DNA from: Phoronis australis
Taxonomy: Eukaryota; Animalia; Phoronida
Direction: 5' to 3'
Length of the DNA stretch: 64,000 bases
NCBI GenBank assembly: GCA_002633005.1
Contig: NMRA01000712.1
Coordinates: forward strand, 1-64,000
Shown here one piece after another: positions 1-64,000 of the stretch; the first letter of the stretch is position 1, and every line of letters starts with the position of its first letter. Made by a program: the position numbers and the translations under genes. Below the pieces are notes generated by a model. That model searched no databases, had not been told where the DNA came from, and saw only the letters and a program-made list of their open reading frames with translations.

Positions 1-1310
1 TTCTGAATTTATGTCTGTTCGATCAAAAATGTGCGTTGTAATCTAGCTCAGAAGAGATGGAAAACATTCGACTACACTTTTGTTAGAAAAAATAAACGCA
101 ACTGTAAACATGGACAATTTTTCACCCTAGTTTTATTTTCTCAAATATTGTCCGAAACAGCAAAAGATATAAATATTAATTTAAAGCGAAGTTTAAAATT
201 CTGGCTCTGTTTACATTTTATCATGCCCTTCCTACGAAAATTCAGAATTTTGCGAAATAAACTACACAAAACAGAAAAGCTGACACATTACTTAAAGCCT
301 TCTACAGGCCGATTGCAACAGACACAGTGCTTTAATTTCACTGCTCATAATCAGCAAGCCTGGTTGAGGAATTTTGCAAGTGTTTCATAACTACAACAGT
401 TTTCACTGAAACTGCATTACTTCCAAAGCATTCTTTTCTGATGCTTTGGTAAGTGAAACACTGACCGACATGGTGTTCTGGTGTTTCGTCTTCCATCCAG
501 CACTTCGGACAGCCGGAATCTGTTGCTCAACCTGTTATTTTCTTATATTTCTGCTAGTTACAGTGACCTGTTATCACTTGCATTATCAACTGCAGTTGAG
601 ACCTGATCAGATTCAAAAGCTTGGTAGCGAACCTGGGGAGCTACCCAGCTCACCACCTTTTTTGTTCTTCTACAAACACTTCTGTGACTAACAGTTAAAA
701 AACTCATCTCCGCTTGCTCATTGTGCTTGAGAAGAACATTTTGTTATTGCTTGGGGACATAAAACAAATTCCTAGCTAAGGTCATTTTGAGCAATAACTC
801 GATGTCAAACAATTACCAACCGGAAGTTCTCCCGGAGGCCAGAAATCACGTCCAACCTAAGTAAGGAACAATTTGAGACCTTTTTTATAGTCTGGAAAAT
901 CACTGATGTAAATGCTAAAATTCCCTGTGAGTACTTTGGATAGCCTTGCACACTGCTGGTTGTGTTGTATTTGTGTTTAGCCTGAGTGTTGAATGAAGTT
1001 TCTACAGTTGAATACATTTTGTGATTTCATGACCTATTTGCATACGTACGTTTTGGGTATCTTAGCTTATTTACTGCACTTTTAGGCATTGGCAGTGTTA
1101 CTTTTGATTTGAACAAGGAAGGTTTACGATGTGTAAAGAGTGTCATTATTGAGAACTGAACGAACAAATGAACGAATGAACGAAGGCATCCATTTGTTCG
1201 GGTATTTCATTAAAAACTTTACTTGGGACTCCACTCTTCATTTAATACTCACACTAGTTTTGCAGGTTTAAGTAATCTGTGAAAATAGCGAAAAAAATGT
1301 GAGTGCTTAC

Positions 1311-1434
1311 ATCTTGTTTAGTGACTAGAGTTTGTGGCCCCAGGAAGTTCTTGCCACATCCGATAGACTTCGGCAGCAGACGGTTATGAACCGGCTCACT
1401 GTCAAACCCTAAACACACTTGATGAAGCCAGGAA
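1311..1434 (-). CDS. POLH: POLH coding exon 7 (WLHQVCLGFDSEPV..LPKSIGCGKNF)
   Basis: CTTCAG acceptor, GTAAGC donor, 124 nt. Confidence 0.93.
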
Positions 1435-4400
1435 CTGAAGGAAAAACAATAAGAAAAGTAAGAGAAGTCAAACAAAGTCTTGTCTTTTAAAGCTAACACA
1501 AACACAAAGAATGGAGAGATAACCCAACAAAAGCAGATGAGACAGTTTCCTTGTGGGAAGAAGAGATACATACTCAGTGAGTAAAATTGTGGTCTGATCT
1601 AGCCACCTGGACATGAGATCAAAAAAATGATCAAAATCAAAAAATTAAACTTGAATTTCGACCAATAGCGCGACACACTTAGATTTAAGTTTCAAATTTC
1701 ATGCAATGTGACCCGTCAATGAGCCTCGGTGGTACACAAAGATAATTTCACGAGTGGCAGGTTCGACAAGAAAAGCATTATTGTGGTGACTAACTACACA
1801 CTTTGGCAAAGTTTCACCTTTAAGCACATCCCAGATTACCACACCCCCACAACAATTTTTACCCAAAATGCCACACATCTGGCAGCCTGCAACTTCATCA
1901 TGGCTGCCATAGTGGTTATCATGTCATGTTGAAATAGCTGTCTCATCCCCAATCTTTCCCCAGCAAAGGTTTCCTTTTGCAGTGCAGACATTACTCAGCA
2001 AATCAAAGTGGTTCCAGGCATTGTGTTAGGGAGGTCACCGATGCAGTTCACTACCAGTGCACCATGCTGTTTTGCCACAAAGTGTATGACAGATGTGAAA
2101 TAAGCTGTTTTTACTGCAGCCTTGAAGTGGACTTACCCGGTCTTGCTCCCAAAATAATTGTGCAGTTCTTTTTCAGATAGCTTGCACAAATCAGCCATTG
2201 TTTCACAGGCCAGAACTTCCTTTATCTCACGACCTAGCTTGCCTCCAAAGTTTCTCCTGAAAGACAAGACAGAAGTTAATGGGAGTTTTACGTTTCACAT
2301 TTGCCAATGCACTAACCTCTACATTCAGACAAGATGAAAGTTTTAAAACAAACGAACATGTTTTCAGGGAGATCAGGGCCTAGGTTCAATTTTTTACACT
2401 CAAAATCAAACTAGAATTATTTTTGGCATTACTTTTTCATGAGTACATTATAGTTTATGCTTAGGAGTTTCTAAGTTTTCAGTCCAAGTTCATACTCAAT
2501 GGTCTCTATGTTCGAGCTCCAAGCTCAAGTAAAAATTCAAAATTTCGAGTTAAGGCTTGAACTTTTAGATTTAACACTGGGCTCATTACGTGCAAACTAC
2601 AATTTGAGATTTATCCACGTAAGACATTACGTATTCGAGAATAGAGTTATTGACACATATCTTCAGTTTGCACAAAAGTTGAATAGAAAATCCCCAAAAT
2701 AAGCGATTCTAACAGTCATGGGGATTTCTCAATCATTGGAGGGGAATTTCGCGTGATGTTTAAGTATTTGTCAGAGGGGAATGAGGCCAACAGTCATCCC
2801 CAAACTGAGGCATCGTGGGTCATGTGACCTCAAGCAATAACAAACTGAGGCATCGTGGGTCATGTGACCTCAAGCAATAGCAAACTGAGGCATCGTGGGT
2901 CATGTGACCTGTGACCTCAAGCAATAACAAACTTCAGTTCTTTCCAAGCTCAGAAATCAAACATGCGCCTACCCAGGGGGGGTTCAAACGAGCCTCCTAT
3001 TTTTAGCGAAGTGGGCAAAAAGGTCCGGCTCAGAGAAACAAAAGATACGAAAAAATTAAAAAACGAGATAAAATTCCACTAAATAGGCAGGAACTACCAA
3101 AAATCAGGGAATGCACAATTCATAGCTCTGAACGTACCCCATGAACCTTAGTAAAATGTCCACATTCTCAAATATTCAAGCCCCCCTCCCTGTTTTTAGG
3201 CTGGGTGCGTGCATGTTAAAAGACCGAGTTGGCTTCAGTTTTATAAAGGAACACAGTTTGAATGAAAGGATTGGCCTTTTTGGCATGTTTGGCTTCACAG
3301 CAGCTTCAAAATATATATGTCAAGCAAACAACTGATTGGACCCTGAACTTCCCACAACAATCTGATTCAGGAACTTGTATGAAGAGAACAATGTCTTACA
3401 ACTTATCAACTGGCAACGTCTGATAGAGAATGGGTACGGAGCCATGTGGAAGGATGGTCTGTTTGTTTGGCTTGTTGATTCCACAAGCAATCTTAGCCAG
3501 CATCTGAAGAGTAATAAAACAATCGACTTTTATTACATAAAATTTGAACAAAATCTCATGAGCGGATATGGCCTGTACATTGCCCTTTCTGGTCAAATTT
3601 CTTTAGATCGCGTACGTTAAACAATTCTAATTTTAGGCTAGTTACAACTGTAGATTGTGTATATTTCAAGAATTAGACTCGAATGTGCAGGCGAAAAAAG
3701 CACCAGTTAGTTACATCAAAGCATTACATTAAGGAAATGTGAGATTGATCAAACTGCATTTAGTCTAAAATCTCTTCCAGAAACAAATCTTCAGTGTAAC
3801 CGCATATCTTGGCAGAAGTGTGTGCTTCCAGCAATTGTGTGGAGTGAGTGGTGCCTGACACAGATAAGTGTGCTTTAGTTCCACACACACACAGTGTAAC
3901 CAACAAGTAGAATTATATTTTTGAAATTTGTACCTCAGCTCAGTGCAGTTTGTGTTGTGCAGGTACCACAAAACAAATCTCATAGACAGGTAAATTTTCA
4001 AAAATTAATGACAAAATGAATCTGAAATATGGAAAAGTGCAGTTTTAGAAAAACATTTTTATTGAATTTAAAACAGATTTACCAAATTACCAATTATCTA
4101 CTAAAAATTCACTAGTCTAATAAATATTAAAGAAAAATTTTCTATTCAGAAAGAGAACAAAGGTGGAATACCTTGTTATGGCCTATGCCTGCTGAACAAC
4201 GAAAGCCTGTCTCCTTGAAGACAGCGGCTCTCATCTCCTCAGCAATCACGGCACCCATGGCTAGCTGTTGGTTGTAAACATTCGCACTGTCGTCACCCTG
4301 GATGTGTGTCAACCACTCTGAAGTGCCACGGCTAACTGAAAGATGAGCAGAAAATTCAACAGTTTAATACAGTATGCATCTATTTCATTACAGAATTCTA

Positions 4401-7400
4401 AGATTATCACGAAATCTAAGCATTTTACTACAAACACTTTATTACTAGTTGTAAGAATTTAAATATCAATTGAAGTTACTTTGTCCCGCTACACAACTTG
4501 TCACTTACATACCACTGGGGTCTAACCCACAAATGCATAGTAATTGTAACTAAACACAATACATCTACTATGCCCTCTTGGTCATTCAACATCACATTTG
4601 GTCTGCTCAGCCCAGTTCCCACTAATAGCAACAGAGGTCAGTGTAGTAAACTGACTGAGACAGATCATTAAGTTTCAAACTAAAGTTGTAGATGTACTAT
4701 TATTTCTGCCACATCCAGGTTATACTAAAAGCATTTGAAAATGATCAACTCAAAGAGGACATGAACCCGTGTTCAATCAAAGAAGTTGCCATTTACCACC
4801 GTGACTATAAAACTGATCTCAACTTGTTCCGAACTCAGATGAAAAGTGGTTTCAGGGCTTGGAAAAGCTGAGGGTTCATTACTGCTTGAGAAGAGCTGGT
4901 CACAAGCAATAACTAACTGACAGTTCATTCCAATCCCTGGAATCGCTTCTAATTTGACTAAGATACAATTTGAGACTAGTAACATAATGTGAAGGTTATC
5001 CAGGATCTTAATAAACAACCTCAACTTTAAGTGAAATATCGAAAAAAATGATTTGTCAACCATTAGAAGTATATAATTTCTGACAGGAGAAAGATCAAGG
5101 ATACTAAAAATATGCTTCTTACAACTGTGTCTTAATTACTGTCCAGCGACAAAGTTTTTTAAGTCAAACTTAAACGTGCAATATAAGTTCATTCAGCTGA
5201 TTTTACTAAAATTTTTTTAAGGTTATGTCTCAAAAACGCCGTTGGGAAATTAGCCTTAAAATGCCTAGTTTTCCGTACCAAGAGATATACCAATGAGACT
5301 GTTTTTTTACAAAAATGCCTTGTTTTTTTGAAATTAATTTGGCATAAAACCTGAACTAAGTAAATAACCAAAAATTCCTAAAAGTGTTTTTGAGACAAAA
5401 CATAAAGTTTTCATTTAAAAAAATTTCAGCGAAATCGGCTGGGGGAATATTTTGCTATGTCAATGTACCTTTCCTGCGCATGAAAATTTAACTTTAAAAA
5501 ATGTGGTCATGTGACACTAATTGAGACAAAGTAATAAGAAACCTAATATTTTTACAATCCTCCATCTTTCTCCTTTCAGAAAATTTATACTTTTATTGAT
5601 TGACAAAGAATGTTTTTTCGATATTTGACTTAGAGTTGAGGTCGTTTACTAAGGTTCTAGATAACTTTAAGTGGATTAAATCAAATTTTATTTTCGTAAC
5701 ATGTGGGTTTAGTGGACACTTAACATATTGTTCACTTGTTAAATCTTCCAACATCACCAATTTAGAACTCAAGACTCACAAGTTCTCTGAATTCACTTAC
5801 TGATATTTGACTTCATCTCCCCGTTTTCACTGCCTCCCCCAAAACTGTCGGAATCTTGTTTCTGGTCATCCCACCCAACCACAAATGTGTTCGGCAAGAT
5901 ATCCGGAGTTATCTCCCCTGAGTGGTGAGCTAGCCTCTCTTTAACCTCATTGGTCACATCCAGGTAAGCCTCGTCGACTGAAGCCCGCTCTACACAAGCG
6001 CAAAATTTGCACAAAGTGGTGATAACCTCAACACATGCTTCTCGATATCTGTAAAAAATACTGATGCCTTAACCACATCTAACGTGCAAAAAATATTCCT
6101 TTCTTGATCCTATCTTGCAATTGCCTGCTTGATCCCATCAAATAATTGTCTGGAAAAGCACAGTTTTTTCTTTCAGGGGTCTCACTTACCGAAAGTGCAT
6201 TGTAATTATTTGGTTGAGGGAAACCCCCCCCCCCTCCCCTCAGTCAACACCAACACCCACGATAGCCACCCTCATCACCAATATCTCAAAGTAGAAGTGA
6301 TATCAGTGCCAAACTAAAATCACCAGACTGGTTCAATTTCGTCCTATACGATTAAAGTTCATTCAAAACTCAACCAACCCTTAAGTGAAACAAAATACCC
6401 TTGTAATTGCCAAAATTAAAACTTTTCCACTTTCACAAAAGTTGATTGCAATGTCAAAATATTCCAAATTCCACCTATTTCTATGTTTTGCCTTACAGTT
6501 GTTCAAATCATTCTAATCATGAAGTTGACTTTTTCTTGAGGTTTATTTTCGCTAAAAAATTTACAAAACAATTATTCTCCATGTTTAGTACAAAAGTATT
6601 CAGAACAAAATCAACGAAGCCAATACCTGGTCAAGTCTGCCTTTCCACGCACTTCAGGAACTCTTGCAAATTTTAGCTCAGGACAAATCTTCAGTGCTTC
6701 GTCTCCGCGGATATTACGCTTAACACCTCGAGCTCTGGCTTCATAACTCACGGCGATTATGCTGAAAATGTAAATCAAACAGTCACTAAGATAAAGTGCC
6801 CATAACATTTCTTCATAAAAAACAATGATGACAAGTGAGTAGGTGATCAACTAAGATGTGATTTTCCCGTCGTGAACGTTCAGTACCTCTTGGTGACACT
6901 ATTTATGACAAAGTAAAACAAGTCAGTTTGACTTCATATGGACTAAGACAGGTGGGCTTATACCAGAGCAGGTTGACATAAAGTTTCCATAAATTCTAAA
7001 AGAAATATTCGAAGAAAAATGCCATTCATTGATTTTTCAGCTACTCACTGAATTGTCAAAAATGTTCAAAATTCCATCTTGCGTTTATTGATGACAACCA
7101 TACAATATGAAGTTTTCGAATAATCAAGCAAAAATTTGTCTTCTTGTTTACTCTTTAATATTGAAAATTTTGTTGAATAAAACTTAACTGTTCATCCATA
7201 TTGTGTTCTAATATAAAGAAACTTTACCCATACGTACAAAAGAAAAGAAAAATTGGAGGATGGCTCATACGCAGGTGAATACCAAAATTATTTTGTCATT
7301 ATGTGCTTTAATGCTTATAGACACTACAAAATTGACATGGCTAATCTAGAGCAGCGCCTCAAATTGTGTTTTACGATCAGGGGAAAAATTCCAAGCCGCC

Positions 7401-8177
7401 ACAAAGTCGCCACTGTGAGTATTAAAGTCAGAGAATAATTACCACTAAGTTCATTTCAAAGTTAGTGTTGACTTCCAAATGTTAAATTACTAAGTTCCTG
7501 GATTTATTACCTATGGTTCTCAGTTGCTCCGTTTATTTCGTAAAGTCAGCAAATTTGCCACCACGTTTAAATTACAACAGGAGTAAACCGACACATGTTG
7601 GAATTGCTTGGCAAAAATTGGGCAAGATCAGCGAAATTCACGCCATCAGCCCATGCGGTCGTATGCATTCTATGTTTGCTCCTCGTCGGCAGAAAGAATT
7701 GAGTTGAAGAATGAAAGTGATTTAGGCATTTACAAGGAATAAGAAATTGGAGAAGCGCAATAGAATGCGTGGTCTACGAACCAATTGTTACGCATAGAAA
7801 TTAATGCTTGGACTTGATTTAGGCGACCTCAGATTTCGTTTGGCGACCTGGGATTTTTTCCAGGTCACCAATTGCGACTTGGCATTTAGCTAAGTGTTGA
7901 AGGCTGTAAAGGTTTATCTTATTAGACATAACTGCCAAAACGAGAGTTCTCTAAACTAGAAATATGAAGTTAGTATCTACACACGATTTGCTGTTATTAA
8001 TTTAAGCAAATTTCAACTGAATTTCAGTTTGTTGATCTGTGCATACCCGCCCCCTCTGTAGGCGTTGTACTGTAATACGGCACAGGGCGTCCCCTTCAGG
8101 CTCTCATCAAGTCTCTGCTCTACTTGAACATAGAAACAGTCCATATCCACTAATAGGATGACTCGGTCCACCATCAT
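1311..8177 (-). CDS. POLH: DNA polymerase eta (Y-family translesion polymerase), 5' portion; spliced; remaining exons lie off the left edge
   Basis: Exons 8047-8177, 6627-6761, 5801-6048, 4172-4335, 3400-3503, 2137-2256, 1311-1434 join in frame with GT-AG introns. Motifs: RVILLVDMDCFYVQVEQ, CAVLQY, IIAVSYEARARGVKR, GKADLTRYR, VERASVDEAYLD, TGFRCSAGIGHNKMLAKIACGINKPNKQT, GGKLG, PKSIGCGKNF. These are diagnostic of Pol eta. Confidence 0.97.
2137..2256 (-). CDS. POLH: POLH coding exon 6 (RNFGGKLG, helix-hairpin-helix/thumb)
   Basis: TTTCAG acceptor, GTAAGT donor, 120 nt. Confidence 0.93.
2801..2933. repeat. Minisatellite, 40-bp unit CAAACTGAGGCATCGTGGGTCATGTGACCTCAAGCAATAA, ~3.2 copies
   Basis: Near-identical tandem copies read directly; the third has an internal GTGACCT duplication. 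Confidence 0.95.
2962..3215. mobile_element. Short non-autonomous DNA-transposon (MITE-like) remnant
   Basis: Imperfect terminal inverted repeats CATGCGCCTACCCAG ... CTGGGTGCGTGCATG. Confidence 0.5.
3400..3503 (-). CDS. POLH: POLH coding exon 5 (MLAKIACGINKPNKQTILP)
   Basis: CTTCAG acceptor, GTAAGA donor, 104 nt. Confidence 0.95.
4172..4335 (-). CDS. POLH: POLH coding exon 4 (LAMGAVIAEEMRAAVFKETGFRCSAGIGHNK)
   Basis: TTTCAG acceptor, GTATTC donor, frame continuous with neighbours. Confidence 0.92.
4990..5670. mobile_element. Foldback/MITE with long imperfect TIRs, possibly Kolobok-type (TTAA at the right end)
   Basis: Left arm AAGGTTATCCAGGATCTTAATAAACAACCTCAACTTTAAGTGAAATATCGAAAAAA is the reverse complement of the right arm TTTTTTCGATATTTGACTTAGAGTTGAGGTCGTTTACTAAGGTTCTAGATAACTTTAA. 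Similarity extends ~250 bp inward. Superfamily assignment is inference. Confidence 0.8.
5801..6048 (-). CDS. POLH: POLH coding exon 3 (catalytic SVDEAYLD)
   Basis: TACAG acceptor, GTAAGT donor, 248 nt. Confidence 0.93.
6627..6761 (-). CDS. POLH: POLH coding exon 2 (IIAVSYEARARGVKR...GKADLT)
   Basis: TTTTCAG acceptor, GTATTG donor, 135 nt. Confidence 0.95.
8047..8177 (-). CDS. POLH: POLH coding exon 1 (MMVDRVILLVDMDCFYVQVEQRLDESLKGTPCAVLQYNAYRGGG)
   Basis: Acceptor TTGTCAG before 8193, ATG at 8177, donor GTATGC at 8046; not in the ORF track. Confidence 0.95.
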
Positions 8178-8877
8178 GTAACATTATCGTCACCTGACAA
8201 GAAAATAGAAAATACGAATGTAGACAAGAACTCTCAGGTATTTCACTCAGCGTTTATTCAGAGATCAATGATTACAATCTGTAATACAATACTTTCAATG
8301 AAGGAACCAGGGCATCTCATGTGGCCAACCAGACGAACCCAAATGGTGACTTTTGAAAGCTGGTTTGCAAACTAGAGTGCTGTGTTAGAAAATCCAATGC
8401 AACTTGGATTTGTGGTCCGTGGTTATTGTGACTACATTGTTCTCAAAGCCAGTGTGTTTTATTTCATGCTTTTCTCAAATTTCTTAAATGCGTTAGAAGA
8501 AGTAGCAACCAAGATCACTACAACCCCTAAGATTTGGTAAGTATTAATCACGTAAAGTTAAAAATTTATTGAATGTCATTTGATTGAACTGGGAGAGCTC
8601 TTCGTCTCATTTCACGACGAGCAACCTCATAGAGTGTCTACACATGTTCCAGTAGCAGACAGTGACATGCACCCTGACCTTTGGCTTTGGATTTGACAAT
8701 TACATCACCTACCTCGTAGAAAACTACTCATTCAAAATACAGCGAATAACAAATGAAACATATGCATTTATACACTGAATTATAATTAACACATACCATG
8801 ACTCTGGAAACAATTTAGTCAAAATAATTTGAACATATCCTTGATAATCTACCGCAATTCACTCGAGCTTCCCTCAC

Positions 8878-8909
8878 CGGGTGTCTTTTTGCTGAAGTTA
8901 CGCAAGGGC
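8878..8909 (-). other. POLH: Candidate 32-nt non-coding 5'UTR exon of POLH
   Basis: Minus strand: polypyrimidine TTGTTTTTTGTTCTTAAACAG acceptor and GTGAGG donor. Confidence 0.4.
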
Positions 8910-9429
8910 CTGTTTAAGAACAAAAAACAAATGGAACACAAGTCTTGCAAATTCCACTGGAGATCTAGCCATACCACATTTTGCAAGTGTCACCTGCTTC
9001 ACTCAGTCTCTTGTTGCCTATCTAAACTCACGACACGTGATGTCCATTCGAATTTTTTGTATATTATAGTTAATTTATCAGCACAAAAAAAGTTAATGGT
9101 GACTAGAAAAGTTGAGTTGGAATTCTTTGCCAAAGTAATCTTACTTCATGTAGACATGCTTATCAAGGATATGAATAAAACTAGAAATGGTCGATGAAGA
9201 AAGTAAGTGTTTTTTAAGAGACCATTTCGAGAGTAAAATGCATTTTTGACGAGGATTTCAGCTTCCGCCTGTATAAAATAAGTGATGAGATTAGAACAGG
9301 AATTGATGGGGAGGACTGTATAGCTCGTGGGACTCAATCAAGCCAATACTCTAGCAATAAGGTTGACGCAGGGCTAGAATTATGGGCCCTCTTTCATTGT
9401 AAATCCACCAGACATCCTAACAAAAGCTT

Positions 9430-9895
9430 ACATGCAAACACGACCACAGAAACCAACACAAGCAAGATCCTAAATTTTGCGCCGAAGGATTGCAGCGCCC
9501 TCTGTAATAAACGGAAGTGGCTTGGGCTGTTCTCTTCACAAAGTTCACAACTGCAAAAGGAAAACCGGTTTTGCGTCCAGTAACAAACAAAAAAGGTGTT
9601 TCAATTGCTAAAAAACCACATAAACTGGCCGTAGTGACCATTCAATAGTTTTTTGACTAGCTTTGATACTCAGGGTGGAAAATATAAGTAATTCAATGCG
9701 GGAGTAGCCTTGCTTGATGAAACAGCACAAGATCATAAACCAATGAAATGTTCTTTTACAAACTCTGTAGGTGTGTACCGGTCCTGTCGTCGTAGCAGAA
9801 GTGGGAGAAACCAACGAATTTTTGAGAAAAGACAGGGTTGAAACTCATTGTTACGCAAGGTTTGCATGATTTGAGCGCGTTTGCCTACCGTAAGT
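9430..9895. promoter_or_regulatory. Probable bidirectional promoter region shared by POLH (-) and RRBP1-like (+), including both putative first non-coding exons
   Basis: Outward-facing donors: GTAAGC on the minus strand at 9431 and GTAAGT on the plus strand at 9890. ETS-type CGGAAGTG near 9512 and CCAAT near 9740. Both coding starts are preceded by splice acceptors, so upstream exons must exist. Confidence 0.55.
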
Positions 9896-12155
9896 TGATT
9901 GTCAGTTTAAAGCAGTGTTTTGATGCAGTCTATGATTTAAATATTTCTTTGTTTTTACTCGAAATCGGAGATCCGTGCTGGAGTCAGAATTTCACATGTG
10001 AGAATCAAGACACTTGCAACGTAAGCAGCAGCTCATTATAGGCCGTTCATTTCGGGGGATCAGTTGCGGCTCAATTTACTTTAAATTAATCGCTACTTCG
10101 GCAGTTTTTTTTTCAACATGCCTTCTGATCAAAGTAAATGGGTGTAGCAGGTATTTTGTATTATGGTTATCTGCTAAGCTTTCACCATGTGAAGTTTGAT
10201 AAAATCCGTCCAACTCCCAATTTCCCTAAAAAGCACAATTGTCTGTAATGCGCACAATGCTGTCTAGTGTGGATGGTGAAAGTCCAATGTAATTTACCTG
10301 TGATTCTGCCTGGGTAGTGAGAGAGAATTACTTCCTCTAAAACCCATTATTTAATGCACTTGACTGGTTCTCAAATCAGGAACCGTCATGGGGAAATATT
10401 ACCCAGTGGTACAACAGTAAGAATTAGATGTTTGAAAAGTATTTCCAAGAAAATTATGGCTTTGTTTTGGTTATTGACTTGAATTCGGCTGCACTGCCGA
10501 AAGAGTCATAGACAAGGAAACAAAATGGAAAACTGCAATAATGTCGAAACTGCATTTCACCTTGTTGAGCTGGCTAAGAAGCTAAAATCAAATTAGGCTT
10601 TTTTCGCTCATAAAATGGATGTCGTGGTATTCCTTATGATTGGATTCTATTTCTGTTATGCACGACAACATTGAAGAATTAATGGCTCAAGAAAATTCTT
10701 CTGAGATTGGGGTTGGCCTACCCTAAAGTTACGAATTTGAAAATGGCACGCATTGCCTGTGACTTGAGTTACTGTTTCATTCAGCATCAACTCAAGATTG
10801 GATCAGTGTGTTTGTAGTTTTAAACCTCCAAACACTTCATTCAAGAATTCATTTAACATTAACAGCTAAATAGTGGCGAAATGTGGCTTTAAAACGGAAT
10901 AAATGGTACAAATGTGAATTGTACATATATGTAAACCTAGAAGCAGGTTTAAGCAGCACCTTCTGCCTAAATGGAAAAGTGGCCCTGTGGGTCGATGATG
11001 AACGAAACACAGAAATCTGTGTGTGGGCATCTGTATGCATGCCTTAGTTTGGATGTTTGTCAAATACATATGGTACGTGAATAAACCAGAAAAGGTCATT
11101 GAATCGTGTACTTGTTTTGTTTGACACCTTGTAATTTTGTGTATATCAAGAAGTACGAATTTGTGTGAAATGTGGGTGCAGCAACCCCCAAGCCAGCATT
11201 TGTCAATAGATGGAGCAGTGTACTGCTGCATTTCTGAACATCAGCCAAACGGAATGTTTGAATATTATTTTCCAACCAATTGGAATGTCCATGATATGAA
11301 TGTTAATTCCAATGAGACATCATGCTACTTGGTCAATTTCTATTCATGTAGTAATTGAGGATTGTGAAATATTGATATTCAAACCACTGTTATCCTAAGC
11401 TGTCTCTGAATGTTGGTAGTAGTTCCTTATGTAATAGCAATATTTTCCAGTGGTACATAATGTGCTCAATATAGTCCCACAGGTCCTACTGGTCCCAAAG
11501 GATGTTGGTGTGACATCACACTAATTAAAATAAGTGTGATGTTAAGTGGCATAAATAGCAACAATTGGTTACTGGTGAATTTACGCACATGTAAACATCT
11601 GTGGTATCCAATTGTCTTTGGGATGACCAACTGTTATTAGTGGAAGTCTGGTCGTGTAGATTATTTGATTCTGATGTTTTATTTGGTTGATTTGGGAATT
11701 TAGTACCAGATATGTTGGATTCTTATAGAGCCATGCAGTTACTGAAACAATCCCTTGTTTCATAACAATGAGCAAACTTCTCCTTCGATGTTTAGTATAT
11801 TGGTAAGGTCAACTGAAGTTCACTGCCTGGTTTTGTCCCCTCTGAGACCCACAAGAACATCGCTGTAATACCCATTGATCAATATTAAAACTGCCATGTG
11901 CCTCATGACAATTTCATATCTAGTGAAGTTATCTCCAGTTTCCCAATCCTATGCTTATTGTGCGTATTGTTAATTTCCTAATTATTTGATCATATCGGTT
12001 TTCTACATTTAATTTTCTTACCTTCATACAATAACAAATGTTGAATGTACCCTTGGCTATCATGTTTATTATAGACAAGAACTAAAATTTCCCCTTGGGT
12101 AAAAGGTCCGCAGATGTAATGATTGTGACACGCTTACCTTTCACAGCTGCTGACC

Positions 12156-12360
12156 ATGGAGATTCAAGGCGTAGTGATTGGCGTGGTTATCGTCGTGAGT
12201 TCCGCCATTATTCTCTACTTGATCTCCCTCTGGGGGTTCAGAGAGAAAACTTACGACGAGGTGATCGCCGAACAACGCCAACAGAATGAAGCGGCCCTAG
12301 CTAAGAGCCGAGTGGACAAGGATAAAAGCAAGAAAAAGTTCAAGCATAAGAAAGGAAAAG
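12156..12360 (+). CDS. RRBP1: RRBP1-like coding exon 1 (signal-anchor TM plus Lys-rich region)
   Basis: Acceptor TCACAG at 12146, ACCATGG Kozak context, donor at 12361. Confidence 0.92.
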
Positions 12361-15300
12361 GTAGTTTTGAGATTTGAATAAACATGAGATTGGATTATTG
12401 GTGACTAGTACAGTTACAATATTATGTAATGGCCCTGAGCGTATGCAGTGAACTAATGCCAACTCGCCTAACGTTACCTGGCAAAAATCCCAGGTTGCCA
12501 AATGAAACGTGCTGTTGTCACTGTTAGTGAACATTGCACATACCTGTTCCATTTCTTCCCAAATATACACAATTCACTGGGTATTGCAGTATACTTTACC
12601 CAAATGTGACGTATTGCCGCATCAGACGACGCAAGTGTGACGTTTTTCCCCTCATTTAACTGGGGTCACAATGTCGACCCTCCGATAGCTTTTGAAATTA
12701 TTTACCTGAGTTCTTAACATATTCAGATATATTTCCAAGTTGTATTTTGGTTTCCTTACCGTCAAAGAAGGCAGATATCAGAAACACATGTTTCATGGCC
12801 TAGCCTTGCCCGATTTTTTGCTGAACAATCCTCACTATTTTGTGTGTGTGCTCGAATGTTTGAATGTCAACTTGAGATTTTACGAGGTTGCCAAACAAAA
12901 TCTGAGGTCACATTGACAACCTGCAAGTCACAAATCAAGTATTGTAATTGGTAGAAAAAATATTTCATAGATTTTTGTTGTTTAAACAATATACTGTAAT
13001 TCTCCACACATTTCGCTCAAAAACACTTGCCAGCATGATCATTATTCCATTTTAAAGGCTGACTACCTTTTTGCAAATAATGACAATTTCACCAAATGTT
13101 GTTTTATATCTTCACACTACAACGCATGTTTGTAATAGACTAAAATTTTCTTTGTCTTAACAAAATGGAATTTTACTTATCAGCCATGCTGTATACTAAC
13201 TAAGTGTTTATGCCAGTGGTTACTACACTTAAATTCGTGATGCTCAAAAGTGTTTTAACGAGGACGAAATGTGCCACTGAGGATTCTTTACAAAAGCAAG
13301 TATACACAGAGTGCTTGTGTGTTCTGGTGTTTCATGTCGTTAAAAATCACTCAATTATCAATACTGGTCGCACACTGTGTGTGACACGTGTCACAAAGAC
13401 CCTCATTAAAATCTATGTACATGCGATTTTTATGAATGGATTCTTCGCAATGATGTACAGTAACGACAAAAAGGTAGCATGTATTTCTACTCCATGTTGC
13501 TGTACTAATTCCAGAAATATTACATCTCTATCGTGCCGTGGATAAGATGAATTGATTTCTAAAATATTCCTCACTGCTATCCGTTCTTCTGAGACCATTG
13601 TCTAATTTTTTGCTTATACAATCGTGCATCTAAGCATTGTTGAGGAGTCGTGTTTGTTTTAAGTGATTCAAGCGCTGTTGATAGTCTGTAGTGAATCTTG
13701 AAATAGTGCATGTTTTGTCTATGGTTGATTTATTGGTTTAAATTGATTTTTATGAACCCTGTTGAATTTGCCATAGCATGTTTTGATGTGTACTCTTGAT
13801 ACCTAGATACCCTGGTTGTGCATTTTCAAAAAATGAGATATTTGTTTTAAAAAACATGAAATTCTTTTTTCCTATTCTATGAATTAGGAAATTACATTTT
13901 ACTAATTTTGAAGTGATAAATAACATTAAAACGATCTCATGATTGCCTTACTTTTCTGTGAGCTATGCCTCAGCTTTGTTTTACCAATGACTTGCTGCAC
14001 ACTGTCTTCATTGTTTCTTAAAAGCTGAAAAAAACAGTGCCATGTTCAGAGATAATGAAAACTACGTGAACTTGTCTGCTGCATGACAGTCATGGATTAT
14101 GCCCTTAATTTTTGGTAATTAAAAACCAAAAATATGAGAACTATGGTCATAGTTAATCTCCTGAATTGTATTTGTTTTTCTGTTTTGGTCAGCACATATG
14201 CCAAATGGTGGGACCTCACGTTGTGGCAGGTAATTTTTAGCAATTAATTTCGAATATATGAAACCTGTCTGCACTTGACTTTATTATCCTCAGGTAAATC
14301 TGACGAGTCGCCACCAGGTAGCGCTGCCGAACATGCTGGCGGTGATTCTGAAAGTGAGCACAAGATGGTGGAGTACGAGCTGGAGCCGGAGGTGATCGAG
14401 CCGGCCGAAATCCACCCAGAGAAGGCTTTAAAGAAACTTAAGAAACAGCAGCAGCCCAAGCCAATACTGATGAATCGCGAAGAGAAGACCTACACTAGGT
14501 AGATATTGACGTGCCTAGAGCATCACAGTGTAGCTAGACATCGTTAGTCACATTGCACTCTGTTTACATAGTTTGCGCTCATCACAGAAAACTGGCGGAA
14601 AAACCTATAAATTTCACAAGGAAAAAATGATTTTGCAACCCGTTTTGTGAGTTAATGCAAAAGTTTCTTCACGTCTGGTATTTTTGTAGGTGAAACAATT
14701 CGTGGAAACTCACAGTGTGAATGGAATAATGTTCAATGTAATGGTAAACAGTGTTGCCCATAAAGCCATATATAGTGCAACTCTTGAAGCCTTGGTTTTT
14801 GTCTAGAATACAATCTAGAGCTGTCTTTGTACCATGATTCTAATTTTAGACAATTACTAACTAGAGTGCATGGAGTTGTTCTATTGCTTCCTGCTTGACG
14901 TTGGTGATTTGACTTGATCTGTAATGGGCTTTAATATTTAATAACGTTGCATGTTGTACTTAGCGTGCCACTCATCGAAGTGCATTTGTTCAGTGTGTCA
15001 ACCAAGGGCAGAATACGGGAACGTTTGCAGTAGACAACCCACTCTGTGTGCTCAACTTCCAGTGTTCCTAGGTTTTTATGTACAATGATGACTGCCATAA
15101 TGCATGTGTTAAAGCTGCATTTTGTCTTTTTTAACGGGCTAAAAACAAAAATCGACTCTAACAAAAAAGACCACAACATTTTCCATACAATAATAGGACA
15201 GTTTTCTGTCACCCAGAGAAACAAACAAATCCTCAACGTGTCAAGAAAGGTGTCGTAAAATTGTTGATTTTATTGAGGTTGGTCTGCCGTGACATTTGAA

Positions 15301-18300
15301 ATTGGCGTGCGGGACTTCTATTCAAAAAACAGATCTGTCACGTGACACAAGAATGACCATTTTCCGCGAGTACATCGCTGATCAGCTGTTGGTTCTTCGG
15401 TTAAAAACTCGAAATTTGTGACAGTTAAACGGGAAAATGTAGCTTTAGGTTCACTTGTCACATGTGGATACAATGACATTTCCAAGTGTTTGACTTATCT
15501 CTTAATTCAGTTAGGTGAAACTAATCTTTTGTTGTTATATTGAACTACCTCAGTATGAAGAAAAAGGTCTTAGTGTCTTCCAAAAATGTACTAACCACAA
15601 CTGTATGTGCACCAACGCACTTATACAATACAATGTTATCTTGTTGTAAACCTTGGAAGTACAAGTCAAACAACTGCATACCTGGATCATTGATTTTCTC
15701 TGTAGTTCACTCTGTTCCTCATTTAGAACTGTAGGGTTGGCTGCGATTGCTGAGAAATGACACCGTTTCCCCGTTTAGCCCACTTAAAGAGTTTCCTCAG
15801 TCTAGGGCATTTCTTATGGGAATCCGTTAAAAGTAAACTTCAAAGCTGTTCAACTGTGGCGACCATTTTGTTGACGCACTGTCAGAAATTCCATATTTTA
15901 CCACCCTCCCTTCCTCCTCCCCCCCTTCATCGTACTGAAAATACTACCGAAATCCCCTCTTGGTAGAGTTGAAGAAAGGCAATTTATTGTAGTTTTGTTA
16001 AGTAAGTAAGGGCTGTGTGTTCCTGTCACCATTGAACGAAGGTATAGGCGACATGGACTCATGGCCGTACATGTCTCCCTCTACAGGCCAGTTAGACAGG
16101 TAGAGGAGTCGTTCCATCCTGCTCACATGCCTAAAGACGAGGTGGAAATGAAACATGAGCACGAACAAGAGCAGCGAACTGATGAGAAGAAGGCCAAGAC
16201 CAAGAAGACGGAGGCGCGTAAAGTTGTCGTCGAGGAACCTGTAGTTGCTGCGGTCCAGCAGACAGCAATGACGGCTCCACCGCCGGCGCCAGCTGCTGAG
16301 GGGAAGAAGAAAAAACATCGTGTGGATGATCCACTGGGTGAGTTCATTGATGCTTTGTTGTTTCATATGTCTTATTGGGCAAATGCTGTGCTAGTTACTA
16401 TAGATTCTGAAAGGTTTTATAGTAAATCTTGCACTTGTAGGAAGTGCTTAGTCGGATCTTAACCGAGATTAAATTCCGTGATGTGGTTGCTCTGGCTCCT
16501 GCGCCAGGCTTTCCAGATCTGTTTCATTTTACATATATATTTAGATGTAAGCTCTCTTGGATCAGTCGAGTCCAACTTATGCTAGGGTATACTGTTTGCT
16601 GCATAGACAACCACTGTTTTGCTGTGGTCAGGATTTATCGTGTTGGGATTTTTTTGGAATGTTAAGCTGGAAGTACTATGGTAGTCTGTCTTGAAAAACA
16701 TGTTTTTCGGAATATTTAACCGATGGCAAAGAAAGGCATGAATTCAGGAAGAGTTTTAAGTGGTGTCGTCTTTCGAAACGGTTTCTTAAGGTTGTAGCTG
16801 TCCTATTGTTGGCATCCATTCAACACCAAGATAACAATGTTCAAATCAACACAAAAATAGTGTTCATGTTTCAACTGTACTTAAGAATTTATACCTACTT
16901 GTGCTGTAGTCTGCTTTTGCGTATTTTTGTTTATTGGTGTTTGGGTTCTACTCTGACACTAATGAAAAATGGACAGAATGTTTTTCAATGTGATCATTTA
17001 AGCGCTGTGACAGTATGAAAGTGGCCGAGTTGACAGGGACAAAATGCAGTTTCTCTTATTCATGGACGTTTTGATACATTGGACCTTTCGGTTTGAATCG
17101 CATGATTATCCCTTCACACAAGAGGGGCCATTGGTGGAATGTAGTTGTTGCTTGAAAAACTATTCCTACGTAATGTTTTTGGTGTTTGGGCAGAGCTGAT
17201 ATTTGCATATTCTTTGTTTGGGAAATTCTACATCTGCCTAAAATAAAATCTGTGAGACTGGGTTTACATGCCCTGGTAATATAAAATTTGAGTCAATTTA
17301 CCGGGTTTTGTTCTGCTTTTATGGGTTTTTACTAAAACAAATTGTTAATCAGTTGTTCAGGCATGTGCAGTTAGTCCTAAAAGGTTACAGACAGCCAAGC
17401 AGGTGTCCCCTTAGGCAGATTTATGGTCACTTGCACTGAGGTGTAATATTATGTAACCATGTTGGTTTGTAAACAGCTGCTTCAAAACTACATGTGGGTA
17501 TGTGTTTTGCCTGAACTTGGAATTCCGCTTAATCTCAAGATCGTCTATGCTCGATTTTGTAATTATATATTCATTAAAGCAATCAGGTGAACTTTTTTGG
17601 TCAGTGTAAAGAATCATGACCCCCACGATCACCCATTTTCTCCTTAACCAGAACTTGCGAAACAGAATTGTAGGAATGTGTTAATGGTTAACGAATTATT
17701 GTTTGGTGATCGGAATGTAGGTGTTTTATGATTCTCAAAGAGAAAAATACTTGTCTTGAACTAGACATGTTACTGTATCCCATGACTGTCACGTGATTTA
17801 AAAATATGACCTGTTGTTCTCTTATAGTGTAAACAGACCATGTAACCTCTAATGAGTTTATCTGTTGCCTCATATACTATCACTGATTAGCCATTGAGAA
17901 GGAGTTGGTCTTGTCTGGCACTGTTAAATCCACCTCGACGGCCATCTCACTTGTCATCCCCCTGTTAGAGCAACACAGAGATATAAATATTTCCTGAGTC
18001 TGCTTGTGCTCGAATCTGTCAAATCTGGACACCTCTGTTGTCCTTCATAAATTGAATGGGAAGCTCCTCAATTCACTTGGTGGTGCTCCAGAGGTTGTGG
18101 TTCTCCTGTCTAAATGTATACGTGGACTTCTCACCCGAATACATCTTCTTGTTCATTCGTTCATGTTACGAGAAGGCAAACCTTTGTCATCAGCGCTACC
18201 TGGTGAATATATCCAGTTTCTCATTGAAGTGGGATGCCTTTTGCCCAAGTCCTGCTCCAGGTGGATGTCATTTTCCCAGACTTGTGCCCTCAGCAACCTT

Positions 18301-21300
18301 GGTATGCATGTTCAGCAAGGCTTCAGTTAGTTCACTAAGCCTTTGATAGTAAAATCTGTTCATTATAAACATAATCTGCTTGATGTATGCAAGGCTGTGG
18401 TGCTAGCAACAAGTTATTTTTACTGACCATCATTAAGCATGTGATAGTTTCTTGCCTATTCACAGTTGCGAGCGTGGTTATTAGAAGGGGTATTAGGTAC
18501 CTTTTATCCATCCACATATATATACAGTATTTGATAGCGTATTACCCTCATCTGTGTCTTAGCGTACCCACGTCCGCTGCTGCATCTTCTAAACCCTTCA
18601 TGATCTTAATTAGGTTTGGTAGATTGTTCATATGAAGTTAAGGATAGATGAAGATGGCTTTCGGATTAATATGATAGCCATTCCTTCCTAGTGGGCGTTT
18701 TAGTTTTTTACATTTGCCTCAATCCTCCAAGTTCCTTGAGGGATTTTCATGAAAAGTGTGAAATCAGTTTGTATTAAGAAGATGACTTAGCCTTCCTATT
18801 TTCTGACAGATTCTATGTATTTTACACCACCTAGTGTCCAGTTGCTTTATTTACAAGTCTATTATTGGTGTTTTCTATCTGCCAAGCCACTTGAAAGATC
18901 TTTATAAAAGTACACAGGTGGGTTCCTGCTGAAAAGACTGGTCTGACAACTGTGGTGACCCCTAGTAGCAATTTTTTGCAGTCGCAGGTGTACTCATCAG
19001 TTCAATCTTTCTAAAATTTGTTGATTTTCAAAGGGTAATTGTTATCATTTGCCTGACATACGGACCGGTGCGATCTGTTTGTGCTTCATTGACATCACAT
19101 AGTGTTGTTAAAAACAACATATCTAGAAAAAACAATGCTACCATAATTATCTTCTACAAAATGGTCATTTTCCATTTCTCAAAAAGTACCAAATATTGTT
19201 TCATAACATCTACATGCTGCAAAGTAAAACTTTGCTGGTAATGGACTAAAGTGTTTTTTTACCATGATTGGTGTGTGTTTTTGTGGAGGAATTTCACTTG
19301 TCTGTCATATTGTGTGCTAAATACCAGTAAGTGAAGAATCCCATTAGTGGTTTCGCGTGAATAACCTAGTCTGACCACTTGTTGTCTAGATTGTAAAGTA
19401 GGTGCCAAGATCACCAAAGTAGGCCCAGTGATCATGACTGTAAACAGAGTGATGTAATGTGTCCTTCTGACCTCTGCAGGGCTGTATGATTTAACCCAGT
19501 TCAACTGAATCAATGAAGTGGAAGCAAACACCCCCAAGTTCAACAATGCAAATTTGTTTTCAAAGAAACTTGCAATCATTGAACCCTTTACACTTAAGCA
19601 CAGCTGTTCACCAGGAAGCTGTAGAAAAATGATGTGGCTGCTTTATGCTACTTCAGCTTTGTGTGCTCATTGGCTCTGAAGTCTGTTGCCATAGTAACTG
19701 TATTGTGCCCTGTCACCATTGTTGAATGAAGGGCTGTGGCTGCCACCCCCACTTCTCAACTGTTGCCAGCTGATTTAATTTGCTGTAGGGGTGAAGTGAG
19801 GCAATGTCTGGATTATCTAACAACATGTGGTTGGCAGGGTTTCACACACTGCACCAGAGTGTTGTTATACAGTCATCCAGTGAACGAAAACCTAAGTTGG
19901 ACATTGTGTTTGACTTGTGAAAAACGCTTGTGATGGAAAAGAATTTTGATTAGGAGATTTGCTTTGCTCCTAAAAAAAAACTGCTGGCTTGGGTGTTCCC
20001 ATAGGCCCCATGTACGGCAGAAGCTTTTCAGTAAACAACGCCTCACTTAGGCTTAATTATGAAAGTCATATTGCTATAAGTACCTTTAAAGCTCAGAAGA
20101 ACACCTTTGGAGGCTATCGATGTTTTTTTTAAAAAATACTTCCAATTCTAACAAATACTTCAGTAATCATCATTTCTTTGTGATATGTCCCTTCATTCGT
20201 CAGTGAAATCGTGAATTGGTCACATTGCAGCCCATGTGGTACTGGGTACGAGATTAGCGAATCTGGCTGCCAAGCATTGTGTGTTCATGTTCGGCTACTT
20301 AAGATCATTGTCTAACTTCCAAGGTCGACCTCCATGTAGATTAGATATTTAAAATGTTCATGACATAGGCATATACAGTGAAATGCTTACTTTAAAGATG
20401 GTTGTATGAACTGACATGACGTAAAGATATCGACAGAATCTGAAGATGTCCCTCAATAGTCTAAGTGTTCTTATTGCGACATGACTTAGCCAGAGCAAGG
20501 TGTAATTTGCTGAAAAGTATTCGACACACGTAACTCGTTAAGATTTGCTGGCCAATTGACACAAAAAGTGTTTAATTTGAATAGCTCTTGGATAGATGAT
20601 CTGTTGTTTGTGTACCTCTTAATTAGTTCACTTGAGCATGTGACGGTATTATCGTGTTGGTTCATGGTTACTAGTTTAGAGGGCATTGGTTTTCCGCGAT
20701 ATCATAAAACGAAGGAAATTCATGGAATTAGAGATTTCTAACAGAATTTATAATTAGTAACTGATAACATGCTTGTATTTTTGGTTGTTAGTTACCAAAA
20801 ATTTAGAATATAATCCATTAAATCCAACTATTCTGGTGAAATATCGATCAAAGATCCTTTTGTAGCATTCATCAACTTACCAGTAAAACAGAGCTGCGCC
20901 ATAATTCAGCAGAAAAAGTAAGGCAATGCCCAAGTCATTTTTGTGTTATTTATTACTTAAACATAGCAAAATGGAATTCGCTAATTTACAAAACGGATAA
21001 TGGAATTCCTTATTTTGAAAATGGAAAACCTCTGTCTTTACAAATTTAGGTATTTCATATCTCAACATCATAGACATGTGTTCGTGTGATCTGTATGAAC
21101 TACATCATTCAGGCTTCGTTTTTGCCCACGTGGCGTTCCATTGTTTCCCACTAATTTAGCCAGTGAAGTTCACCTGCTTTAGTATTTTCACATCAAGACA
21201 CGTCCCTCTATTGCTCTGCTGTTACTTTGCGTGAGCCAGTTTTATTACACAAACCACTGGGATGCATTATGTATGTGTGTGATTTACTCTGTAGGTTTCA

Positions 21301-24300
21301 ATCAATATTAATGAGAAAACAGATACTTTTTTGCTGTTGACTTGAGGTTTCTAGATCAGTCGGGATCGTGAGCTATTATTGTTTCATGGGAAATACAAAA
21401 CACATGTAGTTGTAGGTAGTGAAACCAGATGAATTGTGGGAAATTTAAACAGTTGCAACAGCAATGTAGATTGAGGGCCATCTTGTCGAGACATGTTTTA
21501 GATATTTTTATGTTTTTCAAGTCATGCTCTTTGATAATTCATCAAATTCTAAGTTTTTCCTCTGTTTCTTTTCAGTTGTGATTAGTTAGAGTAGGATAGA
21601 AATAGAGTTATTAGGGCGAGTGAGCCGAGGTGTTGACTGAAGTGATAGCTGTGGCTGTTCCACAAGAAACATAAAACGTGGCAAGTTGTAGGCATTTCTG
21701 ACAGAGGTCAGAGGTCACATGTCCACATGTTGCACAGTTAGGGAGCTCAGCATGATCCTGTTATCTTGCTGTGTTTGCCTGGTGCTGCTCTACAATGTTG
21801 AGTCTGTGTGCTTGTTAAACTTGTGTTTGTGTAAAACAACTGTAGTGTTGATAACAGACTGACATGGTGTGTCATCTGTGGATCTGAAGAGCTAGAACAT
21901 GCTTCACAAATGACCTATGGCGTATTTTGACCACAAGTTTCAATTTCCACCTGTGTGGCAGCTGATCAGCTATGATTTTTAGGAGATTTAAAAAGGGGTC
22001 TATATGAGTCTATGTTTAAGAGAAAATCTCCAACTCTTTAAGTTTGAGAAAAAAACTCCAACTCTTGACTTGAGTTCTAAGTTACTGCACAAGTTAGAAA
22101 AGTCATAAGGATGTGAAACTAGCCCTGTTCCTCTGTCATTTGTGCACAAGCCTGATGTTACCATAATCTGGGTATGAGAGCATTGTTTAAATAGCACACG
22201 TGTGCACTTTTAATAACTATTCGTCCTTCTGAAGCTGATTGATGTTTTAATTGAAGGGTATTTTAAGTGTTCAGATGTTCGGGAATAATTTAACATGTTT
22301 TTTAACGTTCAATGAATGTTCATGTGAGGAGTGTGTCACGGATATTCAGTAGTGCTTGTTGAAACTGATCCTGTATTCAAGAGTTGTTGCTGTTGAATTA
22401 AAAATGAGAATAAATCATTCTTCACTGAAAGTAATAGCCTTGTTATACTGGGTTGGGCAGTTTATGGATAGACAAAACTGTGAACAACAGATGCACAATG
22501 AAGTGTGTGAGACTGCATCAAACATAAACGCATAGTGTCTAATATAATAGGAATAAAATTGATAACTGGTGTAATTATAGTGTAATCATGACTGTGGGTG
22601 TGGTTTTGTTAAATGGACATCTCCTTTTTACGTTCTACATAAGACGCACATTTTAAACCAGGTCACTTGCCTACGCAAAGCCTGTCTCAAACCTTTGTTC
22701 AACAGGAGAGAAAATTATTTCCATCCCAGAACTGATCGTTCAGGGCTTCAACAAATGGAAAAGAGTGTTGAAAATTAGCAAAATTAGACTGCTTCGTATT
22801 GGTCGTATGTGATCGCTGACAAAACGAAAACAAATTTGTTGGCAAGGGATATTCTGAGACTAATTTGTGAATTAGAGGCAGTCGGACTGTTTAGACTGTA
22901 AGTTGGCCTTTAAATAGAGCAAAACACATTGTTTATTGTTTTCATTGGGCAGTGTAAATATGAAACATGATATTTGATAATCGTCAGTCTTTAGAATGGG
23001 TATTGAAAGTTGCAACTTGTAGATGGCCAATTAGTGAAATGTAAATTATTAACAGCTGTCGTCACATTATTGTAGAACTGATGAGCGCTGTCAAGTCTGC
23101 CCCTTTCAATGAGGCGGAGTTGCAGAGTATGATTGACATCTTGTTGGACAGGCAAGGAAGTTCATCCCAATGGATGAAGGTAGGTTTCTGGCTCTCAACA
23201 AGTGTTGCATTATTCCCCATTGTCAAACTTAGACGTAGACTTGATGAGCTGTTTTGCTGCCAATCAGCTTGCTATAAGCTTGTTTTCATTCTGTATACTC
23301 TTGTTCAGATCCGTACTTAGTAGGGCAGTGCTGAATTACCCAGCAACACTTTAGTGTTGTGGTATTTACCCACAATGCTGCAACATTCATCAAGCAGTTT
23401 TCTGGCCTCGTTTTCGAGGCATTGTAGTTTCTCGTGTTATTTGTTGGTGCCTTGTTTTTCAGTTCTTTCTCGACTGCATTAATAGTTTTCAACCTTCTAA
23501 ACCCAGCGAAGTTTTACTGCTGTGCTGTGGGCTGCAACTCCGACCGCAGAAAGTTGGATAAATTTTTAAATAAGTATCCATGGATGCAATATTTTACAAC
23601 ATGATTCCTCAAATCATCCCGACATTCCTAAAACAAAGCCAATGTTACTGCGCATTTTCCTGTCTCTAGGTCAAAGGATATTTCTATGCAAGACCGTCCT
23701 ATTAGATATTAGAAGCAGTTGCTGTCGGTTGGAATTGGCACTTAGAATCTGTCCAATTGTTAAAAGGCCATGTCTACTTAATTTTGATATCTTGTAAAAG
23801 TCAATAAGTTGATTGAGCTGATAATGCAAACTGCAAAATTTCACGTGATTATTCGCCACTCTACGAATATGCTGTGTATTTTACGTTTATTGAATTTCCT
23901 ATTGTTCACCAACGTTTTGTGAAATATAGCGTATTCTTGCAAAATTCCCAGTTCACCACATTGCTAAGAGCAGCTTCCTACTTTTTCATGGATTCCATTA
24001 ATCTTTCCCCCCACGTAATGATCCTACCCCTCACGTAGTGATCCTACCCCTCACGTAATGATCCTGCCCCTCACGTAGTGATCCTACCCTCACGTAATGA
24101 TCCTGCCCCTCACGTAGTGATCCTACCCCTCATGTAATGATTCTTGGGTTATTATGTTCTTCTTGTTACTGTTTGGTTACCTTGCAGAAAACTCAAAAGG
24201 GGGACCCACTGACCATCTTAAAGAAACAATTGGAAGAGAAAGAACAAGCCCTAGCTGATGGTATGTAGAGTAGTTGGGAGTGAATAACCTTCTGATAAAC

Positions 24301-27300
24301 CACTATGGTTTGCAAAGTTCAAATGGCATGATCTGCTTCAAGGTCATTTGGTAGATGTTTAGAACTGGAGAAATCTCGTTCGTCACGTCAAAACAATTTT
24401 GAATTATGATGACACGCAGCCCATACACATCTCGATATCTTTATGAAACGACTGTTTTCATTATTTTTGCTAGTTAATACATAATTAATGTAGATTTAAT
24501 CCTGCAATGTCTATTTTCTCAAGAGTTCCTTCTGGTTTGTAGCATTTTTCTTTTTGAACTTTGTATTTTACCTTGAACTGTGTCTGATTCCTGTCTGAAA
24601 AAAACTATGACTCTTAAATATAAACAATTAATATGTAAATATCTGTTGCTGTGATGTCACTCCATTTTCATTGCCATGAAGGATGTCCAGTGCATTCACG
24701 AGTCAAAAATGCCAGAAAATCACAATGCTGGACTGACCCACCCTCAGTTCTGTTGAAATTGATGTTATGTCACGAAAAATTAAAACCTAGTTTGATGGGC
24801 TTAAACCAGCTATTGACCATGTTTTGTCAAAAACTACTTTTTTCAAAGTAACGTTATCACCTGGAAATCCCTTGACCACCGCATTGCTTGGGTGGTCATA
24901 CCAAGCAGACGTGTCCTAGCAGACATGACCAAGCAGACATCATGAGTGTAGTCTGAGACAATAACTCAATGTCTGTTCTTCTCAAGCCTAGATGTCGTTT
25001 GTAGTCTGAGTTGGGAACAAGATGAGCCTTAACCAAAAGTTGTCATTTTTGACAGAAGGCACGGTTATATCGACCCTTTAAAAGAAAACTAAGCCCTATG
25101 TTTTGGTGATTTCAGCCAATCCTGGTTCTGTCCACTGCTATTGCACCATTAGTGCCTCATTTGAGTGATAATAACAGCACTCTATCAAAAACACCTACCG
25201 TGAATTTCTGAAAATTCGTCCATGGGTGTATTTTCAGAAAATTTTTCTAAAGTATGTCCATGAGCGTATTCTCGGTAATTGTTTGCATGTTTTCAAAATC
25301 TGGGCCCAGATGCATAAAAGTAGTGCGCTGCATAGCAACAATGACATCGCATTATCATGCGCCACGTTGTTATTGTTGAACAATGCACCTGACATCATGT
25401 AACAATCATGCAACCCTGCCCTGGCAGATTGTTCTGTTAGCATAGCAAAATTCTTACTAGTGAGATACAACTGCATACATTAAAAAGGACATATTTATTT
25501 CAAAAAACTTAACAAACAATGTTTGTTTAGCAAAAACTTCACAACAAAATGTTTGACACAAGTTTCCCAGAATACACCGCCTTTCCAAAAATATGCCCGG
25601 TTTCATTTGATGTTTTTGAAGTGTCGTTTTCCCATTACCCGCACATGGGCCTATATTCGGAAATTTGCGGTACTCCGTGTCATAAGATGTGTACCGTGTT
25701 TCTTGGTATTTCCCCACAGTTGCCATGTAACTCACCTAAAGTATAGGTCATGCTTATATGAATATGTCAATCTCAATATGGCGAGCGAAATGTGTTGTGA
25801 ACATTTTAAGTCCCGTCAGCACGCCACCTGTTGGCCACATCATGTGACCTAATGAGTATAAGTCTGAAAAGATTTCTGTCCACGAGCGGGACTCGAACCC
25901 AGGACCTTCACCGTCCTGGGTTCGAGTCCCAGTAATGCTTGTAGAAATAGCAGACTAAGTAAGGAATCTTCAAACATCCTCCAGACATTTGAGGGCTGAC
26001 GAGTGTTACATAACATTGTTTTCTATTGGACAGCAGGATGGGAAAGTCCTTAGTACCTGTTAATATCCTAAACCGGGTTTAGTATCCTTTTAAGTTTACA
26101 AATTTCACGTTTAAGCAGTAAGTGGAAAGGACATGTAGCTCTAAACAATGATTCCATTTCCACCAGGGCAACAACAGGTGGCATCAGCCAACAACCGGCT
26201 GAAGGAACTCCGTCAGGAGCTGACTGCAGAGAAGACCAAGAATTCGGCCATGGAGAAACGACTCAGCGAGAAACTGGCCACGCAGACGCAGGAGATCCAG
26301 GCACTGCAGGTGCGCATGAAGTCGACTCACGAGCAGCATGTGGCGGAGGTGAACACGTTGAAAGCAGCTGCGACGGCAACACCCTCTGGTGGTGGACAGT
26401 ACGATGGTGGACAGGGGGCAGCAGTGGTGCAGAGACTAACGGAAGAGAACAGGCATTACCAGGAGACAATGCAGTAAGTGTCTGGAAGGTGGCGCCAGTG
26501 GTGTCTTCACTTGGACCTGGGTCGAATTAATTTCAGATTGGAAACTTAATTGTTGCATTATATGAGGAGAAATTAGAGTTTACTCGAAGCATGCCATACA
26601 TTCAAACAAATTTCAGTTCGAGTGCAAAGATCAGACCCAGGCCCTGAACAAAACAGTTTTGACGAATCTCACCCAAGATCCAGTTCCTCAAAAATCTTTA
26701 AACCAAAAAGTTAACGGTTCATCGAGTTTGTCACTAGAACCGATGTGATTGCTTGCTCATTGACATAGTAAGCTCATTTGGTTAAGAGTGCTATTAGTGG
26801 TCACATTACACATCCAAATTCTATACTGGGATCCTGTGGACTACCTTCAAATTTTTTTGGTGTCGTTTTCAATTTTTTGAGATCCAATGATCCGGAAATG
26901 GTAAAGCTAGAATAGAAAAATGCCATAAGTATATTGGAACATTAAGGTGAATCTGGTGATACTGTTATTAAAAGATGCAAGATACTAGAAGATAAACAAA
27001 AAATGAGCTGATGGTTTTATTTCTTTAATTTTTTTTCTTACTACTGATCAAGCTGCATCCAAGGTGGCCCACCCATGAACTCAGTCTGACTCTTGTTTAG
27101 CTTAATTGTATCAAATGACACAAAAAACACAGCCTTGGGCAAACACTGCAGTTTCATTTGAAAGTTGAATATGTCTGGAGTTTTTCTGCTGTTCTAGTTC
27201 TATTTCATTTGGGAAATCCGTGTTGCATATCAAACTACCATTTAACTCAGTGTTGTAACTGTCAAGTAGTCCTACTGTTTGCATATGGTGCTTTTAAGAG

Positions 27301-30300
27301 TTCAAAAGTATCATTACCCTGTTTTTGTCATTCAAAGGTCAGAAAGTAAGTTTCTCTTCTGAGAACGAGTTAAAGTTGTTTAGCTAGGCGAGTTTCTTTT
27401 AGGTTTGGTTAGATCTCACAAGGTCAGGCTGGTGAAACCAGAGGTCCTATTAGTGTGGCTTGTGCTCCTAATTCTACTAGCGTACGGCACCAAAATGACA
27501 AATACGCCCAATGTTATTGAATAGCTATGCTGAATTGTTTACTTTAATTTGTGAATAATTTATATAGAAATACTCAGAATACTGGGCTGTTTTGATTTTG
27601 TGAGCGAAGATTTTTCTAATCATTTGTGTTGTGAATGGCGGGGTCATTATACCAACGGTTATAATGACTGTGGAATTCTTATCTGACTGGTCGTTATGTT
27701 CTCCTCAGCGTGGCTCAGCAGGAGGTGAACTCATTGAAGAGCCAACTGCAGATTATTCAGACGGAGATGAGTAACAACGTACGTAACCTGACGGCTGCAG
27801 ACAGCGCAAGGAAGGCTGCGGAGCAGAAGTCGGCCATGAAGGATGACCAAGTGAAGAGGCTGGAACAAACTAAGGTACATCAAGAGTTATCGGGAGAAAA
27901 TGACTTGAGAATCTCAGTCACGAAGGTCGAGTCCTAGTGGAGTTCATCATCAGAGGAGCTAGAAAGACTAGTCGTCGTGTGGGAGACGTTAATTTGTACA
28001 CTTAGTTTCGGGTGTAATGTGGGATGAGCATTGGCTAATAGCTTATGGAGGGCCGTAAATGCGGTACTTCTGTGGGAAGTCTAAAATAAAATCACTAAGG
28101 ACCACTAGTTTTTCCATTTGCCACCAGTCATCTCCATATTACCACCTACGTTTTTCACGGAAAAATTCTCGAATCTAGCGTGTTTGCATCATGATATCGC
28201 GAGGCGAAATTTTTGCACTTCACCAGTCTTCAACATGGTGGTGACTAGCACAATGGTCTGGTACATTTCTATTTCTTCACACAAGAGCAGGGCACTCCTG
28301 AGTGAGCTGTTGTCTGTGCATCACTATTTGTCTAGGGTTGTCTCGATCTCGTCATTTTCACCCGCGCCGTACGTCGCCTGTTTTAGGAGGAGCTGACCAA
28401 ACAACTGCACCAGTACGAGCACCGTGCCAACACACTGAGTAAGGAGAACGAGACGGTGGCAGCACAGAAACAACAGCTGGAGAACGAATGTGCCAACATG
28501 CGCAACCGTCTGAACAACGTAGAGGCCTCCGCCGGTAGCAAGGTTAAGGTAGTGACCAATTTATATTTTAAGATGTCTTTAAAAATCTTTCATGTTATAC
28601 CCAAGCTATTATCAAAGAGTATCACTGAATGTCAAAATTTGTACACAGGAAAGACTTTACTGGTCATTGTGGCTCAATGAAAGTAGTTCACTAATGAGAT
28701 AACTTTGTTGTGGAGATGACAGTTTTATATAAGTGGAAATAGAAATATTCACTAGATGTGCTGATGGAGTGCATTTAGTTAAGATGGGTGTCTTGAGAGT
28801 TAGGCGAAAACATGCATCTCTCATTGAGAAATCGTGTGTATTTCAGTCGTAGCATGTGATCTCACTGGCTTTCAATGACTGGTGCCTAGTGTTATTGACT
28901 TTATGTCTTACATGCAATGTTGCATTAATGACAAAATGGCTGATCAAATACCTATCCTGTTAAGAAACGACCGAGTATGTTGCGACAGGATACCGAGAAA
29001 GCCCTGGGTGATCTGCAGACTCAACTGGCGTCTGCCAATGAACTGCTGGCCGGCCTGCGTAAGACAGAGACAGAGAAAGCGGCAGAGATCACCAGCCTGC
29101 GTCAGGACAACCAGAGATTGGCTGGGGAACTGAAGGTGATGCAGGAGCGCCCGGTGGCAGCGCCAGCACCAGCTGCAGTGAACGGGGACCTGCACCAGGA
29201 TGAGGCTACACAGAAAATGTACGTGGAGTTGAGCTGAAGTGTAATGATCTTAATTGTCTTGCTTTCTTCTTTGGTTTTGTTCATAATCCGTTTGGTTTGG
29301 TTGATTTGCGATGTTTGTTTTCATGAAGAAATGTAATGAAGTAAAGTTCGTTTGTGCTCAAAGATGATGATTTATCCTAGTAAGCATTTTGCAGTTTTCG
29401 CGAGCTCACGCTGAGGCGAGAGTCTAATGCTAACCTATGGCTGTGTTTGGCTTCATTGCCTGTTCTACCACGTGTTTTGTGAAGGTTGACAGACAGCCAG
29501 AAGGAAGTGGAACAACTCAAGCTGGAGGTACAAACTAAGGCGACAGAACTGAACAAACTTGGTGAAGATCTGGCTGCACAGACAAAGAAAAATAATGTAA
29601 GAAGCCAGACTCTTTGGCAGCACGTGGCTTATAGATTTCGCTAGGCTGAATAAAAGTGAACAAGTCAGTCAAAAGCTGTACATTTATGTCTAGCTGATTA
29701 AGCATATGTACATTGAATGTTATCATGAAATCTGATTTGGTTAAACGGTGGCATATTTTTTATCAAGTATTTTTAAATTTATACTTCTACGCCTCACAAT
29801 ATGCTTTTTCCTTGTGAGTGTTTTGCAGTGAAGTTATTATGTTTTGCACAAATGATAAGATGTTGGTTGATCTATCTGTTCAATCTTTGCTGACAACTGA
29901 CTTGTTTGCTGCTTGTGGTGTTTTACTTTGGCTCAATTAAGCACCCAGGTGTCTATTAACTTAGGACTGATTGCGGTTTTGCAACGCCTCACACTCTTGC
30001 AATAAATACCTTAACCCTGGCACTTAATTGAGCTAATAGAATAGACGGGGCCATCAAGGAATTTGTTTTGTGCTTGCAGAACCCTACGTTTCTTTCATTA
30101 TAGAAACAAGACAAAGTGCTACTTTTGATATTTTGAAAAACAATCAGCAGCTGCTTTTGTTGAAAAAACTGTAGCGTGTTTTATGATTTACTGCTATTCA
30201 TCAAACCAATCTCTATGCTGGATTTATTTTCTACAATTTAAGTGACAAAAATAAAATTTGGGTCTTCAGTATTTTAATTTTGTCTTTACACAACACCACT

Positions 30301-33300
30301 GTTCATCTGGACCCTGAAAAGTTGCAGACTTGTTCACGGCTTCTCGTGTTGTCATACCTTTAATGTTACTATTTAGACAGAACACTGAAGGCACCCTCTC
30401 TTAGTTGACCAATTGTTCACGGCATAAGTATGGTGCAAAATTATACCAAATTCCTTATAGTGGTGACAAACCCTGGTGGGACTCCCCAGTATGGCGGTTG
30501 GTGCGAGTGGAATTCAGCCTCTGATTGGCTAGATTAACTATTCGTGACTACAAATTACTCGTCGTGATGAAGCTTTGTCGTATTACAGTGTACATTACGA
30601 AAATCGTCTGGCTTAATCAATGTTATAGCGCAAACCCAGAAGAAAAACAAATGAAAAATAATGCTAAATCATTTCGAAAATTAGTCGATATTTTTTGTTT
30701 TTTCGAAATTTCAACAAATTTTCGATGAGAAGAAATGTTAACTTTTTAGAAAACTACTGTACTGTGTCTACAAGCTTTATTGGTGGTTATGCTCCGATCT
30801 TTATCTAGTTTGTGTGTGTGTGCGTGCGTGCATGCGAGCGCGCGCGCGTGTGTGTGCGAGCGCGTGTGTGTGGGAATTGTGTTACAAGTAGTTTTCTTCA
30901 CTCATACAGGAACTGCGGCAGAAAAACAGCAAAGTCATGGAGGCCCTCACGATGTCGGAAAAATCTGCCGAACGTGCCGTTCAGCTAAAAGCTGATGTTC
31001 ATGCCAAAAATGCCGAAATAGAACAAATTAAGCACGACTTGGACTGTCTAAAGAATTTGAACAATGTAAGCAGATGTCTGCTGTACATTTGTATCATCTG
31101 TTTTGTTCCGTTTTGTTTTTTGATCAGTGTCCAGTTTGTTTTTTGTTTTCAGGTTCTGTTGTCAATGTCATACATACGAAAGAATTCTTCAATTTGGGAT
31201 GAACGTACTTGCAAAAATTGCTTTTTTGTTTCGCCATGGTTACAGATGCTCGAAGTTTTACCTAATGTTTTTGGTGACAAAAGGAAAGTCCGTCGTACTG
31301 TGTCCTAAATTGTTGGAGTCCATCGAAATTGTGTTGTTACTAAACTGATTTTCAGTAAGAGCTTGCATTGATTGTGCTTGCTCTGCACGGAATTCAATTG
31401 GAGGTGTGCACATTCAACGAATTTATTGCAAACAACTCTGTGCTCTGGTGTAACTGCGTGAGGTTTCTGTTGGTTGTTGTTTTTGTTCGTTCATTGTTTG
31501 TGACTTATCTGAATGTTTCCTTTTTACTGACCAATATTTACTGGATAATTGATTAGACTGGTAGTTCCTGATTAGTTGCCCTGCCGGAAGATAACCAAAC
31601 ATTTAAAGATAGGTGTGTAATTTTATTAGCATAGACCTCCAGTGTGTGAATCTCACTCACTACTAACGCCTGGTGTGACTGTGTCTCTGAACTTGTCATC
31701 GATCTTTGGTAGGAGCTCGTACAGCAAGTGTCCACCTTAAGTTCTCAACAGTCGTCCACTGAAGAATTAGATAAACTAAGAGCCGATTTGAACAAGAAGG
31801 TAGGCGAGCTGACGAAAGTTCAAGCTGAGCGCGACAGTAAGTCATCGGAATTGTCAAAAGCTACCGCAGAACTGTCCGCCGTTCGATCCAGTACACAGGA
31901 GGAGCTGGCAAGACTCCGAGTGGAGAAGAAGAACGCATCGGCGGAAGTGGAGTCAGTGCGACAGACGCTGAACAACAAAGTGAAGGACCTCCAGTCTGAG
32001 ATGCAAATAATGACAAGGGAAATGGCCAGGCAGTCGGCCGAGCTGCAGTCCGTCCGCGAGCAGACGACACAGCAGAGTGATGATAACGGGGACGCGCTCC
32101 GCCGCAATCTGGCAACGTCATCCGAGGAACTCGCAGCAGCCAAAGCGGAGATGGAAGCTCTGAAGAAAGACAATGCCGTAAGCTTGCATGCTGTCCCAAG
32201 AAAGTCACGTGTCTCTGTTTTGTTGTTGTTTTCTGTTTAAACAAATTCACCTTTAGTAGACATACTGCACTACAGTACCAAATCTTGGCTGTTCTCTCAT
32301 TACCCTAAACGTGTTGTTTATATTTTAATATGAAATCCTAAGCATTAACATGAACATTATTTCACGTCAATAGTTTTCCATAACATTGCACAGGTGTGTT
32401 TCTGATTTTTCCTTTCTTGTTTACACCTTCATGTAAACTCTGTCCTGGTACTGTCGCCCTTCTGATCCTTTGGGTCTCGCTCTTCTGGTTAAGTTCAACC
32501 CGTCCCTCACCTTAGTTTTCATTTTTGTTCTCTTTCAACGTTGGTCAGGAGTTGCAGGAAGAGAGGCGGAAGTTGTCGGAGTCAGCGGCGCAGAACAAAG
32601 AACTCTCGAATCAGCTGGCCAAAGTGCAAGACGTGCTGGCGGCACGGTTGGCCGACGTCGACAACTTGAAACAAGAACTCGAGTCACAGTACCAGGCAAA
32701 AAATGTGAGCTTTACTCATCACCATCACTGCAATTATGTTTCCCTGTCTCTCATCATTCTGTTTGTTTTGTGCACCGCTATCCATTAATATCAGGTTGCT
32801 GCCGGCGTTTTGTTGACGAATACCTTAGTGCATTCTGTATTGGAATCTCATTTCTGTCCATTTCGATAATCCCAAGTTTTAAGTGCTTCTTGCGAAGTCT
32901 TTCAGCATACAGTGCTGCTATGTCAAAATATGTGCCATACCTCTGATATGCAGTTTTTGTTTGCCCTGATATAGTGAATCCACGGTGCTCTGTTCCTTAA
33001 AGTTAAAGGGACGTGATCGATTTAACTTACGAAAAATCCATTTTCAGAACAATTGTTGGATGGGATAGATTTCTTGAAGATAATTTCTTTGAGCAGAGCT
33101 AAAAACAACAAAATCTGTGTTGTGTTGTGTTTTTGTGGTTTCATTTCAAATTGCCAATCCTCATCATTATCTGCCAGACATTCGTTGATCGTAAGACCGG
33201 TGACTGCCGCTCATCAGTTGGGGTTTAGATTCNAGCATACAGTGCTGCTACGTCAAAATATGTGCCATACCTCTGGTATGCAGTTTTTGTTTGCCCTGAT

Positions 33301-36300
33301 ATAGTGAATCCACGGTGCTCTGTTCCTTAAAGTTAAAGGGACGTGATCGATTTAACTTACGAAAAATCCATTTTCAGAACAATTGTTGGATGGGATAGAT
33401 TTCTTGAAGATAATTTCTTTGAGCAGAGCTAAAAACAACAAAATCTGTGTTGTGTTGTGTTTTTGTGGTTTCATTTCAAATTGCCAATCCTCATCATTAT
33501 CTGCCAGACATTCGTTGATCGTAAGACCGGTGACTGCCGCTCATCAGTTGGGGTTTAGATTCATAAGCAAAGCATTGAATTGCGACCTCTGAGGTTGAAT
33601 TTGATTCCACATTGGGACTGATCTCGGAAAAACACTCGTCCAATCAATAATGTGACTTTAATAGAGACCGTGGAATAAAGGAGAAATGGTCATTTCTTTA
33701 CAATACGTAAGAAATGCGTGAAAATAGGAATGATTTAGTGAAAAGGATACCTTGTTAGGTAGTATACCTCTGAAGGGACAGGTGTTTTGGTTTCCCCATT
33801 ACTTGTATTGGGGATATTTTAGGCTCTGGAAGAACAATATGTGCAGGCTCGTCGGAGCTTGTCCGAGTCTGAGGGCTCCTTGGAGGAAGTAGCTCGCTTG
33901 CAGACATTACTCGAAACTAGAGATAAGGAGCTTCAGTCAGTGAAAGAACAACTGGACCAGGGTACCAAGCTTTCAGATGTAAGACTAAGCTTGTAGGCTA
34001 TTCTCTGCTAGTCTTGGTTTTCGAAGCTTGCTATAGTTATTAGTGCATGGATGTAGTATAATTTGGTAGGCAGTTGCTCCTATTCAGTTGTCGGTCAATC
34101 TCTTTTCAGCTATAAATACACAATTACAAGTCTGTTTTGAATGGAATTATTTGTGCATATTTAGGCTTTATATAACCTTTGAGCTTTTTGTAGCTTCGCA
34201 GTCCAGGGCCCTCACATACCTGAGAGGAAGGTGTCTGCCTTCTGAGAAGGGAATTTTTTGGTTGAGGGGAATTTTATCCCCCGGTTACGTCAAGTCCACC
34301 GCTGGTCACCATGCCACCCCTGATCGACAATGCTTCAAGTAGGCAAAACTTGCGTTTTGCAAAAATGGTTCTAACCTTCAGAGGAATTTTTTATCATGGA
34401 AAGGAAATTGTTGTTCCTGATGAGGGAGATTTCGCATGATTTTTAAATATTTTTCATAGGAATATGGGGCCAATATTCAGCCCAAAAATCAAGGGCCCTG
34501 CGATCCACGTAACCTGCTTGCATGGTATAGTGTAGAGGCCTCTATTCTTTCTCTGCTTACTAAGGTAAATAATGTGTTGTTGTTGTTCAGGTTCAATTCC
34601 TGAATTGGCAGGATTGGAGTTTGAGACAAGTTCTTTGTAATTCAGTATTTGCTGTTCAGTTTCATTGCTAATGCGTGCACCGATGTCGGAAAAGGATTTT
34701 TGAATGTCTCCGGGATATCCTGTATAGAATTGGAAGAATTGCATCAGCCAATGAAATGATTATCTCACAGCTGCTTTGTGCATGATGGCTTTGAATTCGT
34801 TTCTGCTTTCACCAACTTTGGGTTTCGTGACAAAGTAGGTTGGCTATGTCAGTTATTCTTTGTTGTGCTTTTATGACAATTACGATGTCAAGCTCGCAAC
34901 AGGAAGACTTGTGTAGGTTCGTATTTACTGTTAGTAGGTTAAATTACAGTAAACGTGCTGTATCATGATTTGATCTTGAGTTGGAACTTAAATTTATGCA
35001 TCCACATTAAATTTGTTTGTGTTGGCTTGTTGTGAAAACATATAACAATTTGCTGAAATCACGCATTCATTTGCTTCCATGAGCTTTAAAATTATTATCG
35101 CTTAAATATCAATGTGGGGTGACGTGATTTGACTGTTTTTCTCTCCCATCTCTGACACCAGGAATCTACTGACTTTGTATCGAAGTTCCGATCAGAGCTT
35201 GACTCAAAGCTCACCGAGATCCTTTGGCTGAGCGGTGAGCTGGAGACGCAGAAGCGGATCAACATCGTAAGCTCCATCGTTAAACTGAGCTTGACGCCAC
35301 CTGGCAACACTGTTCTAGTTAGCTGGACGCTCACGTACGCTTAGCGCAACGTTAACGACGCTTACTGTGGCAAGGCAGTGACAGTTGTTACTAATCTTGA
35401 GTCACGCAGACTAATGGATTGTATTTGGACACTTAGGGTAGCTGTATTTGCAAATTCTGAAGTGATTGGAAATTTTTTTTAAAACTAGTGGCAGCAGTTA
35501 CCCAAGAAGTGCCTACATTGTGGCAAATGGTATATTTTTACCTTAACGTCATTTAAAAAGTGTCAGCTGTGGCGTAGTATCTGGTTGTTGAGAGAAAAGT
35601 TCTACGTCGATCAGTCTATAGATATCTCTAATCACTTAACATCGAATTGTTTGAATTCACAATTTACTTATTCATAAGAAGTGTAGTTAATTAAAGTTTA
35701 CAATAGTTTAGAAAAGTACACCTTAATGTAGTTCTAGGCTGTCCTAAATATTTCAGATACAGTGAGTTAGTCATTTGTAAGAACATTGCGTACAGAGCAA
35801 TAAAACTCCTCTCTTCTGTTGTTCATAACTGATATCTTTTTTTAATTGAAAATGAATTCAGGTAAGACTATTTTAGTTCTGGTTGCAGGCTATTGGTTTA
35901 TATTACTTGCAAAAGCTGGTGACTAGCTTTGTCAATTGGAGTGGAGGTTTTGGGCTTTTTGCAAACACTGAAAGCCTGTCAGTAAATTCAGAGAACGTTC
36001 ATATTTGTTGTCTAATGATGCTCTGCTGCATTGCCAAACAATGCAAACAAAGATTTTTGAGCAAGAGTGTAATAGTTAAATTAGTTGAAATGCAATTTCA
36101 AATTAAGCATAAATGAATATTCACAGAGTTGAATAATGACCTAGAAGATATCACCTAACGCATGAGTTATGTTCATTTAGGATCTTCGAAATCAGTTATC
36201 CAATCGTGAACACGGTCGAATAGATGTAGTACAGTTGTGGAAGGAGCTTAACCAGCGACAGGCTCGCATTGATTTGCTAGGTGCTCAGTTGGCTGACGAA

Positions 36301-39300
36301 CACAATTGTAGTCACGTAAGAAGCCGTCACTCCATGCATGAGGGCTTCATTGTTTCACTGATTTGTGTTTTGGCACGGTTTTTATTCGCGCACGATGTGT
36401 CTGGCTGTAACGTGATTCTGAAAGGGAACAATGTATCAGTGCAATGGTCTTTCGTATATTTACTGTTACGGATTTAAATGTATGGAAATAGTTTTCATAG
36501 TTGAAGGGAAGTCTACTCAATAACTCAGACATACCATTATTTGCCTTGTCTGATGACTCGGTAATTTTTATCAGTTTCAGTTACATTGTTGAAGTTGTGG
36601 CTTGCTTACAAGCTTAACTACTGGTCATTGCTTATACTGATAAGATGTAGTAGTTCGTCAACTATTTCACAAGTTTTGGGCGTACACCCTCTAATACAAA
36701 AATCCTTTCTCACTTTCTTCAACGCATGGTCATTTCTCACTGCTTGAATCTAACATTAGGTTATATACTGGAAGTCCCTGTACACTCTCTCTGTCCCTGT
36801 CCATCATTCCTCTGGTCTCAATGAGAAGCTTTGGCTTTTTCAAACTTGGAGCCTTGTATCTGTAGATCATATCTGGAGATGACTTGAACTGAGTGCTGCA
36901 CTGTCTGCCAGTGTATCTTTCCTAAGATTTCAAGGTTTGGCTTGATCCAACTTGTAAGCTTCAGATCTGCTGATCATCGCATCTGGAGACGACTTGAGTT
37001 AGCTGCTTCACGGCGTGACTTCATGCTGATGATTTATGCTTTCGTTATTCACTGGGCAAAGTGCAAGCTTTCTCTTTTACAGCTGCAACAAACGCTTGGT
37101 GCGAGGCAACGTGTTTTTTTTTCCTTTCAGACCATTGCTTTTCTGTTTTGCATGTTGCATGACAGAGTAACGGACCGTGCTGTGGCATTCTCAGAGTAAG
37201 AGTGCTTGTATGAATTTGTGTTGCTGATTATCGATGTAATGACAGTCAAACTGTGGAGTGTTGTGATCAAGTTCAAAGAATGTATTTTAATTTTGTGCTT
37301 GCGTGCTCATCTAGGCTAATGCCCAGGGCGGTTACATGGGGAACCACAAAAATTTCAGGGTTGGTGAATACAATTCCAAAACATGGAAAGTGAAATTAGA
37401 AATATTTTGAAATTCTGGAGAGGGGTGGGTAGTTACTGGTAAAGTATATCTTGTTTGTTTTTAGTCTCTTACCTGTGTAGTCTTCATTAGCACTAATTGG
37501 TTCTCGTTGAATATAGAATTAATTTCTCTGAGCCAAGATTACATCGGACGTAGCTCTGCCCACCACAGAGGACAAGTGAACGTTTTTGTGCGGTAAGATT
37601 TAGCAGTAACACAACTGTTGTATGGTTTTGTAGGATCTCCGCCAAAAGAACTCTGTTGCCATGGAAGCTCTTGAAAAGGCTGAAAAGGCTGTTAAAAAGG
37701 TATGAAATAATCGCAAAAAGACCCTGATTGAATGAGCATCCTCATGATGTTATGTCCAAAATTTTTTCTGCCTTTTGATGAATGCTCTCTTTCTAAAACA
37801 TTTCTTTTCTCATGAATCGCAAGTCTTTTTAATCTGTGATAGAAGACATGAGTAAGGTGTGCGGGCGGGCGCGTGCGTGTATGTACGTATATGATATTAA
37901 AACAGTCTTTTGCGACTGTGTTCAACTGCCTTTCATGAGGTGAAGCAGTTGCTAAGAATAGATTGCTGTTGGTAGGATAGGAATAGAATTGCAGTTTGTG
38001 AGAAAAGACGGTTTTGATGGGGAAAGGACGTTTCAAGTGAAACAGTTGTTTCTCAAAGGAGCATTATAGTGAATCCCAGAGTTATGAATGTGCTCTGAAT
38101 GGTGAACTTTTTTTCTGACGCTAAATCTCTTAAACACTCGTAAACTGGAAAATGAATGCAGTGTCACGTGATTGTCCAACTAGTTGTTTTCCTTTATAGT
38201 GGCGATATGGTTGAACATGCTTTATCGCCACAGATGGTGATAGGGTATTTGGTGGGCAACGTTCTGTGCCACCTATAGTTCACCTTTTACGAGAACAGTT
38301 ATTTAAGTTAGGTGGACTTCACATGGTTGTTTATTAATTCTTCATGATCATCATGCCATTAAAATACCACTGATATACGGTGGGATATATAAATTATTCT
38401 AGCAAGAATGTTCATCATCGCAACATATCCTTGAGTGAAAGAAAGTGCATTACGTCTTTGTCAACTCTGACCATCTTACAGACAGAAATTCGATTTTGGG
38501 TCAAGCCACTGTAAAGAGTTGTGTATTGTTTACCATCAAGTGACCTATCGCAGGCTTCGCCCACTTGCGAAATGTCGACAATAAGTTTTACCCAACAACG
38601 TGTTGTTTGTCGGGTAAAATGGCGACTTGGAAACGAAGGTGTGTCAAGAATGCTGTGTTCTGATTGGTCATTTCAGCTGTCACTCAAAATCCTGGTGATA
38701 GGTCAATTGTGTTTTGTTGCTGTTGCAGGATTCCACCACTGACGATACTATGTACACCCAGGTCCTGTGTAGGTTGTTCCCCGACGTGTCTGTCTCGGCT
38801 GATAGTAAGGTGTGTAATCATATGATGTTATACATCTAGGCACAGTTGCTTATGCAGTATACAGTAGATAGTCACAGTGTCATCACACTATGGCACAATA
38901 CATTCTAATAGTTGAATGAAGCTTTTGAGGCCACATGATATAATGAAAGGTTCCTGTTATCAGAATAGATTGAGAGTGGGTGAGGCATGTTCGTGGAATT
39001 GACCTATCGCAAGCTCCGCCCCTTGGGAAATGTCGACAAACAATAAGTTTTACCCGGCAACGTGTTGCTTGTCAGGTAAAATGGCAGCTTGGTAACGAAG
39101 ATATGTCTAGAATGCTGCATTCTGATTGGTCAGTTCAGTCATCACTCAAAATCCTGGCGACAGGTTAATTGCTGTCCTATGAGATAGCGTGGGCTAGGGT
39201 CTGTAGAAGCAAATCTTCTCGAGGTATGGTTGTGTGTTACATGCAAAGCACATGATCACACTAGCTTATCTCACAAGTGTCTTGCGTCTGTGGAATGCAG

Positions 39301-42300
39301 CCCTAAATGCAGGCATTTCTGGGCATCCTGTTACACAGGCGCCACCTAGTGGACTTTTAAGTTCCCCTATAGAGTTTCATGTAACCAATCCTTGGAGATG
39401 GCTTTGCAACTGAGTTCACTAACTGAACTGAACTGAACTGAAGAAGTACGATTTTGAAGTCATGTCATTGGCTATCTGGTTAGAAAGAGTTGTTAATTCA
39501 TCCCCGCATTGGTTTGGCAAAGCAGTGGGACCCTAGAGAAGGTTTAATGGATTGTATGTATGTGCTAATGGCAAATGAGACACCATAGGATTGATTTTGT
39601 TTCATTCAGCTGCAAGAGCTTGACAACAAATTTTGCTGGATAACTGACCGTTAACTTCGAAATTTGAAAGTTTACTTGAAACTTGTCATGTGATTGGTCT
39701 ACTTTCGAGTGTAGTAGTTCTGTGGTGCTGGGCCTGAGTATGCTTACGTTGTGGTAAAAGCTTTGCTTTAACTAGGAATGGTGCATTGGTTGTTCAGATA
39801 GTTGATAATGACAAAAGGGCCGACTGAAGGTGAATGCATGCAGTTGCCATTAATACTAAGATATTATCAAGATCGCATGTCCTTGTTCATTGCAGTCCCC
39901 AGCATGGCTGTCGTCGTTTGAAAAAGAAGCCTCAGATTATTTAAAACAGCTACATACTAAGGTGAGTTTTTTAACTATGAGCTCGTTAAGCTTTTTATGC
40001 TCGTGTTATTTCATATGTAGTTATTATTAAAGTGTATCAATGTAAGCTTTTGATGCATTCACTTACTCATATAGATTGTGTTCTTGTTCTCGTCGTTTCC
40101 ATCTGGACAAGCGTTCACAGCCATGTCTTCCAAGCCCTTGAAGGATAGTCATGAAATTAGGCGAGTGTGTTGTTATGATGCTGAATTGTTCCTTCACCCT
40201 GGTTTGTCTACTCTTGCAGGGCAGTGATACTCAACAGCAGGAGTCCATTGAACATTACAAGGCAGTATTGGCTACAACGGTAGGCCCTCAACTGGTACTC
40301 TATATAGATTGTGCACCTGAATAATTCATCGTTTAGTAACATGAATTCAATGATTTGATTTGAGTTGATGACTAAAGATTGTCTATATTGTCTTTGATTT
40401 CTAGAATTTATGGTATGCTGATTAGTAGTGTTATCTTTTGGACTTCAGTATTGATTTGCTCAGAGTGTGAGTGTCAGGATTGCGATAGTACTTGAATCGC
40501 GAACTGATTTTGATGCCTGGAAAGCTTTTGTTTATGGCTTGCCTTCTTAGGAAGGCAGTTAAGACTGTTAATTGTATTCATGCTTCCGTCTTTCATACTG
40601 AAAGCATTAACAAGAAAAACATTCCAGAAGCGTGGAAAATAGAAAACAAAAATGCGTTTCCCTTTTCATGGCATTGAAATGCACAATTCATAATGTTATA
40701 GAAGTATGTTCAGGGCCTTCCACAAGAGGTGTTGAATGTGTCTACTGCGGTAAAGTCACTGATTTATAGTGTTGGTTACAGGAGGACATGCTGAACAAGT
40801 TGCAGAGTAGTGTGGAGTCTGAGGAGAAGAAGTGGCAGGCCCGCCTACAGGATGCAGAGAACGAACACAGTAGGACGAGGGCGGAGCTTAATAGCGCCCG
40901 AGAGGAGATGAAGCAGTTACGGGGCAGTACCGAAGTAAGTGAGAGGGCGGGGTTACATACAGGCTGTGGTGAAAAAAAGAATGCCTTTGGACGAGTGTGG
41001 ATCCGGAGAGTTGAAAATGTTGGAAAAGGGAAGGGAATTACGGGGGAGGAGAGTAAAGGGTGCCGAGGTGATGGAGTCGTTGGGGGTGGGTTGTGGGATG
41101 TGTTGAAGGGAGGCGTTCTCTAGCGCAAAGATGGAGGGTCAGTCAGGCAATGATTGGAACAGTTTCAGGACAATGGTGAGATGTGGGAGGGGCCATAGTG
41201 AACAGGAGTGTGGAGCTTTCTGTTGAGAGGTACAAGGTTTTGCAGGAGTATCTGGGGAGGCGTGGCCAGGGTAGGAGATTGGAGTAAAATGGAGGAGCTT
41301 CACAATATCAGGTAGAAATGAAATTTATGAGGCAGTGGGAGTTTTCTATGAAATTTAAGCAATTTGTTTCATTCAAAATAAACATTTTTAGAGGAAGTGT
41401 AAACTATACTTGCCTCGTTGCAGGCTAACAGGTGTTTGATAGATCAAATGTTAGGCTTGGATACGCTTTCGCAGTATATAAGAAATTTCATTTGTGTTTG
41501 ACTGCATTTTCAGTTTTTTTCCTCTTAACAGTAAGGCCTGTTTGTTTACATATGCTTTACTTTTGTGACTTGTGAGGTTAGGCATGTTACGTCTTTATTT
41601 CGTGTTTCATTTGAGCATGACGTAGGATCCTGTTAATGATTTACTTCGTTCGTTGCACACGCATGTCATTTCCTCCCAAACACGTGTCACTACATTTTGA
41701 TTTCCCATCGTTTCCCCCTTGATAGGATCTGAGTAGCGTGAATTTTGCATACCGGTGCGTTGAAAAAAGCCTGTCCACCATTTCCGAAGAGGTAACTGCT
41801 AGTCAGTGGAGTTAATAACAACACCTCATCTCAGGCGGGGTTCGCATGCTTCCTCTCTTTCAGACAGCACGGTCATTTCTGTCAATGACAGCGTTATGAC
41901 GCATTTCTTTTCTCACGAACCACTATTCTTTGCACTCTCTGACGAGACATTTCATTTATTTGTTGCTGTGTATCAAATCTTTCGGTTCATGAGTGAAGAA
42001 GTGTGTTTGTAGGAGCAGTCTAATGGTACATGTGAAAAGCAATACACAATATCTTTGATTAGGATTAGGTTTGTGAGAAAAGAATGCTCATGCAGTCTGT
42101 GAGGGTGGAAATATGCCTGCCCTGTCTTGTAGATACGGGGGTCGGTCCTGCATGAGTTCCTGGGTGGAGTCATTGTTAGATCATTCTGTGTGACCATGTC
42201 TCCACTAACTAAAACCTCGACACGGCCTGTATGCATCTGTTACAACGGTGTGTTTTAGTTTGTGCACGACGCATGGTTTTCCGTTTGTTGACGAGATAAG

Positions 42301-45300
42301 TTATTGTTACACCACGCCCACCGTTTGCATTTTGCTTTGTAGGAATCTGCATTCACTCGTTACGTTTTGTTTTGTTTAAATGGGGTTCAATGAATTTTTC
42401 TCACTACTCGTGTGCGTAACTAAATACTGCGTGAAAAACATGTCTTTTTTATGAATATTCAAATAAATTGTCTGAAGGTTTTTAAACCTTTATTAATTTC
42501 TTATTTGGTCTTACAATGTACTGTAAATAGTCAATTAAATAACAGTTTGTAAGATTTCTTGTATGCGAGTTTGTTGTCTAACATTGTTAAGCGATCGTTT
42601 TAGAACACCTGCATTCCAAAATGTTATTGTGTATGTGACATTTTCAACGAATCTTACATGCTGAGGGTGGTGCTTGCTTCATTTTGGAACTGCTAAAGTT
42701 CAAGCTACAAACTAGTTTTTATTAATATGAGGAGCTGGTGTTGATTCTTGCTCTTCAGTCAGTGTGAATAAGTTAAATTTGGTATTCAAGCACGTGCGTG
42801 CAAGCTGCTTACCTAAATGTCTGATTTAACATTCATTACTTACAAGGTGTGCTGTTACATATAATCTCTTTTACTAATAGCATGTATTAACAAAATTAAC
42901 TCGTAACACCTGTCAGTTTAGGGCTTTACGGAATGCTTGACAAAATAACCTTTTGCTACAATTGAAGATAAAGGTTAAAGTTCTCGCATTTAAACCTAAT
43001 AACAAGTTTTTAGATTCGCTGAGCTACTAACAACAGAATTGTCTAACTCATCTGTCCTCTATTTAACATTTCTATGCAGATTCCACTTACCCAGCTTAAG
43101 CGGTGCTCAGATCTTGTGTTCAAGGTGGGAGGTTGTTTTCTTTGGTTTTGGGTTCGGTAGCACTGGTTCACTTCGGTTGTCAGTGGCCCTCTCACGGGCT
43201 TGGTAATGGGCAAGGCTGGTTGTAGGGTAGTGCGCTTCAGAAGGTTTCTTTATCATTGGCCTGGGTTTTGTTAAATCCAACAGCTATGCACCAGCTACCA
43301 AACCGGTTTTTGTTTCGCACAAATGCAATTTCTTTCGCACGACAATAGCTGTGCGTTACTAGTGTTTCAAAAATGAAAAGTTACTTTGCCAAGAGACTTT
43401 GAGTACGATGACGTTTTGTCAACTGTTCTTGAAATACTTGGCAGGTCACTAGTATTATGTTGGATTTATGTACACACCAAAATTTTTATTCCATCCTTTG
43501 AGCATTTCGACTTCTATTTTTCCGTTTTCATTTTTTGCCTGAAATGCACTAAAGAAGTGTTTTTTTTTAAATCATTTGAAATGTACTGCCAGAATTTCTG
43601 ACTCTCAAAAACTTATGCTACTCACAATCGTTTTGTGAATTACGCAAAATTTAAGATTTTTTTGACCTTACAGAACTCAGATATAATATTCTGTAGCATG
43701 ACAGCATTAATTGGTATCTATACAATCAGTTGCATCGTTCCTTCTTGCTTTGTACAGCTTTGCTCATTTATATCAATTACAAAGAAAGCCTATCAACTTT
43801 AACAAAAACTATTTGTTGTGTCTGTAAAGGTACAGTGTGACTAACGACGAGTTTCAGGTGCCGTGACCAGGATATAAGTCTTTTTGTGGTTCTTATGTTA
43901 ATAGCGATTATACCTGCAGTTGAGCAATTTCTGTGAAAAACAGCCTTGGCTTGTCTTCCGGGAAGCCAACATTTAGTACTGTTGTGCTTTACAGTTATTT
44001 TCATTTCTTTGATTCGTGGCATTTGACTTCACTCAAGTAATAGTTGCGCCTATTGATATGTTGTCTTGTGTTCCAGATGGAAGATCGAATTAAAGATTTA
44101 GAACAGAGGCTACAAAATGTAGAGAAAGAAAAGCAAGATGCTGAATTGTTATTGCAGAAGGTATGACCAATGTGTGATGTTTGAGCTGAGCCGCGTCACT
44201 TTTTTCATTGACTTATTGCTTGTTGTTTTCATGTTGTGAGGATCCCTGTTAATATACAACAGTAAAATGATGCAAATTTCAGACAAAGAAGAGCCTTACA
44301 CGCTCTCTTTCAGTTTTCAGGGGATGCTAAAGTTGTTGTGAATGTACATAGTTTTTCTAAATATTGTCTGATGTTAGCTAAAGTACTGGTCTAAATCTGT
44401 CCCCTTGACAGAGGGGTTAAGGAAACTTTATATAGTGTGTGGAGAACCCTCTGAATATTCAAAAAGAAGTTGGAGATTTCTATTCTCTCACACATGAGAC
44501 AGGACTATTGCCGAGGTACCTTACCATCTGACCAAAGTTCCATCCAGTTGTCAAAAACATCAATAGCTATATTGAAGTCTGCAAGATACAGATACAACAT
44601 TACAACATAAACTCAAAGTCAAGACTTTATCGTATTCAGTTATTTTATTATGCAGCTGGATGTCTTAAATCTCGCGTTTTTAGCTTTTGACTGTCCTTTT
44701 CTCTTCATTCTAGCAACTAGATGAGGTCAAGTCACTGGCTGAGTCGCAGCAAAAGTCCAGTGATGAAACCATCCACAAGCTCCGTGCAGAACTCGTCCAG
44801 AAATCCAAGGTAAGTCCAACAGTGGCAGGGAAAAAAACAAGGCTTTCTAGCGTAGCACTACTTCACCCTGCCAGCAGCTTTCTTTCTGTTAGCTAGTTAT
44901 TTCAGTTAGTTCATGCCTATTAATTCTCACAATATAAGTTGCTGATCTATTCTTCTGTTGCTAATAGCTGTGTTATTGTTATTTTAAGTTGTTGTCACCG
45001 GTAGTATTAGTGTGTGAGTAGTGTTGACTGTTATGAATTTTATGTCGAAAAAGGAATTTTTCAAAGTTGAGCCACGTAGCTTTCGAATGGACTTGTGCAT
45101 TCCAGAGAACATTTTGAGTTGTGTCACAGCTCCGTTTACGTGCACGGGATGTGTTCAAGTATTCCTTAAGGTCATGTTAAGCACCATGCGCTTGTCTGTT
45201 GATGACAATGCAAATTGCATCTGTTGAAATTAATATCAGACTCTCATTTTTTGTGAGTAGTTTCGGTTTAAACAACTTGACAAAGTCCGATCTGGCTAAT

Positions 45301-48300
45301 AAATGACGAGTTTCTGCCAAAATTTGTAAACAAATTTAAAATTTCAAAACAAATTTCTCCATTGTTTCATAAAGCAAACCTTTGATTTGGTGAATTTTTT
45401 AAACTACTAAAAGTAAAATATTATTGTGTGCTCGCACTGTGGTAGTCGTACTGGAACTATTCACTTTTGTTGTGTAGCTTAGTCTCTTTTCTTTAATGCG
45501 CTCATACCCCTTTAGCTATATAGCTTACATTTGTACATCAACCTGCATTTCGCTTAATCCCCGGCTTGCTTTACACCTAGGAGTTTTACCAACTGTCTAA
45601 CATGACACAGCACGGTTGGGACATTGTACAACCTGAACTGGAGGTAATGATTGACAATGGTGCGGTGACAGGGATCATTCAAAATTGACATCTTACCTGC
45701 TCTATCTTTGGTAACTGGTTTGTGAATTAAAATATCTGTCTTTGTTATCGACGCGGGATATTGTCGTCTTGAGTAACTTTCTCTTTTCAACTAATTAAAT
45801 ATGTACCTAATGTGTGTTTGAAAAGACACATTAGATTGAAAATGCTTGTAGTTTCCAATTTCCTCTTCTACGCCACACAATATCCATCGGCCATTTGATG
45901 TAACAATTAACTGCTTTTGAATTGTACCACTTTGGTTCGTTTCATTTCTTTCAAAGGTCAAAGTGGCATTAAAGCCATGCTTTCTGTCACAACACAATGT
46001 TTATTTTGGCCACTACCTGTACACTAATGGTCTCACCGTATTCCAGTTGAGAAGTGGTCTCTGGGCTCATGAACAACTGACAGTTACTTACTGCTTCAGA
46101 ACAGGCTCGATAAGTTGTGGGTCATGACATAAACGTTTCACCTCAGAGATAACGACACGTTGAATCTGTTTGGGCGATTTATTGCAACCAATTTCACCTG
46201 TGACGTATGACAAGAAGGCAGTAATGTCGTCTTGGAAGCATAAAATATGCATGCATGGAAGTTGTGTTTGGCGCGAGAATATGGTTTATAGTCGCTTTAA
46301 GTGATTTCTGGGCTTCAGAACAACTTGGATTAGTTGGGCAGCTTAAAATTCCAATTTTAAATTGGGAATCTGTCGTTTTCCAATCTTTAAACATGGTAGA
46401 GTTGATGCTAGGTAAACGTCAGTATTTCACGCGTGCAAAAAATGTTTCCATTGTGATGAAATCTTTAGTACGTATACTTGCTCTTTTTAAGGAATCCTCA
46501 AGCACAGCCACGCAAGTTGAGGAGGTATGTAAACCATTTTCATTGTTTCACGCTTGCTGTTTGTACCATCTGTACTTTGGATGTCTAATTGTGTCTTACT
46601 TGCCTTCTGTAGCTTCAGTAATTCTTCACTTATTTGGCAGGCAATGTGGCTGGCCAGTGAAATTCTGTTTCGTCAAATTTCTCCAGAAAATTATTATAAT
46701 TACTAGCATGGTTTGTACTGTGTTGGTGTCATTTTCCATTTTTTTGCAGTAAAGTAATCGGCCTTTGAAAACTGGGCAAGTGACAATCTAGGCGTTTATT
46801 TTTTTGCATAATAATTGGAGAATTATGGTAGTGGCAGTTAAAGCACTCGCACCTGCACATCAGATGATGCACTTGATTGGTTGCCATAACATGTGACCTC
46901 TTCGAGGATACTTAGAGATGCCATATTACAATTGATTGAGGGAAGTCTCCGAGTCAAAGCAAAATGAAGCCAACCTATGAAAAATGAACGTACACCTACA
47001 GTTGCGGCCAGCAGGTGTCCCCACTGATGGATATCCCCTAAATCTCAAACCTGTTTAAATTTGAGCATTGTTACAAAGTATTTGGGTTAGGTTATAAAAT
47101 TAACCTCTGAAGTCTGTTGGTTGTTCTTGAGAGAAAGAAGGAGTGAACATAAAAGACAAAATTATTGTGTCGTCACATAAAGCCCCGGCAGTTACTAAAT
47201 TCTACTGCTTTGTTACAGACACAATAAAATGTATGTTGAAGCCTCCTCAGGCATGAGTTCAGCAGCAAACTGTTGTGTTTATTACAAAGAGGGGTGGTCG
47301 CAACCAAGTTCATGAGCGTCACGAAATTGTTTCTACACTTTATCTTTTTATGAGTGACTAGCGTTTTACGAGGTTCAGCTAATTAAAAAATACCTGTACT
47401 CCTATATTGGTAGAAATTGGTTTTGTGTTTTGGCAATTTCTTTAAATTTTTGGTAGAATATGGTGAAAGCCCCGTTGGAGCTACAACTTATTTATCATCG
47501 CTGGCCTAAGCTATTTTAACACGTTTTGTGGCAGCCAACAATGTTTGCGGAAATTCTTTACCTATTTAGCACACAACGTGGTGGACAAATGAATTTATAT
47601 GTTGTCGAATTTCAGAAAAAAAGGATTATTAAAATTTAAGTCTTGTTATTAGCCGGTTTTCTGCTGTGTAGATGTCACAAAAATGTTTTGTAAAGTTTCC
47701 ATTATTTGTAGTGAGATAATGAACTTTCGAAAAATGAAAAAATAATGTTTTGGCAACTATGTTTAGGTGACATAAGTGGGTAATTGCCGCAGTTGATTCT
47801 AACATCACCTTCTGAGATTTGTTGACTTGCATGCTGTCAATTAACTGCATTCACAACACAGTCTAGTGTGTAGTGATTGCTACTGAAACTGTATGGGGAG
47901 CGGGTGGTGAAAATACGTTGGGAGCCTGTCTCCTTTGTTGAATATCCTTCGCGTATGCTACATGTGTAAGAAAGGGACTTCAAGGACCAATCACTCCACT
48001 AGGCAAGAAGTCGCTGCGAAATACACTCATTGGCTGCTCACCACCTTTAGTTGTCATCAGACTTGTGCCTGTAATTCTTACCCGGTGGAGTCGAACACCG
48101 TTTTAGTCTCTTTCTTCCTAATGTAGTGTGTGCAGGTATGTTCTAAAAAGTAGAGAAGCCCCAGACCGATGAATGATACTGTTAATACGCACTAGACTTC
48201 GTAACATTTCTTGAAATGACTGGCATGACTACATTAACGTGCATCTCCACCTTTCAACAATTCCAATTCTAATGGGTGACTCGAAGTTCACTAGGTGGCG

Positions 48301-51300
48301 CTAGTGAGACAACGGTCGTTCCTGTATAAATACGTTCATTCAGGTAGTCACGCGCGACCGTTAGCACACAGACGCCCTCGGACTTTTAAACTGCTTTGCG
48401 CTCTCATTCTATTGTGATTGTACAAAGAGCGAGCAGTTTTTATTCAGTTACACCACCTAGTGACCATCGAGTGAACCATTTATCTGTGAGAGTACAGTGT
48501 AAAAGGATGCAGTTCACAACCAACTTTGTCTAGCTTCAGTCTGCTTAGTGCAGCTGTGCCGTACTCTGTGTGCTTTCATCTAACGCCTGCATGTCGCCTG
48601 CATTATTCATTACAGTTGAACTCTAAACTGAACGAGAGAGAAAAACTTTTACAAAACGAAATGGCAAAAACTAGGCAGTTGACTTACAAGTTGGTAAGTG
48701 CGACCCCCCCCCTTGTCCCCTGAGCTATTATCCTCTGTTTTGGCACATTTCATGAATGTGACATTCTACAGTTTGCCTCAAAAGACAGTCTATTTCATCA
48801 AGCTTGGAATTATCCTGTCATGTTTACAGACCCCACATCATTTTTTTTGCCTCGTCTTGGGCATCAAGTTTATGCCAACAACCTGAAAAAAAATTTTTGC
48901 CATTCTCTTTATTCTGTCCTACTTTGCTAATGCTTGCACGTTTAACCGTAAAATAGCACTCGTGTTCTTAGCTCTAGTGGGCCTATATACAGGTTTTCCT
49001 AATGTGTGATGGGTCAGAGATGTAGAGAACTATTCACTAACCTCAGGTTGATCTATTTTTAGTGTCGAAAACAATCCAACATAATTACATTGATTACCAA
49101 AATGCGATAGTTTTATGCAATCTGTAACCTGAGGGTAAAAACTGGAACAAGACGGAGTGGAAAATTTTCTGACCCATCGCTGGACTTTTGACGCTATCGT
49201 AGCGTTGGTGACACAATGCACATCTCTCATAATGCACTTTGAAAGTTATCCGTTCCACCGAGGTCTTGTATTGACCATTTGGAAATGTTGGACTAGAACC
49301 TGAAAGTTTCTATGTGAACTTGACTATTTGTATACTTCAAATCTTACGTGAAATAACTTGATTATAAATGGAACTTGAAGCAAAATTCTATGGAGATGGT
49401 AATGAACATACTAAAGATCAGCTTTGTATCAAAATTTTTTTCAACTTCTTTATCTGTATAAATGTTCTGTGTGTCTTGCACGCATTGCAGTAAGACAACT
49501 GAGCCTGAGACTACTAACTTTATTTAAGATGCAAGTAGATTATTGACCAATCGCATGAGTAAACTGGCATGCTGTTTGATTGGTTAATTTTCTAAGTGTG
49601 TCTGAATTAAAGTTCTTTGGACTGTCTAGATGTGCTCTGCAATGCGTGCAAAACATTATGCACGACACACTTAGAAAATTAACCAAGCAGATTGCATAAC
49701 AGTTTACTCAAGCGATTGCTCAATAATCTACTTACGTCTTAACTGAAGTTAGTCTTGTCTGGTTCTGATATCTTCTGTTTAATTCCTAAGTAACCGTATC
49801 TAATCACCTGTTCTCATTGCACTTTTAACAGAGAATGGTAAGTGAGGCGGGTGGGTGTAATAGTAGAGGGCATTTTCCTTAGTTGGACACCTTTAACCCT
49901 CATTTAGTCACACACTGACCCCTCTTTCCCAAGTTTCTCCATGGTCTCGAGTCGACTGTTAGAATTTCATTACCAGTCCATTCACCTAGTAGTAGGTTGT
50001 TAGCTAGAAGATACCATACTGCAATCGATGTCGCTGTGCTCAGTTATTGAATGCCAACTGCAAGAACAATGAATGAGTACAAGGAATTGTATTTAGCCTC
50101 AATTTAAGTTTGCACTGCTTCCTGTTTGACTCGAGAGTCACACAAGAGTATGGTAACTTCTGCTAACCCTGAGACCCCATTGATTAGGGCCCTGGGCTCT
50201 AATCTTTGAACTTAACATCAAGCTTAAAATTTTTTTTTTTTCATTTTGTGATTAAGTTTTGTGCGAACTTAGGATAAGTGTGCTATTCTGTGCCCGAGAA
50301 CATTAGGGTTTAGGTGGGTGACTGTCTAATCCTAGTTTGTACATGATCCCGGCATTAAAGTTTTAAGTTCGTGTCCGAACTTGAAATCTCAATGCTAGAG
50401 GTCATCAAGTACGAACTTGGACTAGGAGCTCTTGCATAAACAATAATTTACTCGATCACAGAACAATACGCGCTCATGTGCAATTCATGCAAATGAAAAA
50501 TATCGTAAGTGACTAAGAGTTTGATTTCAAGTACAAAGATTAGACTCGTTGGGGCCTAGGTCTTATGCCACCGTAATCTCTACCTTTGTTAAAAGGTACA
50601 AGATAACATTGGTGTGGTTATGGTTACCTTTGACGTGGATGTGTAGGACTACGCTGTGATTGGTCTATTGCTCGGCGGCAGTGATGTTTAGAGGCACTTG
50701 ATTTAATTGTTCGCGATGAGATTTTAGTTGCAGCCTGTTCGCTGAAGGCCACATTCAGTGTAAACCTTGAAGAAACATACTTGTGTTGTATTAAAATCTT
50801 TTTAGCAGAATATGGCTATGCGTAGATTGTGTGCTATGGTCTAAGTTGAATTATGGCTTCTGCAAATAAAACTCACATACGTAGAAGATGTCATTTCAGA
50901 TCACTTAAACTTGCCAGTTGCAAACGTTTTGAGTCCTGTTTTGACAAGCAGAATATATTTCCTGCAACGGGTGCCTTCTGGTTCAGAAACCTCTATGGAT
51001 TTTTCTCAACATTTTACCGCAATTGAAAGGATTTATTGAAAATTTTAATTCTCTCACAAGCTATTGTAAAAATTGTACAACTTCTGGTAAAAAAAATATT
51101 AACTGAATGAATGCCTCATTTACCGTTGTTCATGTTTGTGAATATCATGGGTTAGCTGGCTACCTCAAGTGGGAACTACAGTTGTTGTAACGTTGTTGCT
51201 GTGTCTTGCTTGATGTTGCTTTGTTTATTGGGTTATGTCGCAAATTGCGCAAGCGACTTCAGGAAGATCATAGGCATTTTTTTCTTGCACGAGATGTATG

Positions 51301-51799
51301 TTTGCAAATCTTGCAATATCTTTACGGCAAAATGGTTGGTCTGGTCTGGTGTGGTACTTGTTGACTTTTGTTTCATGTCAAAGGTGCTTTTGATGCAATT
51401 GTTTTGTGTAGTTATATTCCTTTATTTCTCGCAAACTGAAACAATTGTGTCTTCATTTTGTCTATATGTAAGCTCCATCAGCCAATGGTCCTTTTTATCG
51501 TAAAATGCTTGTGCCTAGAATGAAGTGTTGTGTCGTGAATAATGTTACTCCTTCGGTAGTTTCAAGTGCGCCTTTCCAAGATGGGTGATAGCTGTGCCTG
51601 GCTCTGTGTCAGCGCTTTTCATTTCTGTTATCTCTGTGTTGTCATTTTTTGCATTAACTTTGTTTCGTCGGTGTGCGAGTTACCGTTCCAGATTTCTGCA
51701 GATTTGATAGTTGTCAAAATCATAGACGTCTGTCTGATTTCTTTTCAGCAAGCTGCTGCCTCACCAGCCAAAGGTGATGATGTGGGAACATCTGTGTAG
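12156..51799 (+). CDS. RRBP1: Ribosome-binding protein 1 / kinectin family (p180-like) ER membrane coiled-coil protein; spliced, ~1300 aa if all exons are included
   Basis: N-terminal TM anchor followed by FREKTYDEVIAEQR and a Lys-rich segment. RRBP1-type motifs KGDPLTILKKQLEEKE, KNN|DLRQKNSVAMEAL, LFPDVSV, HYKAVLATTEDMLNKLQSSVESEEKKW, and C-terminal GTSV*. All exons join in frame via GT-AG introns. Confidence 0.92.
14294..14498 (+). CDS. RRBP1: RRBP1-like exon 2
   Basis: CCTCAG acceptor, phase 1 to 2, ...PKPILMNREEK. Confidence 0.88.
16087..16337 (+). CDS. RRBP1: RRBP1-like exon 3
   Basis: CTACAG acceptor, GTGAGT donor, FHPAHMPKDEVEMKH. Confidence 0.9.
20010..20170 (+). mobile_element. Degraded partial copy of the foldback element at 57545-58111
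   Basis: GAAGCTTTT...TATAAGTACCTTT...ACACCTTTGGAGGCTATCGATGTTTTT...CTTCCAA..AACAAATACT matches the left arm near 57600-57735. Confidence 0.65.
23076..23179 (+). CDS. RRBP1: RRBP1-like exon 4 (LMSAVKSAPFNEAELQSMIDILLDRQG)
   Basis: TGTAG acceptor, GTAGGT donor; matches the family's 'FNEGEAQRLIEIL'-type motif. Confidence 0.87.
24007..24143. repeat. Minisatellite, 20-bp unit CCCCTCACGTA(A/G)TGATCCT(A/G), ~6.7 copies
   Basis: Tandem copies with alternating AAT/AGT variants, giving a 40-bp higher-order dimer. Confidence 0.95.
24188..24260 (+). CDS. RRBP1: RRBP1-like exon 5 (KTQKGDPLTILKKQLEEKEQALAD)
   Basis: CTTGCAG acceptor, GTATGT donor; highly conserved motif. Confidence 0.93.
25196..25672. 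mobile_element. Tc1/mariner(pogo)-type MITE
   Basis: TIRs TACCGTGAATTTCTGAAAATTCGTCCATG ... CATGGGCCTATATTCGGAAATTTGCGGTA with TA ends. Confidence 0.7.
25888..25930. repeat. Perfect 18-bp inverted repeat built from a tRNA T-arm/B-box (SINE-head remnant)
   Basis: GGGACTCGAACCCAGGAC-cttcacc-GTCCTGGGTTCGAGTCCC; GGTTCGAGTCC is a Pol III B-box. Confidence 0.8.
26167..26473 (+). CDS. RRBP1: RRBP1-like exon 6
   Basis: CACCAG acceptor, GTAAGT donor; coiled coil, QEIQALQVRM. Confidence 0.92.
27709..27874 (+). CDS. RRBP1: RRBP1-like exon 7
   Basis: CCTCAG acceptor, AAG|GTACAT donor. Confidence 0.88.
28387..28542 (+). CDS. RRBP1: RRBP1-like exon 8 (alternative in-frame donor at 28548)
   Basis: TTTTAG acceptor; tandem donors AAG|GTTAAG|GTAGTG. 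Confidence 0.85.
28965..29218 (+). CDS. RRBP1: RRBP1-like exon 9 (acceptor ambiguous: 28965 or 28989)
   Basis: Coiled coil ending ERPVAAPAPAAVNGDLHQDE; GTACGT donor. Confidence 0.8.
29485..29596 (+). CDS. RRBP1: RRBP1-like exon 10 (...LGEDLAAQTKKNN); acceptor could be 29497
   Basis: Frame-compatible; GTAAGA donor; ends in the conserved KNN. Confidence 0.85.
30811..30872. repeat. Alternating purine-pyrimidine (TG)n/(CG)n microsatellite
   Basis: TGTGTGTGTGTGCGTGCGTGCATGCGAGCGCGCGCGCGTGTGTGTGCGAGCGCGTGTGTGTG. Confidence 0.9.
30910..31065 (+). CDS. RRBP1: RRBP1-like repeat-array exon A (156 nt, ELRQKNSKVMEAL...)
   Basis: ATACAG acceptor, GTAAGC donor, phase 0-0. Confidence 0.88.
31713..32177 (+). 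CDS. RRBP1: RRBP1-like repeat-array exon B (465 nt)
   Basis: GGTAG acceptor, GTAAGC donor, long coiled-coil ORF, phase 0-0. Confidence 0.88.
32549..32704 (+). CDS. RRBP1: RRBP1-like repeat-array exon C (156 nt)
   Basis: GGTCAG acceptor, GTGAGC donor, phase 0-0. Confidence 0.87.
32904..33562. other. 329-bp direct duplication split by a single N; probable assembly overlap artefact
   Basis: 32904-33232 repeats at 33234-33562 with two substitutions seen; N at 33233. Confidence 0.85.
33823..33978 (+). CDS. RRBP1: RRBP1-like repeat-array exon D (156 nt)
   Basis: TTTTAG acceptor, GTAAGA donor; ALEEQYVQARRSLSESEGSLEEVARLQTLLETRDKELQSVKEQLDQGTKLSD. Confidence 0.85.
34204..34500. mobile_element. hAT-like MITE remnant
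   Basis: Termini CAGGGCCCT ... AGGGCCCTG; no clear target-site duplication. Confidence 0.45.
35162..35266 (+). CDS. RRBP1: RRBP1-like repeat-array exon E (105 nt)
   Basis: Long polypyrimidine tract plus CACCAG, GTAAGC donor; ESTDFVSKFRSELDSKLTEILWLSGELETQKRINI. Confidence 0.82.
36181..36315 (+). CDS. RRBP1: RRBP1-like repeat-array exon F (135 nt)
   Basis: CATTTAG acceptor, GTAAGA donor; DLRNQLSNREHGRIDVVQLWKELNQRQARIDLLGAQLADEHNCSH. Confidence 0.7.
37634..37699 (+). CDS. RRBP1: RRBP1-like exon (DLRQKNSVAMEALEKAEKAVKK)
   Basis: TTGTAG acceptor, GTATGA donor; conserved family motif. Confidence 0.9.
38541..38708. mobile_element. ~170-bp MITE, copy 1
   Basis: TIRs TGACCTATCGC ... GTGATAGGTCAATT; similar over its full length to 38997-39170. 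Confidence 0.85.
38729..38809 (+). CDS. RRBP1: RRBP1-like exon (…VLCRLFPDVSVSADSK)
   Basis: TTGCAG acceptor, GTGTGT donor. Confidence 0.87.
38997..39170. mobile_element. ~170-bp MITE, copy 2
   Basis: TIRs AATTGACCTATCGC ... GCGACAGGTTAATT. Confidence 0.85.
39896..39961 (+). CDS. RRBP1: RRBP1-like exon (SPAWLSSFEKEASDYLKQLHTK)
   Basis: TTGCAG acceptor, GTGAGT donor. Confidence 0.87.
40220..40279 (+). CDS. RRBP1: RRBP1-like exon (…IEHYKAVLATT)
   Basis: TTGCAG acceptor, GTAGGC donor. Confidence 0.87.
40782..40934 (+). CDS. RRBP1: RRBP1-like exon (EDMLNKLQSSVESEEKKW)
   Basis: TTACAG acceptor, GTAAGT donor; conserved motif. Confidence 0.92.
41726..41791 (+). CDS. RRBP1: RRBP1-like probable cassette exon (DLSSVNFAYRCVEKSLSTISEE)
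   Basis: Polypyrimidine tract plus GATAG acceptor, GAG|GTAACT donor, 66 nt, open frame. Confidence 0.75.
43080..43124 (+). CDS. RRBP1: Candidate 45-nt cassette exon (IPLTQLKRCSDLVFK)
   Basis: ACTAAC/CTAAC branch-like motifs, TATGCAG acceptor, AAG|GTGGGA donor, open phase-0 frame. Confidence 0.4.
44077..44160 (+). CDS. RRBP1: RRBP1-like exon (MEDRIKDLEQRLQNVEKEKQ)
   Basis: TTCCAG acceptor, GTATGA donor. Confidence 0.88.
44714..44809 (+). CDS. RRBP1: RRBP1-like exon (QLDEVKSLAESQQK...)
   Basis: TTCTAG acceptor, GTAAGT donor. Confidence 0.87.
45581..45643 (+). CDS. RRBP1: Candidate 63-nt cassette exon (EFYQLSNMTQHGWDIVQPELE)
   Basis: CTTAAT branch-like site, CTTGCTTTACACCTAG acceptor, GAG|GTAATG donor, open phase-0 frame. 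Confidence 0.6.
46492..46524 (+). CDS. RRBP1: RRBP1-like 33-nt exon (ESSSTATQVEE)
   Basis: CTCTTTTTAAG acceptor, GAG|GTATGT donor. Confidence 0.72.
48127..48135 (+). CDS. RRBP1: Candidate 9-nt microexon (CVQ) or recursive splice site
   Basis: TTTTAGTCTCTTTCTTCCTAATGTAG|TGTGTGCAG|GTATGT. Confidence 0.35.
48271..48480. mobile_element. ~210-bp MITE whose TIRs each contain a CTCF-like motif
   Basis: Left AATGGGTGACTCGAAGTTCACTAGGTGGCG versus right reverse complement AATGGTTCACTCGATGGTCACTAGGTGGTG. Confidence 0.7.
48616..48693 (+). CDS. RRBP1: RRBP1-like exon (LNSKLNEREKLLQNEMAKTRQLTYKL)
   Basis: TTACAG acceptor, GTAAGT donor. Confidence 0.87.
49502..49765. mobile_element. ~265-bp hairpin MITE with ~100-bp arms
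   Basis: CTAACTTTATTTAAGATGCAAGTAGATTATTGACCAATCGCATGAGTAAACTG...TTGGTTAATTTTCTAAGTGTGTC pairs with GACACACTTAGAAAATTAACCAA...CAGTTTACTCAAGCGATTGCTCAATAATCTACTTACGTCTTAACTGAAGTTAG. Confidence 0.85.
49832..49837 (+). CDS. RRBP1: Candidate 6-nt microexon (AGAATG, RM)
   Basis: CTAATC branch site, TTCTCATTGCACTTTTAACAG acceptor, ATG|GTAAGT consensus donor. Confidence 0.55.
50185..50558. mobile_element. MITE family member; related copies near 2375-2585 (opposite orientation) and 26513-26646
   Basis: Termini TAGGGCCC...GGGGCCTA; internal AAGTACGAACTTGGACT matches the reverse complement of AGTCCAAGTTCATACT at ~2481. Confidence 0.5.
51749..51799 (+). CDS. RRBP1: RRBP1-like terminal coding exon (QAAASPAKGDDVGTSV*)
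   Basis: TTTCTTTTCAG acceptor; C-terminal GTSV as in vertebrate RRBP1 (class I PDZ-binding motif). Confidence 0.9.
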   Translation, partial: QAAASPAKGDDVGTSV

Positions 51800-53880
51800 C
51801 CCAAGGCATCGATTCCGATCCATCTAATTCACCACAAACAAGAAGGACAAACATTCCTCATTAAGGAAAGCACATTGTCACCACATCAGTTTGCTTTAGC
51901 TAGTTTTCTTATTAGTTTCAGTTAAGAACTATCAAAAGGTTAAGACCAACCCTGTTTGCTTTAGATTTAAACATTCAATTTGGCTATGCTTAGGAACGGT
52001 CATGTAGCGACTATTCAGAAGGAAATTTTAAAACCTTAATTAAGACATTAAAATGTTGCCGACTTGGAATCCCACTTGATTTACGTTGACTAGAGACATT
52101 TAACTACACCTTTGATTTCAAAATCAAATTCATTTTTCAACAATTGATCCGTAAAGATAGAGTTTATGAGGCTCTCTTATGCAGTAATGCAGTCATAAAT
52201 GAGTTTTCCTTTCAAGCATTTGTTTCATTGATTGATATGTAGGGTTAATGAACTAGTCTATATGCTTTCACCAGTTGACTGTTTTTCACAAAGTGCCATT
52301 TGATGCAATGCTTGAAATGTCTCGTTATGTTGGATTTTTTTCATACTAGAGTGTTTGCAAACTGCAGGGCCTTGTGTAGTGTAGAAGACAGTTCTTAAAA
52401 AAAACCATCGTGGACGCAACAGATTTAACTGTTGGAGAAATTGTCGTTTTGCCAAGCACAGTTTCAATACTTTGAAAATCCAGTACATCTTGCAACTTTT
52501 GTTTATTTGTTTTTTGTTCAATGCACAGCTTTACGCAATGCCTTTGTGTATACTGGGCTGAAACCGTGAACGTATTATTCGAAGAAATTGTTATGTCCCA
52601 TGTTCCTTCTATTGAGGCAGCCTTCCTTGAATCACAACTGGAAGGCATGTCTCCTAAGTGTCAACAAGAATTAGGTGCAATACAAGAGATTGTGTGATTT
52701 GCTATTAGGTTTTTCTCGTCAGAAATTTCTACGATTTATTATTTTTTGAAAATTGACATCGAGCCAGTGGTCTGTAAGTTTTTAACAGAGAATCGACTTG
52801 TGAAGTTGTTTGTGTTGCTTAACAAGAGTTTGTGGTCGTATTGTTTGAGAATGCTTAGTTGATGGTTACTGTTGTAATCTTGGTGGTGGTGAGAGTGATT
52901 CTGTGGTCAACTTGGAAAGATTTTAAAAGCGATGCATCGTGTATGCTTTAGGTTACATGTCAGAGTTGCTATATACCTGACTGATGGAAGATCAAACTTA
53001 GATGTGCTTGTGTTCTGCATTTAAACTGCTCGCGCCATGTGACGAGTGTTTCACAGACGATTATACGGACAGGAAATGTAGCAAGAGTTGTTTCCGCTTT
53101 GAAACCACTTGTTAGGAATGTCATGAACTTGTCTGAAAGTTATATCTATAAAGTGCTTCTGTAAAATGGTTTGTTGTTTTATTCTGTGCTCCATGATTTA
53201 CAAGCTTTTAATGTTGGACTCTCATGTCGTCAGATTCGTTAACTTCGTATGTCTGGATGGATGAATGTTGTCTGTGATGGACACAATTCTGAAATGCTTC
53301 TGATAACGCTAGAGATTGATGCTTTTGATAAATAACTGGAGACACCAATCCTGCGCAAGCTAACACGAAACCTGTACTGCAAATTGGAGCTTGCACATGG
53401 GCCAAACTTACTCCATATCCACCGAGACCCAGATTGTTGCATGTTTCTTTTGAGGTCCATTGGCACAAACAATTTTATCATTTGTTCACAAGTTGATCTC
53501 TGCAAACTGAATTTTTGTGCAGTCTGATTTTGTGTGATGGAAACGACATTTTTGAGAAGGCAAAACATTGAAGGGGAATTCCAAAGCCTGTTGAAACTAG
53601 TGTATGGAAATAATTGTTGGCTAAAGATGAATGAGAATCACAACCCATCAGCCTATGTTGAGGATGCACCAGATAATTATCATCAGACAAAAAGAAAGGA
53701 AAATCTTACCATTTGGCTGTACAAGGAAATTATTTCAACTTCTCCATAGGTGGCAGTTCACGGTGAGAACAAAGGACTGCTTACTGTACCAGGAAGGTAT
53801 GTGATTAGCATTGTTTCATGGACGTTTCTCTGAACTCTCCCTTCATTTTTCACAACAGAAAAGTTAAATATTTAAAAACC

Positions 53881-53894
53881 TTTATTTTAATAAA
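53881..53894. terminator. Back-to-back polyadenylation hexamers (AATAAA on minus at 53881-53886; AATAAA on plus at 53889-53894)
   Basis: TTTATT-TT-AATAAA, 236 nt past the POLR2I stop; the first canonical plus-strand hexamer I found after the RRBP1 stop. Confidence 0.55.
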
Positions 53895-54121
53895 GTGGCA
53901 CTTCTCAAACACATAATTCCTGCATCAATGAACTTTTCCAACTAAATTAAATCATCACCATTTGCAGATCTAGTCCATGACAGTTTTACAAAACATCCTC
54001 AATGCTACATTGGGTCGTGAAAGGCCCACAACACATTGTGGAGTCTTGCTTCGTGGCTTTACTCCGGATCACTGTGTAAAGTCAATGGCTCGGCTAACAA
54101 CAGTCATGATCAAACCCTGGG

Positions 54122-54184
54122 TTATTCAGTCCACCTGTGGGTACAGTTTGGCGATGTACACACGTAATATAGCCTCATGCCCTC
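54122..54184 (-). CDS. POLR2I: POLR2I exon 5
   Basis: [20 protein letters not shown]. Confidence 0.96.
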
Positions 54185-57100
54185 CTGAAACGAGAGCAGC
54201 AAAAGTTTTGAAACCACTAAAAACCGTGCTCAAAACACCCAACTTTCTTCACAGCCATGTTCTTCCACAGCAGTCTTATCTTTAGTTTGAGTTAACATTG
54301 GTCAAAAACTAAATCGCCAGTGACTGACATCTGCCTTGATGGCTGAAATTAACCTCTCCCCCCACAACCAAGCAAATGTATTTAATGGGTCTGTGCTCGA
54401 GCATTAATGACCTGTCGGTTCTTCTCAAGCTTACAAATCATTTCTGCTCTGAGTAAGGAACAAGATGAGACTGATTTCATTTAACAGTAAATGTCCTAAA
54501 TCAAAAGTTGATTTTTGGCAGGAGTAGGTGTATGGTCTTAAATGATGGGTAAACTGTTTTGTGGAGGAGCAACCAGCAGACAAAAACAGGTTGTACAGTA
54601 ATTTTTCAGTTGGTGCACACAACTTTCCCAATGTAAAGTAATTTTTCAGTTGGCGTGCACAACTTTTCCAGTGTACAGTAATTTTTCAGTTGGCGCACAC
54701 TTTTCCAATGTACAGTAATTTTTAAGTTGGTGCACACAACTTTTCCACAGAACACTTCCCTGCTACGGCGCAGTAAATCTTGCACCTGGTGGACATTGAT
54801 AAGTCCAAATATACACGGTGCAGTTCTAGTCTTTGCACTCGGCTCTCCAAGTAAGTCAGATTTCGTCTTGCTGAGATAAAATCTCGGCGAGGATAAAATC
54901 CCACTTTGCCAGGTAGTAACTGGTGGGCACCGGAAGAGCTTCAATGACTTTGGGCACCCGAGCGCCAAACATGCACTGTAAACTTTACGCCAGTCGTGAT
55001 AAAACGACGATATTGTTGCAAAAACACCACATACTTGATCACTGCTACCAAACTGATCCTAATGCATTCGAACACATCCTTAGTGTTGAAATATGACTAA
55101 ATGTTGACTCACCTCAGCTCTGTTTGTTTGTGACTGGAAAAACACTGCCTCTTTATGGTCACATTTTGGACATGGGTGGTCTTCTGTTCTTGGGAGGGTC
55201 GGGTCAGCAATCACATCTGCAACTATCTGTGTCAACTCGCTGCGAACAGAAATAAACCATTTTTAGTATTTTATTGCAGGCAGTCCATAAGGGAATCCCA
55301 TGTTTGCTTCAGCTATATCTGGGGGTGGGGAACCTCACCCCCGACAATAGTTGAGTTGAAGGAAATGGGTTATTTTTTGAGAACTGGGTAGGATTGAAAT
55401 CAAATGGGTGTGACTGCGGGGGTATGTTTTCGGTGTTTGAAGAGCAAATTTGTTGCGACACAACTCCATATAATGGCACTTGTTTCCCCCCTGACAAAAC
55501 GTGGATTCATCATCCCCTGGCCAGATTCCATTTTACAAATGTGTCCATTTTTTAAAGGAGGCAAATCTAAAATGGAAGACTTTTGGGGGTCTTCCTTTAA
55601 TAGTACGCATGCCTAAAATGACGTTACTTCTTATGTATTTTCTTAACCTTCTATGCTAACAATTCAATTTTAAATCATTCAATTTTATCTGGACACAATG
55701 GAGCTAAGTCCGATTGAGAAGTCGGTGCATTGTTAAGATTTTAAACAACCAGAGATTTGGGACAAATTCAAAAATTTTGTGGAACAAAAAGTTATCCACA
55801 ATTTATGGTAAAAATTCTTGGGCGTAGTATGGCCAAAACATGGACTTTCATTTTGTAAACGTTTCAATAATGTCAAAAAACTTAACTGCTCGTCGCAGTG
55901 TTAACTGTGCAGGAGTCGACAAAACATTTAACACAATGTTGAGTATTACCAGCAAAGTCATAAGTCCCAAACATTTAAAACTTGCAATTTTACCAAGTAT
56001 TGATGGAACAAATAGAAGTATTTTATCTCACCTCGTCAATTACAGACCTAAACACAAACTTCAGAAAGATAAGTAATACACAACCTGACTCCTGCTTGGT
56101 GTCACATCAAGATTTGGGACTGCAGCTTAAAACACGTTTTACAAACTTTGACTTTAATGATTGACTTACTCAACTTCATGAGTAATCTTGTTCACATAAA
56201 TACAAGGATTGTCCGCCTCCTGTTGGTAATCACAGTTGCGACACTGAAATACAAAAAGACAATAACAATCCAGGAAAAAAGCACAATGGTTGAAGACAAC
56301 ATCACTTAAAGAAAAAGCAAAAATGGAGTTCAACCTAATGAGCTGCAAGGTGCATTTGTAACCTGAAACTTAGAAAGACGAGTGGAGACTTCGAATGCTG
56401 GCGTTATTGACATTCCAACTGAAACTCATTTTTTTCAAGCTTTTCCCCATAATGAGCAAAAATAGGAGTAACTCGTGTGAATCTTAGTGATTTTATAAAA
56501 TTTTGACAAACTCAGTTAAATTACAATCACCAATTTGTGAATTGCAAACATGGGAAATGCTCAATTGATCTTCGATGTTTCATTAGTCATTTAATATTGA
56601 GAACTATCACAATTTCCTTGATGCGTCAAAGAAAAGATATTTCAGGCACCAGACATACAACAATGGCAATACAAACGAAATCAGTACCAAGACGGACACG
56701 AGTCGTGCATGGCCACTGGCATAGTTAAATCAACAGATCATTTACAAACTTAGCATCTTTTTTCTGCATCTTGGCTTTGCTGAACGATTGGAAAATAGCA
56801 AAATATTACAATTACATCAGAGTAAAGGTGCTAATTGCAATGCTTGAAGACTTGTTTGTTATTTGTATCGAGGGCTAATTAACAATACGGCCTTGGGATG
56901 GACTTTATGAAAACGAGACTGCAGTACAGCTGGGTCTGTTGGCTAATCCAATACCATTACAACAAATATAAGGGAATAATTTTAACAAACTGATGCCACG
57001 TGAAATCAATCTTTTGATGCAGTAGCACTTTATTCTTATTTTCATAAACAATTACAAGACTGCGCCAGAACCTTTTTGTGATGGTCAAAAGGTGGTACAT

Positions 57101-58523
57101 AAACGGTAACATTTGCTACTTTTCGGACTGCAAATGTCAGTAACATGAGAATTACAATTTGCAAACATCTGCTACATAAACCCTACATTGAACCCACCGC
57201 ATAGAGAAGACATCTGTGTTCTTTGTCTTCCTTTGGATATAGCATGTTGTTACTGAAAGAGATGAAAAATAGCTCATGACATTGAAACTCGTTCTATCAG
57301 AGTTTAAACATACAACTCGAGGAATAAATACACAAAGGTATGACATCACTGAACAGAACTTCCAAGATTTCAAACTTCAATCAGTGGCTGGAGTTCCCAC
57401 CACTAGTAGTCAACATCATCCCATGGAAGGAGACAAGACGAGACGAGTAGGAAACAAAACAATCAACATACAAATGCTAACAATGGCAATGCCAAAGGAC
57501 TAGTAGACTATACAGAGCACCTTTGGACTAATGCCATGTAACCATAGACAGCGACTACCGTCTCTAGCTGGCAGTAGACAGTGAAGCTCTTCATACGTTC
57601 GAAGCTTTTTGGCGAATTATGCCTTACACTGACTAAAACATTAGTTATAAGTACCTTTTGCGAATAGAGGGACACCTTAGGAGGCCGTCGATGTTTTTAA
57701 TTCCTTCCAACTTGAACAAATACTCCTGTTATCAAACTTTTTCTTCAAGCTCAGCTTCATTCAGAGCCTATAATCCGTAAATGGCCATTTTTACACTGTG
57801 CACGCTATAATTTTTACTACGCCCAATAGTTGCGCATGCACTGTTAAAAATCACCAGTTACCCAGTTTGGGAGCTGAACCAAGGACTGCTCGAAGAAAAA
57901 GTTTGATAACAGGAGTATTTGTTTGAGTTGGAAGGAAGTAAAGACATCGATGGCCTCCAAAAGTGTCCTTCCATGTGCAAATGGTAATTCTAACTTTGAT
58001 TGTTTTAATCAGTGCGAGGCATAATTTGATGAAAAGCTTCTGGCGTATGAATCTCTTATTATAGCAGCTTCACCCTCTCTACTGCCAGCTAGAAACGGTG
58101 GTCACTGTCTAATCATCTAATGTAACCTGTGGCTGTGAGGTCAATCATAACAACTTAATAACCTTTCTCTCTCTCTTCCTTAAAATTCATACTCGAATTA
58201 AGTCGAGTATTCCGAAATAGTTCTCATTTATTCCCTTGCATAAATTCATTCCCTTGCATAAATTCATTCATTCACAAGTAAGACTGAGCCTAGAGTAGAG
58301 GAGTATGACGAGTATGTGACACTTTTGTGCAATGCTCGATTGTCCGCCAGTAAAGGCTAAGCTGGGATTTGAAACCGGTGGTCTCCAAACGGGAGTCCGT
58401 TGCTCAAACCACTGAGACACACTGTTTCTTCGGACAGGACACCACAACTCACCATTCTTTACAAAACTTAATGCCCACAAAGCCGGGTCCTTGACTCGCT
58501 TGCTCATAAATACTGAGATCCAT
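54122..58523 (-). CDS. POLR2I: DNA-directed RNA polymerase II subunit RPB9, complete, 129 aa
   Basis: Exons 58453-58523, 57198-57252, 56170-56243, 55113-55239, 54122-54184 give [129 protein letters not shown], with both zinc ribbons intact. Confidence 0.98.
54592..54747. repeat. Minisatellite, ~40-bp unit TGTACAGTAATTTTTCAGTTGGTGCACACAACTTTTCCAA, ~4 copies
   Basis: Tandem copies read directly, in the last POLR2I intron. Confidence 0.93.
55113..55239 (-). CDS. POLR2I: POLR2I exon 4
   Basis: [36 protein letters not shown], 127 nt. Confidence 0.96.
56170..56243 (-). CDS. POLR2I: POLR2I exon 3
   Basis: [24 protein letters not shown], 74 nt. Confidence 0.97.
57198..57252 (-). CDS. POLR2I: POLR2I exon 2
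   Basis: [18 protein letters not shown], 55 nt. Confidence 0.96.
57545..58111. mobile_element. Foldback/MITE, ~570 bp, with ~220-bp imperfect TIRs and TA ends
   Basis: TAGACAGCGACTACCGTCTCTAGCTGGCAGTAGA...AACAAATACTCCTGTTATCAAACTTTTTCTTC pairs with GAAGAAAAAGTTTGATAACAGGAGTATTTGTT...TCTACTGCCAGCTAGAAACGGTGGTCACTGTCTA. Confidence 0.88.
58361..58420 (-). mobile_element. tRNA-derived SINE head remnant in POLR2I intron 1
   Basis: Minus strand GTGTCTCAGTGGTTTGAGC (A-box-like) ... GGTTTCAAATCCCAGC (B-box-like); no intact cloverleaf. Confidence 0.55.
58453..58523 (-). CDS. POLR2I: POLR2I exon 1
   Basis: ACCATGG start, [18 protein letters not shown] donor. Confidence 0.95.
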
Positions 58524-60117
58524 GGTAAAAACGCAAAAGCAAGCAAAACTTGGGCCACAATAAAACTTGTTTTCTTAGAACGGAGAGCCGTTGGTGTTAA
58601 TCAAAAGCCACGGTAGAATGTTTAAATTCTGGTTACTTTGAGCACAGAAATAGATTTGCTCTCCTGAAATACATATGTATAATACGTTGCATTGAATAAT
58701 AAAAGAAATGGCTCTTTTGAGTGAAGCTGCTAAAGAATTAACTAATTTCAAATCAGTTGGGTAGCATTGAACCAAGCTTGGAGTTGTTTCCCCTTACAAG
58801 CGAGGGACATAAGTCGTACACTTAAGGGTGAACAGAGAAGTTTATTCTTCAATATCAAACATATATATTGTACATATCCAGCTTTGATGTCACTAAACAA
58901 AGGAAAGTGCCGCTACAAGGTGATTAGATAAAAACAATACAATAAAAAACAATCTGAGTTAATCTAAACTAGTAACATCACTAATCTAACCTAAACTAAA
59001 GTGAACTAATAAAAAGAATGCAATCGCAGATAAAATGCAATAATTAGGTATTTATTTCTTTTTACAGATTTAGCTGCCACAAAAAACAACAAAAGAAAAC
59101 AGAGTATAGACAAGAGAACTAAATAACGAAAGCAAAGCGACAATTAAACCGAACACGAGCCAGACAATGAACAATCGTACAACTCACTAATAGGATTCCA
59201 CTTTTTGAAACATTTTGAAACTTTAAAAACATAAAATAATACTATGAGTATTCGTCAGGAGAAAGACAATTACTGTTGATTAAAAAGAGAAATTAAATTT
59301 CAAACAACTGTTCTTTTTAAAGAAGGGGGTAAGTAAAGTAGGCCGGACGTTGATCCCATCAACGACAAAACGTGTAAACAGGATAATTAATACAGTTCTT
59401 GTATTCATAGGGTTTGATGAACTCACTCTCACAAAATTACAAGAAAGTAAGTTATTCTAAATTGGTAACAGAGTTTTAAACAATTAAATTTAAATATGAT
59501 CTCAAGAAATAAACGGTATTTGATTTATTTTACAAATAGGACGTGTCTTTTAATGTCTTTCAAAAGTATTTAAAATCCGTTTTTATCCGTCTCTACTCAC
59601 TACAGCTTGGCTCTGTCAGGGTATGTATGATCTGGTCAAGAGTACGCCAATTTTCTGTATGTAATATCACAGGCTATTTCAGCATCACAAAAACATATGT
59701 GAAACGATGGATTTAAGTGGGCTTGACATGTTTCGGCGTTCATTAGAACACCAAGTCTGAAGTGGTTTGGAACAGGTACTTGGCGCAAATCGATGCAGAA
59801 GTACTTGCACTATCGGTGTTGCATCACTAAGATTTATTATGACGCTTATAGAGTCCATATTCCCTCACCATACCTAGTCAAGTATACGGAAAACACGCGC
59901 TTCGAAGAATTTTTTATGTATGTTTGATATCCCAGGACCTTCAAGACCATAAACTTTGAAGCCAAGTGCCCTACCCGGCTGCAGCCTCGGTCAAAGCGCT
60001 GATGTCACCGCAAAATTTACTAGTGAATGAGTGTTCTTCAAAAAAGTTTTGTATACCTACAGTTTCCTCTTGCTGTACGGTGAAAGCTGATGAGCTAAGG
60101 CAATGATCCCACGACCA

Positions 60118-60350
60118 GCAGTGGCAGATCTATGTTTTCAGTAAGGGGGAGGGGGTTAGGATTCGTGCGAATCCGAGGCGCGTAGCACCGAGCGGAGGGA
60201 AGGTAGGGAGGGGGTTTCTTACAACCCTATTACGATTTTTTGTTTTTAGTAGTTGATTTCGTTTTCCTGGCCACATTTTGTGAATTTATACTTTTGATCA
60301 TGTCCTGCCAGGAGTAGAGAGAACCTGCCTGTACTGATATCAGGCCACAA
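60118..60350. mobile_element. MITE-like remnant
   Basis: CAGTGGCAGATCT start with G-rich subterminal blocks; weak matching end GATATCAGGCCAC. Confidence 0.4.
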
Positions 60351-61702
60351 TTACACAATCATACCGACGGGTAAATTTTTAACTGTTTTATAGTAGAATT
60401 ATACATAGATTTTCCTGTAACAATAAGTTTTTAGGAGGTTATAAAATATAATACGGATGTTTATAGAGACACAGCGAAATCAATTAACTATTCCGACAAA
60501 GTTAATAAGTCTATCGATATATACAGTAGGCCTACAGTAACTCTGCTTTCACGACCTTCCACAAAGATAACCCTATCGACAGAATTTTGGAGTGGAGAAA
60601 AATCCATTGTTGTCCTTTTGCAGCAACATGGTGACGAATACGGACAACAAAAATAATATCTTGCTCTTCTTTGTGTCCGTAATGATAACGAATACAACTA
60701 TGTACAGTGTTCCCCCAAGGCGATCATTGAGAGCTTTTGACCACGGGGAGTAATTGCGCGCACTGTTCTAACGATTTCTTGAATCCGCAAGTTGATGAGG
60801 GAAGATTTTCAAATTGGTTAAACGAGTTATTTAAACTTCATGCGCATTGGGACTCGGATGATTTTTTAGTCCAAAACTTAAGTTAAAATGTCAATGCCCT
60901 CTTATCGAACCACACTTGCGTACAATCTACAGCTCGTTTATTTCACTGGGAATACGTTTCGAACGATTTCACGGTTGAGAGGCGACCACATCTTAGATGC
61001 CTGTATATTTAATAAGCTTCGTTTTCTCAAGCTGCCTAATCCTTAATCATACAAAGTGGAGATGACCCAAAATTAAAACAACGACTTCGCTTGTATGAAT
61101 AGCGTCAATGTAAACGTCACCGGGATCAGCTCATCAGTGAAATTCCCAGCGGGACAAGTCGTATCCTAGATTAAACGACCAAACCGATGTTATGATCACG
61201 CTGCCGAGCGTCAGTTACTATGAACATGACGGCTGTCGTGATTAGAGTAATTTGTCTGGCGCGAACTGAGCACCAATAAGCAATGGTCGATATCGTCAGA
61301 GAACGAATTATTGCGGACCTGGCTCATGTCATGAATAATTGACTCCTAACTGCTTTGATCTGAACTGGTGGATTAATAGATCGGAAATAGTCCTGGTACA
61401 TAAGCTGCAGTCTTCGCTTTCTACCATCAGTCCCGGTACTCTTACCAAGTACTGTTCCCCGCTGTCTGTGGGTAAACGACAACGTCTTTTGTTCAGCATA
61501 GAAAAGCTTTTAGGACTTTTGTACTACGTTGTGTTTTATAAAGGCGGATGTTTTTAATCAAGTATAAAACCACAGTGTGAGACCCGTCGGGTTCGTTGGG
61601 ATTACATGGACCAAAATGAACCAACGTTCTCATACGGATCCGATGTGACGATTAAATTTGTGATCAAAGTGGTTTTCGTGTCGTATCAGTGATAACTTTG
61701 AG

Positions 61703-61727
61703 ATGTTTATTACGGTTAAATTCGGAG
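61703..61727 (+). CDS. Probable first coding exon of a C22orf15/CXorf65-family protein (MFITVKFG); rest of gene presumably beyond the window
   Basis: ATG TTT ATT ACG GTT AAA TTC GGA G|GTAAGT: 25 coding nt with a consensus donor. MFIxVxFG is the N-terminus I recall for this family. TATA-like GTATAAAA at 61562. Confidence 0.5.
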
Positions 61728-64000
61728 GTAAGTCACTACTGAAATGTGATCATTAATCACCAAGACCTTCTGCTTGTATATGTGGGCTTCATGAGACCCT
61801 AGTCAAAATGTACATAAATGTTTAACATCGATCTCCAGTTGATTTTACTAACATTTATTACTTTTTATTCCCCCGTTGCGACAAGCTTTAAGATCCGTCG
61901 CCACGGTACGGGAAAAGTCGTGTTTCAGTAGTGCGGAAATTATCATGCTAAAGAACACTGCCGACTGTTTCCATTTCTCATGAAAAACGTCCCCAATATC
62001 CAAAGTTATAGAATGGTCAATGAAGCGAAAGACATTTTTTTACGTGATCATAGCTTAAATTTGATTATGTCATGTAGACGACGTGCCTGATTGTGTGTGA
62101 ATGGACTTCCCGTGTAAATAAACAGTTCATTCCGGTATTAAATAAACCAACCACTAAAGCAGTGTAAACAAATGCTCAGTTCTATGAGCAAAAAAAAAAC
62201 CGTTGTCTGTTCATAAATTTTATACTATACGCTCAAAAACAATCCTTATTGAAAATACTTGTTTATGAACTGAGTGTCTCTTCAGGGCTTCCTAAAAGCT
62301 GGTTTGTAAAACTGTCTCTATGTTTACACCTCGCTGCGTCCCTCATTAAATATCTTAGTCATTCACCGTACATAATACTACCTGTCAAACTCACAAAGGG
62401 ACATTGTTGAATGTCTACCATGGAAGTGAGAAGGGGATACCAAGCGTTGGGCTTCTTTCAATGCAGGTTTTGTTGACCCATCCTAAAATATACCCAGCTG
62501 AGCTTTTCGTTTTGGCAAACGAGCTCAATGCATTGTCGTGCATTTGTAATCATTGGGGCGATGATGGGACTTTTTCAGGATGGCTGGAAACGCAAACAGG
62601 CCCCAGAAGTGTTTTATAAAGTGCACACGTGTCAAGAAAAGATAAGACCAATCTTTTGATATTGGAGTTTGATCGGCCATTTGAATGAGTTTGGCAAGAG
62701 ATATCAAACATTTTGTAATCTGTTTTCATTTTGACGACTGAACTATTGGATGTTGGCGTGTTGTGTGGTCGTACCTTCTGTTACCGCGGACGCTAAAATC
62801 TACTACGGTAACACAGACAAACCAGTATTCTTGTTCAGTAGTCACACACTACACCTTAACATTATACCTTCCCGATATAATGGCAGTTGGCTTTGAGGGA
62901 AGACAAACAAGAAATACGCTGGAATATTGATTCTTTTTAAGTGAAACATTATGGAAGATCAGAAGGCAATACAATTAACATAATTTCGAATCGAACTTAA
63001 TTGTATTCGAGTGGAAATACAATTTTAAACACACTGCCGTGTTATAGGCTGCAATTTTCTGTAACTGTTACACGAATTTCTTAATGTATGCGTCAGGAGT
63101 CATCAACTTGAAAGAGTAATATAACATATGTCGTTATGGTGACCAAGAAAATCTTATAGTGGCCGAGGGTAGTGTTGTCGAAAATCTGTACACGTATGAC
63201 AAATATAAAACAGTTAATCGTCAAAGCATTTCAAATTCCGAAGTTTGCAAACCCTGTCGCTGTAGACCCCAATCTATTTAGTCTTACATACAAATCTGGA
63301 TCTCCAGTCGATTATCGTCATAAAATTATTAACACTCCATCCACGCCCGGTTACACTGGAAGACATGTTTCCAAATACAAGTTCTAAGTAGTTAATAGGT
63401 GATGTGTAAACTACGCACAGAACTCTCCATTCATATAATCAAGACATTCCTAAAGGGAAAAAATCATTGACAATCAATAGTACATTAGTAGTGTATTTGG
63501 ATAAATCATAGATCATAATAGCTGAGCTGATCTACATTAATTTTTTGAGTGTCTATAAAGGAAAACTGGCTATCAACGTCCTCTGCTGTGCATTCCGTTA
63601 ACTCTATAAGTCAATTATCGTGTGCAAGGCTGATCAAAGTCTTGGGATTAAATACATAGCCTAAGTTTACGCCCAAGGTTAAGAAACTAATTTCTTGTAA
63701 AAAAAATTATAAACTTCTGTTTGAAAGGCCTGCATACTACACGGCGAGTTCACCAAAAGCTGGTTCAGCCACATGCTGATCTAAAGGTACCTTAACAGAG
63801 CGTTTAAAAAGACACTCCCTCTTCTAACATGAATTGGATTGTAGGTTTAGAAAATACATGTTTTAAGTAAACATACGTGAGTCTCAAGTTCGTTACCAAG
63901 AGATGAAAAGGAGACCGACATTGGGGGAAATAAGGCCAATTATTATGACATAAAAATGCAAAGAATAGGGTTGAAAATAAAATACAACATGTAAAAAACA

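Follow-up and report, generated by a model that had tools for sequence, protein, structure and literature searches.

The 64,000-nucleotide window analyzed here (Phoronis australis contig NMRA01000712.1) carries on its forward strand a homolog of RRBP1 and kinectin (KTN1; 12156..51799), for which we built a 26-exon model that is open without an internal stop. The encoded protein has 1251 aa with all inserts and 860 aa without them; it begins with a predicted N-terminal hydrophobic anchor and terminates in GTSV. Junctions from 26473 to 44714 are backed by RNA reads, while exons before 24188 and after 46492 are based on sequence and homology. The exon at 26169-26471 matches RRBP1-like/kinectin proteins with 44-49% identity (E 9e-11) in a HMMER search; a word-based search using one exon gave no match. 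In a tree built without the inserts, the model falls among lophotrochozoan RRBP1/KTN1 members, and homology along the rod assigns the gene to this family, which has one homolog in invertebrates.

On inspection, exon 1 encodes a hydrophobic stretch followed by a Lys-rich stretch; PF05104 scores 16.7 bits (E 0.016) on this exon alone against a cut-off of 25, and the rod is predicted to be anchored in the ER. Side-by-side comparison with bear kinectin places a stretch resembling the KTN1 CDR2/eEF1B site in the distal coil, in two forward-strand exons downstream of the array described below (40220-40279 and 40782-40934; site positions from the available parts of PMC12768868 and bioRxiv 2024.11.06.622207). 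The last exon (51749..51799, forward strand, modeled from sequence without read coverage) ends in GTSV-stop (51785-51799), a PDZ-type motif under the S/T-X-hydrophobic definition given in the available text of PMC5404927; its retention, reported in a preliminary description of this DNA, is confirmed in the sequence. GTSV is the C-terminal end in 108 of the 253 homologs of at least 900 aa.

Architecture of the exon array

Between positions 29596 and 37634 lie six forward-strand exons, A to F, that together comprise 1173 nt (391 aa) and are all phase 0-0, as had been proposed; each is bounded by AG/GT and open. They are preceded by exon U (29485..29596, forward strand), which ends in KKNN, serves as the donor choosing among A, B, C and Z and, by the rank test below, is the source of the tail half of the repeat; they are followed by exon Z (37634..37699, forward strand; 22 aa), the acceptor choosing among U, C, D, E and F. 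Exons A (30910..31065), C (32549..32704) and D (33823..33978) each have 156 nt and 52 aa. Exon A (33.2 bits) combines a Z-like head, bearing a second V2-like motif, with a U-like tail; D is a 52-residue repeat scoring 16.8 bits; E (35162..35266; 105 nt, 35 aa or five heptads; 23.1 bits) is mostly tail half; and F (36181..36315; 135 nt, 45 aa or 52 minus one heptad) is the most diverged unit. Exon B (31713..32177; 465 nt, 155 aa) is helical and made up of partial units; it has a periodicity of 14 residues, and its 3' end is U-like. The 52-codon length first described holds for A, C and D, but the reading of B as 3x52 is ruled out: the strongest autocorrelation signal lies at 14 residues, the 12 highest-ranking lags include none at 52, and profile matches within the exon are partial and unevenly spaced. 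The common phase was likewise correctly described but is not special, as 16/16 junctions from 29596 to the last modeled exon are phase 0, nine of them downstream of the array; shared as it is throughout this half of the gene, phase 0 is no evidence of modularity. An assembly artifact is ruled out by the divergence of the copies (17-36% identical) and the presence of all of them in reads, and pseudoexons are ruled out because all six are open and spliced.

The C-terminal halves of these exons, previously aligned by eye, are more similar than generic heptad composition accounts for, by a shuffle test and a rank test. For the 28 residues at the 3' ends of U, A, C, D, E and F, pairs average 24.1 by BLOSUM62; heptad-class-preserving shuffles average 0.9 ± 2.7 (0/5000 as high). 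When each exon was tested against 12 array-less proteins, the true U tail ranked best of ~1000 windows in 32/72 tests for A-F (C, 5/12; D, 5/12; E, 9/12; F, 2/12) and in 0/84 for seven control exons. Exon F (3.0 bits) and, by one test, exon C (10.2 bits) are weak repeats, the best control exon reaching 10.5 bits.

The repeat is a chimera, with a head derived from the downstream exon and a tail derived from the upstream one. Its pattern is kept and its sequence is not: later units are identical at 9-12 of 52 residues, DNA identity between copies is 27-40 of 84 nt, and no two exons were paired in a search for DNA repeats. Leu occupies position 2 in 15/15 52-mers, and the a/d positions are hydrophobic at 75/80 sites in the tail and 23/48 in the middle. 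Unit lengths of 52, 49, 45, 38 and 35 are all 0 or 3 modulo 7 (exon B is 1 modulo 7), and the exon junctions of the array are all in one heptad register. We propose that a single ancient duplication, whose breakpoints lay within exons U and Z, gave rise to a 52-residue Z-head/U-tail exon that would, with such breakpoints, be phase 0-0 and in register by construction, and that may then have been copied separately in each lineage.

Pfam searches of single exons returned generic coil families only. Exon B exceeds the HIP1 clathrin-binding cut-off (30.1 versus 28.8 bits), which we dismissed as generic coil likeness; in the ESM Atlas, exon A fell into generic coil clusters, and recognition was low. 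AlphaFold2 predicts exon B as a single helix (residues 2-154; pLDDT 95.5; single sequence) and, for the array of the nemertean Lineus, a helix that is continuous across 5/5 unit junctions and broken within units 3 and 4 (positions 15-19 and 19-23). Exon B and two Lineus units are predicted as unbroken helices, contrary to a hinge in every unit. In the arrangement that we envisage, the helix would run through each exon junction, with a soft point and a three-residue stammer in mid-repeat; because of that soft point, the insert, at most ~58 nm long, would behave as a segmented arm rather than a rigid ruler.

Splicing of the array and the V2 boundary

RNA reads contain 13 junctions of this region: 7/7 consecutive junctions and six skips. 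The skips, in raw reads of data sets X2-X4, are all GT..AG, strand-specific and found across two studies; the RNA contigs of X1 show U>B, D>Z and E>Z. Donor U (X2 + X3, n = 219 reads) is joined to A in 132 reads, B in 50, C in 13 and Z in 24; acceptor Z (X2 + X3, n = 208 reads) is reached from U in 24, C in 62, D in 34, E in 59 and F in 29. The full skip (29596>37634) that the preliminary description had predicted is present in 24 of the 219 reads from that donor, insert-bearing forms accounting for ~89%, and the skip junctions settle its further question of whether the exons are constitutive: they are not. No junction skipping exon Z was among the matches listed. Entry into the array varies (A, B or C), as does exit (C to F), and the exons are used additively and in a nested manner rather than as mutually exclusive alternatives. 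An extra A at the end of exon C in the RNA may be allelic. From the junction graph we derive inserts of 0, 52, 104, 139, 184, 207, 259, 294, 311, 339, 346 and 391 aa, with whole isoforms unphased. Because both entry and exit exons vary, these steps are uneven, in disagreement with the uniform ~8-nm steps envisaged earlier. Exons A to F are tandem duplicated, alternatively spliced exons: homologous, of the same phase and alternative in RNA.

By position and sequence, exon Z is identified as a homolog of the V2 cassette of KTN1. Bear kinectin isoform X3 (1328 aa, 29 fewer than 1357) is missing precisely the 29 residues that follow KKNN at 1030, and human V2 spans 1031-1059 (available text of PMC12768868). 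Identity to bear V2 is 12/22 for exon Z and 10/22 for exon A, at the same boundary; the copies at 30910 and 37634 are identical to each other at 12/22 aa and 37/66 nt. The V2 splice boundary is common to skip isoforms in molluscs, crickets, urchins, amphioxus and vertebrates; the V2 comparison in the available text of PMC12768868 is limited to vertebrates. There are thus two copies of a motif that had been described as split and doubled, but because the downstream exon is a V2 homolog, KNN|DLR is an ancient splice boundary and not the interruption of a contiguous motif. The full skip was also said to restore the motif exactly; it does so in position only, since the direct splice product, KNN|DLRQKNSVAMEAL, lacks the Trp of the family motif, which is absent from both copies. 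The correspondence of the doubled motif to kinectin V2, a known partner-binding cassette, had been overlooked.

The array resembles V1-V5 of KTN1, in-frame cassettes in the C-terminal coil of the same family and region, and sits at the 5' boundary of V2 (PMC12768868, available text). V2, however, occurs once, has 29 residues and contributes a binding site, whereas here six paralogous exons contribute up to 391 residues in nested combinations. Vertebrate RRBP1/p180 has an ER anchor, predicted here too, and likewise a long coil, a C-terminal TSV PDZ motif and isoforms that differ in repeat number, but its repeats, decapeptides numbering up to 54, adjoin the membrane (PMC5404927, available text) and those described here are 52-residue coiled-coil exons in mid-rod. 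Decapeptide repeats are absent from the 26-exon model, whose 5' introns are without read coverage.

Distribution across animals

A 52-residue array at the same site is present in RefSeq models, all automatic annotations, of two nemerteans (Lineus longissimus and Tubulanus polymorphus) and of Lingula anatina; Owenia has shorter units. These arrays are alike in site and unit and differ in unit number, with four in Lineus, three or seven in Tubulanus (two models) and at least four clear units in Lingula. Exon A is nearest to unit 1 of both nemerteans (ungapped scores 95 for Tubulanus and 79 for Lineus). A V2-like motif is kept in the first unit of the present gene, Lineus and Tubulanus, the first-unit copy being the only intact one in Tubulanus; the one Lingula model begins its array without it. 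RefSeq models show alternative inclusion in both nemerteans: those of Lineus comprise a full skip (X15), the first unit only (X14), the first unit skipped (X11) and all four units (12/15).

No 52-residue array was found in 39 mollusc species, 38 of which lack any insert, or in urchins or crickets. The profile scan of 177 long homologs is circular for the three training species, so that only its misses count, and it missed the shorter units of Owenia too. The question raised earlier, of whether the block is ancestral to all invertebrate orthologs, receives a divided answer: molluscs, urchins and crickets lack it, yet it is found outside this lineage and, judged from these models, is older than this genome. 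We found no published description of the array in the literature.

Possible roles of the insert

We favor, at a probability of roughly one half, a reading in which the six duplicated coiled-coil exons, through nested variable inclusion, form an adjustable extender by which distal docking sites are carried away from the ER membrane while the coil stays unbroken. Beyond the insert lie the V2-like exon, the CDR2/eEF1B-like stretch and the PDZ-type motif, and isoform choice would therefore set their reach to motors, translation factors or mitochondria; exon A would keep one V2-like copy at the distance it had ancestrally. A published proposal is that RRBP1 sets the 54-nm ER-mitochondria gap (PMC9717519, available text). 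Against the extender reading, the coil region of frog RRBP1 (~695 residues) would measure ~100 nm when fully straight, double the 45-54 nm of published gaps, so contour length does not translate simply into gap width. The similar junction use of X2 and X3 and the variant counts (both given below) and the exon B length of 1 modulo 7 also speak against it.

The coiled-coil molecular ruler of ROCK2 (available text of PMC4686654) offers a comparison in how the rod may work, with no homology: there too the coil pattern is kept over sequence, and the functional end is held away from the membrane. ROCK length is fixed across animals, whereas splicing varies length here within one sample; insert length differs within and among species, and the array lacks the length conservation of a ROCK-type ruler. 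Contrary to a ruler reading, a single sample contains a dozen lengths side by side, and the number of units changes from species to species.

An alternative that we regard as unlikely is that splicing controls a doubled docking motif rather than length, switching the number and position of V2-like sites, with exon A as the second site and the other units as decayed copies. V2 binds the QARS N-terminus and recruits the multi-synthetase complex (PMC12768868, available text), which, together with the identity of exon Z, the motif kept in three first units and the prevalence of U>A, speaks for such a site. The motif is nevertheless insufficient for complex binding, because human RRBP1 showed no binding to that complex (same source, available text) although vertebrate RRBP1s carry a V2-like motif. 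Both copies here lack the Trp, the Lingula model noted above starts its array without the motif, and a doubled motif leaves five further open, spliced exons unexplained.

It is also improbable, in our view, that the array is a tolerated, near-neutral expansion, in which an all-phase-0, in-register region takes whatever exon is duplicated, and weak competition between splice sites produces a mixture of forms that has no regulated role. The uniform phase from U onward agrees with this, as do independent Z+U duplications in Plakobranchus (82 aa) and Lingula (63 aa), the lack of any insert in 38 of the 39 mollusc species and the similar junction use of X2 and X3 (chi-square p 0.31 and 0.23; the samples may be alike, and X4 is too shallow for comparison). 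The non-synonymous share is higher in the array (8 non-synonymous to 11 synonymous variants, versus 3 to 12 in flanking exons, counting best-supported rows only), but not significantly (p 0.27). Against near-neutrality, the 52-residue unit, its core pattern and its alternative use persist in at least two other phyla after DNA-level likeness between copies has gone, and insert-bearing forms predominate at the U donor. That the diverged units serve as new surfaces for binding or as codes for dimer pairing, like kinectin V3/V4 for kinesin, such that isoforms would vary in their partners but not in their reach, is very unlikely: it has precedent in KTN1 V2 and V4 (PMC12768868, available text), later units are acidic, with net charges between -1 and -8, and exon C is on every non-empty path among the junctions listed, but later units cluster by lineage rather than one-to-one across phyla and their surface residues are not conserved, unlike those of a maintained binding site.

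A broader scenario, which we offer tentatively and consider rather doubtful, is that a single Cambrian-age exon fusion left nemerteans and lophophorates (perhaps annelids too) with an ER tether whose reach is dialed by splicing over ~60 nm, providing both a natural length series for testing rod length against rough-ER-mitochondrion spacing and a rare genomic change uniting ribbon worms and brachiopods without molluscs. We know of no natural length series in the RRBP1 rod of vertebrates. The present gene would offer about a dozen in-register lengths, and the idea that RRBP1 sets the distance between rough ER and mitochondria would therefore be directly testable. The array may likewise be a rare genomic change of use in spiralian phylogeny: if wider sampling holds, the 52-residue unit would be a discrete character for a radiation unsettled by phylogenomics. 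PMC13271739 weakly favors a (Mollusca, Brachiozoa) grouping, against which a grouping of ribbon worms and brachiopods would go.

The six-exon array and its nested splicing

The host gene, the single invertebrate RRBP1/kinectin homologue, was modelled within positions 11500 through 56500 as 26 exons on the plus strand (12156 through 51799), with no internal stops and a protein of 1251 residues with all inserts in or 860 with all inserts out. Exons upstream of 24188 and downstream of 46492 are based on sequence and homology; the others are present in RNA reads. The model bears out the six exons of the preliminary description in coordinates and sizes (A, 30910 through 31065; B, 31713 through 32177; C, 32549 through 32704; D, 33823 through 33978; E, 35162 through 35266; F, 36181 through 36315), and the array that they form between exons U (29485 through 29596, ending in KKNN) and Z (37634 through 37699) is a confirmed feature. 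All six are phase 0-0, as described; however, because phase 0 holds at 16 of 16 junctions from exon U to the end of the model, phase is uninformative about the array. A short tandem repeat with a ∼19-base unit (24040 through 24135) lies closely 5′ of the exon at 24188, and a candidate 6-nt phase-0 microexon (49832 through 49837; Arg-Met), with AG in front and GTAAGT behind, sits between the last two exons of the model, outside read coverage.

Four public RNA runs labelled Phoronis australis were used: three stranded raw-read runs from one study (X2 through X4; ∼18 to 19% of each) and one contig set from another (X1). In X2, 749 of 1131 aligned reads are ≥99% identical to the window. Splicing is nested; the U donor joins A, B, C, or Z, and the Z acceptor receives U, C, D, E, or F. 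The reads spanning each junction in X2, X3, and X4, respectively, number 61, 71, and 0 for U>A; 23, 27, and 1 for U>B; 6, 7, and 2 for U>C; 55, 71, and 0 for A>B; 65, 55, and 0 for B>C; 60, 36, and 5 for C>D; 30, 20, and 0 for C>Z; 23, 34, and 0 for D>E; 17, 17, and 0 for D>Z; 22, 17, and 2 for E>F; 32, 27, and 3 for E>Z; and 11, 18, and 1 for F>Z. The full skip from 29596 to 37634 (U>Z), predicted from sequence in the preliminary description, is seen in 16, 8, and 0 reads. The C>D and C>Z values exclude reads with one extra letter (8 and 7 in X2; 3 and 5 in X3), which are counted in the totals. No internal skip within the array occurs among these junctions in X2 through X4, which rank above three weaker rows in read support.

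The junction graph yields 13 paths and 12 insert lengths, from 0 to 391 residues; computed under assumed independence of entry and exit, the commonest inserts are 259 to 346 residues and the full skip accounts for 11%. Junction choice does not differ between X2 and X3 (p = 0.31 and 0.23), where C>Z makes up 35 to 39% of reads leaving C. The X1 contigs contain U>B, D>Z, and E>Z, with B-C-D as one unbranched piece; C>Z is missing or filtered there, which hints at sample differences, though contigs cannot prove absence. At 32698 through 32704, the six-A run ending exon C has an extra A in 15 of 105 (X2) and 8 of 64 (X3) junction reads, a frameshift that would end translation prematurely in D or Z; it may reflect a decaying allele or polymerase slippage.

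Descent and distribution of the 52-residue unit

Compared in fixed register, the 28-residue C-terminal ends of exons U, A, C, D, E, and F score 24.1 per pair versus 0.9 ± 2.7 for heptad-class shuffles, so that the repeat similarity first proposed for the exons holds. Exon B, initially read as 3 × 52 residues, instead has a periodicity of 14. Among 12 homologues without the array (∼1000 windows ranked per test), the true U tail ranked best in 9 for A, 2 for B, 5 for C, 5 for D, 9 for E, and 2 for F, and in 0 of 84 tests on seven other coil exons of the gene. The head of exon A matches Z at 12 of 22 positions. When units were scored against Z-head/U-tail chimeras built from six species without the array, the best switch point fell at residues 21 to 26 in seven of eight units and at 17 in exon C. 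The U-like tails, the Z-like head, and these switch points suggest that the array probably began with a fusion exon, the product of a duplication whose breakpoints lay within both U and Z. The foreign-unit profile (C, 10.2 bits; F, 3.0 bits; best control exon, 10.5) counts against a tidy repeat picture.

Units of this kind (52-mers) recur in other animals, their borders in Lineus, Tubulanus, Lingula, and Owenia being deduced from proteins. Lineus longissimus has four directly after KKNN; of the 15 RefSeq models examined (X1 through X15), 11 carry all four, X11 lacks the first, X13 and X14 have only the first, and X15 has none. Tubulanus model X10 has three units and X8 seven (52, 52, 52, 49, 49, 52, 52), at least four clear 52-mers can be recognised in the 477-residue insert of Lingula, and the units of Owenia are 45 and 38 residues long. 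An insert at this site is absent in 38 of 39 named mollusc species, including X1 models of chiton, two abalones, oyster, Biomphalaria, Littorina, and Aplysia (second paralogues of Nucella and Babylonia, without the anchor, were left out of scoring), and the array is absent from the urchin, cricket, amphioxus, and vertebrate proteins examined. In one arthropod-like protein, Z is followed by 88 added residues of another kind. In sea urchin models, the distal YxxVL stretch is present twice, and the second copy can be skipped. Sampling comprised one annelid and one brachiopod; flatworms, bryozoans, phoronids, and cephalopods had no named representative.

In a quick tree of 28 rows with inserts removed, the Phoronis protein falls beside Lingula, with nemerteans next (SH-aLRT 89 and 89, below the strong-support mark). 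A tree of 22 52-mers recovers three groups: the first units of the nemerteans (86/89), nemertean units further along the array (96/98), and exon C together with the Lingula units (88/88); A and D have no clear placement. This fits one founder 52-mer followed by separate lineage expansions. Alternatively, the arrays may have arisen independently at a duplication-prone site. Plakobranchus has a recent 82-residue Z+U duplication, unrelated to the 52-mer array, and Lingula a separate recent one of 63 residues with near-identical copies; both may be genuine or haplotype artefacts. Because these two clearly separate duplications have other lengths, a single 52-mer origin is favoured.

Heptad register, V2 homology, and proposed function

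Across 15 to 16 52-mers from four species, core positions 2, 9, and 13 are hydrophobic in 38 of 48 cases; 16, 20, and 23 in 23 of 48; and 26, 30, 37, 40, and 44 in 75 of 80. This pattern would make the unit seven heptads with a mid-unit three-residue stammer. Ser, Gly, and Pro constitute 19% of positions 15 to 24 versus 8% elsewhere, a segment picked post hoc, making the p value optimistic. All seven donor ends carry this core arrangement, and Leu occupies position 2 at six of the seven acceptor starts, so the register is kept whichever splice is used. AlphaFold2 without an alignment predicts helix across all unit junctions of the Lineus array monomer, with a mid-unit break in two of four units, and a single helix for exon B. 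The rise of a coiled-coil helix is 0.1485 nm per residue, from which we compute a maximum extension of 58 nm by the full insert.

Beyond the observed splicing, homology, and distribution, we infer a dimer structure, a reach, and any cellular effect of the array isoforms. We prefer the array as an adjustable, segmented extender over three rivals, at a probability of about 0.5; the CDR2/eEF1B-like stretch and GTSV are both distal to it. Motif dosage, concerning the V2-like motif, and tolerated expansion of the array both seem doubtful, and the creation of new binding surfaces quite improbable.

Exon Z is homologous to kinectin V2: bear, panda, and pigeon have kinectin isoforms from which precisely the 29 residues following KKNN are missing, and human V2 spans residues 1031 through 1059 (PMC12768868). 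The equivalent is also skipped in mollusc, cricket, urchin, and amphioxus models. The same source reports that V2 binds QARS and that human RRBP1 showed no binding of the multi-synthetase complex (PMC12768868). Both Phoronis copies of the motif (A and Z) are without Trp; the motif is kept in the first unit of the Phoronis gene and of both nemerteans, and in Tubulanus it survives nowhere else. A literature search, with most subscription journals outside its reach, found no publication on the array; the V2 alignment in Fig. S2 of PMC12768868 and the supplement of bioRxiv 2024.11.06.622207, in which the Lingula protein is used, may be relevant to whether it has been described.

Other features of the window

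The C-D intron contains a 330-base tandem duplicate (32904 through 33563; 326 of 329 identical) whose copies lie on both sides of the only N in the window (33233); the duplicate is likely an artefact of overlapping sequence in the assembly. Two repeat copies (38538 through 38709 and 38997 through 39171), 86% alike over 132 nt, lie either side of the exon at 38729 through 38809 and draw many RNA reads on both strands; they are probably a dispersed element. On the minus strand, exons of a Y-family DNA polymerase (Pfam IMS), which we take to be iota-like, occupy 3300 through 6070, and a TFIIS-type zinc ribbon exon, presumably of RNA polymerase II subunit RPB9, lies at 55083 through 55262, convergent to the RRBP1 gene.
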